Of a DNA stretch of 64,000 nt, positions 1 through 64,000 are shown one piece after another. The position numbers and the translations under genes are program-made. A model generated the notes under the pieces. It did no database searches and was not told where the DNA came from. It was given only the letters and a program-made list of their open reading frames with translations. Source of the stretch: Penicillus capitatus (Eukaryota > Plantae > Chlorophyta). The stretch lies in assembly GCA_965649825.1 (NCBI GenBank), contig OZ287706.1, positions 620,001 to 684,000 on the forward strand. The letters are read 5' to 3'. Within the stretch, counting starts at the first letter, position 1, and each line of letters starts with the position of its first letter.

Positions 1-45
1 GGGAAGACGATGGGTTGGTGTGAAGCGAAGACAGGTGGCGGGTAC

Positions 46-139
46 CATTCCAGAGACTGATTTTGAGCTGCTCGGTCTTGACGTCGATCAAATGCCCCAG
101 AGAACTCGCGAGGAGATCCGATATCCACGATTCGAACAT
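46..139 (-). CDS. VPS13: VPS13-family (chorein-N) lipid transfer protein, first exon; gene continues off the left edge
   Basis: Translates MFESWISDLLASSLGHLIDVKTEQLKISLWN(G), matching the VPS13 N-terminus; GT donor at 45. Confidence 0.75.
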
Positions 140-700
140 CAGTCCGTCGGATAACCCAAACAAAACGCTAATAGGCGAAGGGCCCAGGCCGTTACATCAA
201 GGGCGATGTCCTCGCAGTCGCGTCACCATTCTGCGCATGGTCTCTTCCGTATGTGCACGGGTCCAGTGAGTCGCCTTCTCGCAGACAAGTGCCCACTGTT
301 TGCCGCCATCTATCATTTGAACGCGTTCGCTTGCTCCGCATCGATCTCCTTCGGGTGATGCCGTGCGCAAGGCGCTTTTGTCGTGGTGGAACGGAAGATA
401 TGGCGCGAAGTGATTGAGAGCAGAGAGCGCGATGGTGGGCGATACATTGGGCCACCTCTTGTCGCTCGATCATCTCAGCTGCCTCCCGGGATTCGGCCGC
501 GTTCCTGGACAGCGGAAAATCTCGTTTAGACTTCGAACTGACGGCAAAGTGATTGTCTCTTAGTAAACATCCGCACATCGTCGATGCACCGTCGATGTCT
601 TCTGCGTCTGACTTGAGTTGTGTGTCCTGATGCGCGGCAAACGCGTCCCTGAGGAGAGCTTAAAACGCCAGGGCATTATGTACACACCAGTTCACAGGAT

Positions 701-1119
701 TCAAACGGCCGACCGACCGACCGACCGACCGACTCTTTCGAAACCCAGTTCCGCAGACCACAGACGGCAGGTTGCGTCCAAGGACGACACGCTGAGCAGT
801 GCCGTCTCCATCCTTATACGCAAAGGAATGGCGATCAGACTGTTTACGCGTCCGTCCATTGCCTTGCCATGCTGTCCCCGAGTATCTTCTCGCAGCGACC
901 AGGCGCAGCGAAGGAGTCTGTGGAAGAAGAGGCAAAGAGTGTTTCGCTGCAGTTGATTTTCACGTCCGTAATCTCCTCCATGTGTCCGTGACATGTGACT
1001 CTGGGGAGACGAATCTGATCTCCCCAGTTGTCGCTACGCCTTCATTTGCTCTCGGTATGGCGTAGCGTTCCTTCATACCTATGGCCGCGCAGGTGACGGC
1101 TTTCTTGTGTCTTCGACAT
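701..1119 (-). pseudogene. Decayed WD40-repeat fragment, BRWD/PHIP-like
   Basis: Pieces MSKTQESRHLRGH, TCHGHMEEITDVKINCSETLFASSSTD and CAWSLRE...LLSVSSLDATCRLWSAE lie in different frames. Confidence 0.45.
709..731. repeat. (GACC)n microsatellite
   Basis: gccgaccgaccgaccgaccgaccgac. Confidence 0.8.
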
Positions 1120-2902
1120 GTTTTGTCGTGCTGCAGAGTCTTAAAAAGTTAGTTGGCGCATTTTCTATAAACGAGCTCACTATTGCTGATGGGACATATG
1201 GTGCCACGCATTCGCGTTCAAGGAGACGACCTTCTCTGAAGCTGTTCATAGACGAAAAGGAAAGACAATCATAATTAACAGCGTTGACAGAAAACGTGCA
1301 TTCTTGGGGATCGGGAAGGCGTCCCCTTTACATCAAGGAATGTTAGTGGACTCTGAACAGCATCTAATCATTCATACCACATGTGCATTGTCCAACATAC
1401 TGTTCACCTTGAGAGACGCATGCCGTTTATTTTTGCGCAAGACGCTTTCCTCTGTGCGTTTATTCAAGGTAGATGATGGATCGTGTTTGTATACACTGGA
1501 TATTGTCGGGGATCGTGTGTAAGAGCAGTTTCTAAGACAGCCGAGTCTTTACGCGCCGATACGACAGAAACACAATCGGATTTGATGCGATACGAACAGG
1601 AGTTATTACAAGGGAGAATGTCCGCCTTATATACCCAGGTTGGTTACAGTTTTCCTAACCTTAGTACCTAACAGTCGTGAACTTCTAGCGCAAGTCGATA
1701 AGCACATGCCTATCGTTATGGGGAAGTTAGCTCGGGAGCCGACATCCGTCGCGACCGATGGTCAGCGCGCCTGGATGGTTAGACTACGGCTCTCCTACTT
1801 CCGGTGGTTTACAGACGGCAGTTAAACGCTACACCTCCTACAGATATCGCTTTGTGTTTTCCAGCATTCTCGGATATGACATTAGTGTGGGGCCGTTGAT
1901 TTGACCCGACAGATTGATAGGATAAACGAAATGACGTTTCGCATTGAAAGGGCAGAATCATTGTATGAAGAACTCCGTTCTTTTTAATCCGCTTCAAGTT
2001 TTAACGTGTGGACCGAGGATGGCCCTCACAACAAGCAAACGAATGCTTCCGTCTGTTAACACACAGCGTCGCGCTGTTGAATGACGATCAGATTGTAAAG
2101 ATTGTTCGCAACGGCAGCTTCTCTGCGAAATGAAGATGACGACATGTCCGTTGTTTACTTGACTGCAACTAAATCGTGATCACAACTGGACTTCATACTG
2201 ATTGAAGAACAAATAGGAGTAAATAACGATCTAGAGAATTCTTGCAAAACGTATGTCGCTTTGTGCCACGAACTGATATTAAGCCATTGCCGAACGAAAA
2301 AAGCAGAGATCCAATTCCTTAAGTGACTAACGAGAGTCTAAAGAGTGGTCTGTCTTCGAGGACAGAGCGAGAAGATAGAACTCTTTTTGTGTAATGTGTC
2401 ATCCAATAAAAATTGCTAGAGCGCTTTTCGAAAGCTTGAGGACACTGGTCGATTTAGTATATAATACAATGCTTCCTAAGGAATGTTCAAAGCAGACGAA
2501 TATCTGAACGACGTGAAACGAGCAAGGTTATTTTCCTGCAGCAACGCGTGCACCGCCCCCTCGCGTCTGTCTATTCTGACGGTGAGTTGGTGTCACGTGA
2601 GTTCCGCTATAAAGTCGCAAGCAGAACGAACGACGTGTTAGCCGGCCCGATCGTGACGGCGGCATCGACTCGAGATATGCGCCTCACCTCCGCGCTGTCA
2701 TCTCTTCTGCCAGGATAGGCAAGCGAAGAACAGAAATTTGCTAAGATGTCTTGTAAAGATGCCAAGTGAGCGCTGTTGAGTGCCAAACTCGGCTTCAGGT
2801 AGCTATCTTAAACGGTCACGTCATAACTTGGCTGGTTGATCGAGAAGTCCAAGGAATAGTTTCGTTTTGAGAATGGAATAAGAGAACAAAAAGACTCGTG
2901 AA

Positions 2903-4706
2903 TTAAACATCGTCGCCTGCACAACGCTGCCGTTCCATGGACTGTCGGACCTTCGCTTTCAGAGAGGCGCTGATCGGGTCATGTTTCTTCGGCAAGGCCA
3001 TCCATCCCTGGCGCACACGGCAACGAATCTCCGAAAACCGTTGCCATTTTAGATCCTCCCGCGGTCGACAGTCGTAAAAGGTGTACAGCAGATTGTCTCT
3101 GGGGCCCACGCCAAGGGCCGGGACGACGGTTGGGATGTCGTGTATGAGTTTCACTGCCAGTTCTCCCGGGAGAGAAAACTTTCCCGAATCGCCCCTGGGC
3201 GTCTTCATGATGTCCTTCGTCGTGCCGTCGGCGAATCTGATGTGCGAGAGCTTAGTGGCAAAGGACAGTATGTCGCGATTGACTTTCTGCAGCAGCCCGC
3301 CTCCCATTCCAAAGGCACAGTTCTGTGCTGTGTAACCCGCGTCCGTCATTTTCTCGAGGACGTCTCTGATTTTGCGCATCGACATTCCATCTCCCTGAAT
3401 CACGCCGCATTGTTTCAATATGCGGTAGCCCTTGGAATTGACCTCCGATCCAAAGACCTTCTCTGCGGCCCTCAACGCCTAAGGCATCGGATAGTGTGCG
3501 ACCTTGGAGCTTTCTTGAAGAAGCGGTTCACCTGGAGAACGGTTTCGACTGGATTTCCAGAGTCTGGTCTGAGAACCATGAATCCTCCTTTCTCGAGTTT
3601 GTGGGTAGCGATCGCGGGGAGAACACTCTCCAATGCATGTACATAGTCATAGCTGTCCAGGACGCAAGAGAACATGCCCGAACCATGACATTCGATCATT
3701 GATAAGAGTGCCGATTTCTCAGAATCCCAAGACGTCATCACACTGTGCTCTGTTGAAGGAATCGATTTCCCAACGGGCTCTCCATTGTTTAGGAAAAACT
3801 GTAGCACGATGTTGGCTCTCTTATTGATTTAACAGTGCCGAACTTGAGCATAGAAAGCAGCTGGCATCGTTGCAGTGCCAGTGAAATTGAGCAGATGCGC
3901 ACAGCCACCCACGATAGCTTGATCTGTTGTTGTGCATCCACGAAATCCAAAGTCGTGTAGACGCGACTCGATGAGGTACTTCGCTTCCGGATCGACCGTC
4001 TCTTCGAAGAAGTACTCGATGAGGTCCCTCGCCCTTCTCGACAGGGTCGCTACGGTTGTTGGATACCAGATCATCGTCAACATCGTCTCCAGAAACGTAC
4101 ACAGCGGCGCGTAGCATCCTTCGGCCGTGATCTAAGGGGAAGCAGTCCTTCCTCGCCCACACAGACGACTGCGGCTCACTTGATAGACAGGGACGTGGGG
4201 GTGTGTGCATGTCCCGTCCTCCAGGGCCTGAAACTTGATGGGAAAGTAGCCTGCAGGCACGGGAGGTCAGTGGATGGTCTCGACGGACAAGCAGCTCTCG
4301 CCGTCGTTCTCCTGGATGAACTTCTCGAAGAGCTCCTTGGGGAAGGGAAACTTCAAGTAGTCCGGCGCCCTGTGCTGCCTGCATCCGAAGTTACTTCGGT
4401 CGCGAGAGTCGTCGATCACTTGAAGAATTCTTCCGACTCTTCGACGTCGCGCATCGTCCACTTTCGATTGAGGACCTGCTCGACGAGAAACCGAACGCCG
4501 AACACGACGATGCGCGTGTCCTCCGTGTCGTTGTCGAATCCCGTGCGGAATTCGCCGTACTACGGAGAATGCGTCGGCACGCAACGAGATGGAGTGTGGC
4601 GGCGCACCGCCACCATCTTCGTGGCCTCGGGGTACTGCTCGAAGTGCGTGGCCTTGTAACTGTCGGCCATGACGCTCAACGGAATCGACTCGGAGAAACC
4701 AAACAT
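2903..4706 (-). CDS. NAMPT: Nicotinamide phosphoribosyltransferase, copy A (spliced)
   Basis: Motifs ADSYKATH, LHDFGFRG, TEHS, LDSYD, LRPDSG, IQGDG, GGGLLQKVNRD; stop TAA at 2903-2905. Confidence 0.9.
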
Positions 4707-4851
4707 GGCTTCGACGATGAAAATGAAACGTGGCCGTCTATCGCTGGATTCTATCCAGAGCAGCGTCGTACATCGCGTGGCCTCTTCAGATCTCACGAGC
4801 TCCCACGGCGAACGCGATCGACTTCGCGAACAGGACTCAAAGAAGCGTTCG

Positions 4852-4945
4852 TTAAGCGTTGAACACTGCCCTTAAAGGAGGGGCACGCATCTGCGTGAAA
4901 TCAAACCGATTATCGAGATCCTCGTCGATTTCGCCAACGATGGTC
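4852..4945 (-). pseudogene. Orphan copy of the last exon of LSM8, carried with the NAMPT duplication
   Basis: Reverse complement of 22662-22755 with a few substitutions (TIVGEIDEDLDNRFDFTQMRAPPLRAVFNA*); the preceding intron is also copied but earlier LSM8 exons are absent. Confidence 0.85.
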
Positions 4946-6029
4946 CTGGACAACCACCTCATCGTGCCATGAAGACATTCCGCATAAATTCCTATACCAA
5001 AAGTGGCCGTTAGAAGCGTGTCGTAATTTATTTGAAGTTGTCATGCCCTTCGTCTACATACAGATGATTAACCAGGAAACAAATATCTTAAATGCAAAGA
5101 CAAATTATGTTTGCAATGGCGACGGTTTCCACAGAACAATGATAAAGCGCATGCTCTCCAGCCATTCTTTGTGCACTGAGACGTGCTTCAATTTTTCATC
5201 GGTCTTCAACCAAACTCCTTTGACATCTACGCTCACTCTTGAGTGCATTGAACACAGCGAAGTGCATAAGACAAACGCACTCTTCTAGCTGCGCCTCACG
5301 CAAGTCTCGATGACTTAGAAGACTGAAAAGGCCTTAAAGCGTTCATTCATTTTTAAAGAGGTCTTATCAGACTTACCAGTAGAGCGTTGAGGCTGCTTTG
5401 GACATGTGATCATTTCTACAGATGTTATTTGATTAGCACCAAAATAGATGCACTAACTACCCTCGACGATTCAAGAACGGAGAGTGGACTTCATCATCTG
5501 ACCGAACATGAGTAAATATCGCCAGCAACGGGAACACTGCTCAGTAGAAGCCTCAAGGAAGTGTTTCGCTGAAGCGCACGAGTCGCTGGGCTTCTTCTTT
5601 CGAACAGCATTTTCTTGTGTATAGCAAACCGTCTAATGCACGCCAAGTCTACCCAAAAGACGCGCGTTCGTATACCCGAGCCACTCTCTTGAGCTCACTG
5701 CTAACTCATTGTCGAACTCTTCTGCATCTATCGAACCACTTGACGGAATGGCGAAGACAAATTCGCCTCCGACTGAAACCGTAGATGCACTATCCTTGTA
5801 ATAACACACCAGAACAGTAGAACGGTCCAGAGCACGACAGGGACGTAACAACAGTTCCTCTAAGTCCCATCAGAATCCCGCGTCCTCGCGTTTCAGTCCA
5901 CACGTGGCATTAACTGCTCCCGTTTGTTACAGTGATTTCCATACTGTTTCCTAGAAGGTATCTGCTTCATCTATAAAGCCGGATAGGAGCGAGGCATTTA
6001 CGCCGTGCAACCGCGTAGTTGTTCGCAAA

Positions 6030-9000
6030 ATGCACCACTACTCTTTCTTCACCTCGCTGCTGGCGTGGACGATCCTAAGCGCAGTATCCGTCGACTGCTC
6101 GGCTGGTGGGTTTCTGCAGTTGCACAACGTGACCGCAACGACGTCGTCTGCTAACGAAACACTATCCTCGGGCTTTTACGCCTCGCCTCAAGTGTCTGCT
6201 ACGGACTTGGGACGCAATGCATCGATCATCGCGGAGGGTCAGACGTTAATGTCCGTCACAGAACACTCACATGCGGCGACTTCTGGCGTTTCAACGATTA
6301 CAGCGAAGCAGCACGTGCCTCATTCCGTTCCGCAGCGTAAAGCGGCCCGTGTGTTGCACCAAGAAGCCATCGTAGACGACGAACCGCCGGAAACAAGTCT
6401 GACGTTTTTGTTCGTTTTCATGCTGCTGGTTGACTCACTCTTTTGTGTCTCCGTGTGACCAGGCGCCGCTTGTTCGCTGCCAAGACGCAGCGTCGACGTA
6501 TACTTAAACCAAACGACGCGCGTGTGGCTCCTTGACCAGACCGTCCTTAATGACATCGAAGACGACGTCCAAGTCATTATCGACTGTACTCGACCTGGCG
6601 ATATCCTTCTGTTCGACACACAGCGACGAATCCGACCTTCGTCGAGCATCGTTCTACGTTGGCCGCTGACTCTGAGTGCTTACGTGGACGAAGCCGAATT
6701 CGAGAAAGGTGATATTCCTCGTTCCAAAAAGAAGGCAGCCTTTACCTGTCCCGACACAACACAGGGGATCTTCTCCGTCAGGTAGGAATCCGCTCTCTAC
6801 TGTCGCGCGTCGAACTCGTGTTCAGATCGGAGAGCGTCGTCTTTGCAAACCTAAAAATCAAAGGCTGTTCGCTGAACGCCTCCGCAGCGTTTGGTGCCAT
6901 ATTCGAAGCGGAGGAATGTCCTCCATCCAATCGCACGAGCAGCATTCAGCTGCACCACGTCAGCTTTAGAAAGAATGTCTTGAACGACGCTGCATGTCTC
7001 AAAATGCGCTCGCCTTCCTGTTCAGCGCTGACGCTGATCGACGTTCAATTCGTGAACAACAGCTGCAGTGGTAGATGCGGTGTCGTCCTGGCCGCCGAGA
7101 ATCGACTTGAGGATGTCCACGTGGACTCCACGCATCTTTCTGACATAGACCGAGTCCAATCGAACGTATTCTACGGTCCTCGGGGCTCACAGATCAATGT
7201 CACTAGGATGGTAGCCACCCATAACGAAGCGGAGATCTTTCGCGTGGAAGGAGGTTCCCTGACACTGATAGAATCTGAGCTGTCGAGCTCCGAGGCCACA
7301 ACGGCAGCGAACCATACACGACAAACTGGTATTTATCTCAAAGATTCCGCCGCCAGAATAGAAAACTGCAAGTTTCGAAACAACAAAGGAGAAAATGGAG
7401 CCGTTCTCTTCGCCGTGCGATCCGTAGTGAACATCTCTGCGTCTTCCTTTGAAAGCAACGTAGCGAAGAGAGGTGGTGCCCTCTGCCTCTCGGAAGACAC
7501 CAGTGCCTCCATATCCAATTGCACGTTCTTGTCGAATGCTGCCTCGGATGGAGATGTCAGTGGCGGAGGCTGTCTGTGGTGCGAGGACGGAACACTGGTT
7601 GTCGCCAACACGACTATGGAGAAGTGCTCGACGTCTGGAGCAGGTGGAGCCATGGTTTTGCACCACACAGTAATGATGTTGTCAGATCTCGAGATCTCAT
7701 CTAGTCGGGCCGGAGAAGATGGCGGCGGGATCTTCATGGCAGACTCGTTCGTAACTGGAACAAGACTGACTCTGAGTGACAACAAGGCTGGCGACGAAGG
7801 AGGCGGCATCTGTATGGAAGACAAAAGTCGTATCTCTGTGACAACTGGAACGATGAGAAACAACAGCGCGCGTTCTGGTGGTGCTGTCTGCGCCAGAACA
7901 GACGTCAGCAGCAGCTTTAGGAACATCCGTTTTCTGGAGAACGCAGCGATGGAGAATGGCGGATCCTTTCGTCTGTACGGATCGACCATGGATGTGAAGA
8001 ACTGCACCTTTGAAAGTGGCCGTGCAGAACACGGAGGATTCATCGCCGCCAGAGACAACGCCGCCATGTCCATCAGCCGCTCAACCTTCAAGAACGGCAC
8101 TGCTCAGTACGGTGGATGCGTGCACATACAACTTGGAAACTGCACTTTCATGGATGTGGACTTTCGAAAGTGTCGTTCCATCATCGACGGTGGAGTGATG
8201 CGCATCGCCAACGCAACTGTCGCGATAACCAACGCAGCTATGATTTCGAACCGTGCGGATGATGATGGTGGATGCGTCTTTGCCGAGTTCTCCGACGTCT
8301 CTGGACGTCAATGGATTGTAGATGACAACAGTGCTGGAGATCACGCTGGAGCTGTCCTCACTAGGTTCTTCTCCAACTTCTCTCTTATCAATGCTACCTT
8401 CAACAGGAGCTCGGCAGACAACGGAGGGGTTGTCTTTTCAGAGTCGAATTCGACTGTGCGCTTTGTGAATGTCTCTTTTCAGAACAGCGATGTGGTCACG
8501 GAAGGCGGCTCTCTTTACATTGACGCATCCAATGCGACATTCCGTGACTGCCGATTCGAGAAAAGCCGGGCAGAGAATGGCGGATTCATCTATGCCAAGA
8601 GGGACTCTTCGATGACCATCGACGCAACAGAGATGACGCGTGGCGATGGAGATCGTGGAGGATGTCTGCGCATGGTCGGAGGGCACTTAGTCGTTCTGAA
8701 CTCGACCTTCCAATACTGTAGATCTTCTGACGACGGGGGCGCCTTGCATCTGATCGACTTGACAGCAGACATCTCAAATTCAAACCTGTCTCTGAATCTT
8801 GCCCTCTCCGGCGGCGCAGTTTTTGCCGAGCACGTGAAACTCGCTGGAAGTGGACTGGTTGTTGAAGACAACAAGGCAGATGGCGTCGGTGGAGCGTTAC
8901 GTTGCGCACAGTCCACGATCAGCGTCAAAAACACTCGATTCCAAAACAATACTGCCACCAATGGCGGTGCCGTGCATCAGATCGCCTCTGCGATAGGGAC

Positions 9001-12000
9001 ATTCGTCAATGTGACCTTCTCGCAAAACAACTGCTCAGAGAACGGTGGAAGCTTGTTTGTGTCCGGTTCTGAGTTGAACATGGCCCGAGCGGAATTCGAA
9101 GATGGCAGGGCTGAAAAAGCTGGTGCGTTTATTGCAACAGCCTCGAACAGCTCAGTCATACTAAAGGACGTACACATGAGAGGCGGCCAGGCGGATAACG
9201 GCGGCGGCGTTCTGATCACGGACTCTTCTTTCGAAGCAAGCAAAATGCAGATCTTGGACTGCGTGGCGGCGTCGAGTGGTGGGGCCTTTCGCAGTGAAAA
9301 CAATCCCACTGTCGCGTGCACGGATTGCAAATTCGAAGGCAATGTCGCGGCTACACACGGCGGAGCATTCTCTTTCAAATCGAGCAACTGCCAACGTCAC
9401 GAGTTCAGACTCCAGAGCTGTCTGATAAGAAACAATACAGCTCAGTATGGAGGTACCGATTCCCACATGATTTCAGGAAGGGGCATCTTCTTTGCAGGAG
9501 GATTGCACTTGATGGACAACCGTCAAGCCTTGGCATGCCCAGACACGCTTTCGCACTCTCCATCCACCATTCTTGTGGACTCAAACTTCTCGAACAACAG
9601 AGCCGAAGAAGCTGGCGGCGCCGTCTTCGTCAGCGATTTCCAGAATCTGCACATCAAGTGTCCATCTGCACAGAAGGCAACGACACGCGTCGGCACGAAA
9701 CGATCGTCGCCGTCACCTCCTAGTATCAATCGAACAAACGGCGGCTGCAGCTCGTGGACAGATAACAAGGCAGAACTTTACGGTAACGATATGGCATCGT
9801 TCGCCTCTCACGTCGTCGGAAGTGTCGAAATCGATAATAGCAGCATTGCCATCTCAGAAAGAGATGACGACTACACCATAGAAGACTACAGAAGTGGATC
9901 CACTTTTCCGATCATCACTCTGCGAGCTGAGGACGATCTTGGCCAAGCGCCAGCTATCGGGAGAGACAGTCGTGCCATCGCCTCTACCGTGTCCTCTCCA
10001 GATCATCTCTTCACAGAGAACCAGAGCCTTCTGCTGTCGTCCGAGAGCGTGGAGCTTCGGAAGACCGAATTCGCGCGGCCTGGCGTGTACACGATCCTCT
10101 TTGAATTCGACGAAGGTCATCTCAATAGCTTCCGACTGAAAGTGATTGTGCAGAGCTGTGGGATCAACGAAGTGCCTTCTGGAAACGGGACATTCTGCGA
10201 AGCATGCAGCGCCGCCGCATTCAATTTCCGTCGGGAAGAGGATGCGGATTGCTCTCCATGTCCCGCGGATGCAAACTGCGAGACTCGAGTGATCCTTCCC
10301 AATAAGGGACACTGGCATCAGACACCCTGTTCAAAGCACATCCAACGATGCATCGCCTCCGAGGCGTGCGACAAGGAAGAACGCATGGGACATTTAAAGA
10401 ACGTCACTAAAGGCATTGAGTCATGCGATTTCGACGAAGAGATGGTCAAGAATTACACAAACGCCCAATGCGAAGAAGTCCGACTCTCTTGTGTTCTCTA
10501 TTATCGTTCTAAGGGTCATGATGGTCTCAGGGACATGAGGGACCCCTTTGTGGATCCTGCAAGGAGTCCTACGGCAGATCCAGATCGCATCTTTGTCAGA
10601 AGTGCTTTCCGCGTTTCGTCAGTCTCGTTCTGGTTTTTCTTTTCTTTCTTGTTTTGATGGCCTTGTCTGGCATTACAATAAGAAGCAATCTCCTTTCCGT
10701 CGTCTCTAAGAAGCAACAGCTACAGATACATCAACTCTCCGTCCTTTCATCCAAAATGATACGCCTTCCAGACGAGGAGAAAATTATAGAGATGGCTGTC
10801 CAGGAACAGGCATCAGAAGAACGGCAGAGACCGGAAAGCAGTCAAACGCATGACATCGATGGTCAAAGTTCTGAGGAGGGCGATCAAACCTCCGAAGAGG
10901 TAGAGCTCGCTAAGTGGAAAGCGATCGAGGTCTTTAAGGTCAGCAGAGCCTGTACACTCTCCAGTCGACGATCCCTATTGCCTTGCAGATTGGCGTCAAC
11001 TTCCTCCAGGTGACTGCCATAGCCATCGCCGTCAATGTGAACTGGAGTCTCAGCATGGAGACGCTCTTCGAAGCGGCAGGTGCGCGAGATTCTATGTCGT
11101 GGTCCGATGCACAAAGGAATTCTGTGCTTTGCAGAGTTCATGAGTGGTATTTCATCCGAAGCCGTCACACGTGCCATTGACTGTCTGGTTCCAGCCAACG
11201 CCGCAGTGGAACGCACTATCATCAGCGCACTTGTCGATGCATCGCACCCACTGGCAGCCATCTTCTCATTCGCCGCCGGCTGGCTCATCATCAAGTTTCG
11301 GCGGGGAAAGGACTGGATGTACCTTATGAAGAAGGTCGTCCTCAGCGCCCTGGTCGTTTTGTACATGACCTACATCTCTCTGAGCAAGGCTTTTCTGAAC
11401 ATCCTGAGCTGCATCGAGGTCCACGACTCCATCGTCGTCGGGAAAGATCGCAAGACAGATTACTGGTCCCTCGACACCAGCGTCGAGTGCTACACAGGAT
11501 CGCACGCTCTACTGGTGGGACTCGTGGGCTGGCCACTGCTCATCGTTTTTACCTTCGGTTTTCCTATGGCCATTGGTTACCTCATTATCAAGAATGTGGA
11601 GGAGGACTACAAGGCAGGATGGATTTATGATGTCTCGGGTTTCCTCTACCGATCCTACAGAAAGAAATTTGTTTTCTGGGAGTCGATGATTATGTTGAGG
11701 AAAGCCGTCCTGGCTGTCGTCGTTGTCTTTTCTTATCCTCTAGGTGTCCATCTCCAGCAGATCCTTGCCGTTTTTCTTTTGATTCTCGCGCTGTACCTGC
11801 AAACTGTCTTACGTCCATATCGTTTTGAATTCGACGTTTTGAATGACATAGAAAGTGCATCTATTCTTGTCTCCTTGGTGACGTTTGTCTCGGCCATCTT
11901 CTTCAGCGAGGATCGTGTTTCTTCTGCTGTCCGTGTCTTGGTAACTCTGTCGGTCATTTTCTGCAACGTTGGCCTCTTCTTGTTCATTTGCATTGTCTTT

Positions 12001-12156
12001 CTTATCTTTGCTGCACGGTACCTCACAACGGTGTTGATCCGAGAAGAAGTTGCCTATAATCCAAGTCTCGGAGACTTTCACGTTCTGCGGGTCTATCTGT
12101 TTCATTACCTGCTGGGAGAAGTCCGGAAGAAGCTTCGTCACTATTTTGTCTCCTAA
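6030..12156 (+). CDS. Large cell-surface protein: signal peptide, PMP-like GGA/FxxN beta-helix repeats, Cys-rich region, C-terminal multi-pass TM domain (spliced)
   Basis: 1279-aa ORF with many GGA(I/L/V) and FxxN motifs, CxxC-rich segment, hydrophobic 358-aa terminal ORF, N-terminal signal peptide. Confidence 0.8.
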
Positions 12157-12540
12157 ACAGAAACGCTTGACAGTGCTTGCATCTTAGAACTTGCGGTTGT
12201 CTCTACACATACAACGAAGTGGCTATGTCTGATATTATTTGATGTTCTGTGTCTGCCACGCTTTAAAACGGTTGTGTTTTCGGGCTTCCTGATAAGGTGA
12301 GGAATTCAATTTGATCGTGCAGATTGTTTGTGTGACTCACCAACACCTCATCGCCATCAGCTGTTTTTTGCTTTGCACTAGATGTTTTTCATGCACGCAC
12401 GGGATGTTGCAGACTGGGTGTATATAAAGCAATGGATACGATGATGTATATCGACAGAAGTGATTGCCGAGATGAGAGTTCCCGCTTCGTTCGTTTGGTC
12501 CTTCATAAAACGCGATGTCATTCGCGAGATCACGTCGGCA

Positions 12541-12958
12541 GAGTCGTCGTAAATGCACAATGGTCAGTGGACAAAGTCGTCAAAATGTCGTCAACGAAGT
12601 CGTCACCTGTGGGCATACGATGGGGGCGGCAACTTCACGACCGTGGGGATCGACCCGTATGCGGATGGTGCAGTTGGCCAGTTCGAGAAGTACGACCGCG
12701 GGGGTTCGATTCCTGCGCCGGACACAGAGGAGGGTAGTCCCATCAGAGTTGACCCGGATGTGTCTGACGAGCCCGCGCCGAGTTAGAGGGGTTACGGCGG
12801 GGAAAGGACAACGTCGAGCCAGTTCGGGGGCCGACGATGGAGTCACCACCTGGACAAAAACTTTTGTCCTCTTGCCCTTTGATTCTTTTCGCCGCTGAAA
12901 ACAGAGCTGTAAGGATTTCTTTCGTATCCGTCCGAACATTCGCCATCGCGTATCGCGA
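12541..12958 (+). mobile_element. Dispersed tRNA/5S-like composite element, copy 1 (SINE-like or Pol III RNA gene)
   Basis: A box TGGTGCAGTTGG 12666-12677; B box GGTTCGATTCC 12703-12713; 5S loop-C-like TCCCATCAGA 12738-12747; homologous to 55190-55627 and 60431-60857. Confidence 0.65.
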
Positions 12959-14689
12959 AAAGCAGGATTTTTTAGACGAACTAGACTCCGTTCTGCGTTT
13001 ACAGTCGTTCGTTTAGAACGCACATAAATTCGACTGCAGGTTCCATTCCGTTTTTTCTCTTTAGTTGCGATTTCGTCTAGCAATTTGGTGGAAATCGGCC
13101 GAAGGGCGAATTTCCAAAGAGTCTTTGCTTGACGTCTCATGTTTGAGCAACTCTGAGTGTCTCTGAGAAACGATCCTGAAGCATACATACCCTTGATGAC
13201 TTCAATATCGAACTTTCTGTCGTTACCCATTTAGTTTTAGTATCGACAGCTTCTATCGTGAAGGATCAAACTCGTACGCTTTTGATTCCTCGTGAAGAAA
13301 GCAGATTCCTTTGACATGAGGCATGAACTCTGTTTTGGCTCGTACAAGCGTGCCTTATGCACAGCACTTGCAGAAATCTTTGAAAAAAGCAGTCAACCAT
13401 TGTCCAGTCTGCTATCGCGATTCAATCTATTGAGTGGCTGAATGTTTCAGCCGTGTTGTCCACCACAAACGCACGACGCTTTTTTTTTGTACAAAACGAT
13501 GTACAGCTCGCAGAAACTGCGCCTGTTATCATTTCTCTTTGACAGTCAGTTTACTGCAGCAGCATCCCCCGTCTCGTAGTATTTTTGTGCAACGCGTCAT
13601 ACGTGTTGTCATCGAATCGTGGTTATCACTACAGGAGTACAGGTTGCATCAAACATGGGTCGTGCCGTAGCCACCACCTCAACACTTTCTTCTTTTAGAC
13701 CTCTTTTTGGAGTATGTATGCAAAAGTTTACGTTACATCTTGTTTGGCGTTTTGTAGCGATGTCTGCATACGGGACAACTTTATTGGAGAATAACGGACA
13801 GCCAACTGGTTATCACTACTCTTTCTTGAGCATGAGTCCCCAATGCTCAACGCTCTCGAGACGCACAGCCAAACGCAGGACGAACTGACCGCTTATGTGC
13901 ACCGCCTTCGTCGTCGTCCAAATCCACACCGAAAGAAGCCAACGCTGGTCATACCGCAAAAAGATAACGCATCTATCTGAAAACGCCGTGTTTGCCCCTC
14001 TAACAAGCAAAAAAGTCTACGGATTGAACGATGCTCTTCAAAAAATCCAATACAGACAACATTCGACAGAAGAAATCAGCCGATTAAGAACGGGACAGGA
14101 GGAAATGTTACGATGCATCCTAACAACTGAACAATCGCCTTTCGACATCGTGCACATCCAGAGGCGTTCCGGCAGATGTCCTTCCTTACAGACGACGTTC
14201 ACTTGAAAACAGCAGCGCCGCCAAAGAAGAGCGCAAACATAGAGACACAAACCAAGCAGAGTCTACACCGCAATGCACGTAGGGACGATTTCCCCTGACC
14301 TCTCTCCTAATACTCCGTGCGGATAGTCGGTCTCGCATCTCCTCGGACAGTATCCAGCCGTGGGTGGGCCCATTGTTAATCTCTCGTTACATGACGGTGA
14401 CGTCGTTGCACCACTGTTTATGGGTGGGTACAATAATCGTAAACCCGATACAAGTATTGTGTTTTTTCGCGGATATATATATGCTCAACAGCATTCAGTT
14501 CTACGAACGATTCTTCCGACACTGGAAAAACCAACGGGAATTTATACAATCCGAACCGCTCATGATATATCCAGCCACGGCCAATGACACTTACGCATCA
14601 GCATATGTTTTCCAGCCCCAACCTCATACCCCTATCCATGAGACTTGTTTTTTCAATGCAACAAAAACAATGCAGAAAAACAAATGACA

Positions 14690-15089
14690 TCACGCGCAGC
14701 CATCCAAGAGGAGGCGCTTGGATATTCTGTCTAGCTGTTTGCGCTTCCTCAATGCAAAGCGCTTCTTGTGAGAGCCCTGCTCCTGTAGGCATCTCATCTG
14801 TTGTATTCTCATGCAGTCGTCGCAGGTCTGGTAAGGCGTGTTCCGAAGACCCGGTTTTCCGCACACGGGGCATTTATATATGCAAGGAAAGCGGTAATGG
14901 CCATTTTCGTCCGGCTTTCCTAACGAACGCAAGGCAACGCACATACAAACAGTGTCTGAGGTAGAGGTACCGAGACATACCCCAATTCGGGTACTGCTTG
15001 TCGACCGCTTTCTTGCAGTTCTTGCATAGAGTGAACATGCCATTGTGTCCCTTTTGGTGACACTTTGGACAACCAAATGCGTTTCCCAT
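14690..15089 (-). CDS. Small protein with two CPxC...CxxC zinc-ribbon-like units (5' end uncertain)
   Basis: MGNAFGCPKCHQKGHNGMFTLCKNC...PNW joined across a GT-AG intron to GKPDENGHYRFPCIYKCPVCGKPGLRNTPYQTCDDC. Confidence 0.5.
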
Positions 15090-15371
15090 GGGTTTCACGC
15101 GCAACAACGAAAATCGTTAGACAAACGCCAACCGTTGACAGGCAGGACTGGCTTTGAACCGCTTCTGCTGCTTCGTGATGTGACGATGCAACGCGCTGCA
15201 AGACTGTTCCGTCTCTGGCGTCCTGCGCCGCCAGATGAGGCGCGGCAATCGCTGTTAGACGAATCGCCCGGGCAACACAGCGATGACGGCGCACTTATCG
15301 AGGCAACGACACCACCGGTTCGCACCCCGTAACGACGGCCACGGCATATCACGCCCTTGCAATTGCAGGCT

Positions 15372-16468
15372 ATGGGCCGTTGGTCGAATACGTCACGAAC
15401 TGAGTTTCTAAACTACTGCCAGCGATTTGCCTATGTGGTAGGCGCGACACGATCTTCGACTCTCCCTTCTCATATCGCCCTAGGGTTACTGGTGTGGACT
15501 GCTGGTTCTCAACTTCGGCATCTGTCGCTTGTTTGTGTCTTGGGATCATCTCCCGTCCGATGGCGATAGTCATGAAGACGCCTACGATGTTTACAACAGC
15601 ATCAATCACATGCTCTTCTACGGTATCATCTTGGCCTGGTTCACCGCCATCACGGAGATCGAGCGTGCCAAGTGGCTCTTTCATTGGTACGCGCATTTTC
15701 ACACCGCTTCTCTCCTGCACCCGAATGCTTTTGTAGGAGACGTTGGTATTTCTATGTGCTGTTCTTCGTCGTCAGTCCTATCTATTCCCTCATTAGCAAT
15801 GCCGAGTCCCTACAACACAGCTTTGAAGATGTGCGTGATTGGGGCGGCGCGATGTGGTCCGTCATTGCTCTCGGTAGGCCATCTGGCAACATTGACCGTT
15901 CTCAATACCACTCTTCTCTCCAGCATCCGCTGCGGCGCTTGTGATCGTCATCTGGCATCTGTACTATGCCTTCAAAAATTACTCCGTCTATGGCATGGCC
16001 ATGTATCTCCTCCTTCGCATCTTTGTCATCGTGTATGCTGTCACATCACTCGCGTATCTACTGGTCGTAGCCGCCAGTGTTGTCTTTAGGTACTACTGGG
16101 TGTTTTCGGCGTTGATGGAAGATACGCATCACAGTGATATGCATCTGCATCACTACTTTACTGCTTGGCTACTGGCGATGTTCGCTGAGTTCAATCACCC
16201 CATCTCCGTCATTCTGTTGGGCACGTTGTCCTCTGTCTTTGTCCAAGGCATCGGCGCATACGGCTTCGATCCCCTATTCAATGATGTGACGTGTCGCGTC
16301 CTGAAGGCAGATCAATTCGGTCGCTGCGACTTCTATTCAAGTGGCGACTTCAAAATGGAGATGTGTCCGGGCAAGTACGATGATGTGACGTTTAAATGTT
16401 ACCGACGACCGAGGTCAACCTTCACCGTCAACGAAGCAGACACTCCTGATTTTCTGACAGGCATTTAA
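15372..16468 (+). CDS. Uncharacterised multi-pass membrane protein (spliced)
   Basis: Successive hydrophobic exons separated by short GT-AG introns; final exon is the 15941-16468 ORF. Confidence 0.6.
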
Positions 16469-16618
16469 TGGACCCATTTTAGTCTGAAGTCGGCATTGGT
16501 TTCTTTCTCTACCCTTTTACATGACGTGACGTGATAGTAAGTGTCTTTTCAAATCTAACTCAAGCTTTGCATTTCTCTTAACCAATCCATCGACTATGTC
16601 TCGATGACGCATCCGCAT

Positions 16619-17097
16619 TTATGTCGTCCCATGAGCCTGGCAGGGTGTGTAACTGCCATCGTGCATAAGATGAATGACAGATCCCTGACCTTGATGATGG
16701 TTGTCATGGAATCTTGAAATTTTCGAACCTCCTTTGACGTTACCTATCACAAAATCAAGACAGCGATATCTTCCATCCGTTCGATGCACGAACGCACCGT
16801 CGTACTGATGTGACGTTTCCCATCCTTGGCTCGAACCAGCAGACAGTACGTACCTTCCTACACCAGACGCCGACGCGTCGTCGCTGCAGAGGACAGAAGC
16901 GCCGGTCACTTCTGTCGTCGCATCGCGGCGTCGTTTGGATTTGAGATTGGCTACAGTGCACGCGCATTGCGTCGAGAAGACAACGAACGTAACGTACAGC
17001 GTTTCATCGTCAAGCGCACGGTCCCACCTTTGCCCTTGTTTCTCTCGTACATTCTCGAGAGTTCCAACAAAAAGGGATCCGCTTCCAAAAGCACCAT
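16619..17097 (-). CDS. SRP14: Signal recognition particle 14 kDa subunit
   Basis: Spliced translation MVLLEADPFLLELSRMYERNKGKGGTVRLTMKR...EGTYCLLVRAKDGKRHISTTVTSKEVRKFQDSMTTIIKAH. Confidence 0.85.
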
Positions 17098-17127
17098 CTC
17101 GACGGACTCAATGCACGGATGGGACGT

Positions 17128-17806
17128 CTAGGATGAAGACGTCTTCTCATCACTGACAGACCTCTGACGCTTCTCCTTAGCCTCACGAATGCCGCGACGC
17201 AGACCCAGTACTGCAGCACAGATCATGCAGGTGTTTTCGGTGCAGGCCCATAGGTCTGTTTACCGATGAAGAGATTGGTAATGGTCAGAAAGAGTTCTGC
17301 GCCGCCATGGAGCCAATCGACATTTGATAAACTCGTACCGTATTGCGTTTTAGCTACGAACAGAGAAGAGTGTGACGCATTTGTGTGAGTGAGGGTACCG
17401 TAGATGCCGGCAGGGATCGAAACGCCGACGAAGACGAGGAGGAAATAGAAACCAAAGAGTGTCATCGGCGGTGTCTTGTTCGAACGTGTCAGATAGAAAA
17501 GGAAAAAGATATAGGGCACCAAACTCGCCGCAAAGATCGGTGGAGCTAAGCTCTGTCAAACATGAGCGAGCACAACGCCTCGATGGCGCTCCAGTATAGA
17601 GACCTCACCGCCTGGTCCACATTTGGTGCCCACGCTTGGTCAAAAGGAAAGACGCTGAGAGGCGTCGAACGCCACGGCAGGTGGACGTCTCGTGCCCGGC
17701 GCCGATAGTGTGGCAGACGTGGGTCGGTGTGAAGCATCGGACGCCGTAGCGGTCCTCGATGCAGCGTAGCCCCCAGCGGACATCGTGATCCCACGCGAAG
17801 CGACAT
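17128..17806 (-). CDS. DUF3593 (Ycf49-like) plastid membrane protein
   Basis: TLFGFYFLLVFVGVSIPAGIY/AKTQYGTSLSNVDWLHGGAELFLTITNLFI/VLGLRRG; Arg-rich transit-like N-terminus. Confidence 0.85.
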
Positions 17807-17850
17807 CTGACCGGCGATCGTGGTCATCGTCGCATTCAGAACGGTGAAGG

Positions 17851-18841
17851 ATGTTGCGTCGCACGGCGGCATCACTCGGCGTGCTCAGTCGTCGCGCAAT
17901 CGCGGTGAGCGTCGATCAATTGACAGGGCCTCTTCTGAACGTGCCGTTATCCAAAGGCGCGGAGCTTCGCCTCGACGGCCGAGGAGGAAATCAAAAACAG
18001 CGAAGCCATGTTCGCACCGACCGAATTCAAAGTCTCGGGCGTTATCCTGGAGGAGAACGCCGAGTAAGATGCGCTGCGTTTAGGCGCCGACGCAAGTATA
18101 TGGAACGGCTGGGCGTTATGCTTCGGCCTGTTGGTCTGCGGCTGCCAAAGCGCAGAAACTCGAGAAAGTTGAGAAGGAACTGGAAGACGTGTGTTCTCCT
18201 TTCTCGATCGCATTGCCGTGATTCTTTTGCGGATGTTGCGGAGGCTAGATCAAGAAGGTATGTGAAGAGAAGCCGGAGTTTCTCCAGTCCTTGGCCGATC
18301 CGACGGAACTGCGCCACAAGAAAATCCAAAACGTCCATGACATCTTCAGCAATGTCGGCGTCGACAAGATTTTGACAAATCTCTTTGGTGCGTCTCGGGA
18401 TGCGGATCGCGCGACGGTTGAGAAAAGGAGTGGCGTGTAGTGACGATGGCAGAGAACGGCAGAATGGGACTCGTTCCTAAAGTCATTGGCAGTTACAAGA
18501 AGCTCATGAGCGCCCACAGAAAAGAAACCGTCGTTTCTGTCACCATTGCCGAAGTGAGACATGTCAATGTCACTCTTCTCACTCTTTTCACAGGAGATAA
18601 CCGAAGAAGAACAAGAACAGCTGCTCGCTTCGCTAAGTACTGCATCCCGCCGCCTTTCAAAAGCGAAGGCCTGTGTCCAGAGAAGAAGATTGGAACGGAC
18701 CGTAGCATTGCGATGGAGATGGAAGTGGACCCTGAGTTGATCGGAGGGTTGATTGTGGAATGGGATGATGCTTACAGAATGGATTTATCTGTTGCCAGCA
18801 GCATCAAGAGACTGGAAGCTGAGCTCCTGGATGCTTTCTGA
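17851..18841 (+). CDS. ATP5O: Mitochondrial ATP synthase OSCP (delta-family) subunit
   Basis: Presequence MLRRTAASLGVLSRR; MAENGRMGLVPKVIGSYKKLMSAHRKE; C-terminal VDPELIGGLIVEWDD...DLSVASSIKRLE. Confidence 0.85.
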
Positions 18842-20029
18842 TGAGATACCTCATGTCGTATAGCAAGTGCATAACGACGTGACCTTGAGGCACTGGCAGA
18901 CAGAAAAACTCGATTTCTAAATCCCGAAGTGCATGGGAAATGTCTTCCATATGGAGATGCGATGCACGGATCGCATCGACGAACGCTCGCATCGTTTCGG
19001 GGTTCCGCACAAGAGTGAGCAGAAAACAGCAGGGAATAGGGATCGGCCATGCTCTGCCGCCAAAGGTGTGCGTGATCGAGCGGCACTGTTTGGTGATCAG
19101 AGCGCGCTCCATGAAGGCAATCAGTGAAGGAATGCAGCCTACAAGACGCATGACGTTTCAAGGGTCGATCGACCCTTAGCGTCTGACTTGTGTCATAGAG
19201 CAGATCTGCACCGATGAGGATTTCTGCCATCCACGGACACTCTTGTCTCCACTCCAATTGAGTGACGTAGACGCCTTGAGGCAGCGGGTGTGAACAGGGG
19301 GCGTCGAACTTGACGCCGTTCATCATGAGATTGTGTTTGCAGTTCTGCACCGTCTCTTCGTTTCCATCCGTGAGAATGAGGGCGCTCGGTGCAGCTCTGT
19401 GCAAACATACCGCCGTCGCGCCGGCGCCGCAGCCCAATTCCAGTATCACGCGATCTGCAAGTAGGTCTCCTCCATCGCGACACGTGATGTCGAGTCCTCA
19501 CTCTACCGGCGAAGAAAGACGAATAATTGAGAGCGAATAGGCCCATAAGATGTCCCGCTTCCCAGTCTCGACATCCCGTTCCCCCTTGAAGAATGTTTGC
19601 ACTTATGCGAAGCGTCACGTGGCCCAACTCCTGCCCATCTCTCGTTCCATATGTCAATGTCTTGTGACACCATCTCTCCTCCTACACGTTCGCCCCAAAA
19701 ATGCCGTGCAGATCACAAACGCGAGAGTGAGGTGACAGGAGAGGCAGGTTGCAGCAGAAGTTCGGCATAGTAGACGACAAGATCCTCGTGAAGAGCCTCG
19801 CGGTCCCTCTCGGCCGTGTCAATCGCTCGACGCAGAACCCTCTTGGCGTAGCCACTGTCTACGACCTGCGTCGCGGACGCATCGCGCACACACGATAGCA
19901 GCATCTCCTGCGCTTTCTCCCCGAGGCAGCCAAACGTCTCTTTCAACGCAGCGATCATCTGAGGCCACACTCTTGTGGCGAAACCTTCTTCGCGAAAGCG
20001 AAGACAACGTCACTCGGTGGCGCACGCAT
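18804..20029 (-). CDS. Protein-lysine methyltransferase, EEF2KMT/FAM86-like
   Basis: GGTGCRDWEAG, ILELGCGAG, LILTDGNEETVQN, LIGADLLYD motifs. Confidence 0.8.
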
Positions 20030-20109
20030 TCGATAGAGATAGCGCGTTTTCTGCTCGTGGGTCAGCATCGGCGATGCGGTTCCGTTGCCGATGATACATT
20101 GACGGTGCA

Positions 20110-22062
20110 TCAAATGGCCACGGCCGAGAGTCCACTGCGTCCATATAGAAGAGGCGCACAGGGCATCCATGCATTCGCTTCCGGAACATAGCACTCAACG
20201 CCATCACTGGTCACATCATTTCCAGAATTGCCGCCCAGTACATAGACTCGATCGTTGAGCGCCGCCGCTCCAAAACTCGAACGCGCGATGCTCATGTCCT
20301 GCACGTCATGCCACTTGCCTTCACGAGGATCCAATGCTTCGACGCTGCACAAACGCACGCGCTGTTCGTTGAGACCGCCGATGGCGTAGAGTCTTCCCGC
20401 CGCCGAGCAGAGGGAAAAATACTTCCGAGGGGTCGTCAATCGAGAGGCGGCAAGAAGCGTCCAGTGATCTGAGCCGTAACTCAAGACTTCAATACTGTGA
20501 TGGATATGCCACTCGGATTGGCCTCCCACGGCGTAGAGATCTCCGTGCACAGAGGCGAGTCCAAAAGAGCCGCGGGCTTCACACATATCGGAGCCGTCGG
20601 TCCACTCGATAGCCTCCTCGCTCTCACGCAGAATCTCTGTTCTCGTCGTCGAGCCCAGCAATCCTGTCCGGCCACCGCAGACGTACAAAGCAGATCCGAC
20701 GACAGCCACTCCGGCATGGATTCTGGGAGTGTTGAGCGGCGAGCAGCTTTTCCAGTAACGGTGACGTTTGTCATACCGACAGACGTTGGTGCAGTACATA
20801 GATCCTCCGATGACGAAGACACTACGAGACAGCGCCGCCGCTCCAGCGAGAGAGAATGCCGTTGGCATCGAAGGGGCACTGGTCCATACATTGTCCAGTG
20901 GATAATAGAGCTCCGCCGTCTTGAATGTCCGCCATGACGCATCGTGTCCACCTAGACCACACTCACTATTACACAGACACCGGTACATCGGTCTTTCTCG
21001 CCGGCGATCAAAATGTGCGTCGGTGCACGGGAACGGAGGAGATCTACGTCGGGTGGCATCTCTTGCCGTTCCTGCTGATGGAGAAGAGCGGATGAGTTCA
21101 GTCCTGCCGCTTCCACTTCTCTTGTCAAGACCGAAAGCGGTAAGCGAATGCACGAAAGGACCTCTCCAGCTTCAGCGCAGCTTGACGTCGGATGGGCGCG
21201 GATCCATTCCAAAGCGAACATCAAGATCTGACGCTCCTGTGCGAGAACCCGCCACTCCCCTCAAGAAAGATGCGGCCGGCGGCTGGGCTTACGGATTCGA
21301 TGGCGATGTCTTGATTTTGGATGATCTGCAGAACGGTCTCTTTGGATAACGGCCCGATGTGTGACCCCAGATTCGGCAAGAGTAGCACATCGCTGAAGCG
21401 CTGACAGATGTAGTGCACCTCGAGATCGATCGTCAGTCATCGGCTTTGTGACGTCATAAGTGTTACCACGTGTTCTTTGAGGTCGAGACAACCGTAGCGC
21501 TCGGCCAGCTCCAGCACCGACAGTCCATTCTCCACACTCAAAATCCACCGTAGATACTACATCCAACATTCCAAACCTCATCTTCAAGCACTCACACCTG
21601 TCACATCAAGGACAGTACTTCGCAGCAGACGTCACGGATGGTCGGAATTTCTAACACGTTAGCTGTTTCCAATATCGTCTCAAGGCTCTCCGATGATACC
21701 TAGGCGTGCGTGTGGTGAAAGAGTGATTTATAAGAGCGAATGGAGGTTGTCTTTACCTCGAGTGTGTTGGTATAGATAGCGTTCATCACGGAATGCAGCC
21801 CGTCGCCTGTCACACCCTGTAGCTTCACCACATTCTCGCCAGAAGGCAGCCGCATTCGATTCTCCGTCATCTCGCAGCCCGTTCCCGTAAACAGCGCCCG
21901 AAAGAAGGGAGAGATGGACGCCAGGACGAGTTTGTGACTCTTGATCGCGACGCCATCCGACGTGTGTAGGACGACGTCACACAACTGCTCTTGTTTCCAG
22001 AGCGACGCCAATGCCGAACCTTCTGTCAAGAGATTCTGCAGCGAGAATTTCAGCGTCTGCAT
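20110..22062 (-). CDS. BTB-BACK-Kelch protein (start uncertain)
   Basis: BTB segment LCDVVL...HKLVLASISPFFRALF; multiple GG-containing Kelch repeats in the 20110-21153 ORF. Confidence 0.85.
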
Positions 22063-22248
22063 ACAACTGGTGTCACGTCCGAGTGAGTGGCGGTGTCGAA
22101 ACGAACCCCTTCGGCAGATGGCGTCGTGTCGGACGCTTCTGCTGGGAGCGTACGGCGTTGAACGAATCGCCCACGCATTAACGCGTTCCTTCGAAAAATT
22201 GACGTCGTTCGGTCGCTCTGCAAAAGAAATAAGGAGACGCGGATATCA

Positions 22249-22755
22249 ATGGCGGCAGGCACAGTGGAACTCACGCCTTTCATTGATAGTACTTAAGCAC
22301 TTCGACGTCGACATCCGGTTCGGCACCGCCGTGTAGGTGTCGTTTGCGTCCTGACGAATGACGGAAGAATTATTGTTGTGAGCGGCAATCTCGACCTACA
22401 GCGGACGGAGGAGCGTCGTGTGCTGTGGTAGGGCTATCTGCGTGGATTCGATCAGATGACGAATCTGGTCTTGACAGAATGCCACGAACGGGTCTTCTCA
22501 ACAGAAGTGAGTAACGGGCGCTCACCACTAAGACGTTTGAGAGATGCTGTGCCGCAGAGCGGCGTGGAGCAGGTTGCACTGGGAACATATCTCGTCCGAG
22601 GAGACAACGTGTAAGGAATGCACACAGAATGTCTTCATGGCACGATGAGATGGTTGTCCAGGGCCATCGTTGGCGAAATCGACGAGGAGCTCGACAATCG
22701 GTTTGATTTCACGCAGATGCGTGCCCCTCCTTTAAGGGCAGTGTTCAACGCTTAA
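22249..22755 (+). CDS. LSM8: U6 snRNA-associated Sm-like protein LSm8
   Basis: VCVLTNDGRIIV/GTLRGFDQMTNLVLTECHERVFST/SGVEQVALGTYLVRGDNV/AIVGEIDEELD. Confidence 0.9.
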
Positions 22756-22807
22756 CGATCGCTTCTTTGAGTCTTGTTCGCGCAGTCGATCGCGTTCGCA
22801 AAGAGCC

Positions 22808-24760
22808 ATGCAGATCGGACGCGTTGTCGCTCGGCGATGCCTTTCGGTCACTTTCGCCGTGGGAGCTCGTGAGATCTGAAGAGGCCACGCGATGTACGAC
22901 GCTGCTCTGGATAGAATCCAGCGATAGACGGCCACGTTTCATTTTCATCGTCGAAGCCATGTTTGGTTTCTCCGAGTCGATTCCGTTGAGCGTCATGGCC
23001 GACAGTTACAAGGCCACGCACTTCGAGCAGTACCCCGAGGCCACGAAGATGGTGGCGGTGCGCCGCCACACTCCATCTCGTTGCGTGCCGACGCGTTCTC
23101 CGTAGTACGGAGAATTCCGCACGGGATTCGACAACGACACGGAGGACACGCGCATCGTCGTGTTCGGCGTTCGGTTTCTCGTCGAGCAGGTCCTCAATCG
23201 AAAGTGGACGATGCGCGACGTCGAAGAGTCGGAAGAATTCTTCAAGTGATCGACGACTCTCGCGACCGAAGTAACTTCGGACGCAGGCAGCACAGGGCGC
23301 CGGACTACTTGAAGTTTCCCTTCCCCAAGGAGCTCTTCGAGAAGTTCATCCAGGAGAACGACGGCGAGAGCTGCTTGTCCGTCGAGACCATCCACTGACC
23401 TCCCATGCCTGCAGGCTACTTTCCTATCAAGTTTCAGGCCCTGGAGGACGGGACATGTACACACCCCCACGTCCCTGTCTATCAAGTGAGCCGCAGTCGT
23501 CTGTGTGGGCGAGGAAGGACTGCTTGCCCTTAGATTACGGCCGAAGGATGCTACGCGCCGCTGTGTACGTTTCTGGAGACGATGTTGACGATGATCTGGT
23601 ATCCAACAACCGTAGCGACCCTGTCGAGAAGGGCGAGGGACCTCATCGAGTCCTACTACGAGGAAACGGTCGATCCGGAAGCGAAGTACCTCATCGAGTC
23701 GAGTCTGCACGACTTCGGATTTCGTGGATGCACAACAACAGATCAGGCGATCGTGGGTGGCTGTGCGCATCTGCTCAATTTCACTGGCACAGACAACATG
23801 GCGGCGGCTTACTATGCTCAGGTACATCTTACGTGTAACCAAAGATGGTCTATGTTCTGAGGGCAGTTTCATTTGAATTTCGGCGAGCCGATTGGAAGTT
23901 CTATTCCTGCCACCGAACACAGTGTGATGACGGCTTGGGATTCAGAAGAATCTGCTATAATTAATGTGATCGAACGCTATGGCAATGGTCTTTTTGCATG
24001 TGTCCTGGACAGCTATGACTATACACATGCATTGGAGAGTGTTCTCCCCGCGATCGCTACCCACAAACTCGAGAAGAGAGGAATCATGGTTTTGAGACCG
24101 GACTCTGGAGATCCAGCCGAAACCGTTCTCCAGGCGAGACGCCCCTCAGGATCCGAGGTAGTCGCAGACCGTTTGATGCTTTAGGCATTGAAGGCTGCAG
24201 AGAAGGTCTTCGGATCAGAGGAGAATTCCATGGACTACCGTTTCCTGAGAAGATGCAGCGTGATCCAGGGAGATGGAATGTCGTTGAGCAAGATCAGAGA
24301 CGTCCTCGAGAAAATGACGGACGCGGGTTACACAGCACAGAACTGTGCCTTTGGAATGGGAGGCGGGCTGCTGCAGAAAGTCAATCGCGACACACTGTCC
24401 TTTGCCACTAAGCTCTCGCACATCAGATTCGCCGACGGCACGACGAAGGACATCATGAAGACGCCCAAGGGCGATTCGGGAAAGTTTTCTCTCCCGGGAG
24501 AACTGGCAGTGAGACTCATACACGACATCCCAACCGTCGTCCCGGCCCTTGGCGTGGGCCCCAGAGACAATCTGCTGCACACCTACTACGACTGCCGACC
24601 TCGGGAGGATATAAAATGGGAACGCTTCTCTGACATCCGCCGTCATGTGAACAGAGAATGGAGATATCTGCCGAGGAAACACGATCCGATCAGCAAGTCG
24701 TTGAAGACAAAGATCCAACAGCATATGGAACAGCAGCAGTCTGCCGATGCCACTGTTTAG
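22808..24760 (+). CDS. NAMPT: Nicotinamide phosphoribosyltransferase, copy B (ATG 22808 with a candidate targeting exon, or ATG 22959)
   Basis: Same motifs as copy A, including NFTGTDN with the Asp219 equivalent. Confidence 0.9.
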
Positions 24761-24787
24761 TTTAATTTCAGATCGTATCTTTCTTGT

Positions 24788-25481
24788 CTATTCCAAGAAG
24801 TATCCAGAAATGAAAAGGGCAAAGAAGAAAAGCAACGAGCCGTATATAATCAACTGTTTCTGCCCACCCGTCCACGAATTCGTCCCGAATCCGTATCCTT
24901 GGTTCACCGCGAATCCTGCCACCGTCTTCGCAGATGAACGGAATTTCTCTTTCGGGGCGCCACACAACGGACATCGGTAGTCATCCGGTGTATCCTACAC
25001 GTCGTCCATCACAGATCCCATCTCAGCAGGGGCGATGAAATGCTCGACTTCGAATCGCGTTCCGCGTGGAACGGGGAAATCTGGATCGCCCTTCGATGCA
25101 TCGTAGTTGTATCCGCAGCTGGAACAGGTGGCATTGCCTTCTCCAACGACCATAAACTTCTCGGCCTTGCGCAGCTCCTCTGCCCGTTCGATCTTGAGCT
25201 CCTCCTCCGATTTGTACTACACAGATGCAGGGTCTTGTGCATCGGATAACGACCAAGGGTGATTGGCTCACAACGAGCTCCTCGTCTCGCAGCTCAGGCT
25301 CAGCACGACACGTTAGGCGACGCGTCTCCCGCAGAGGTCGGCACTGAGACAATACAGGTGAGGGAGAAGCGCAGGAGAGAGGAGGCGACGTTCGCCAAAG
25401 GATGAGCACATCGGGTAGAGGTGGCTAAGGTGCTGCTGTACGCGAGCACCTTTCCGCGGCACTAGACAGCAGGGATGGCAT
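24788..25481 (-). CDS. RBD1: Thylakoid rubredoxin (RubA/RBD1); start approximate
   Basis: CSSCGYNYDASKGDPDFPVPRG...DYRCPLCGAPK...AGFAVNQGYGFG...LLFFALFISGYFLE*. Confidence 0.85.
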
Positions 25482-25610
25482 CCTCGAGGCCCGACGCTGC
25501 GACCGCTCACGTGATCCAGGCCCAAAGGCGAGACGAACATCGACCGCATCGCTGTTCGATTCGTCAGTATAGAATGCAGCTTAATGCCGCATCTCCTGTC
25601 GATTCCACCC

Positions 25611-26344
25611 ATGGCCGAGCTTCATGTGATCGGCGAGCTTTGTGGCGGAAATGGATTTGGCAAGAGGCCACTGTACTGTAAAGTGAGCCGTGCCCTGTGA
25701 GGATGGGCTGATACTATGTGGTCATGAAGTGGACGTTGGTCCATGGAGACTCGTGGGAAGTGATTGAAGGTGTGGCGGACGGTCAGACGCATGAAGATCT
25801 GCCTGGGTATAGAGACGAGGCGATCTGGGCCCATCCCATCGACGTGCATTATCTTGCACACAGTCTTACCGGGTGGCCCAAGATCGCCTTTCAGATCTGG
25901 TCCCGTACCTCTAACACACATCACCGTCTCTGTATACATCGTTGATGTGACGTGTGGCTATTTGATGTGACGTCTCTCTGTCTGTGCAAGGTGGATATGG
26001 ATTCTGTCATGTCCCGATGATCCCGGGACTCACTGAAGTGTCCTGTTCGACCTGGCTACCGGAAGGGACGTTGTGGGATCGACTACGTTACTATTGCACC
26101 GGCCGCTCACCCGTCATGGCATCTGACAGCGTCATTCACATACCTGGAGATCGCTATCGACTGCAGACGCGCAGTTCAGGATGTGTCCACTTGAGACTCG
26201 GTCTGTCGGTCTGTCGATCCATCGCGCTGCGCGTGATGTGACGTCGTCGTAGGCGTGTGGATGCAAGGATTTCGCGAGAACCATGTCGAAGTTCGACACG
26301 ACAATAGTCTTTCAGCACAGCTTCACCGAACGGTTTCACACTGA
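25611..26344 (+). CDS. B9D2: B9 domain-containing ciliary transition-zone protein
   Basis: MAELHVIGEL..., WAHPIDVHY...GWPK, GYGFCHVP motifs. Confidence 0.85.
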
Positions 26345-26914
26345 ATAGAAAAATCGAAGGAGTGCTCAATGGCTTCAGATGTTTTTTTTTGTTGGCTACT
26401 GTACGTGCCTCTTTGTGCTCCCAAATGGATCTTTGCGAAAAGACCGCTTTCAGAAACACGCTTATTAACCCCTCACTCTTTCCGCGACCCAAAAAATACG
26501 AACTAGCAGAGTCTGTGGAGAGGAAAAACGGAAACTCACAGGATTGACGAACCCACGAGAAGGACATGGTCCTTTTATCAGAGGAAAAAACCATTGGGGA
26601 TGAGAGTTGTCGTCTTCAACACACACACATGTAACGCACGCAAACCAGATACAACGCATTAAAGATGATAGGACGCTTATTTCTGCCGTTGTCGTTGCCA
26701 CTGTACACAAATCAAAGAATAAAGACATCGAGGAGGATAGGCATTTGTTCATTGCATGATGATTTTGTCCCGGACACCCAAAAAAGAAACCCGCCTTCCG
26801 TTCAAAAGTTTCCGAAACTCGCTACGTCGAAGCAACCAAGAATACAATAAATGTTCCGCAATCACATCACCAAATCATAGTCATGGAATATAGGTAAGCG
26901 AGAACGGTCTGATT

Positions 26915-26937
26915 CGATCGATCGATCGATCGATCGA
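26915..26937. repeat. (GATC)n microsatellite
   Basis: cgatcgatcgatcgatcgatcgat. Confidence 0.8.
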
Positions 26938-26999
26938 TTCGAACATTGGGTTGGGTGTTTGCTGCTCTCATTGCAACGTTACTGATAGCAGTGGTATCA

Positions 27000-29615
27000 T
27001 CAGTACTCAAGACTGACCAAGGACTTCAATGGAGCCAGAGAACGAATGCCATTGTCTGTCACGAACGGGCATTGTGCCAAACTCAAAATGGACAACTGAT
27101 GCAGTTTTGCCAAGTGTGCCACACCGACATCCGTAATTCGTGCACAACGGGCGAGGCGCAAACTGGTCAGTGAGGCACAGTTTCCAAGATGCACTAAACT
27201 TTGATCTGTGATATTTTGGCAACGATCGAAATGAGCGGTCAACAGACTCGCCAATCGAACCAGGTGACCCATTCCATAGTCCGTCACCAAGTCACAATAA
27301 TTCACTTTAAGCGTCGTCAAGCGAGGGAGCAACGACAGGACATACATCGACGTATCGCCCAACCGACTGCATCCCGTCACATCCACTCCCGTCAGGTTTG
27401 TCAAGTCTCGCAGGGCACCCATGCCAGGATCGGTGATCGAGACACAGCCGCACATGTCCAACTTTGCCAAGCTCTTAATCTTGCCAATATGAACCAGCGA
27501 TGCGTCTTGGAGGAAGAGACAGCCAGAGACGTTCAAGGTACTGAGAGGGAGTGCAGAGAACCCTTCGAAGCCATCTCCACGAAGTTCACGACATCCAGAC
27601 AGATCCAAGATCTTCAGTTTATGAAGCTTCTTCAGTTGGGCAATGCCCAAATCCGTCAGGCCGATACACTGAGAGAGGTTCAAGCTGGTGAGGGAAGGAA
27701 TCTCCGAGAGTGAGATGCATCCCTGATCATCCAATCGAAAGCAACCACTCATGGAGATGGTCTGCAGTTGCTTCATCGGCGTGAGATGTTTTAATCCATT
27801 GCCTGAGATTTTGGCACATTTGTTGAGTTGCAGGTGTTTGATGCTCTGAATACAGCCAATAACTTGCAGGGTCGAATCGCTGACATTGTTGCTTCCGGTG
27901 AGGTCCAGCGTGTCCAGTTCGTGCAATTTGAGTAAGGGACCGAGACCGGATCCGGCAAACTGCCACTCAAAGAAAGAGAGATTGAGGGTCTGGAGTTTTT
28001 TGAAACCGGACAGAGTGTACATGCCGTTATCCGTTAGGACATTGCCGACGTGCATGTCTCCCAAGGATAGTTTCTCGATTTCTCTGAGGGATGTTAATTC
28101 TTCCAGGACTTCATCGTTCATGTCGAGCCAGGGATTGTTGAGAAGGTTGAGCTCCTGGAGCTGCGTCAGTCGACCCAGATGCGCCATGGCATCGGCCGTC
28201 ACACGCGAACAGCCTCGTAAGGTCAGGGACACCAGATCCGCCAACTTTGAAAGCGCATAGACAGCGTCGTTGCTGATATCCAGCCACATCAGACAGAGGT
28301 GTCTCAGTTTTGGGAAGTTTTTGACGATGGACAGGATTCCAGCATCCGAGGTGCGTGTGTTCTGCAGCTGGACGCCTCCAATGCTCAAGCTTTTGAGATG
28401 TGACAGGCCATTCAATCTCTCCAGTGCGTCATCTGTCACACAGACTTTCGAGTATCCCGTGTTCAGTAGATTCAGTGTTTCCAAATCGAGAAAGTGTGCC
28501 AGTAACGCAATGCCTGCCTCGGTGATGAGTTGACAGCCGCTGATGTTGAGATTCTTCAGTTTCGGCTGAATCGTGAGGGCTTCGATTCCCAGATCCGTGA
28601 TCTTCAAACACCATGGCATTTCCAGCGACCTCAGGCTGGGATTCTGTGCCAGTTCATAGATTCCGCGATCTGTGACGCTCACACAGCCACTGATGTTCAC
28701 GTCCTGTAGCGCTGGCAGTGATTGGGCCAGTGCACGCAGTCCTTGATCCGTAATGTGAACACATTGTGCTAAATTGAGCGTCTTCATTTTTTTAAGACAT
28801 GTCAGCTGGTCCAAGCAGCGGTCGTTGATGGTGGATGCAATGAGATTGTGATGACGGCCGAGATTGACATCCGTCAAATGACTCAAGAAATTCAAGAAAA
28901 CCATACCGTCGGCCGTCACTTCGTCAACGCACTCGCTCAAATCCAGTTTCCTCAGAAGAGGAAAGTCCTTCATCAGGTATGCTGGATGGAACGCTTTTGG
29001 CTTCAGCTGTTCCAGACACTGCGTCGAGGAGTTATACCAATCTTTGCAGACGAGGCGTATGTTACAGGTATCTGACATTTTCAACTGACGTAGGATCAAT
29101 GTCATGACTGTGCCAGGGAGATGGCACCAATCGGCATCCTGACTGGATGAGAAACGACTTTGATTGTAAGGGCGCTTTTGAATCGCGACGTCCTCCACAT
29201 CGACTCTGCAGACAAGGCAGTATGCCTCGAAGGTGCTCTTGGGTAAGAATGGACGCTTACTTTGCGGTGGACCGTCGGCGTATCACCTTGTAGGTTAAGA
29301 CAGCCGCGGTGACAGTGACTGTCAAGGCAGCGGCAGAGAGGGTGCAGACAACAGAAAGAGAGGGTATCTAGACAGAGCGCACACAATGGCGAACATCGTC
29401 AGCGTCGCCTCGTCCACACAAAAACGACGCACTTGTAAAAACGTATCAGGACTTGGAAGATAGGGAAGGATATTTGCTCCGAGCGTGAACGTCAACACCA
29501 CGGAAGCGATGAAGAAACGATAGACGTTGGTTTCTCCGACAGATAAGAGCGTGTAGACGAGGAAGACAACGGTGACGCCGAACAAAACCACATTCTGTTG
29601 CTCGTTGTCCGTCAT
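27000..29615 (-). CDS. F-box/LRR-repeat protein with predicted N-terminal hydrophobic exons
   Basis: F-box-like WCHLPGTVMTLIL...RLVCKDW followed by about 20 LxLxxCxxITDxG repeats. Confidence 0.85.
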
Positions 29616-30157
29616 CGCCACGGTGGTCGTCGTCGTCGTTGTCGTTTTTTTTCACCAAAAGAACGCTGTTTGTGCTTCAAGGTCGTGCCGTCGCCGTTTG
29701 GCGAAAAAAACGAAGTTTTGCTGTGACAAAAGACTCGTCGACGGTGGACAGATGGACGCTTAAAATGCCGACTCGCCAAACTCTCCAACAGGCCGCGTCA
29801 GAGAGGCTCTGAGGATGGCGGGTCATGTCACCATCTTGACGATCAACCATCGAGGCAGCACCAAACCAAAGCCGTCCGCCTGACTCTTCTCTGCGAAGAA
29901 CGATGCGCGTCACTTCCATGCAGTGATTGGAAGGGTTTTTTCTGAACGAATGGACAACAGCGGCGCGGACGCGGCACCGCGCGGGGACGGAATTTGATGT
30001 GACGTCACTGACGATTCGACTGTCTTCCATCGGCATTCCTACCATGCTATGCAAAGTCTACTACTCCCAGTCCATCGCGTCAGCCATGACGCTATGATGG
30101 GACATGTATCATCGATCGCGTTTGCCAAGTTTAAAAGACAGGCTTTGTCTTGCGTCG

Positions 30158-31214
30158 ATGTCCGAAGACGGCGCCAAGCCCGAAGAGACCAATCCTTACG
30201 GCAGCTTGGACGCACAGATCGAGCAGCTCCTCAAATGCGTGCCGTTGTCAGAAGCGGACGTCAAGACGCTCTGCGAGAAAGCCCAAGAGATTCTCGCCGA
30301 GGAGTCGAACGTTCAGCCTGTTCGGTCGCCCGTCACTGTCTGTGGCGACATCCATGGACAGTTTCAAGACTTGCTTGAGCTCTTTCGTATTGGAGGCAGC
30401 TGCCCAGAAACGAATTACCTATTTATGGGCGACTACGTCGACAGAGGCTATCATTCCGTCGAAACAGCGACGCTGCTCGTCGCTCTCAAGGTCCGGTACA
30501 AAGACCGCATCACGATCTTGCGTGGCAATCACGAGAGCCGTCAAATTACTCAAGTGTAAGAAGCATTGAATGCCTTGCTGGAAGGTGATGTGACGTCCTG
30601 CAGTTATGGCTTCTATGATGAGTGCCTAAGAAAGTACGGAAACTCAAACGTATGGCGCTGCTTTACGGATTTGTTTGATTATTTGCCGCTGACGGGATTG
30701 GTCGAGACGCAAGTGTTCTGCCTCCATGGTGGCCTCTCACCAACTTTGGACACGTTGGATCACATTCGATCACTGGATCGTGTTCAGGAGGTACCGCACG
30801 AAGGTCCGATGTGTGATCTGCTCTGGTCGGATCCCGATGATCGCTGCGGCTGGGGCATTTCCCCCCGTGGAGCTGGATATACCTTCGGACAAGACATCTC
30901 TGAGCAATTCAATCACACCAATGAACTGACATTAATCTCCAGAGCCCATCAGCTCGTGATGGAGGGTTACAACTGGTGTCACGAAAAGAATGTGGTGACC
31001 ATTTTCAGCGCGCCAAACTACTGCTACCGTTGTGGTGCGCCCTGTCGTGGATCGATGGCGTAGGACTGCCTGCCGATGGCTGTTGTTTGTAGGAAACATG
31101 GCGGCGATCATGGAAACAGGGGAGAAGCTGGAGAAGAGTTTTCAGCAATTTGAACCGGCTCCTCGGCGGGGCGAACCGGAAATCACGAGACGAACACCCG
31201 ATTACTTCTTGTGA
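30158..31214 (+). CDS. PP2A-C: Ser/Thr protein phosphatase 2A catalytic subunit
   Basis: GDIHGQ, GDYVDRG, RGNHE motifs; C-terminal TPDYFL*. Confidence 0.95.
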
Positions 31215-31389
31215 CCCGATACAGTGTTTTGCATGTCATCCGCTGCGTCTGAAGAACATCCTCTGCTTCCTTTATCTGTCTGTTGCGTGTGAACGAAGAC
31301 GAGAGCCACGACTAAATGCTTCTGACCCGTACGGGCGATCTGAGAGCTGATGGAAATCTCGCTTGTGCGCTGCAGCAGCGTATCGAATC

Positions 31390-32077
31390 TTAGAATGGCC
31401 GCGGCTGGATCTGAGCGAAGTCCTGAAAGATTCGTGAGGTGTTAGAGAAATACAAGTGTAAGTCATAAATTTGCGTCGCGCATTTGTCCGTACCTGAAGG
31501 GAAATGCGCCCGTCTTGATCGGCGTCGAAGTGCTGAATGATCATCTCCACGTCTCCATCACTCACCTAGGCATCCACGTCACATCAACAATGCTGCCGCC
31601 TTTGCGTCGACAGGAGCCGCCACCTCGGTGAAGCTATCGCCGAAGACACAGGCAGAGAGGACATCTCGCAGGGCGCTTGCATCGATGAAGCCGTGGCCAT
31701 GAGGATCCAGAAGCTCAAACGCCATCTGTATGACATCCGATTCCTGTATAGCGATCGATGCATGCGATGGGATGGCATCGAGGGATCGACCGCCCAGCTG
31801 GTCGTTCGTCCTTTGTGGAGAATGCGTGTCAGATCATCAACGGTGAGGCTTTTAAGTGGAAAGAGTGACGGCAGATCCATGTCGTGCATTCCTCCCTCTG
31901 GAAACGCCTCCAGCAATCGCTCCACGTCTCGGCGTGTCACGGCATCTCTCCCTTCAACGAGAAACGCTTTTTGACGATCGAATACGTCGCGGGTGGACCG
32001 TTTGGGCAAAGAATTCTCCACGCATGCAAGATTTCGGATCGAAACGGATCGATGGGAGTTTCCTTCTCGGCGCTCAT
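31390..32077 (-). CDS. EF-hand calcium-binding protein
   Basis: AFELLDPHGHGFIDASAL and FDADQDGRISLQ loops. Confidence 0.7.
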
Positions 32078-32148
32078 CGCGATGCGATCGTCGTTGTGAT
32101 CGAGAGACCCACCCGTCCGTCCGTATGATGAGGCGTTTAATGCCGTAG

Positions 32149-34212
32149 ATGTCGGACGTCTGTTACGGCATTTCAGTAAACGTCGCCTGCGTTACGAGCA
32201 GAAGCGAAAAACGGCGCGGCAAACGCATTTTGGAGAAAGCTCTCTATCAGATTCGACGCCACGGCATCATCTCCTCCGTGTGGCACCGAGATGAAGAACG
32301 GAACGTGTTTCAAGGCGTGTGCAAGATACGGCAGGTACTGTACGTGCTCCACTTGAACGTCCAGTGCCTCATTGTGGTACTCTGTTGCCGTGCACACGTG
32401 CCGGCTCCCCTTTTCGTTTTGCTCAAAAAGCGGTGGCCTGTTTGGACGGTTATGCGATGATCCGAGGCGGCAGTGCTCGAGGACATGAACGTGTCTGTCT
32501 GTAGGCCCAGAGGCATGAATGCCAGTCTGTCGCTGTCTCTCCCCCACAGCGACCTATCCTTCGTCGAGAGCGACAGCGATGGCGAATGGTCTGCTCCATA
32601 CATGAGCAACGCTCTGGGTTGATTCATCGACGATGATGCATCGTAGGAGTGGCACCTCTCAGAGACAACGCGCACGACAGACGCATGTCCGAAAGAAACC
32701 AGATCCAGTGCCCAAATCTGAGCAAAAGAACACGAGCGAGCCATCTGCTGAAGCGAGCGATGACGTGAAGAGTGAGCGATTGAAGGCCATGCAGTCCGCG
32801 GCGGCCAAATCGATTTCACTCCTGTTCCAGACACAGACATGCGACACCGCTATGAAGGTCTGCGCGCGTTCCGACGTGGCATGTGTGAGCGATGTGCTTT
32901 GCAGCTTCTCTGGCTGTCCGTGTTTCACAGCATCGCCTCGCGTCCGGCGGAGTGGTTCGAATACTCGACGTTTCTCGCACCGGGCGTTGTGCCGGTCTAC
33001 TCGCTGTTGGCGCGAGGCAAGACGAAGGAGAAGATGCCACATCAGGTCCATGCGTTTGCCGATTTCTTGGAAAAGTGCAGAACACCGGCGACGATCTCCA
33101 TCCTGTTTCGACTGGTCAAGGCAGTGGGCAGCGTGGCGTTTCATCGACACGGCTGCGGTCAAGGGCCACGAGATGTTGCACTGGCTCAGATCGCCCCCGA
33201 TGTCGAAAGCATTCGCGATGCCTTGGCGTCGATGAACCCGTCGATCGAGGACCTCCACATGATGACGTGCAATCGCGTGCTGAACAACGTGGCGGAGTAC
33301 GCCGATCTGTACCGTTCCGTCATCCACGTCTTCCGTTGCACACTGGACGCGCAAGCATTGGAGTCCTCGCGTCGATTCTCGATTCGAGTGGACGATACCG
33401 ATGCCGAGATCATGCGCTACCTCGTCGCCTGCGATATTCTGGAGGTGCGCGCCGGGCGACGTCTTGTCGCAATGGGTAACGGACTGTGACAGGCACGGAC
33501 GGTTGAAGACGTCGAGCGTGTCTTTCGGCAGACGAGTCGTCGATTGCAGGACTCGCTAATCTGGATCCATCATTACCAGTTTGTTCCCGATCGGGCCATC
33601 AAGGATCATTGGACGCAGCTCGTGACGTGGACGAAGCGTCTCGAAGACGGTCATCCCGTTTTGCTGATTCGTCTCGGCGCCGCCATTCAAATCTGCGAAG
33701 GCGATAAAGCCGACGAATATGGACGCGCCATCGTCACTCAGGTCGAATCGATCATCATCATCGACGCACGCACACACGGCGCCACGCAACTGTAGATCGA
33801 TCGGGGCGTGCGCAAGCTGTTGAAGAACGACGGCATCGATACGCTCGTCACCATAGTCGACTGTCAAGGCGCCACCGCCGCTAACGTCGGTCGATTCACC
33901 ACTCTACTGCGAAGCGTGCCAGTCGTCCTCAACAAAGTACTCCAGCGATACGATCGTCGGATTTCCGTCTGAGTGATGCCGCTCTAGCATTACCCAGGTC
34001 GTCTGAAGTCGCTGCATATGGTGAATGTGCCTGGGTATGTCATCTGGCTCATTCAATTGGTCAAGCGATTCTTGCATCCGAGGACACGAGGGAAGATCTT
34101 TGTATACGGCCAAGATCTGAGCGTCTTGCCTCCTGAACTCCTCGACATTGTTCGCTGGAACGACGATCGAAATTCATCTCAGGCGGAAGGATCGTCACAG
34201 GTACAGCAATAA
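32149..34212 (+). CDS. CRAL-TRIO (Sec14-like) domain protein
   Basis: C-terminal TIVDCQG...HYPGRLKSLHMVNVPGYV...VKRFLHPRTRGKI. Confidence 0.75.
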
Positions 34213-34609
34213 TCGCCTGTCTTTACTGCCAACATGACCTGTCGTTATATCTCTCGAGAGGCCTCGCGTCTTTTCCATTGCTTCTTCGACGAGTGCCTCT
34301 TTTGCGCGTTTTCGACGTTATTGATCACTGTTGCGTTGAATTCCGCGGAATTGTCCTCGTCGTTCTGGGTTCCTGATCAGAGCTCTTGAACGAACGATCG
34401 CTTCTGTGCCGTAGAGATCGATTTCTTTCGAAATTTTGCCTTTGTTTTCCGTTCTATGCACATCGAATGTCTTCGAAACGTCGAACAAAGGCTGACACGA
34501 CGCCGTCCTCTCGATACTTGTGTGTGAGTGAGTAAGAAAATCTGACACCGTAGCCAACTGCTTCATGAGATGTCTCAAGCCAATGGTCCACGAGCATTTG
34601 CTCGCAAGA

Positions 34610-35040
34610 TGGACGCCGTATTCTCTTTGCCCATTCATTCCTTTATCTTTGTAATCGTACGGGCGCCGAGGTCCCGGAACCTCTCGACGATGATTTCTGT
34701 CTCCTGTGATGACGGCGTCGTTTGTTGTTGTCGTTTAGAGCGACCTTTCATCGACGCGTGAAGCACCGAGCTGCGAAATTGTGCCGGCCGTCACATCAGC
34801 CTCCTCTCTGGCATCTGCTCCCAGGTTCGCCAATACCTGTGCGTCGCTGATCTGATCGTGGGCCTCATGCGTTTCTTCAGTTCTCTGCATGACGATGACA
34901 ACGGCGATGATGCTCCGACGCCGCCATCGACATTCGCGCTCGAACAAGCCGTCATCCGCCACAGTATCTTAATTCTCTTCCTCTGGACCATCGTCTTCAA
35001 TATCTGGAACCTCTTCGCTGAGAACCTGTCGTACGAATGA
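34610..35040 (+). CDS. Small hypothetical protein with C-terminal TM helix
   Basis: Short exons ending ...RHSILILFLWTIVFNIWNLFAENLSYE*; 5' structure uncertain. Confidence 0.35.
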
Positions 35041-35415
35041 CATATCTCGAAAACACATATGCAATAGCTCTCTCTGACGCTGATGATGATCTCGCGCCCT
35101 CGCCCGATCGCAACGAAGGCGTCGACGCACGAATCGCTCTCTGCTATTAACGATGGCGTTGTGCTGCTGCCTGGGGGTGTCGTGAGTCGTTATGGTGATT
35201 CGACGGGAGGAGATCTGTGGAGCTCGGTGGTTTGCGCTTTTCTGTGTGACGACTTTGTCGACGCGGGTCCTTTGTCGTACCGTTGTGTACCTTCCAGCTC
35301 AGCCGTCGCATCATGTCCAAGAGAGCTGCGGTTTCCTGTTCTGTGTTCTCGGCATCGCGACAGCGGCGCGCGCTTTCATTTTTCCCACGGCGACGCACGT
35401 CGCGTCACAACATCG

Positions 35416-37012
35416 ATGAGCGCAGAGGAGAAGAAATCTTCGGAATTCGTCATCCAACCGACGAAGACCGTCCCGAAACTGGACACGTCCAAGTGGCCAT
35501 TGCTGCTCAAGAACTACGATCAGCTTCTCGTGCGAACGGGACACTACACACCGATTCCCTGCGGCCGAACGCCGTTGCGAAGATCGCTACCGGACTATAT
35601 CAAATACGGCTGCCTTAATCTCGACAAGCCTTCCAATCCGTCATCCCACGAGATCGTGGCGTGGACGAAACGCATTCTTCGTGTGGAGAAGACGGGACAC
35701 AGTGGGACACTGGATCCCAAAGTGACGGGCTCGCTGGTGATCTGCATCGAGAGAGCGACACGACTGGTGAAGGCGCAACAGGGAGCAGGCAAAGAATACG
35801 TATGCCTGGCGCGTTTTCATGCCAAAGTCCCCGGCGGCGCCGCCGAAGTCACACGTGCTCTGGAGAAACTCACGGGTAAAGTGGGTCTGAACCATGGGTC
35901 AGATATGGACATCGGCCGTGTCTGCTGCATAGGTGCCGTTTTTCAGCGACCGCCTTTGATCTCCGCCGTCAAACGACAGTTGCGTGTGCGGACGATTTAC
36001 AAGATGACGCTGTGGGAGTACGATGAAGACAAGAATTTGGCACTCTTTTGGGTTTCGTGCGAAGCCGGCACGTATATCCGGACGCTCTGTGTACATCTGG
36101 GTCTGATCCTTGGCGTCGGCGGCCATATGGAAGAACTCCGTCGCGTCCGCAGCGGCATTTTGGGTCGATCTGATCATCCAGGCAAAGATCTCGATCGCCA
36201 AGGCGTGTGCATTTCTAGGCGAGCGAGACAATATGGTGACCATGCACGATGTGCTGGATGCTCAGTGGCTGTACGATAATTTCAAAGACGATAGCTATCT
36301 GCGACGCGTCGTCATGCCACTCGAGGTGCTGTTGACGAATTACAAACGTATCGTTGTGAAAGACAGCGCCATTAATGCCTTGTGCTACGGCGCCAAGTTG
36401 ATGGTCGTGGGCGTCCTGCGCTATTCGGCGGACATCGAAGTGGATGACGAACTCGTGCTGATGACGACCAAAGTTCAATGCGCTGTCCGTCTCCCGAGGC
36501 GATCGGCGAATTCCGTGTAGGGCGAGGCGATCGCATTGGGCATTGCCCAGATGAATAGTGCTGTTATCGCGACGGTCGATCATGGCTGTGCAGCGAAGCT
36601 CAAGAGGGTGATCATGGATCGCGATACCTATCCTCGCAAGTGGGGATTGGGCGTCTACGCTCAGCGCAAGAAGCAGATGATTGCAGAAGGCCTGTTGGAT
36701 AAACACGGCCGTCCGAATGACAAGACGCCGCCGGAATACCTGCGCGCGATCGTTCCGGAGAACGTCCCTGTCAAACAGGAACAGATGGACGTCGTTCAGG
36801 AGGAGGAGAAAACAGAGAAGAAGCCAAAGAAGCGCAAGAACGAAGAGACAGAGCCATCGCCGAAGAAACCCAAAAAGAAAAAAGAAAAGAAATCGGCGGA
36901 GCCAGATGGCGGCGGCGAGATCGAAAGCAAACGGAAGAAACAAAAGAAAGAAAGCAAGCAGAAGAAAGAAAAGAGCGAAGGGGCCGCGACAGGAACAGAC
37001 GTCGGTGTTTGA
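35416..37012 (+). CDS. CBF5: H/ACA RNP pseudouridine synthase dyskerin
   Basis: [34 protein letters not shown] domain, Lys-rich tail. Confidence 0.95.
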
Positions 37013-37034
37013 TAAACGGCGGAGACATGTTGAT

Positions 37035-37668
37035 CTAACGAGCGTTTCGCAGCGATTGTTGGACATCGCGGTAGTGCACGCGACAGGATCCATTGGGTCC
37101 ACAATCGACGGCACCCCAACGCGCCTGTAGGAAACTGCAGTTGAATGTTGGCTTCTTCAACGAACGGTTGACGATGTTGTGCACGTCGCATGTCCATTCC
37201 TGCAATGCCTGGCTCGAATGACAGCGCACAGGATTCTCCCTGACAGCCAAGCACACCACGGGTGCAGATGAGACAGACAGCAAAGGAGGCGCAACTTGAC
37301 GATCTCTTGAAAGTGATGGGCACAGATATCGCAGGGATAGATCCGCGTGAGGCAGTCGACCTAGAGAGGGATCGATCGAGATGCCGGGAGACGAACGGAA
37401 GTGGCCGGACGAAGTTTTTGACGTCCTTTTGCTGCTGTCGTGTCGGCGTGTCAGGGTAGTAAGATGCAATGGAATGCAGGAGTGTCCACGTGGCGCGTCC
37501 CACTTCATCGCGGCTGACGGTATAGGTCGAATCCACGGCGTCCTTTGCTGGATTCGACGCCTTGGGTTCTTCCTTTGGCAGAGAGCCCTTTGAATCGACG
37601 AGGTCGCTCGGCGCCGCGGCCGATGCCGAACGGGCTTCGCTCCAAAAAGGTAGCAACATCCGAAGCAT
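37035..37668 (-). CDS. ERV1: FAD-linked sulfhydryl oxidase ERV1/ALR
   Basis: EVGRATWTLLHSIASYYP, YPCDICAHHF-type CxxC exon, WTCDVHNIVNRSLKKP. Confidence 0.85.
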
Positions 37669-37813
37669 GGAAAAATCTGAAGACAAGGGTTCGCTGTTAA
37701 GCTACTGATCGTATAGGACCGTATACAACCGTAGCTTACACCTCCTGTGTGTGGGTAGATCCCGACGTATACGATTTCGTATCTCTGTTTTGCAAAAGGC
37801 GACTGCGACGAAG

Positions 37814-40187
37814 ATGGCAGCAGCCCGTACCATGCGAGATATCTCGGTGCAAGGTCCGTCGTTCGTTTCTTGCGCTCTGAACGACGATGCCGTGTTTCTA
37901 GGGTTCGATCCCCAACGTGGCTTCGCGCTACTGCGCCACGCTATCGACAAGCAAAAACGCGGTCGTGTGGTGCCCGACTTATGGGCTGAGCTGTTTTCCG
38001 AGTGCGGCGCCGACAATGCCGTCATCAATCGTCTCGTGCGCGACTACAGCGATGCTGTGGCGCAAGGATACCCGAAATTGGACGTCTACACATACCGAGC
38101 GTGCGTTCGTGCAAAAGTGAAAGAACACGAGTACTTGCTCCACGCTCTCTACGACGGTCACTGTTTCACCAATCGAAAAATCACGCCAGAAACTTACATG
38201 TCGAGACAGACACCATCTCTCGGCAGCTTCGATGACGTGACGGCGATGTAGGGCGCTGTTTGAGAATGCAGAGAGACTGGCGGCGATTCAGGCAGTATCG
38301 ACCTTTCTGGGCAACAAATTCATCGACGATGTCATGATCCAAGCAGGAGAGCTGATTCACACAGAATGGGAAGAAGAGATGAGTGTGGAAGAGACGTCGA
38401 GCCTCGACCGTTTCTTCGCATCTGTCCACGAGTCGCCACAGAAACTGGCACAGGTGCGGTCTCCTGTTGGCGAGGGGTTGCCAATATGTGGCGTGGCAGT
38501 CCATTGCTCGGCGATGTCACGATGTGGGCCGATCTCAAGGATCAAGTTCCATTCAGCAACAGTTCGACTGGATGCAGAGTTTGGCAGAATTGTCCTGCGA
38601 GATGTTCGCAGCGGTGCGTGCCAAGCGACATGACTTGGAGATTCGGTATCATCGGGAACGGGTCTTGGCAGAGACATCCATAGCAAACTGGCTGGCCTGT
38701 GTGCCCTTCCACGAAATGTGGGACAGTCTTCTTTACGTACACCATATGTGCGCCGCATCCAGCATTGCGTGTGATCTGTGCGACAGGGAAGCACACAGTT
38801 GTTGGTCCATGCAACGGAGAAAGATTTCGAAGATCCGTTGGCCAAGCCACTGACCATGCACTGTATCCGAATCGCTCAACAGCTCAGCGATTCCTTGGCA
38901 TCGATGCTCCTTGACAATACGGTCCACCTCCACCGTTCGTTTGCTCCCCTCTGCTGACTTGTTTTCCCTTAGCTGGACGGTTATATGTCGACGGCCGAGA
39001 TGGATCAAGAAGATCTGTTAGAATTGCCCGATCGGTATGCGACCATGATAGTGAACGCCTGCTTCGGTCGGCACAAGACCTCCAAGGCAGACATGGATGT
39101 ATACAGGCAAGTTTCTTCACTTTGTGGAAGATCTGCTTAGGCAGGTGGTGCAGGCAGCTGATGATTCTGTGCAAGTCTGGCAAATGTTTCAATGCCCTGT
39201 TCATGCTGCTCTACGTATGCTTGGAAGACAGTCGGCAGCTATATGACATCATGAGGGAATGGAATCCCACCAGTGGAGCCGTTAATGGGACCTTTGCGCA
39301 TTTTGTGTTCGAGAAGTGGATGCGAGGTGGAACGACAAGAGACATGCAGCATCTCCTCAAGGGACCGGCAGAACTCGATGCACGCCTCGTGCAGTATCTC
39401 GTTTTTGAAGAGCGATACGATCTGGCGGCTGCCGTTCAGGTAAAAACGCTGCCGAGAGAACTGCCCTCTATGCTCTCTTTGGCAGATACGAATGGGCAAC
39501 TTGCGTGGTGCCAGGCAGACGATCTACAGAAAGCAGCAGTTTCTGGACCACAAAAGAGATGTGTCAAATCTCTATCTGCTGTCCTGTTGCGTGGAAGACA
39601 CGTCTGTCTCTGCACTTCTGCTCTGCGCATGTCTTTGCTGAATGGATGTTCTCTAGGCAAGAAGCATCGAGGGGGTATCTTCAGTTGAAGCTCAACTGTA
39701 TCTGCCATCGCTTTAATTTCATCGCCATTCCTGCAGAGACGATGGTCGTGCTGCAAGAACTGATCTACCTCATGCATCGTTCGACTAACTACGACATGCT
39801 GAACGCTGCCCTGGACATCTTCGTTTTCGAACAGAGTGGTTTTTACAGAAGCAGAAGGTCAGCTGCTGTCACATCACTCTTCCGCTGCCAAACAATCTCC
39901 GTTTGTGTTTCAGCTCTGAATGGATGGAGCTATGGAGGATCTTGGCTGGTTTCATGGAGCTGGATGAGATGCGTTATGGAGAGGAAAACCCGCTGTGTTA
40001 CAACAGCGAAGACTTCTATCTCCTACAGCGGGCATGCGACATGCTCAGTCTCTCCTGGCACGACAGAGAAGAGATCCACGAAACAATGACCAGCGTCCTG
40101 AGCGAGAGAAGTGCTCGACAAGGAGGACCAGGACAGGTGCCGGAACACGTGAATCGAAAGCTGCTCACGGCACTGAGTCTGGGATAG
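37814..40187 (+). CDS. Large helical protein, possibly Nup133-like (multi-exon)
   Basis: Chain of exons with GT-AG introns; FAHFVFEKWMRGG resembles the Nup133 C-terminal region (weak, from memory). Confidence 0.45.
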
Positions 40188-40300
40188 AAATGGGGGTAGC
40201 CGGCGACGAGCGTTTGCTTTCCGATGCATCATACAGACGAACGTGGGAACATAGGAGACAGACAGATGGCACGTGTAAGCTACAGTGACGACCGTTCTAT

Positions 40301-41083
40301 CTACTGTGTCTGTGGCCGAGAAGACAGATGCGCAACGATGTCGACCCAATTCCATCCACGCGGCTTCTCGTCCACTGCTCCAAACCTAGAGCATCCAGAA
40401 CGAGCCGGCAGTCGGAACGGCGTCATTGCTGCGCTGGTCACCTCGAATAGAACCTCCGTTTCTGCGCCTTGGTCATCTTCTCCTTCTTCGGTTCGGATCT
40501 GGAGGAGGACTCCCGCGGAGGCGCTTTCCCACGCGGACTCGGATCCTCCTACGCACGGTGCATGCGCGATTGGATCGTTCGTCGCGGGATGGGTGCTTGC
40601 ATGATCGCCGGTCTTCTGTTTGGAGAGCTCGACGTAGTGCATGAGGTGTTCTTTCAGCCACTCGACCAGATTGTACACCATCTGCTCTCCCTGCATCGCC
40701 GCCGCCTCCTGTTCCAAGCACTTCTCCAGTTCTCTCTTCGCCTGGGCGCTGTACACGATATTCTCCAGGGCAGAAACGGAGAAGACGGGCAGTTCCTCGG
40801 GATAACTACACACCCAGGCACCGCCCACGGCTGCATCGTGCAGAGGGTCGTGCTGTCGCACTTCTGGGGAGCGTCAAGTATGAGCGAGAAGATCCACTCT
40901 GGACAGGATAGGGTTGGACGAGAAGGAGCCGAGGTGGGCGGACGTGCCGTGCAGTGTCTCGCCTTCGGGCGTCGTCGGTTCGACAGTGACGCAGATTCTC
41001 CTGCCGTCTTCTCGACGAAAGCTGTCGCAGAAGATCGCCTCGAGGGCCATGCACTCGGTCTCGAATTCGTCGTCCTCTTCCAT
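40301..41083 (-). CDS. RWD domain-containing protein
   Basis: EFETECMALEAIF, SYPEELP, GEQMVYNLVEWLKE, C-terminal GWNWVDIVAHL. Confidence 0.8.
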
Positions 41084-41174
41084 CACGTCTCCCGGGCAAC
41101 TTCCGAGGGCGTCGCGGTGGCGAATCTACGGCAACGGAGTCGACAGCGACGGTGACCGCGGCTCCGGTTCGGTG

Positions 41175-41721
41175 ATGTTACTTCTGGTAAATTCCGGCGA
41201 CACGTTCGTTGCGTTTCAGAGATGCGTGTTGCGATAAAGGAGGCAGACTCCCCTGCTCCACTCGGCGCCTATTCCCGTGCCGTCGTGGCAAACGGGTTCG
41301 TGTTCGTGTCGGGTCAGCTAGGACTGCTTCCTAACGTACGCCGCCTCCCTTTCCGCTGCGACGGCGGTTGAACGTCTGTCTGTCTGTGCTCGGCAGCAAC
41401 CCCAGCCGAAGTTCGTGTCGGAGACCAGCGCGGTCGAGCAGACGAGACAGGCGCTGACGAATATGCAGCAAGTCCTCAAGGCTGCGGGGGCGACGATGTC
41501 CAATGTGGTCAAGACGACCGTCATGATGGCCAACATCGATGATTTCTCGGCCATCGACGGCGCCTACCGTGCGTCCCGCTTCTCGCAGACAGCGGAGGTT
41601 GACGGTGTGCCTCTCAGGAGACTTCTTCCCCGAAGATGCTCCGGCTCGCGGTGCCTTTGCGGCAGGGGCGCTGCCCATCGGCGCCCTGGTCGAGATCGAT
41701 GCCATTGCCGTTTTGGAATGA
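41175..41721 (+). CDS. ridA: RidA/YjgF imine deaminase, paralog 1
   Basis: [35 protein letters not shown]...LVEIDAIA. Confidence 0.9.
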
Positions 41722-43309
41722 AATGCGACGCGTCGACGCAGACGAAGGACGCCACATCGGATTGCATTCTTTTCACTTCTTGCGTTCACCGAGAAGGGAA
41801 CGTTTTTGCTGGGGTGTGTATTCTCGTGGACCATGAGGCCGTGAGGTCCTTTACGTTCTGTTAGGTTTCCATTCGCTCAAATAAAGACACCCATCCCATT
41901 CCCACCATCAACCATTCAACGACATCCTTGTGCTTCAAACGTTTAAAGAAACAAATTATTGTCGATCGAAGCTCTCTGCGCGAAGAGATCCTCTTCGGCG
42001 TTTCTTCGCAAGCCATACTCGTTTTTGACAAAGTTTCGAGAGACGACTCGTCACGGATCGGCCACAGCTGCCGGTGGATGTCATCGACTCGCGGCTCTGG
42101 AACTGCCGAAGAACAACCGATCGTCCATGATCCAATGACGAAAGACGTCATCGATCGTGTCGCCGATACTATCACAAAGATGGCTGTGTATCGATCAATC
42201 GAGCACCGAATGATCAGGATCGGCACACACGTGCAAGAAGAAACTAGCTGGGACGCCTTGACGATCCGCAGTCCTATTGCTTCTTCGCTTGCATCCTCTA
42301 CACAACACAAAGATGCCTCAACTGCACGATCTCCTGACTCGAACAACGCCTCCTTTTGAACGAAGGAAGCCGAATATTAAAGATTACCGAAGACGTTCGA
42401 TTGACAAAGCGATCTTTGTTGAGGTCCCGAGAAATGGAATGACTTTGTGACAATACAAGGTTACAAGCATCCGTTCTTCTTCTCAAGGAGAAGCATCAAA
42501 GTGGATCCTCATCAACGAGGATTCTGTTTCGCATCAAATTCAACCACCTTCCTGACGAAAAAAGAATTGGAGCCAGACTGTATCACAGTCGTGGTCTGCC
42601 CTAATCATGGTACGACCATACCGCAGTTTTTCTGTGTCCGCATACGTCTACCGAAACAGTGCTATGTTATTTGGAACATTAGAAACATTGCTATTATTAA
42701 GAACTTTGCAGTGCTAAGTCTGATTTTATCTATACAGCGCCACGGACACACAATATTACAGTTATCATAAATCGTTGTTCCCTACTCTCTCGTTCTAGAT
42801 GCCCGGGATCGTTTCATCTCGTCGATCTGTTCTAGTTGCCTGACGACTGATGTATTTTTTTTCTGGAAATCGTTCCTCGCCCCATCAACGCGTCGAATTC
42901 TCTCTGAAACACAGCCAAGGCATTTACTCAAAGACCTCCGCTGCCATTAGACAATGGCCAATCAAGAAGGAGAAATTCGAGTCTGTTAACGAAGACCTCC
43001 CCCGCAATGTGAGAGTCGACCTAACGGCCGAGTCCGGACCGGATGGCGAACCGCGCAGGGAAACTCCGTCCGCAATGTATAATTACATAGTTAGACGGAT
43101 AGAGCAGAACAGTTCCCGTCTAAATACTCAGAATGACGTCAGTCCTCTTCTCATGCTATCGTCATGCATGACGAGCCTCTCGTGCACTAAACGTCACACG
43201 CAAGACGTCCCTTCACGTCAGGAGGGCGAACCCTAGTGGAGAAGCCCTCTGAGGAACCACTGGAACAGCAATGATTGCACCAAACACCCACGGAGTGTCT
43301 GCAAAATCA

Positions 43310-43850
43310 CATCGCGATGATGCAAAAAGAACTGGCCTCCCGACTAAGGAGAGCCATCTTCACAGAAACGTTAGAAGATAGGGCAGCATTCGACAAGAAC
43401 GTGCAATTGGATATGGAGGCACTGGTGCCTTCCGAGAGGTAGAGGGCATCACCTCTCTTAGCTACGTTTCTTTTAAAAGAAGACGCAGTGATGTTCATTA
43501 TGGATCACAAGGAGAAGAGAACGGCTCCATCTTCTCCTTTGCTGTTTCGAAACGTGCAGTTTTCTATTCTGGCGACAGAATTTTTGAAATGAACGCCGGC
43601 CCGTCGTGAATGTTCGTTGCCGTTGAGGCCGAGACGCGACATTTCAAATTCTATCAGCATCAGGGCGCTTCCTTCCACGCGAAAGATCTCCACAAGGACA
43701 TCGCCAGGTCAAGTGCAGTTGACAAGATTTGGACGCCGTCTTCTGTGCCATTAAAGACGGTCTGGTCAAGGAGCCACACTCAGATCGTTTCGTTTGAGTA
43801 CGTGTCGACGCTGCGTCTTGATAGCGAACACCGAGGCGAATTGTACGACA
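43310..43850 (-). pseudogene. Internally deleted, decayed fragment of the PMP-like surface-protein family
   Basis: Reverse complement aligns to 6470-6607 and then jumps to about 7230-7545; contains an in-frame TGA. Confidence 0.8.
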
Positions 43851-43905
43851 GCGACGTGAACATCCATCACCGGCCTCAGACTGACAAGACAAGAGAACAG
43901 GATCC

Positions 43906-44625
43906 ATGACGCATGCGTTGGCGGCGTCGGATTTCGAAGAGACGGACGTGGACGCCCTTGTCGCGGCGAAGACGCCAGACGAGGAAAGAGAAGCGTTGGC
44001 TCACTTGCTGAATCTCGATGCCGATGCCCCGGCGGATCTGTGCTGCTGTCTGCTCATGCACCGAGTCTACCGTTTTGCTGCGGAGGCCGGATTCACTGCG
44101 AAGCAAATCTCGACGCTGATCTCCGTTGTCAAATGCGTCCACGAAAGAGGGATCTCCGACAACGCCACCGCTGCGTCAAACTTCGCTGTCTTCGCAGAGA
44201 TCCTCTGCTCGTACAGCGTCCATCGACCGCCCTACAGCACGGGTCTCTGGTCGGCTCGGCAGCTTGAGCTGATAGCGGACTGGATGTTGGCGGAGTACTT
44301 TGCGCAGTACCGACTCTTTAACGCCATCTGTCGGCCACGCGTCGTTCTTAACGTGTCGACCCGAGAGAGCGACCTGACGGAGACGCCTCCACCGTTGCCA
44401 CCGCTCTCCTCCGCGATCACCGAAGAGATGCACCTGCAGCGCCAGGAGGCAGAGCTTGCAGCAGAGAGACAGCGCGACGCGGAAGAGAAGCTCCGCGTGA
44501 CGATCTCGTCCTTGCCCAACGCGACGCAGCAGACGATTCACTCCTACATCGACCAGCGCATCCAGGAGAAGCTTGCGGCGGCGCCTCGAACGACCCAAGA
44601 TCTATCAAATCGTAACTCTGACTGA
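43906..44625 (+). CDS. Flagellar central-pair C1a-32/CLAMP family (CFAP119-like) protein, intronless
   Basis: YRFAAEAGFTAKQIS..., SVHRPPYSTGLWS, YFAQYRLF. Confidence 0.75.
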   Translation: MTHALAASDFEETDVDALVAAKTPDEEREALAHLLNLDADAPADLCCCLLMHRVYRFAAEAGFTAKQISTLISVVKCVHERGISDNATAASNFAVFAEILCSYSVHRPPYSTGLWSARQLELIADWMLAEYFAQYRLFNAICRPRVVLNVSTRESDLTETPPPLPPLSSAITEEMHLQRQEAELAAERQRDAEEKLRVTISSLPNATQQTIHSYIDQRIQEKLAAAPRTTQDLSNRNSD

Positions 44626-44861
44626 CCTCGTCGCCTCTCTTTAACTTGCACCTTTACCACGCGTGCATCGCGGAACGGTTGCACTCACTGCCCATGCGAA
44701 TGAAATGCGATGTCAGTTCTTAGAGAGTAACAGAGTGGTTGGTTGGTTACACGCGCAATCGTCTGACACTCCCTCCCTCTTTTTCAATAACCCATAAGCA
44801 TCTTCAGTAGCTACACACACGTCATCCATATCACCTCCACCTGATTCGATGGTGCATTCGA

Positions 44862-45459
44862 CTAGACCTTGGTGACGGGGACGCCGTCGTCAGATATCAG
44901 AGTGGCGACAATGGTCGAGACCAATCTGCCGGAAAGCATTGCTGAAGGGACATCCGCATGGGTCGCTCACTTGAAGATGCTGAAAACGAAGAGGACCATA
45001 TGGGCAACAAGTTTGATCACTCTTCTTTTCTTTTCTCGACTGCAGCTTCTGAAGATCTCCGTCACGTCGACAAAAGCACATCCCCTTGAGTAATCACGCA
45101 TCGTCCATGCACACATGACAGACGCCAGTCCAATAAGCACGAAGTGCAAGCTTCCAGTGCATAGAACAGTGAGGGCCACACTTAAACACAGCTCCGGAAT
45201 CTGTGTGGCACCCAAGCAGCGAAAGTGTGAGGGTGTTTCTCACACATGGCGGCATACCACACATCTATTAATCCGTTCGGATGCGTCGTGTGGATTGATA
45301 AAATCGTTCTCCAGATCCGAAAGACAAATCAACTACGGCAGAACACGCGCGTGCGTTGCGCCAAAGGTGATTGGGAGAGATTACGGTGTACATCGTGATT
45401 CCCAGCAGGGCCGTCTGGACAAAAATGACGAGCAGCCATAGAAACAGCTCTATCGTCAT
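44862..45459 (-). CDS. Cornichon family ER cargo receptor
   Basis: LICLSDLENDFINPHD; VDVTEIFRSCSREKKRRVIKL. Confidence 0.85.
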
Positions 45460-45512
45460 TGTCGTCAAGGTTGGCGTCAATGGTCGACATCGCGTTCATT
45501 CGTTCCATCTCG

Positions 45513-46307
45513 ATGCCGTCTCTGTGGTGGCTCTGCCCCGACTTCGTGTGGGAAAGTGTCCTGTCCGCCTGGCAGGAGAAGGTCACGAGAGCCAGTCACA
45601 GAATAAAATGACGTGAACCTGTCTCGGTGCAGCTCAAGGACAACGGTCCAATGGTCTCTGGTTTCCTCTTTGGTATGGGATGGTGGATATGGGTCGACGC
45701 TGTGGTGAAAGACGACGTCCATGCGGCAGCTCAGGTAACGCCAAAGCGCTCGCTGTCACACCATCCGAGCGCTTTTAGTTCATCCCTGGATTCCTGGCCA
45801 CATTTGCCACCATCATCATGAACCTAGTGAACAGGTAGGTGCATACCATTGGAGCCTTATGCCGATTTCGACATACCGAATCCGTCTGCAGAGAATCGAT
45901 CTCGGATTACGATCCCTTCGACGACAACGACTCCAGAAGGTCATGGCGACTCCGTCATGTCTCGTCAAGTATCTGTCTGCATGAAGGGCGCGGTTCTGGC
46001 TGTTGATCTCCTACCTCTTCTCCTTCGGTTCTTTCCTCGGATCCATTGTCATCCTCATCTCAGAATACGGTACGGCACAGTCAGGCACTGCCCCTCATTG
46101 CCGACCCTTTCCCGCAGCGCTCAAGGAGGTTGGCATCTGGCCGGGCGTGGTGAGATGACGTCTCCTTGCATGACGACTCTCGCTCTCTCTTTGCCAATGT
46201 GTGATCTATAGGCGTGTGTCCTGCAAGTGTGGTTGGTTCTGAGCAGCGGTCTCGTCTTCTTCCTCTCCAAGAATGCATCGTCGGATTCCTATCTGCAACG
46301 CATCTAA
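45513..46307 (+). CDS. TMEM50/UPF0220 membrane protein
   Basis: SGFLFGMGWWIWVDAVV; IPGFLATFATIIMNLV; DYDPFD. Confidence 0.8.
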
Positions 46308-47459
46308 CATCAACGCGGCGCCATTTAAGTCCGCGTCTGTCGCCAATCACATATTCGTCGTCGCTCGCAACCATCTCGAATGCCCCTCGCTCACTGCGTC
46401 TCGACGGCTATCGTTTTCTGCGTTTGACATATCTATCTATCTATCGTCAAGTTTCGACCAACCATGAAGACCGTCCTGAAAATCTCATTCAAGGTCAGCC
46501 ATACCTGCTTGCGTCTTCCGATGGGTCTGACTCTTTGGCTTGGCAGAACAAGACCGACAAACGTGCCGGCGAGAAAGACGAAGAGTTCATAGCAAAGCAC
46601 GGAGACTTACGGCCGACCTTGGCCGGACATGAACATCACGTGTTCCAATCCTTCAAAGCCGACGGCGCCCTCCATTGCTTCTTTGCCTGTAGGGCCAGCA
46701 GTACTTTGACTCGGCAGACTGGTCCATGTATAAGGACGACGCCGAGAAGGGACGACAGTTAAGGCAGCTGCCACGTGTGAACACCGAGAAGCGCATGAAA
46801 CCTAGAATCATCCGGAAGTCCACGTTCTCGCGCGACTCGGCCCGATCTCTTACAAACTCACCGCTGAGTACACATGCTTCGACGGAACTGCAGCCCCAGT
46901 GAAGAGAGTGGGAAGGGACACTTGTTGACAGCGGAGTTTTCCGGTTCAGTATCTCCGTCATGAGTGAGCGGTTATTGACCTTCTTTTCGATTCTTACGGA
47001 AGCCTCGGTGCAAGGATGGTGTCATCCTTCGCACAATCTTGTGATCTGTGGAGCATTTGTCAATGGCCTTTGTGTGTTTGAGATCGTCGGAACACACGGG
47101 TGCACGTTTCGCATCCAATAGATCGTGTCTGCCTTGTAGCGGTTTTTAAGCAATAGGATCTCAAGTGGAACAACGGTGTCAAGTGCAAAGTTCCCCGTTC
47201 TTCCCGAATACACTTTCGCGATTTCACTGTTTGCTGAAATGATCATGCTGTTTGTCATGCAAGGGGTGTGTGACGGAGACCATATGCTCCGGCACGAACG
47301 GGTTGGCGCTCGCGGTGGTCTGTGACTTAAGACTCGTTGTCGTCCGTTTGACTATTACGCAGCAAACAGTATTTGTAAGAGTAAGAAGACGGCTCTTTAC
47401 AGATGTCATAGAAACTGTTTTGTGGGATGTATACGTTTGTTGTCCATGACTTCGCCTCT

Positions 47460-48496
47460 TCACTTTGGCTTGGCCATACCGAACAGGGCTTCCCACAGAG
47501 TACGATCTCTCAACTTGATCAGGAGCCAGAGACAGATCATGGAGCCGATGGTGTGCGAGAGGATGGTGTTAGTCGAAGACTGCAGCAGGAAGACGTCGAT
47601 GGCGAGAACTGGATTCCACGCGGCCGGATTGCTGGTCGCCACGAACGGATTGGCCGTCGAGTTCGTCAGCGTCTTCGCCAAGAGCAGTCCTACGAGGGAC
47701 TGCATAGCCACGATCGTGCAACTGAGACCCGCGATCGACGTGGCCAGGCATTGCGAGACGGAATTGAGAACCTAAACACGTCAGGACGCCGATCAACGAC
47801 GAAGGATCGCAGTCACGCACGCCCACCATCTCTTTGGAGATCTTCCGGACGGTGGCGCCAGGCGGTGCTTCCAGGTAGTTGCGCATGCGACGCGATGTAC
47901 GCACCATTGCAAAGAACTGGAAGCACGAGATAAACGTCGCAGCGACGCCCACTGCCGTCAAGTAAAGGGAGAGACTCGGTCCCACCTGAGCAGACACAAC
48001 GAATTCTCTTCCATCTCATGTTGTAGAAAGAGTGACCTGTGCTGTGAAAGCGATGGAGAACAGCAGGACGAAGCCGGATGTGACACCCAGTGCCAACTGG
48101 CACCAGAACCCGAACCACCCGTAGGATCGCAGGGCACGTGTCGCTTTTGTCAATTGCTTCGTCGCCGCGACGGAGAAGCGTGGGACTGGCGAGTCCTCAA
48201 CGGGTTTTTCTTCTGATGATGTCGTCGACACCGCTCCAGCAGAAGCCTCGCAGCGCAAAGTCTGCATGTATCACACCACGGCGAGTCGGCGTCGGGACTG
48301 GATGCACCTCGCTCGGCCTTACTTCCGAGAATCTACTTCTCGGCCTTCTGGCGAAGCTGGTTGCACGGAAGTGAAGGCGCAGGGATCTTGGCCGGGAAAG
48401 ACGCGAAAGGGACGCGGCATGCGGCGTCCACTGGCGTCCGTTTCTCTTAACGTCGGGTCGCTTGACCGTCGCTTTTCCGACGATGCGTGTCGCCAT
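47460..48496 (-). CDS. DUF3611 family plastid membrane protein
   Basis: LRSYGWFGFWCQLALGVTSGFVLLF; MQSLVGLLLAK; LAIDVFLLQSSTNTILSH. Confidence 0.8.
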
Positions 48497-48589
48497 CGTG
48501 CTTCGAATCGTGATCTCGACCGGAGCTTGAAAAGGACGGACGTCTGTGATTGCGTTTATCGCTGTCGACGTACGACAAGGGCGTAAGAC

Positions 48590-49422
48590 ATGGACGGCGA
48601 TATCGACGCCTTGGAACTCGACAGCTACGACAGTGATGACGAATGGACTCGAAACTTTGAAGCGCTGGTAGACGCACGCGAAGAACGCACGGACACGAAG
48701 CGTCGACGCATGGAGAGTCCACGCCAGGAGGAAGACTCGTCGATGCAGTGGACGACGAACGTACGTACGCTGAGGGTAACATCGCAAACGGCGAGTGGTG
48801 TGATACTAGATGGACGGGATTCCTGGACCAACACATCATGTGTCTGGGGAAATGGGACGCCTAGTGTCTGCTGATCGTGAAAGAAACGACAAGGGTTTCA
48901 CGAAAACAGCGTCTTGGACGAGGGCCGTCCGAGAACTGACATGCGGTGTGGTAATGTGTTGCGTTCGACGTGATGTGACGTCGGATGTGTGACCAGATGA
49001 AGGCTTTGTGCAGAAACTGGTGAGCGTGCATCAGATTCTGGACAGGATCGTTGTCGAGAAGGCTCCAGCTGTGCGGCTACTCTTTGCTGCCGAACGCTCT
49101 CACTCTTTTTGGCGATTAGATGTGCGTTTGGTTGGCAAGCGTAACGCCGAATGGCAAAGGATCTGCTTACGCTTACCTGCGTGACGAATCCGGAGAGATA
49201 GGCGGAGCGATCTGCACAGAAGTGTTCGATCATTTTCCCGAAGTCACAGAAGGATCGACGCTGTTGCTCAGACAGGTCGGTTTTTTTCTCTCACTCTTTT
49301 CTCACTCCTGTCCCTTTAGGTTCCCCTCTTCGCCACGCCACTAGGTGACGTGAGCTTCGTTCTCAGACCGGAGTCTATTCAAAAGGTAAAAGATCACTCA
49401 CGCACCTCACAACACGCTGTGT
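48590..49422 (+). CDS. HROB/DUF4539 OB-fold protein-like
   Basis: AYLRDESGEIGGAICTEVFDHFPEVTEGSTLLLRQV resembles the DUF4539 core. Confidence 0.55.
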
Positions 49423-49721
49423 GATGGGACTTGTGTGAGGCAGGTCTTTGCGGATGGTGATGAATAAGACAGGTGAAAGAAGGAGGGATCAATTTCGTTG
49501 CATCACTCATGTACGTAAAAGAAAGCATTCGAGCCAAGAAGCTGAATTCTCTGTTGTGTTTACCTAATGTCATTGCACTCATTTGTATCAAGTCTTTTGA
49601 TCGGCATGCCTTTACTGTTGCCGCTGTTGTGTTGGATGTTACGCCTGTCTCCAGGCTGTAAAGCTCATGGGCAAATTCTTACAGACAAACGTCACATCAT
49701 CTCGCGTCGCCTCGTTCGTAC

Positions 49722-50220
49722 ATGGCAGCTTCCAGTTGGTCGCGCATACGACCTGTCGTCGTCTATGCTGGCGGCGTGGTTCTTGCAGGAGCGACGCTCT
49801 GGTCATTGGGTGAAGCGATCAGCAGCTCCGTGACGCACTCTTACTGTCGAAGGTAGTCCGCTCGTCTCCAGAATGGAAACTGAAGGAGACTGTCTCAGTC
49901 AGGCCATACGTTACCTCGACGCGAATGCCGCTTTTCAGGAATGGCTGGGCCTGCCGGTCGTTCCAGGTGCCTGGTACAATGATTCGATCGCTTTCTCGCA
50001 CCAAGGTCACATCGCCAAGTGTGACATTCGATTCGATGGCACGAAACGCAGCTCGGATGTGATCGTACGCGTCATCCGCGACCCAGGCTGGCCATCGACC
50101 GTCCTCTACAACATCTTAGGCGACCGACGGTGGAAAGTGCTGTCGTGCGAAGCGATGACAATCGATCGAGGCGGCCGAGCGCAGCGCATGGAACTGCAGC
50201 CTCCAGAAGGCGAGGCATAG
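49722..50220 (+). CDS. Coa1-domain mitochondrial inner-membrane protein-like
   Basis: N-terminal TM helix then LGLPVVPGAWYNDSIAFSHQGH. Confidence 0.55.
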
Positions 50221-50331
50221 AGAAGAGAGCGAGAACGTTGTCCGTCACATTTTTAGATGACCAAACGTCACTGTCAGTACAGCAGTATAAGGAATAGTAG
50301 TTTCATTCATCACCCAAAGCCGGTTCCCGTT

Positions 50332-51019
50332 TTAGACCACGGGTGGATACTTGAGAGCTTGTTGACGCACAGTTTCAAAGTACTTGCTTCTGTTCGTATT
50401 GAGCATCGTGAACGCCTCGGATTGAGCAGGACTGTTGAGATTGGGCTCGCTCAGCAATTCCTACAGATAACAATATTCTTTCGATGTGACACGCCAGGCA
50501 GGATCTCACCCGAATGCCGACGAGGATCTGCTTCACCGTCAGAGAGGGACGCCACGCCTCCTCCTAACGAATGGCCCGATTGCACGAAGAGTGATACAAA
50601 AGAGTGAGCAGCGCACTTCGTTGAGGATGCTCAGGCAGACAGTGCCGGAAGGATAGACATTCGGATGAAAGAACCCTTCGGGAAACTTGCACTGCCACAC
50701 ACGGAAAGGTGCTTTTAGTAAGACGCCCAGCCTCAAGGCGTTCGGACTTTGGGCGGACGGGTTGGGTACTCATCAGGAAATTCCATTCGAAGGGGATAGA
50801 ATCCGTTTTCCCACGGCGTTCCAGGTTTGCCGGGAATTCGGCAAATCCAGCAGGCGAGGTTGACAGTTCTGAAGTGAAGCCAGGGGAGAAAAGGAGTGGG
50901 TCTGTTTTGCCTCACTGGTCCGGTCGTCTTTCTGGACGCGCGTGGTATCCGAACGGCTTGTCTTTGCGCCAGTTCTTGCGCTCTTCTACGAGCCGAGCCT
51001 GCGCCACCTCGGAGGCCAT
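50332..51019 (-). CDS. UBC9: SUMO-conjugating enzyme
   Basis: [17 protein letters not shown]; [17 protein letters not shown]; [12 protein letters not shown]. Confidence 0.95.
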
Positions 51020-51453
51020 CCTTCTCGAATAGATGGTTTGGTGGCACGAAGAATAAATGACGAAATCGCGTCATTATCTGCCTCGTCTATCATGACGCAT
51101 ACCCACCTACTCCTCCACGCTGTGAAATCTACCGCCAGCGCGGGCGCCGATCAAACACGCCGCGCAATGCAGAACTGAAGAGAGTGAGACAGTGACCGAG
51201 TACATGGACGCCATTCCAGAGATCAGGCACAAGGACAGGACATCGCAACGCGAGGCGTCGTGGAGAGAGAGCATAGAAGACGTCTCTGTCGACCGTTCGC
51301 TGTTTTAACGTATCTCATTTAGAAAGTGTGACTTCATTTACATAAAAACAGTTCGTGGCCTTTATGGAGCGTGACAAGGACGTGGTAACGCCGTATGCAC
51401 AGCAGAGCATGAGAACTCCATCGACAGGACGAAGTGGGGCGCGATCTCGATCG

Positions 51454-52047
51454 TTATGCGAGTGGCTGCTTCACTTTCGCGTCCTCGATCATGTCGGCCG
51501 TGATCGGCATCATGACTTGACACATAAAACCGTATAGGTGCTTCCACGCTTCTGTCGTTTCCTCGTCCATTCGATCGCCCAATGCCTCTTTCAGTGCTTT
51601 CAAGAGCGTGTCGCCGACGGCGCTGTAATGCTCGAGCTCGGTATGATAGGCGTGATGTCTTCGCCCCAACTTCGTCAAATCGTCGACCAATGCCGACATG
51701 TCTTTGTCCAGAAGATCGGTCGATCTCTGCAACATGGAGAACAACATACGCGGCTGCGTCTTCGGATTTTTGAACAGCGGACGCAGCGTGGGATAGTTTC
51801 CGAACAGCAGTTCATAGAATCGCTGCGGAAAGTAGTCATCGCTCTTGTCGACGAGTCCAGGGGCTGTTCGGTCGACGACGGATGCAAAGGAAGACTGGAT
51901 GAGCGCCACACGTTCCGGTGTCAGGTCGGGTTCGTCAACGAGGTAGTCTGGATAGCAGGTCCGCCACGATTCGGTGGTAGCAGGTCTGGCAGAAACTGGT
52001 CTCGTGCGCCGCCCTCTGGTCAACAGCGGGTTCGAAACGCAGGCCAT
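51454..52047 (-). CDS. Single-domain 3/3 globin with transit-peptide-like N-terminus, intronless
   Basis: RFYELLF (Tyr B10), PLF (CD1), TQPRML (Gln E7), LGRRH (His F8), HYSAVGDTLL...AW. Confidence 0.85.
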   Translation of the reverse strand: MACVSNPLLTRGRRTRPVSARPATTESWRTCYPDYLVDEPDLTPERVALIQSSFASVVDRTAPGLVDKSDDYFPQRFYELLFGNYPTLRPLFKNPKTQPRMLFSMLQRSTDLLDKDMSALVDDLTKLGRRHHAYHTELEHYSAVGDTLLKALKEALGDRMDEETTEAWKHLYGFMCQVMMPITADMIEDAKVKQPLA

Positions 52048-52657
52048 GTTCGTGGGTCGGGTGCCTTGGGGAAAAACGATGCCTCTTCGCATGGTGTTCT
52101 CAGACTGTCTGGTGCATTCGGGATCCGCATCGTGGGAATTTATCGTGCGTATGACGGATGCGGCGGGAAGGTACAGCGCGGATCGGTCGTGAATCGTTCA
52201 TTTTTGACCGCGTATAGCTTCGCGCCTTGGTCCCGATACGCACCTGGCATCACAAGCCACTAGAATCTGCCAGCGTGTAGAGACACGTGCCCCCTCGCAG
52301 CGCCCTTTCGCGAAGTCACATGAAAGGGCAACTCGGACGGAGGGGGTCGACTCCGAGGCGGAATCTCTGCGTCGGCTGAAAGTAAAAGCACACAAACGCT
52401 CGGGGTCGTCCCCTCTAGACAGCGAAGACCCCCAGGCGGCTCGTTCGTCGAAGGCGTCGGCGATTTGGCTAGACTTGCAGGAAAGAAAGTCTGCCCTCCG
52501 TGTACTGAAGCACGCCTGTCTCGGTCCTGGGGACGAGGCCATGTGGACGAAGAGGCACTTGGCGCGTGCCACAGGCCTTCTTAAACAGCGGTCTACTCGA
52601 AAAGCATCATCTTCGGAAGACATTGCCAAGAAGGGCATTGTGTGAGAACTCAGTTCT

Positions 52658-53296
52658 CTACTTTGTCATGGCAATGGCATCGATTTCGACCTTGGCGTTA
52701 AGGGGGAGTCCTTTCACAGAATAGGCCACACGCGCCGGCGGATCTTCTGCGAAGTACTTGGCTGGACAGCGCGGGTTGTCTCATGTATCACAGGCGACAA
52801 GGGAGATACCGTAGACGGCGTTGACTTCCTTGAAGTCTTCGATCTCTGCCAGTAGCAGAGTCGTCTTCACGACGTTGTCGAACGACGTCCCTGCTGCTTC
52901 GAGAATGGCTCCCATGTTCTTCATCGCCTGATCTGTCTGCTCAGCAGGACTCTGCGAAATCAGCTTGCCCGTCTAGAATCAAGAGGCCGTCGCGAGTGGA
53001 CGGCATGAAGGACGATGCGTTCGACATTGGGGACGATTCCCAACTGACCGCCAACGAACAGCAGCTTGTCTGCCTTCATCCCTTGGGAGTAGGCGCCAAT
53101 CGGCGTCGGCGCTTTGGTCGTTTGTACAGTCTCGCGTCCTGCACGCTGTGTTCAAAGGCCGGACGCGTGAAGGCGAATTCCGCGCACCTGTGTTGCGCAC
53201 TTTGCTCGCGCAGACACGCAGCGCATGTCGATTTCGAACGCCACGTGGACATCGCGCCCTTACGAACACGCTGTTTCCCTTTAGTGCCGTTCGCAT
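52658..53296 (-). CDS. ridA: RidA/YjgF imine deaminase, paralog 2 (organelle-targeted)
   Basis: MRTALKG...transit peptide; PTPIGAYSQG, GGQLG, PPARVAY...VEIDAIA. Confidence 0.9.
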
Positions 53297-53381
53297 TGCG
53301 TGCCGCGTCAGATTGAATATCGACGACGGGCGGTGTACGAGGTGGAATGCTTGAATGAAACGAGATGGATACAGGAATCGA

Positions 53382-54097
53382 TCAAAAGAGGTCCGCAAAG
53401 GCCGTGGATACATCAGAGGCATCTCTGGAGCGCGATTTCCAAGTGTGACGATCGAAGTCCCTCGATTCTCTGAAATCGAATTCGATCTCTTCTTCCCCCT
53501 CATCATCATCTTCCTCGGCTCCCATCAGATCATGAGTCTGGAAACAGAAACGTCTGCCTGGTTGTTAGGCGCGGAGACTGCTTCGTGCCTTGTGCGTGAT
53601 CTCGTACTCACTGTCCAAGATGAATCGCACTTCTGGCACGCGTTTGAGTGAGATCTTCTTCGCGATGACGCTTCGTACGTAACTGGCATGAGTGTCTCAA
53701 CGAGAGGTCGATGTGTAAGAAGCTTACGGCTGGAGTTTAACGAGGCGATCCCACGTGTCGTATGATTCCGCCTCATCCTCATCATCCGCTCCAATTCGAT
53801 AGAGCGAGATGTAGATCTTGGCCACTTGGAGATCGTTCGAGACGACGACGTCCTTCACCGTCGCGATCTCATCCAGTTCCAAATCGGCCGCAGCGCCCAC
53901 CAGACCTCCTGACATTACCTGTGCCACGACGATGCTTCAGAAGGAAGGCGTAAGCCTCCCACACCTACCTTGTCCGTGGACAGCAGCTTGGAGACTTCGC
54001 GGTTGATCTGTCTAGAGACTCGAGCAACACGAAGAGGCGATGCCATGCAGGTCGGCAGGGTGCGGCTTCCAGCGACGCTGCGCAAAACGAAGCTCAT
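53382..54097 (-). CDS. rbfA: Plastid ribosome-binding factor A
   Basis: MASPLRVARVSRQINREVS; DVVVSNDLQVAKIYIS; YVRSVIAKKISLKRVPEVRF; acidic tail. Confidence 0.85.
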
Positions 54098-54469
54098 CGC
54101 GTAACGTCGGCGCGCGCACCGTTCGAGCACCGAAGGCCGCAACGTCCTTCCGACGCCCCTGCAGATTTGACTGCATCTCTGACTTCGAAGCGAACGAAAC
54201 GTCTCCCGCCTTCGCCATATCCGTGTCCCACATGGACATTGACGTGTTCAACCATCCAGCCCGTGGCGAAGATGCCCCTGAGCATCACCGGTATTAGACT
54301 CTAAGCTTACTCAAGCACCGCATCAGGCAGCTCGGCTCGTCCTCTCGACCGGAGTACGATTGCTAAACATGCACGTCACATCAGATTCCGATGACGCCTC
54401 AGTGGACGTCGCACGTGAAGAAGGAAGAGGATCTTGATCCTCTCTTTGGGAAATCTTCTTCGCCGCCCT

Positions 54470-54835
54470 TCAAGGCGTCCAGAACTGCAGAAAGGTCCCG
54501 ATTAAGATTCTCAGCCTGTCGCAGTATCTTGTCGCATTCGGGAAGTAGCGCTGTTCTTTGATAGACTGATAGACATCCTCCAACGTCTTCCGTGGAGTAT
54601 CCTCATCCCTGTTCATCCTTGTGTTATACGGGTGAACTGATCTAGTATCATTTATGACTCCAGGCGCGTGCAGATCGGTATTCGGCACGGTGATCGAATA
54701 GGCCAAAGTGTGCACCGAATCCTCGCTCTTGAAGGGGGAGTCTTGATAGTCGAAGAAGACCTTGCTGAACTTGCTCAATACACGGATAGCGCATTCTCTC
54801 TTTGTTGCATTGCTTACCCTGAGAGCGTATGGCAA
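54470..54835 (-). pseudogene. Decayed Sec7 (Arf-GEF) domain fragment
   Basis: SEDSVHTLAYSITVPNTDLHAPGV...LEDVYQSIK; lacks the upstream FRLPGE catalytic motif and any flanking exons. Confidence 0.6.
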
Positions 54836-55189
54836 GGATATTTACGCTTACTTGTGTGGACATACAATTCGACTTTCAAGTTTATAGTTGTTCGTCTTGG
54901 TATCTCGCGGACATTCGCCACTTTGCAACAGACACAAAAAAGCGTGTGTGACCTACTCGCATGAAAACCTCCAAAAATAGCTCGACGCAGGCCACTTTTA
55001 TGGTCTCTCCTTCTATTGTTGAAGAAGAAGTCATCGCGTGTCAGAATACACCTTTAGGAGTGAACGGAGACGTTTTGAATTCGGAGAGATGAAAGAACGG
55101 ACAGGATCCTGCAAAGGTTGTCAACAGTCGTCGCGTTCGTGCGTCTTTAGGCGTCAGAGTCGCTGTTTAAGAACGGCAGTCAGACTTCA

Positions 55190-55627
55190 AAGTCGTCGAC
55201 AAGAGTCGTCAGCAAAGTCGTCACGGACGCACGGAAGGAGGCGAAGTGGCACCAGAGTCGTCAGCGAAGTCGTCACCTGTGGGCATACGATGGGGTCGGC
55301 AACTTCTCGACCGTGGGGATCGACCCGTATGCGGATGGTGCAGTTGGCCAGTTCGAGAAGTACGACCGCGGGGGTTCGATTCCTGCGCCGGACACAGAGG
55401 AGGGTAGTCCCATCAGAGTTGACCCGGATGTGTCTGGCGAGCCCGCGCCGAGTTGGATGGGTTACGGCAGGGAAAGGACAACGTCGAGCCAGTTCGGGGG
55501 CCGACGACGGAGTCACCACCCGGACAAAAACTTTTGTCCTCTTGCCTTTCGATTCTTCTCTCCGCCGAACACAGAGCTGTAAAGAGTTCTTTCGTATCCG
55601 TCACGTGCGCCACCGTCGCGTATCGCT
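55190..55627 (+). mobile_element. Dispersed tRNA/5S-like composite element, copy 2
   Basis: A box 55336-55347, B box 55373-55383, TCCCATCAGA 55408-55417. Confidence 0.65.
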
Positions 55628-57358
55628 CAACGTAGTTGTTTGCTCGTTTGATCCTACTCTGTTCTTAGTTTACAGGCGTCCTGTTGTATAGCAACTTCCG
55701 GGGTTAGACGAATCAATGCGAAGACGTAGTTCTAGCTGTGTCGCCTCGTTGAATGCGCTCGCAGCCGTGTGTCCCCTGAATGACCGTAAAGCGAGTTTCA
55801 CGATATCTTTTTTGCGCAGCCTGCCCATGCTAGTATGGATGGTTTCCGGCATTCAACTTCTTCTCTTATCCAAACGAGCAAACGCAGTCCTCGAGAAGAA
55901 TCTCGCTACAGCAGCAGAAAGAAAGGATTCTGGCGTATGATCAATCAACAGACGTAGTAGACGAAGAAGCTTTTCGCCTGTTGCCGTTAAAAGCCACGGA
56001 AAGACCACTTTTGCCTTACAGACTGAGGGAAAAAGATGTCGACAGTGCTACTCGTTTCGCGTGCACACGTGACTACCGGCCACCAGAGGTCGGACAGTGA
56101 AGGAGAAGTGTGACAAACCGCAATGCTTTGGATATGGGCCTCATCGAGGCTCCACTTTGAGCCAGCTGCAGTCGCCACGCAAGCCTGCTTTGTGGATTCT
56201 GCTTAAACGGATGCCCGAGACAAAGATCTGTTATCTTTGTATCACGCTGGAGTGCGATTGCTGTTTCTTTGTCCTCGCACGATGCGTTTCGAATCTGAGA
56301 TGAACGAGCTGCCGGCAGTCTGAGACGCGAGAATACCGTTAGGCATCCAGAAGAGACGCTTTTCTGACCCCCAGTTGCTCATGCTGCTGTACTTGGCCGT
56401 TTCTTAGCGTCAACTCCGAACATCTACCCCATTCTGCCGATCGAGTGACGACTGAGATGCATAGCTGTCAGTGATGCCTGCTTTGAAGACATGTCTGCAC
56501 TCGCTTGACCTCATGGTGCTCGCCTTCTGTCATCTGGATGTTCCCGGATCCTCCTCTCATCGACCTAGAGGGCCTTGGACCCACCATAGGAATTCCGGCC
56601 AGTGACCAACACGAAGTGCAGGTCGTGCGTGATTTGGCTTGAATTCGCTTCCTCTGTCTACGAGGCCTCTTCGACGGGGGATGGGTCATGTCACCTAGGA
56701 GATACTCTCTTTCTGTCTGTGAGCCTTGCAACAGGCAGCTTCCTATCCCTCGAGTGATGGTGTCGACGCAGACAAAGCATCCATCGCGAAACTGTGAGAA
56801 TCTGTCGCGATTACCATCTGCTCGTGGCGTCGTGCTGCATTACACGGCACGGTGCCTTTCTCATACCTGCTCGACTGAGAGATCGCACACGAGAGTAGAC
56901 GACAGAAACTGCTCGAATTGGAGGATTTCCACGTGAGCGGCATTGTTTAAGTGCATTCTCCTACGAGCATTCGACTGAAGCGGACCTCAAAGCAGGTCCC
57001 GCGGCAGCCGCTGATCATTGACTTTCCTGCAAGGGGAATGGATTGCCAAGTTTGCAGTAGAGGATATCTTTTTAATTTTAGCGAGAATGGGAGAAAGACT
57101 TAAAATTTAGTGTTCGTTAAAGCTTAGTGTTCGTTACGGACAGTCACAATGAAAATGTGCTCTTCTTATAGCCATAACCACACAAATATCGTTCTCTTCA
57201 AAAAAGCAAAACGGCGGCCATTGAAGAAACGTGTGAGTGAGTAGGTACGTCTAGTGATTTATTCTAACAGCGATCGGATGGAATGTTCGACCGTTAGACA
57301 CATCAAAGGCATAACAAGCGCAGTAGTCGGTGGTGGAGTTCAATACTGTCTCGCGTGG

Positions 57359-58456
57359 TCACACTTGCGAAGAAGGATGCACTTGACGATTCTTAGAGAA
57401 ACGTTGGTGGTAACGCAGGAGCAAGATGAAGACAAAGACACAAATCCAAACTGGAAGGACGATGACGCAAGCCAACACCCCTCCCCAGATCACAACACCC
57501 ACCAGCCATGGCATACAGAGCAACGCCGTCATGCACAGAATCCTGATCAGCTGACCGCGGAAGTTTTTGTGAACCGGATTCAGAAAAAGAAACGCAATGG
57601 GACATCCGCCTGGCACGAGCACACACAAGAACACGACTCTCTCGCACTGCTCGTTCTCTCGTAGCTCATTGTCAGATGGATTTCGGATGAGGCAGCCGAT
57701 GAGCAGCAGGAAGAAGAGTCCGAGACCGCCGCCAATAACAACACCGATCTCGACGCTGCACCATCCACCGTCATGCGCGGCGCAGCGGATCATGGACCTC
57801 TCACGGCATTCCCAGTGCTCACAGAAGTGCTTTCCTCTCTCGAAGCACTCGCAGACGGAAGACTCGATCTCCAGACTGGAGGAGATGTTGCCTTTCCAGC
57901 GATAGCAGTACTCTCCAGTGGCGTCCTCCTCCAGACACTGGTAGTCTTCTTCCTCGGAGTAGCCCGTCGAGCTGTCATCTCTGCACGACCACTCGGAACA
58001 GTACCTCTGGTTCGGTGCCGGAGAATCGCAAGCACACGTCAATGTGTCATTGAGGTAGAGATCCACGCAAACGCTTGAGTCGCCTTTCGACCTGCAGTCG
58101 GCACCCTTGTCGATATGCGTCGTCTCGCACTGCCAGCGATGGCAATAGGGCAGCTCTGTCTGAGCACAGGTGCAGTTACCGTATTCTCTCTTCCTTCGAT
58201 TCTCTTCGTGCATCGACCAGTCGAGGCAGTGACTGCTGGTGTGCTCGAGGCAGCGATAGACCTCTGCCTCCGTGTTGCTGGCGACACGCCACAGACCTCC
58301 CCTGTAGACGCCTGACTCCGTGTAGTACCCGGCTTCACGTTTCATGCGGTTCCATGATTGCAGGCCTTCGTTCAAATCGTGAACTGTCTCGCTGAACACT
58401 CCCAGTGCCGTCGCAAGAAAACAACCCGCAATGCAGAAGCTTCTCGACGATGCCAT
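57359..58456 (-). CDS. Intronless membrane protein with Cys/Trp repeat ectodomain
   Basis: Signal peptide MASSRSFCIAGCFLATALG, five C-x7-9-C-x2-W units, then hydrophobic helices. Confidence 0.7.
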   Translation of the reverse strand: MASSRSFCIAGCFLATALGVFSETVHDLNEGLQSWNRMKREAGYYTESGVYRGGLWRVASNTEAEVYRCLEHTSSHCLDWSMHEENRRKREYGNCTCAQTELPYCHRWQCETTHIDKGADCRSKGDSSVCVDLYLNDTLTCACDSPAPNQRYCSEWSCRDDSSTGYSEEEDYQCLEEDATGEYCYRWKGNISSSLEIESSVCECFERGKHFCEHWECRERSMIRCAAHDGGWCSVEIGVVIGGGLGLFFLLLIGCLIRNPSDNELRENEQCERVVFLCVLVPGGCPIAFLFLNPVHKNFRGQLIRILCMTALLCMPWLVGVVIWGGVLACVIVLPVWICVFVFILLLRYHQRFSKNRQVHPSSQV

Positions 58457-60430
58457 CGGCTCAGAACGTATTGCTGACTGTGGGACCTCACGCACTGCAA
58501 CCATGCATCTCTCGCACAAAGGCCAATGGAGTCATCTTCCGCAACGAACGCCAATGGGGTCATGAAAATGACGTCGACTGTTAGCTTCAATAGGAGAGGA
58601 TTTTCGAGGATGAGGCGAGAAGAGGTCATACCTGCGACTGTAGGAACATCGACTGACAAGACGTCTCTTCCATTCTGGCATAGAGCTGCGTTCGCTACTC
58701 AGAGCCGAGTGGCAGTTCCTGAGGGAGAGATTCAAAAGCACGAGATCGACCACATCGAAACGACACGAACGATTGGCCAATCGATTGTGCGATATGGTCC
58801 AGGTCGAGTCGTACGACAAAGGCAGGCATGGAGTGCTTCGTGACCACCGCCTGAAAATCTCGTCATGACTATTGGCGAAATAGATGACTCGATGGAACGT
58901 CGCCGCAGCGTGTAGCCGTTTTCCAAGTCGCTTGTGCCATTTTTATCCCTATGTCGACCTCACGCCGACTCTTCGTTTTGCTGCTGCTGTGCCTCTTGCT
59001 GCTGTCGTCGACCGTCTACTGTCGACGTCCGTTATACATCTCCCGCGACGTGCTCACTTTGGCTCTTCATGTTCTGCAGGTAGCAGTCGTTCCACGACAA
59101 GACGGGCACGTTATATTCCGCCTCGAAAAACATACGTGCACCAAACGGAGGAAGACACAGAGCCCAGTCCGAGCGTCAAAAACGAAACCGCTTCCTTCAC
59201 GTCTCCACGCATCGATGAGAACATCATCATCGGAGGCGCGTTCAAGAGTCGCAGAACACCACCCCCTTCAATGGATTCTCGTCGTTGGGGGACGATTCGC
59301 AAAGGTGCGCTTGAATCTGCTAGGTCGTTCTGAAGGAAATGGGAGACATGAGTTTGTGCTGTGGGCAGTCGAAGAGAGGTTCGAAAAGCCCAACACAGAG
59401 TCGATGGGACACATGACTCCGCACTAGAATTCGCTCCCAACACAACTGAGTATTCTGCATTACTCCCGTTTTCTTTGCTGTCTTCCATTATCTGTCTGAC
59501 ATTTACGTCTAGTCTCGGTCGGCATCCTTAAGGGATGCTGACACGAACATCCTTAAGTTGGCTTTCTCCAGGTGATTTGTCTGTTTGCGCACGTATAGAA
59601 AACATTACTTCGCCATGAAAACGTCAAATCGTGCTCATAAGTTTTTCTTGTGAGACAACTGTTCGCAAAGAAGAGGTTCCACCTCAGATGCGGCGAATCT
59701 TGTAAACCCCATACTTTCCTTTTAAAAAGCTCACTATGTCCTTATATTGTGTCCCCGCACAAAGATTGAAATTGGCAGTTGATGTGACTGCTATCGTCGG
59801 CCATCGTTGCGTTCTGCTCGTCGTCTTTTCGTTGATGGGACAGACGAGTGTCAAGCGGAAGCGTGCTCAAGAGAGTTCTTCACAAACAGTAAAAATCCAA
59901 CTCACAAGAACTGCAAAAGCGCATCACCCGACTAGACCAAGTGCATTTTGTGCAGTAAGAAGAGCTGTTTTATGTTGGATTATGCAGAAGGAAAGAATAA
60001 GACCAAGTTTCCAGTGAGCATCTTCTCTAGGAGAGAGATACAGAAAACGATCGACAGAGGTGTCGCTGCGAATCGTTGACCCAACGTGAGAGAGATGTAC
60101 CCAATGCGTCATTGCTAGTTTCTGTTTAATCCGAACGATGCCCAGCTATATGGGAAGTGAAGTGTAAGGAAACAACTTTGTAAAGATAAACTGTTTAAAA
60201 ACTTTCTGAAGCAAAAAGACATGCTTTGAAGCACACAAGATTGTGGTATTCGTCACCATCTCCAAAGGTTTAGCGTCGTTTCGACACCAGAGGATGTAAC
60301 TCTTCAGCCAACGAGCTGACCATAGAGCCACTAAACTAGAATAGACGGTCACTAGAAAACAGGCCCCGAACAAGGCTACTACGCACATAATAGCGGCTAC
60401 CTACCTGCTCAGAAACCGTTCTTCGATGTG

Positions 60431-60857
60431 CTCGACAAGTCGTCAGCAAAGTCGTCACGGACGCACGGAAGGAGGCGAAGTGGCACCAGAGTCGTCAGCG
60501 AAGTCGTCACCTGTGGGCATACGATTGGGTCGGCAACTTCACGACCGTGGGGATCGACCCGTATGCGGATGGTGCAGTTGGCCAGTTCGAGAAGTACGAC
60601 CGCGGGGGTTCGATTCCTGCGCCGGACACAGAGGAGGGTAGTCCCATCAGAGTTGACCCGGGTGTGTCTGGCGAGCCCGCGCCGAGTTGGATGGGTACGG
60701 CGGGGAAAGGACAACGTCGAGCCAGTTCGGGGGCCGACGATGGAGTCACCACCCGGACAAAAACTTTTGTCCTCTTGCCCTTCGATTCTTTTTGCCGCCG
60801 AAAACAAAGCTGTAAGGATTTGCTTTCGTGTCCGTCACGTTCGCCGCCGTCGCGCAA
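60431..60857 (+). mobile_element. Dispersed tRNA/5S-like composite element, copy 3
   Basis: A box 60570-60581, B box 60607-60617, TCCCATCAGA 60642-60651, T-run near 60788-60793. Confidence 0.65.
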
Positions 60858-61888
60858 CGTGAACCGCAGTTTTCGATCGGCAGCAAGCTCTGTTCTTCTT
60901 TACAGCTGTTCTAGCATACACACACGTCATTCATCTCATCAGATTCTCTACGTTAGTGCTTTAAGTCCTCATTATAGCTGCTTCTTCCTGAGTTACAGAG
61001 TGTAAATCTCGAAGGGGTTTCCTATTTCGTTGCGAAATGAATCCTCTTTATTCGGACAGTGTTAGCTGATCATTCTTTGACAATTCTTGGACAGAACGTA
61101 ATTTGCTCACTCGTCCGTGAGACATAAAGCGAACTCGAAGCCTCTGCCTGTTGCAAGGGGTCGTGGCTAATGCGCGAAGCTCTCCGCTATCTGGTGAGTT
61201 TATTTGGCTGGACAACGAATGCTATGACTGCTCGGTTCCGTCTAGTAGAGATTGGCTTGTGATAGTCGACACACAATCGAGACGACTGTAGCCGAAAACG
61301 CCACGAAAACGTCTGTTTAAACAAAGATATTCGACAAATCGCTATTCCGTGAACCATGTTTGCGCAGGTTTTCTGTTCTACTCGAAAATTGCAGATACTT
61401 TAAAAGTGGGTCAATCGCAAACCGCCGTCTCTTCAACGGACACAGCAAAGATTCAATCATCCGGTCTTTTCTCTCGGCATACGTGAGAGGCTTCCTCTCT
61501 CATTGACAAGAAAACGGCGTTACTTTTTTTGTCTGGTCTTTTTTGCTGTTCACAATAACAATGCACAAACCTGTCTATACCGTTATCCAGATCCTTCAAT
61601 TAGAACAGTGAAGAATCAACGTCGTTCGAAGAAAATGAACTTGGCTAATCGGATGTCTGGCGACGGGAGGAAGCATGAAGATATACAAACTTTTGCTATC
61701 TGTCTGCAGTCTACCAGCGAGCCATTTGAGTAGCCGCGTACGTTGCCCTCAACAGAGTCAAACGGTGAAGCTAAAGTCGCAGGAGAAGCTCTGAGAAACG
61801 CTTTCTATTGAGCAGATTCTGACGGCGACGTTTGCTGTTGTCGTACAGTCATCGATGCTTGACTGTGTTTGTCGTGTTCGTCGGACAG

Positions 61889-63868
<1,980 letters not shown>

Positions 63869-64000
63869 TAGACGTTAGACGACGATGCGATGTGACCAGA
63901 AGCGTATTTTGCACTTGCCAATCTTATCGACAGCGAATGGCTATGTCTCGAGAACGTGTCTCTATCGTTGCGAAAAGAGTTCCTCGATCTGCAGCTGAAG

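Follow-up and report, generated by a model that had tools for sequence, protein, structure and literature searches.

Two NAMPT genes in inverted orientation

The window, that is, the whole 64,000-nucleotide stretch of DNA analyzed here, contains two NAMPT genes, which we call copy A and copy B (Table 1). Each has seven exons separated by six introns of 41-53 nt, and a CDS of 1,518 nt in an unbroken frame; the intron positions are the same in both genes, and the splice sites are all intact. The two genes are inverted relative to each other and separated by 18 kb that contain unrelated genes, and residues 1-168 of their products are identical. Both proteins consist of NAMPT_N (Pfam accession PF18127) followed by NAPRTase (PF04095), and both domains score above the cut-offs in both copies. 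The top PDB matches are all NAMPT, with E-values from 5e-75 to 1e-45, and the best 120 homologs are NAMPT-type throughout, at 52-67% identity. In a tree the two copies are sisters within the NAMPT homolog set, and we conclude that they derive from a lineage-specific duplication. The named organisms that are closest by NAMPT are green algae and early-diverging fungi.

By descent, copy A does not belong to NAPRT: its scores with the NAPRT equivalog models (TIGR01513 and PRK09243) are 26-32 bits, far under the cut-offs of 297-503 bits, compared with 390 bits for the NAMPT-type model PRK09198. No NAPRT model reached 40 bits.

The neighboring genes encode a BTB-Kelch protein, a PMP-repeat protein, an F-box/LRR protein, dyskerin, and a class II aminoacyl-tRNA synthetase. 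The best named relatives of the dyskerin are those of Coccomyxa and land plants (72-77% identity). Together with the relatives of NAMPT, this suggests a eukaryote, possibly of the green lineage. Among the window ORFs scanned for linked NAD genes there was no NAPRT, nicotinamidase, NMNAT, or NAD synthetase, and the window has no tRNA genes and no Rfam matches.

Table 1. Features of the two NAMPT genes, in window positions
Feature	Position in window	Strand	Partner in copy B	Remarks
NAMPT copy A, ATG to stop	2903..4706	-		505 residues; modeled from splice sites and homology
Copy A exons	4706-4608, 4559-4420, 4378-4302, 4250-4180, 4131-3844, 3798-3532, 3478-2903	-		
NAMPT copy B, ATG to stop	22959..24760	+		505 residues
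Copy B exons	22959-23057, 23106-23245, 23287-23363, 23415-23485, 23534-23821, 23867-24133, 24185-24760	+		
Homogenized 5′ block, copy A	3875..4993	-	22614-23790	Upstream region, exons 1-4, and most of exon 5
Unconverted block, copy A	3410..3874	-	23791-24254	Codons 216 to ~345 and introns 5 and 6
Second homogenized block, copy A	3080..3409	-	24255-24585	Within exon 7, codons ~346-445
Diverged 3′ end of CDS, copy A	2903..3079	-		Codons ~446-505
Codon 216, copy A	3873..3871	-		GCA, Ala; aligns with human Asp219
Codon 216, copy B	23792..23794	+		GAC, Asp, the canonical residue
Codon 240, copy A	3754..3756	-		Ser; aligns with human Ala244; three residues N-terminal of the phospho-His
Codon 243, copy A	3745..3747	-		His, equivalent to the human His247 autophosphorylation site; kept

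Copy A has alanine at the position of human Asp219

Asp219 of human NAMPT is the determinant that parts nicotinamide salvage (NAMPT) from nicotinate salvage (NAPRT), and it contacts many NAMPT inhibitors. The minus-strand sequence of copy A, GGCAHLLNFTGTATMPAAFYAQ, includes NFTGT at 3888..3874 and then GCA (Ala) at 3873..3871, whereas the plus-strand sequence of copy B, GGCAHLLNFTGTDNMAAAYYAQ, includes NFTGT at 23777-23791 and then GAC (Asp) at 23792-23794. A preliminary description of this DNA had given the peptides of both copies around this residue and had placed an alanine equivalent to human D219 within 3850-3900. Both peptides are present, this interval includes the codon, and the equivalence is borne out by a phmmer alignment to the human NAMPT chains in PDB, which carry natural numbering: query residues 209-217 (LLNFTGTDN) pair with chain residues 212-220 (LVNFKGTDT).

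This column is occupied by Asp in 371 of the 376 informative homologs; the others have Ala (three sequences), Ser (one), or His (one). The codons of the two copies differ at two bases, and residue 216 opens a densely diverged block of the alignment between them. Taken together, these three observations put Ala216 beyond chance or error, and because its codon is two bases away from the Asp codon, the change probably did not arise very recently. The genes do have near-identical blocks of ~1 kb and ~0.3 kb in common, which could mislead an assembler, and the dyskerin gene of the window is called on a contig of a metagenome assembly (ENA ERZ25074695). However, an assembly or sequencing artifact, or a chimera of paralogs, seems to us barely credible as the source of a two-base difference that stands amid dozens of others, including fully diverged introns, in two genes with perfect reading frames and splice sites, a wide separation, and an inverted arrangement; the contig name (ERZ25074695:ctg340479_41x_l) also indicates ~41x coverage.

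We found no ortholog of copy A in other species by a full-length protein search, where the best match had 67% identity and Asp at this position. With exons 5-6 alone as the query, chosen to catch exon-sized gene calls in close relatives, the best match reached 69%, again with Asp; a scan of JGI metagenomes gave one distant locus with 39% identity, and none of three exon ORFs had an exact match on record. The best relatives of copy A are 65-69% identical to it, and all have Asp. Since the lineage is without a close sequenced relative, these searches are uninformative on the conservation of Ala216.

Gene conversion and selection

The inverted repeat arms formed by the two copies are 97% and 94% complementary. 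In the homogenized 5′ block, identity is 97-100% for exons 1-4 and ~98% for introns 1-4, and dS over codons 1-214 is 0.076. We conclude that the 5′ half, introns included, has been homogenized by recent gene conversion. The homogenized tract stops one codon ahead of residue 216. The unconverted block beyond it holds Ala216, Ser240, His243, and the DSYD, RPDSG, and GDG motifs; here, identity is 38% in intron 5, 59% in intron 6, and 78% in exon 6 (78-86% in the flanking exons), and codons 216 to ~345 have a dS of 0.75 and a dN/dS of 0.22. The second homogenized block has a dS of 0.014, and the diverged 3′ end of the CDS has a dS of 1.26 and a dN/dS of 0.20. The homology between the copies stops at the stop codon, and the downstream 200 nt are not alignable. 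The duplicate pair is a clear case of mosaic evolution: conversion erased divergence everywhere but in blocks to which the active-site differences belong.

The duplication itself is evidently old, as judged from unconverted introns that have diverged to near-random identity and from dS values of 0.75-1.26. A comparison of dN and dS over the divergent exons, which had been proposed beforehand, gives a dN/dS of ~0.2 in the unconverted blocks (~190 codons), a pairwise value that averages both lineages, and supports constraint. Polarization assigns 16-19 derived changes to copy A versus 20-27 to copy B; outside the converted blocks, copy A is nearer than copy B to 97 of 114 homologs, and its branch is shorter. 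These measures indicate that copy A is the slower-evolving copy in the unconverted blocks and that both copies have been under long-term purifying selection. Because copy A bears this mark of selection, a functional change is likelier than decay.

It could nevertheless be argued that Ala216 is tolerated, or does slight harm, in a copy that is redundant and has no new function, and that conversion from copy B and residual selection preserve the appearance of this copy while pseudogenization may be under way. Constraint does relax under post-duplication redundancy, and conversion periodically resets about two-thirds of the CDS, but the old blocks that escaped conversion have kept their low dN/dS and their splice sites, with no stops or frameshifts. 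The non-Asp variants found elsewhere are lineage-specific extra copies with further pocket or catalytic changes, which would suit redundancy, whereas copy A evolves more slowly than copy B, deviates at very few conserved positions (see below), and carries a codon that points away from a very recent change. We therefore consider redundancy unlikely. Copy A as a pseudogene was rejected, since its unconverted blocks are constrained, frame-intact, and slower-evolving.

A second pocket change and the retained catalytic residues

A column counted as near-invariant if its conservation among up to 383 homologs was 98% or more. Copy A breaks 2 of 39 such columns (D216A and A240S), and copy B breaks none of the 39. 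The column of human Ala244, where copy A has Ser240, contains Ala in 371 of 374 homologs. Because A240S is the only other near-invariant column broken by copy A, a coordinated remodeling of the pocket becomes more credible, and the deviation at only two such columns indicates a targeted change, not general decay.

The catalytic and substrate-binding residues that we checked were taken from a published list (PMC3665594), and copy A keeps Y18, F193, R196, H247, D279, R311, D313, G353, D354, G383, G384, R392, and K400 (human numbering). They comprise the phospho-His set, which in copy A is His243, Asp273, and Asp304 (human His247, Asp279, and Asp313); the aromatic clamp on the pyridine ring, kept in both copies as Tyr17 and Phe190 (human Tyr18 and Phe193); and the ligands of PRPP, ribose, and phosphate (Arg196, Arg311, Gly353, Asp354, Gly383, Gly384, Arg392, and Lys400), likewise conserved in both copies. 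In the human structures, Tyr18 is donated into the active site of the partner subunit; the equivalent Tyr here falls within the gene-converted N-terminal half. The preliminary description had also reported an intact frame in copy A, the retention of its phospho-His, DSYD, RPDSG, and GDG, and a difference between IPSTEHS in copy A and IPATEHS in copy B. The full 505-residue gene model agrees with the first claim, the phospho-His and the motifs are indeed kept (DSYD, RPDSG, and GDG in both copies), and the peptide difference is correct and corresponds to A240S.

Predicted function of copy A

The amide of nicotinamide is hydrogen-bonded by Asp219, the equivalent of which in human NAPRT is Ser214 (PMC4442680; PMC10907753). 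In a review's compilation of point mutants (PMC4919578), human D219A appears under "loss of activity" and D219S under "switch the substrate affinity", and human NAMPT A244M is given as preventing inhibitor binding; according to a preprint, nicotinamide binding is impaired in D219A, but residual activity remains. Activity is reduced in Xanthomonas D203N and in human D219N (PMC10907753). The Ser that NAPRT has at the Asp219 position does not itself bind nicotinate (PMC10907753), and thus losing the Asp need not create affinity for nicotinate.

With Ala in place of the residue that recognizes nicotinamide, copy A probably handles this substrate differently. Our preferred reading, which we hold tentatively, is that copy A is a long-standing NAMPT paralog kept by selection, probably catalytically active, in which the phosphoribosyl-transfer machinery is intact and the base-recognition pocket has been specifically remodeled. 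Loss of the carboxylate would remove the hydrogen bond to the nicotinamide NH2 and also a negative charge thought to disfavor nicotinate, and the new Ser240 hydroxyl beside the phospho-His may provide a substitute hydrogen-bonding group. The likeliest outcome would be a phosphoribosyltransferase with a weakened nicotinamide preference and a relaxed or shifted pyridine specificity, for which nicotinate, giving NaMN, is the leading candidate base; copy B, with Asp216, would stay the nicotinamide-specific enzyme. Copy A lacks the Asp219 feature and, from sequence alone, should not be filed as a nicotinamide-specific NAMPT.

An altered base specificity had been proposed for copy A in the preliminary description. 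On the one hand, the role of Asp219, the kept catalytic residues, and purifying selection speak for this proposal. On the other hand, a specificity switch is plausible yet unproven: because human D219A shows a loss of activity with some activity remaining, Ala by itself would predict weakened use of nicotinamide no less strongly than a new specificity. A narrower version holds that copy A is a nicotinate-accepting or dual nicotinamide/nicotinate phosphoribosyltransferase that arose within the NAMPT clade, with independent, convergent NAPRT-like chemistry via Asp219->Ala and Ala244->Ser, and that selection against conversion across the pocket block separates the two specificities while homogenization continues elsewhere in the gene; we regard it as rather unlikely.

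The same mutants lend themselves to a different explanation, in which copy A is a nicotinamide enzyme of attenuated activity or serves as a modulatory protomer. Such a protein would bind PRPP and autophosphorylate but use nicotinamide poorly; it could be a NAMPT of low affinity and high capacity, or it could pair with copy B in A/B heterodimers and tune total activity. NAMPT is dimeric, with each active site built from both subunits (PMC10907753). Conversion keeps residues 1-168 identical, so heterodimers look compatible (as do homodimers), and copy B has unusual substitutions of its own (T217N, G296R, K330M, G331D, and R468H). We see this explanation as a serious possibility, if a less than probable one: a purely regulatory subunit would not need the long conservation of all catalytic residues that is seen in copy A, apparently non-catalytic paralogs elsewhere are also without His247, Arg196, and others, and the rare A240S adjoining the base site suggests retuning over simple loss.

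Copy A might also act outside NAD synthesis, with no need to bind nicotinamide, for example in the hydrolysis of phosphoribosyl groups from proteins that has been proposed for human NAMPT. In one preprint, an antiviral "protein phosphoribosylase" activity that depends on His247 persists, and is even enhanced, in human NAMPT-D219A, and copy A has the same combination of Ala at 219 and His at 247. Such a role appears very unlikely to us, its basis being that single preprint from a mammalian antiviral setting; no pointer to it was found in the window, and the kept pyridine-stacking clamp argues that a pyridine is still bound.

If copy A is the remodeled enzyme that we prefer, then an otherwise pristine, long-maintained enzyme with a replaced Asp219 would be a test case for the evolution of base specificity in type II phosphoribosyltransferases. 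Positions 219 and 244 would make up a two-residue recipe that can be tested by reciprocal mutagenesis, and copy A could be a template for biocatalysts that make NaMN or non-natural pyridine mononucleotides. Should it prove to be merely a weak NAMPT, the interest would be modest.

Comparison with known enzymes and other homologs without Asp219

Human and other mammalian NAMPT (PDB 2GVG, 2H3D, and 5UPE, among others) have the same architecture of NAMPT_N and NAPRTase, with an alignment over residues 12-425 (E ~1e-65). Human NAMPT has its catalytic residues in common with copy A. Copy A is the natural counterpart of the laboratory mutant D219A; wild-type NAMPT has Asp219 and Ala244 where copy A has Ala and Ser. 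However, the human D219A mutant carries a single change in an unadapted enzyme, whereas the change in copy A has long been under purifying selection and is paired with a second change in the pocket. NAPRT/PncB (human NAPRT, PDB 4YUB) is likewise a type II phosphoribosyltransferase with an aromatic/hydrophobic pyridine clamp and no acidic residue at the Asp219 position. The residue of copy A there is non-acidic, but it is Ala and not Ser, and copy A differs further from NAPRT in its NAMPT-specific N-terminal domain.

Replacement of Asp219 is also seen in extra NAMPT paralogs of Diversisporales, for which we found no characterization in the literature. The equivalent residue is Ala in a protein from Diversispora epigaea (RHZ60515.1, P0053), where a canonical Asp copy (P0039) is present beside it, and Ser in a partial sequence from Racocetra persica (P0336). 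The Diversispora protein has further changes, namely H191Q, F193S, Gly217 to Arg, and GDG to GDN, all at residues that are kept in copy A; those of the Racocetra sequence, Tyr18 to Ser and Glu246 to Asp, are absent from copy A. A degenerate NAMPT-like gene in the Logan assembly SRR28715553 (locus L001; P0250 and P0271) derives from NAMPT and, like copy A, carries Ala in place of Asp219. Unlike copy A, it has lost the equivalents of Arg196, His247, DSYD, RPDSG, GDG, and GGG, as read from its exons, and looks catalytically dead. Additional losses of pocket or catalytic residues are seen in the other homologs without Asp (P0053, P0336, P0147, and the L001 gene), but not in copy A.

Structure and context of the two NAMPT genes

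The window is eukaryotic and carries two NAMPT genes, inverted relative to each other and 18 kb apart. Each gene has 7 exons and 6 introns of 41-53 nt, at positions and in phases common to both copies, and a CDS of 1,518 nt encoding 505 residues. Neither contains stops or frameshifts, in agreement with the intact frame that the preliminary description reported for copy A; the peptides and motifs that it quoted for both proteins were also correct when re-read in the sequence. Both proteins contain the Pfam NAMPT_N and NAPRTase domains and match all solved NAMPT structures over residues 12-425 (E values of 5e-75 to 1e-45). They differ at 66 of 505 positions, and it is extremely improbable that the difference between the copies is an assembly artefact.

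GC-AG splice sites occur in 3 of the 12 introns, and a 58-nt upstream indel might make the two genes differ in regulation. Elsewhere in the window, the best named relatives of a dyskerin gene are from Coccomyxa (a green alga) and land plants (72-77% identical). The ORF-level call of this gene is recorded for ENA metagenome assembly ERZ25074695, on the 954-kb contig ctg340479_41x_l, which places the window on that contig. A further pair of inverted repeats, 83-86% identical to each other, shares sequence with the 5' part of a long ORF, which suggests another duplicated gene family in the region. No NAD-related genes were found near the NAMPT copies among the ORFs scanned in the window.

Features of the NAMPT region (window positions)
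Feature	Position	Strand	Remark
NAMPT copy A CDS	4706..2903	minus	model from splice sites and homology
NAMPT copy B CDS	22959..24760	plus	model from splice sites and homology
Compared region, copy A	2903-4993	minus	
Compared region, copy B	22614-24762	plus	
Codon 216, copy A	3873..3871	minus	GCA (Ala); tgc on plus strand
Codon 216, copy B	23792-23794		GAC (Asp)
Intron 3, copy A	4301-4251	minus	GC donor
Intron 3, copy B	23364-23414	plus	GC donor
Intron 6, copy B	24134-24184	plus	GC donor (GT in copy A)
58-nt indel	~22795-22852	plus	in the upstream region of copy B only
Second inverted repeat, one arm	6471-6611 and 7231-7543		
Second inverted repeat, other arm	43382-43830		
1279-codon ORF	6818-10657		Chlamydia-PMP-type repeats
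Dyskerin (CBF5) gene	35083-36279	plus	

Ancient duplication and gene conversion

Nucleotide identity between the copies is strongly mosaic along the genes: it is 95% in the upstream region outside the indel, 97-100% in exons 1-4, ~98% in introns 1-4, 93% in exon 5, 38% in intron 5, 78% in exon 6, 59% in intron 6, and 86% in exon 7 overall, with an internal block (codons ~346-445) at ~98%; the downstream 200 nt cannot be aligned. Introns of near-random identity lie beside conserved exons, which marks the duplication as ancient. Recent gene-conversion tracts account for the near-identical blocks, their introns as well. Block-by-block Nei-Gojobori estimates are consistent with ancient duplication and recent conversion: dS is 0.01-0.08 in the converted blocks (where dN/dS is uninformative, with too few changes), 0.75 in unconverted codons 215-345 (dN/dS 0.22), and 1.26 in unconverted codons 446-505 (dN/dS 0.20). 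The 5' tract ends at most one codon from residue 216; the change in codon 215 is synonymous only, and dense divergence runs from 216 on. The mosaic thus shows the predicted pocket block to have been left divergent by gene conversion.

In the unconverted columns, copies A and B are sisters and 71% identical, the nearest outgroup being a metagenomic protein (P0001); 97 of 114 homologues are nearer to A than to B, and the A branch is the shorter. When the 66 differences were polarised with outgroups, 16-19 were derived in A and 20-27 in B, and copy B has its own unusual substitutions at well-conserved positions (R186S, T217N at human Thr220, G296R, K330M, G331D, and R468H). On this evidence, copy A is the more conservative copy, bar two pocket positions. 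Judged from their sequences, both copies are constrained. Decay of copy A was rejected because of its fewer derived changes, shorter branch, and proximity to most homologues; neutral decay is an improbable account of this copy. Copy B keeps Asp216 yet evolves the faster of the two; it, too, may differ from a plain housekeeping NAMPT.

Two substitutions in the base pocket of copy A

Phmmer searches against human NAMPT chains (natural numbering) aligned LLNFTGTDN (209-217) with LVNFKGTDT (212-220), which makes residue 216 the equivalent of human Asp219; the codon and this alignment bear out the Ala described for copy A. The difference described beside the phospho-His (His243; human His247) is likewise real: residue 240, equivalent to human Ala244 and three residues N-terminal of that His, is Ser in A (IPSTEHS) and Ala in B (IPATEHS). 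Both copies keep all other catalytic and substrate-binding residues named in the literature (PMC3665594): Asp16, Tyr18, Phe193, Arg196, and His247, together with Asp279, Arg311, Asp313, Gly353, Asp354, Gly383, Gly384, Arg392, and Lys400 (human numbering). At three further known pocket or tunnel positions, A and B have Thr and Asn (human Thr220), Ser and Ala (Ser275), and Gly and Ser (Arg349), respectively.

Homologues from word-indexed searches and an exhaustive search of cluster representatives were pooled and aligned to the family HMM. Asp occupies the Asp219 column in 371 of 376 informative sequences (Ala in 3, Ser in 1, His in 1), and Ala the Ala244 column in 371 of 374. Among the 39 columns that are at least 98% conserved, copy A breaks only two (D216A and A240S) and copy B none. 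The predicted catalytic apparatus of copy A is thus intact, and its two rare substitutions are both confined to the putative base pocket.

Possible function of copy A

By descent, as its sequence places it, copy A belongs to the NAMPT clade and is not an NAPRT. Because it lacks Asp219, the single defining feature of nicotinamide specificity, sequence alone does not justify its annotation as a nicotinamide-specific NAMPT. The D219A and D219S mutants were reportedly introduced by Khan et al. in 2006, who are said to have concluded that Asp219 sets substrate specificity.

Human Asp219 hydrogen-bonds the nicotinamide carboxamide, and its equivalent in human NAPRT is Ser214 (PMC4442680). Asp203 of Xanthomonas NAMPT makes the same contact; in the argument of that study's authors, its negative charge makes nicotinamide the preferred base rather than nicotinate, and activity was lowered in Xanthomonas D203N and human D219N (PMC10907753). 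In the inhibitor tunnel, Asp219 orients His191 (PMC4186856). A review table lists D219A as loss of activity, D219S as "switch the substrate affinity", and A244M as "prevent inhibitor binding" (PMC4919578). According to a preprint, D219A binds nicotinamide less well and has significant residual activity.

Loss of the carboxylate would abolish the hydrogen bond to the amide along with the charge that keeps nicotinate out, and Ser240 may supply a replacement hydrogen-bonding group; the outcome would be a weakened nicotinamide preference and a relaxed or shifted pyridine specificity. We hold this reading of copy A tentatively, at somewhat less than even confidence. The altered base specificity proposed in the preliminary description stands in part: an intact, constrained copy with a remodelled pocket speaks for it, and the cataloguing of D219A as loss of activity speaks against it. 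As the main rival, copy A could be a NAMPT of reduced activity or serve as the partner in a heterodimer. The phenotype of human D219A speaks for this rival, as does the identity of A and B over their N-terminal halves; we consider it rather unlikely, though likelier than decay, an artefact, or a role independent of nicotinamide binding, the last of which is very unlikely.

Comparison with other homologues

In one homologue, P0264 (795 aa, a cluster representative), an insertion of ~300 residues directly N-terminal of the EHS phospho-His motif looks intein-like from its placement and surrounding sequence.

The few other exceptions to Asp219 are extra copies with further damage. In Diversisporales fungi, additional NAMPT paralogues have Ala or Ser at this position along with further pocket changes, which looks like divergence recurring at the specificity residue. 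The Diversispora epigaea protein P0053 (RHZ60515.1) has Ala, like copy A, but also H191Q, F193S, Gly217 changed to Arg, and GDG changed to GDN; it is 89% identical to a canonical paralogue (P0039) in the same species. A partial protein from Racocetra persica (P0336) has Ser, with Tyr18 changed to Ser and Glu246 to Asp, and P0147 has His in a degenerate pocket. A multi-exon NAMPT-like gene of an unrelated eukaryote (L001, positions 1528-3500 on a contig of Logan assembly SRR28715553), whose exons are still open, also has Ala, but lacks Arg196, His247 (now Gly), DSYD, RPDSG, GDG, and GGG, and is a candidate NAMPT-derived pseudoenzyme. Among the homologues sampled, copy A alone combines a non-Asp residue at 219 with an otherwise canonical active site.

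Follow-up and report, generated by a model that had tools for sequence, protein, structure and literature searches.

Hybrid RNA polymerase III (Pol III) promoters, in which internal A and B boxes are combined with upstream elements, are found in the genes for vault RNA, 7SL RNA, and EBER. The class I RNAs of Dictyostelium, which are ∼40–65 nt long, have an upstream element (DUSE) ∼60 nt before the start and no A or B boxes; they form a lineage-specific, dispersed, multi-copy set of structured RNAs whose function was long unknown. The hallmarks of retroposition are an A-rich or simple-repeat tail, target-site duplications, and unrelated 5′ flanks. The rule used by SINEBase is an identity of at least 60% to tRNA, 5S, or 7SL RNA over at least 60 nt (PMC3531059), and SINEs derived from 5S rRNA are the SINE3 elements (Kapitonov and Jurka 2003, as cited in PMC3531059). 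In Yarrowia, dicistronic genes consist of a complete functional tRNA with a canonical 5S rRNA directly after it (PMC2566860).

Here we describe a repeated element present three times in a 64-kb window, that is, in the whole stretch of DNA that was analyzed. A preliminary description had read it as a tRNA-type Pol III promoter fused to a 5S rRNA-like unit, either a composite SINE or a dispersed family of Pol III RNA genes. With about even confidence, we favor a dispersed, concertedly evolving multigene family for a structured non-coding RNA of ∼205–225 nt, encoded on the + strand.

Extent and Distribution of the Family

Three same-strand copies had been reported, and the window indeed contains a direct-repeat family of 300 nt at 12587–12886, 55257–55556, and 60491–60790 (copies w12k, w55k, and w60k), in which the longest identical block is exactly the 120 bp at 12638–12757 singled out earlier. 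Homology is wider than the box first drawn around the element, and extends from about −150 (an array of AGTCGTC motifs) to about +345 (GTTTACAG) relative to the start of the conserved core. This core, a unit of ∼205 nt running from GCGGATGG to CAAAAACTTTT, is the putative RNA and lies on the + strand at 12661–12865 (205 nt), 55331–55535, and 60565–60768. The second of these is nearest to the family consensus among the window copies, and the third is 204 nt long, with a 1-nt deletion in the loop of hairpin B.

Additional copies were obtained by searching two translations of the element against a protein collection, which gave 14 clusters, all from ENA; the corresponding contigs were fetched as loci L002–L011, whose copies are labeled L2a, L2b, and so on. 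The element is GC-rich and several of its frames are open, so that gene callers had made spurious proteins from it. A family profile searched with nhmmer found 18 full-length copies in ∼290 kb from two ENA metagenome assemblies: three in the window, two each in L002, L003, L008, L009, and L010, and one each in L004, L005, L006, L007, and L011. Fifteen belong to assembly 1 (ERZ25074695) and three, in L008 and L011, to assembly 2 (ERZ26696514), which represents a related green alga. Locus L004 is a haplotype of the window (98% identical) and L010 a haplotype of L009 (96–97%); pairing statistics below use the 17 distinct sequences among the 18 copies. The repetition is far beyond chance, with 15 further copies in the same and a related genome, in a sample that is biased toward conserved copies because the loci were retrieved via the element itself.

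Copies are interspersed, non-tandem units of 320–520 bp, separated by 5 kb to hundreds of kb and spread over several contigs, with at least eight on one 954-kb contig of ERZ25074695, and they sit in intergenic DNA close to genes. No truncated or decayed copies were found in the ∼290 kb, even by nhmmer with all heuristics off (--max). One weak nhmmer match adjoining an LTR in L004 (E = 0.003) has an orientation incompatible with a shared 3′ end and was taken as chance. Conserved 20–26-mers and a two-motif pattern had no exact match in JGI metagenomes, IMG/VR, or GTDB genomes, no Rfam family matched the element, and a limited literature search found nothing similar.

The window also codes for dyskerin, an F-box/LRR protein, a Kelch protein, and a fragment of a class II aminoacyl-tRNA synthetase, taken as lysyl-tRNA synthetase. 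The dyskerin ORF is located on the 954-kb contig of ERZ25074695. Its best named homologue is from Caulerpa lentillifera (83% identity over the conserved part), other green algae reaching ∼71%, and on this one protein we take the host to be an ulvophyte (Bryopsidales-like) green alga.

Conservation and Concerted Evolution

Locus L002 and window positions 54.8–63 kb are related by an old segmental duplication, which provides two comparisons of copies in place. Between w60k and L2a, identity is 98.5% in the core, 92% in the preceding 60 nt, 85% in the motif array, 60–70% further upstream, 78% in the 3′ extension described below, and 39% beyond it; between w55k and L2b, the corresponding values are 99, 98, 76, 55–60, 61, and 35%. 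The earlier reading of a conserved core with divergent flanks as functional constraint is thus borne out in old segmental duplicates, where the core stands at 98.5–99% and the flanks at 55–70%. At an orthologous locus of the two algae adjoining a GST gene (L3a vs. L8a), identity is 83% in the core, 76% in the mostly coding GST region, and at most 58% in the flanks. The core contains invariant stretches of 20–28 nt, predicted loops included.

Paralogues are far more alike than orthologues. The proximal region is 92–98% identical between paralogues and 53% identical between the two algae. Since the flanks of the paralogues are at least as diverged, this pattern argues for homogenization within the genome, by gene conversion, on top of selection. 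Where the shared sequence stops varies between pairs; conversion tracts would behave in this way, a transposon with fixed ends would not. Between the alleles w60k and L4 there are ∼7 differences in the core, no fewer than in the flanks. In w12k (12767, 12785, and 12788) and in w60k, private changes at otherwise invariant positions suggest that decay may have begun in some copies.

Indels of 1, 2, and 5 nt are scattered across the core and, not being multiples of three, show that it is non-coding. A protein-coding exon was accordingly rejected, in spite of three open frames in one subfamily, on account of these indels and the lack of any Pfam match.

Promoter-Like Boxes, Upstream Array, and 3′ End

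An A-box-like motif, TGGTGCAGTTGG, begins at +6 of the core (12666–12677, 55336–55347, and 60570–60581) and a B box, GGTTCGATTCC, at +43 (12703–12713, 55373–55383, and 60607–60617), a perfect consensus match in w12k. Both had been noticed before, and both are where they were said to be in all three window copies. The B-box pattern GGTTCGANTCC has three sites in the 64-kb window, all of them in the copies, against 0.15 expected. Across the family, GATGGTGCAGTT of the A box is invariant (18 of 18 copies), an A replacing a G of the final GG in L11, and the B box is exact in 13 of 18, the remaining five differing by one base each. The spacer between the boxes differs between the two algae and is heavily changed in L8 and L11, where the would-be T-stem is lost. 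Boxes that stay nearly fixed while their spacer changes and the T-stem is not kept are the pattern expected of DNA promoter boxes; their order and their position near the 5′ end of the core agree with a type 2 (tRNA-like) Pol III promoter, which they probably form. The preliminary idea of a dispersed Pol III RNA family stands as regards a dispersed family of one kind, and the boxes with their variable spacer fit an internal Pol III-type promoter, through which the genes are probably transcribed. The gap from A to B box is 25 nt, and to our knowledge no tRNA gene has one as short.

Several AGTCGTC motifs precede every copy and recur at −63, −75, −86, −115/−118, −127/−130, and −140 in most copies of both algae, in steps of ∼11–12 nt, about one helical turn. 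In the window, the arrays occupy 12542–12605 (motifs at 12542, 12575, and 12598, i.e., −119, −86, and −63), 55126–55274 (55126, 55191, 55204, 55216, 55256, and 55268), and 60438–60508 (60438, 60450, 60490, and 60502), all on the + strand. The window has eight AAGTCGTCA sites, and seven of these precede the three copies, against an expectation of 0.9. One subfamily has no proximal pair of motifs, and the array of L011 is a perfect 22-bp repeat of 4.9 copies. We know of no promoter in which the AGTCGTC motif has been described.

The proximal region between array and core (−55 to −1; 12606–12660 in w12k) may be promoter or 5′ leader. Positions −60 to −1 are also conserved and include one possible compensatory pair, so that the 5′ end of the RNA may lie further upstream, a position poorly suited to a type 2 promoter. 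At the other end, the 15 assembly-1 copies all have a T4 run at one aligned site (+200 to +207), directly after which similarity ends in several copies. In w12k it closes the invariant CAAAAACTTTT (12855–12865) as a putative Pol III terminator, and in w55k it falls at 55532–55535. All three assembly-2 copies have CTATT in its place, with the next T4 at +229 or +280; the terminator reading is thus not conserved in the second alga. One subfamily, which includes all three window copies, continues in a 3′ extension of ∼140 nt ending with GTTTACAG (12866–13004 and 55536–55675) or, in w60k, with CTTTACAG (60769–60905). Within this extension, GTAAGG...TTTACAG resembles splice sites.

The vault, 7SL, and EBER genes are matched by this arrangement in the A and B boxes near the 5′ end, a required-looking upstream element at about −60, and, in the assembly-1 copies, a 3′ T run, and also in forming a multi-copy family with a predicted structured RNA of a few hundred nt. 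The element differs from them in matching no Rfam family by sequence or covariance model, in placing the B box at +43 ahead of ∼150 nt of conserved body, in using a phased AGTCGTC array as its upstream element, and in a copy number much higher than is usual for such RNAs. SRP RNA, RNase P/MRP RNA, U3, telomerase RNA, vault RNA, Y RNA, hammerhead, and H/ACA identities were rejected, given no Rfam matches and, on inspection, a misfit to their motifs. Also rejected was a guide scaffold of the omega-RNA type, in which the 3′ guides would vary, as the 3′ flank is conserved within a subfamily and there is no adjacent nuclease ORF.

Local Hairpins and Strand of the RNA

We modeled the core as three local hairpins and scored them on the 17 distinct sequences. 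Hairpin A (CCGGACACA...GGG...CCC...TGTGTCTGG; 12718–12767, 55388–55437, and 60622–60671) corresponds to helices II and III of the preliminary description; 98.7% of its cells are paired, with an AU to UA change in L7 and L11 and swaps between GU and GC. Hairpin B (CCC(G)CGCCG/CGGCGGGG with the 14-nt loop AGUUGGAUGGGUUA; 12772–12802, 55442–55472, and 60676–60705) is 96% paired and shows no compensation, its loop being invariant except in w12k, w60k, and L6. Hairpin C (CGUCG-A-GCC/GGC-CGACG; 12812–12836, 55482–55506, and 60715–60739) is paired in 100% of cells, passes from CG through UG to UA at one pair, and holds a variable A/C on its bulge.

Taken together, 98.5% of the cells of the model are paired and two pairs carry a compensatory change. 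None of 500 shuffles reached the observed pairing or covariation score, in a comparison where related sequences can outscore shuffles without any structure, and control models slid along the alignment were at most 47% paired. With low variation, and with each compensatory change perhaps a single event, this structural evidence is modest. G·U pairs at two positions (in 12 and 4 of the 17 sequences) would be A·C on the opposite strand, and the RNA is therefore of + sense. In comparison with shuffled sequences, the 118-nt piece proposed earlier folds with z = −2.3 and the whole 221 nt with z = −1.1. A long-range rod from RNAalifold, in which a 5′ arm pairs with a 3′ arm, was rejected, one side alone changing in L8 and L11.

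Comparison With 5S rRNA and tRNA

Units of 118, 118, and 117 nt beginning at the B box had been proposed to fold like 5S rRNA. Their coordinates and sequences are as described, and the complementary segments named for them are found in the window copies; as a natural unit they fail, because hairpin C crosses their 3′ limit. The proposed helix I (GGTTCGAT/GTCGAGCC) has a U·C mispair in 7 of 17 sequences with no compensation, and its 3′ strand pairs better within, and so belongs to, hairpin C, which reaches 16 nt past the end of the unit. Helices II and III fared better, since the hairpin that they form (hairpin A) is real and has one compensatory pair, although such a hairpin is not specific to 5S. 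The short motifs said to follow in 5S order do so, yet GGATGGGT is part of a loop and the second alga has not kept GCGAG. The 5S covariance model, RF00001, gave no match at its gathering score across the window and none at E ≤ 10 in searches of 12450–13050 (601 nt) and 55365–55500 (136 nt); the Rfam lists at E ≤ 10 contain chance matches of 6–16 bits to other families.

The 10-mer TCCCATCAGA, GGATGGGT, and GGGAA occur in the same order in the element and in plant-type 5S, which we treat as no more than a lead. As a further lead and not a test, the 118-nt unit was aligned globally with an Arabidopsis 5S sequence, giving z = 2.7, a score equaled by 15 of 1000 shuffles; by the same procedure, plant and human 5S align with z = 15 and plant and E. 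coli 5S with z = 3.9. Thus, none of 5S identity, 5S size, and 5S fold is supported. The element is like 5S rRNA and SINE3 in a few short motifs in 5S order and one helix II/III-like hairpin, and unlike them in the missing covariance-model score, the unsupported helix I, a promoter of tRNA type and not of type 1, and the mismatch between the limits of the proposed unit and those of the conserved RNA.

The head of the element is not a true tRNA. The Rfam tRNA model found no match even at E ≤ 10, ARAGORN predicted no tRNA genes in the 64-kb window, and D-stem, T-stem, and acceptor pairings were absent on inspection of the head. Its sequence is 73% identical (46 of 63 positions; z = 3.7) to a tRNA-like gene at L002:10770–10840 and matches the tRNA-Gln gene of L007 at 36 of 65 positions (z = −0.4); a tRNA origin of the head is plausible on this basis. 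Like the tRNA–5S genes of Yarrowia, the copies are dispersed and place tRNA-type boxes upstream of a second RNA of ∼120 nt or more; unlike those genes, neither part is recognized by tRNA or 5S models.

Mobile Element, DNA Module, or RNA Genes

A tRNA-derived SINE or other non-autonomous mobile element, perhaps with few master copies and a core conserved through recent amplification, would account for a short, interspersed, multi-copy repeat with subfamilies, an A/B-box head, and a body of obscure origin, all as in tRNA-derived SINEs (PMC3531059). The short (<1 kb) interspersed-repeat definition of SINEBase applies to it, and the 46 of 63 identities to a host tRNA-like gene nominally exceed its identity threshold (PMC3531059). 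In two recent pairs, moreover, L3a/L3b (97.5% over 319 nt) and L9a/L9b, similarity stops sharply at the T run. The hallmarks of retroposition are nevertheless missing: the copies have no poly(A) or simple-repeat tail, and the two youngest pairs, which were the two inspected, have no target-site duplications. Every copy carries ∼150 nt of upstream DNA with phased AGTCGTC motifs, which a retroposed Pol III transcript cannot bring along. Shared sequence ends at limits specific to each pair, as in conversion tracts, and position is kept in paralogous and orthologous segments (the old segmental duplicates and the GST locus), with the core far above the flanks. Three allelic comparisons revealed no presence/absence difference, and an LTR retrotransposon present in one haplotype and missing from the other in the same stretch indicates that an insertion polymorphism would have been visible. 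With no duplications at the two pairs inspected, no tails, and no decayed copies in the ∼290 kb, this is not an ordinary SINE; the composite-SINE reading of the preliminary description is not supported, given the conserved upstream region and the same absences, and we consider a mobile origin of any kind unlikely. A pair of LTRs of a single retrotransposon (the copies at 55k and 60k, 5.2 kb apart) was also rejected, there being no gag or pol between them and other pairs being inverted or convergent.

Less probable again, in our judgment, is a cis-acting DNA module that yields no stable RNA, such as a TFIIIC-bound boundary or a promoter cassette with an array of factor sites. Conservation of the B box is at the level of sequence, with no T-arm preserved, the upstream motifs are of protein-binding type, phased and tandemly homogenized, invariant stretches of 20–28 nt take in the predicted loops, and the copies are intergenic and near genes, as such a module would have it. 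It leaves without explanation the compensatory and wobble-intermediate changes in two hairpins and the strand-specific G·U pairs, which indicate selection on an RNA, and the ∼150 nt of strong conservation past the B box, which exceeds the requirements of a TFIIIC site. A variant or derived 5S rRNA on a tRNA-type promoter, whether in a composite SINE or as TFIIIA-independent 5S of the Yarrowia kind, is largely refuted and seems to us very improbable. The shared motifs and the global alignment, both of which are leads only, the somewhat better-than-shuffled folding of the 118-nt piece, and a green-algal host, in which plant-type 5S is expected, speak for it; the silence of RF00001, a helix I that is mispaired and outcompeted by hairpin C, GGATGGGT in a loop instead of helix IV, and the loss of GCGAG in the second alga weigh more heavily, as does a head that is not a functional tRNA, in contrast to the Yarrowia genes (PMC2566860).

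A Possible Lineage-Specific RNA

The interpretation that we prefer, a multigene family for a structured non-coding RNA, can be made more specific at some cost in confidence. Tentatively, and with rather more doubt than assurance, we suggest an undescribed, abundant structural RNA of an RNP in ulvophytes (Bryopsidales-like), produced from dozens of concertedly evolving genes with a new kind of hybrid promoter made of the helically phased array and the A and B boxes. Our preferred interpretation already includes a promoter of these parts: beginning ∼60 nt upstream (proximal site at −63) and extending outward, the phased AGTCGTC sites would be bound by a factor along one face of the helix, and TFIIIC-type recognition of the internal A-box-like motif and B box at +6 and +43 would set Pol III a few nucleotides upstream of GCGGATGG. 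The transcript would end at or near CAAAAACTTTT, a prediction weakened by the second alga, and fold into at least three local hairpins, as the pairing data in part show. Gene conversion, for which the evidence is indirect, and purifying selection would keep the copies nearly identical. The length and invariance of the loops hint at protein binding or base pairing, and our guess for the cellular role is the scaffold of a lineage-specific RNP. As an analogy only, the class I RNAs of Dictyostelium also form a lineage-specific dispersed family with an upstream motif ∼60 nt before the start; the element described here is much longer, has A and B boxes, and belongs to an unrelated lineage.

The history of the 5S reading is a caution in itself, as a few 5S-like motifs and a hand-drawn fold failed both the covariance-model test and the comparison across copies. 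The AGTCGTC array could serve as a candidate small-RNA promoter for such algae. If expressed, the family would be a new structured non-coding RNA, absent from Rfam, in the poorly studied giant-celled green algae, with a readable promoter architecture and a clean case of concerted evolution in dispersed small-RNA genes.

Contrasts with a haplotype contig, and duplications and genes in the window

The window and L004, a haplotype contig 98% identical to it, differ by a 4.95-kb Ty3/gypsy-type LTR retrotransposon. In L004 this element (L004:4407-9364) has two identical LTRs of 205 bp each and ORFs with RVT_1, rve and aspartic protease domains; it is missing from the corresponding window site (59885-59890), and is therefore an insertion polymorphism between haplotypes. 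Just inside the retrotransposon, beside its LTR, nhmmer weakly aligned L004:4617-4676 (E = 0.003) with the portion of the small-RNA element that spans the B box and hairpin A, including a GACTC/GAGTC hairpin, a resemblance that is probably due to chance. L004 also departs from the window at L004:14771-20444, which is 98.8% identical to window positions 42352-36683 in inverted orientation and is joined in L004 to the lysyl-tRNA synthetase (LysRS) region. The arrangement suggests that the haplotypes differ by a large inversion or rearrangement, or else that the sequences were joined during assembly.

Inverted duplications are also found within the window itself. The arms of one, of ∼2 kb (2901-4993 vs. 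22614-24762), lie 18–20 kb apart, are 86–97% complementary and overlap ORFs (e.g., 23006-23920). One arm of a second set (6471-7543 vs. 43382-43830; 84–88%) overlaps the start of a 1279-aa ORF with Chlam_PMP repeats (6818-10657). The dyskerin gene was called as two overlapping ORFs, the first at 35083-36279 (DKCLD/TruB_N) and the second at approximately 36230-36520 (TruB_C/PUA), a pattern that calls for a frameshift or a short intron at around 36.2 kb.

Segmental duplicate and tRNA-like gene

The segmental duplicate L002 sits ∼80 kb upstream on the same contig and carries a second lysyl-tRNA synthetase-like gene (L002:8135-9373, 82–88% identical to window 62438-64000), oriented opposite to the adjoining element copy. 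One element copy is followed, 450 nt further downstream, by a tRNA-like gene (L002:10770-10840). The Rfam tRNA model gives this gene 40.7 bits, but ARAGORN misses it, and its anticodon loop, GGUUUUC, is odd. The head of the element is 73% identical to this gene across 63 nt.

Spacing of element copies and upstream arrays

Element copies tend toward pairs, with 5–9 kb between members in direct, divergent or convergent orientation (window 55331/60565, L002 743/10105, L003 1128/10228, L008 3798/10045 and L009 10183/17591). Paired copies are far closer together than the mean spacing along the 954-kb contig that carries the window's dyskerin ORF. In L011, a 22-bp unit containing AGTCGTC is repeated perfectly in tandem 4.9 times (L011:10434-10540), immediately upstream of the copy that diverges most from the rest of the family. 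The upstream AGTCGTC arrays are themselves homogenised.
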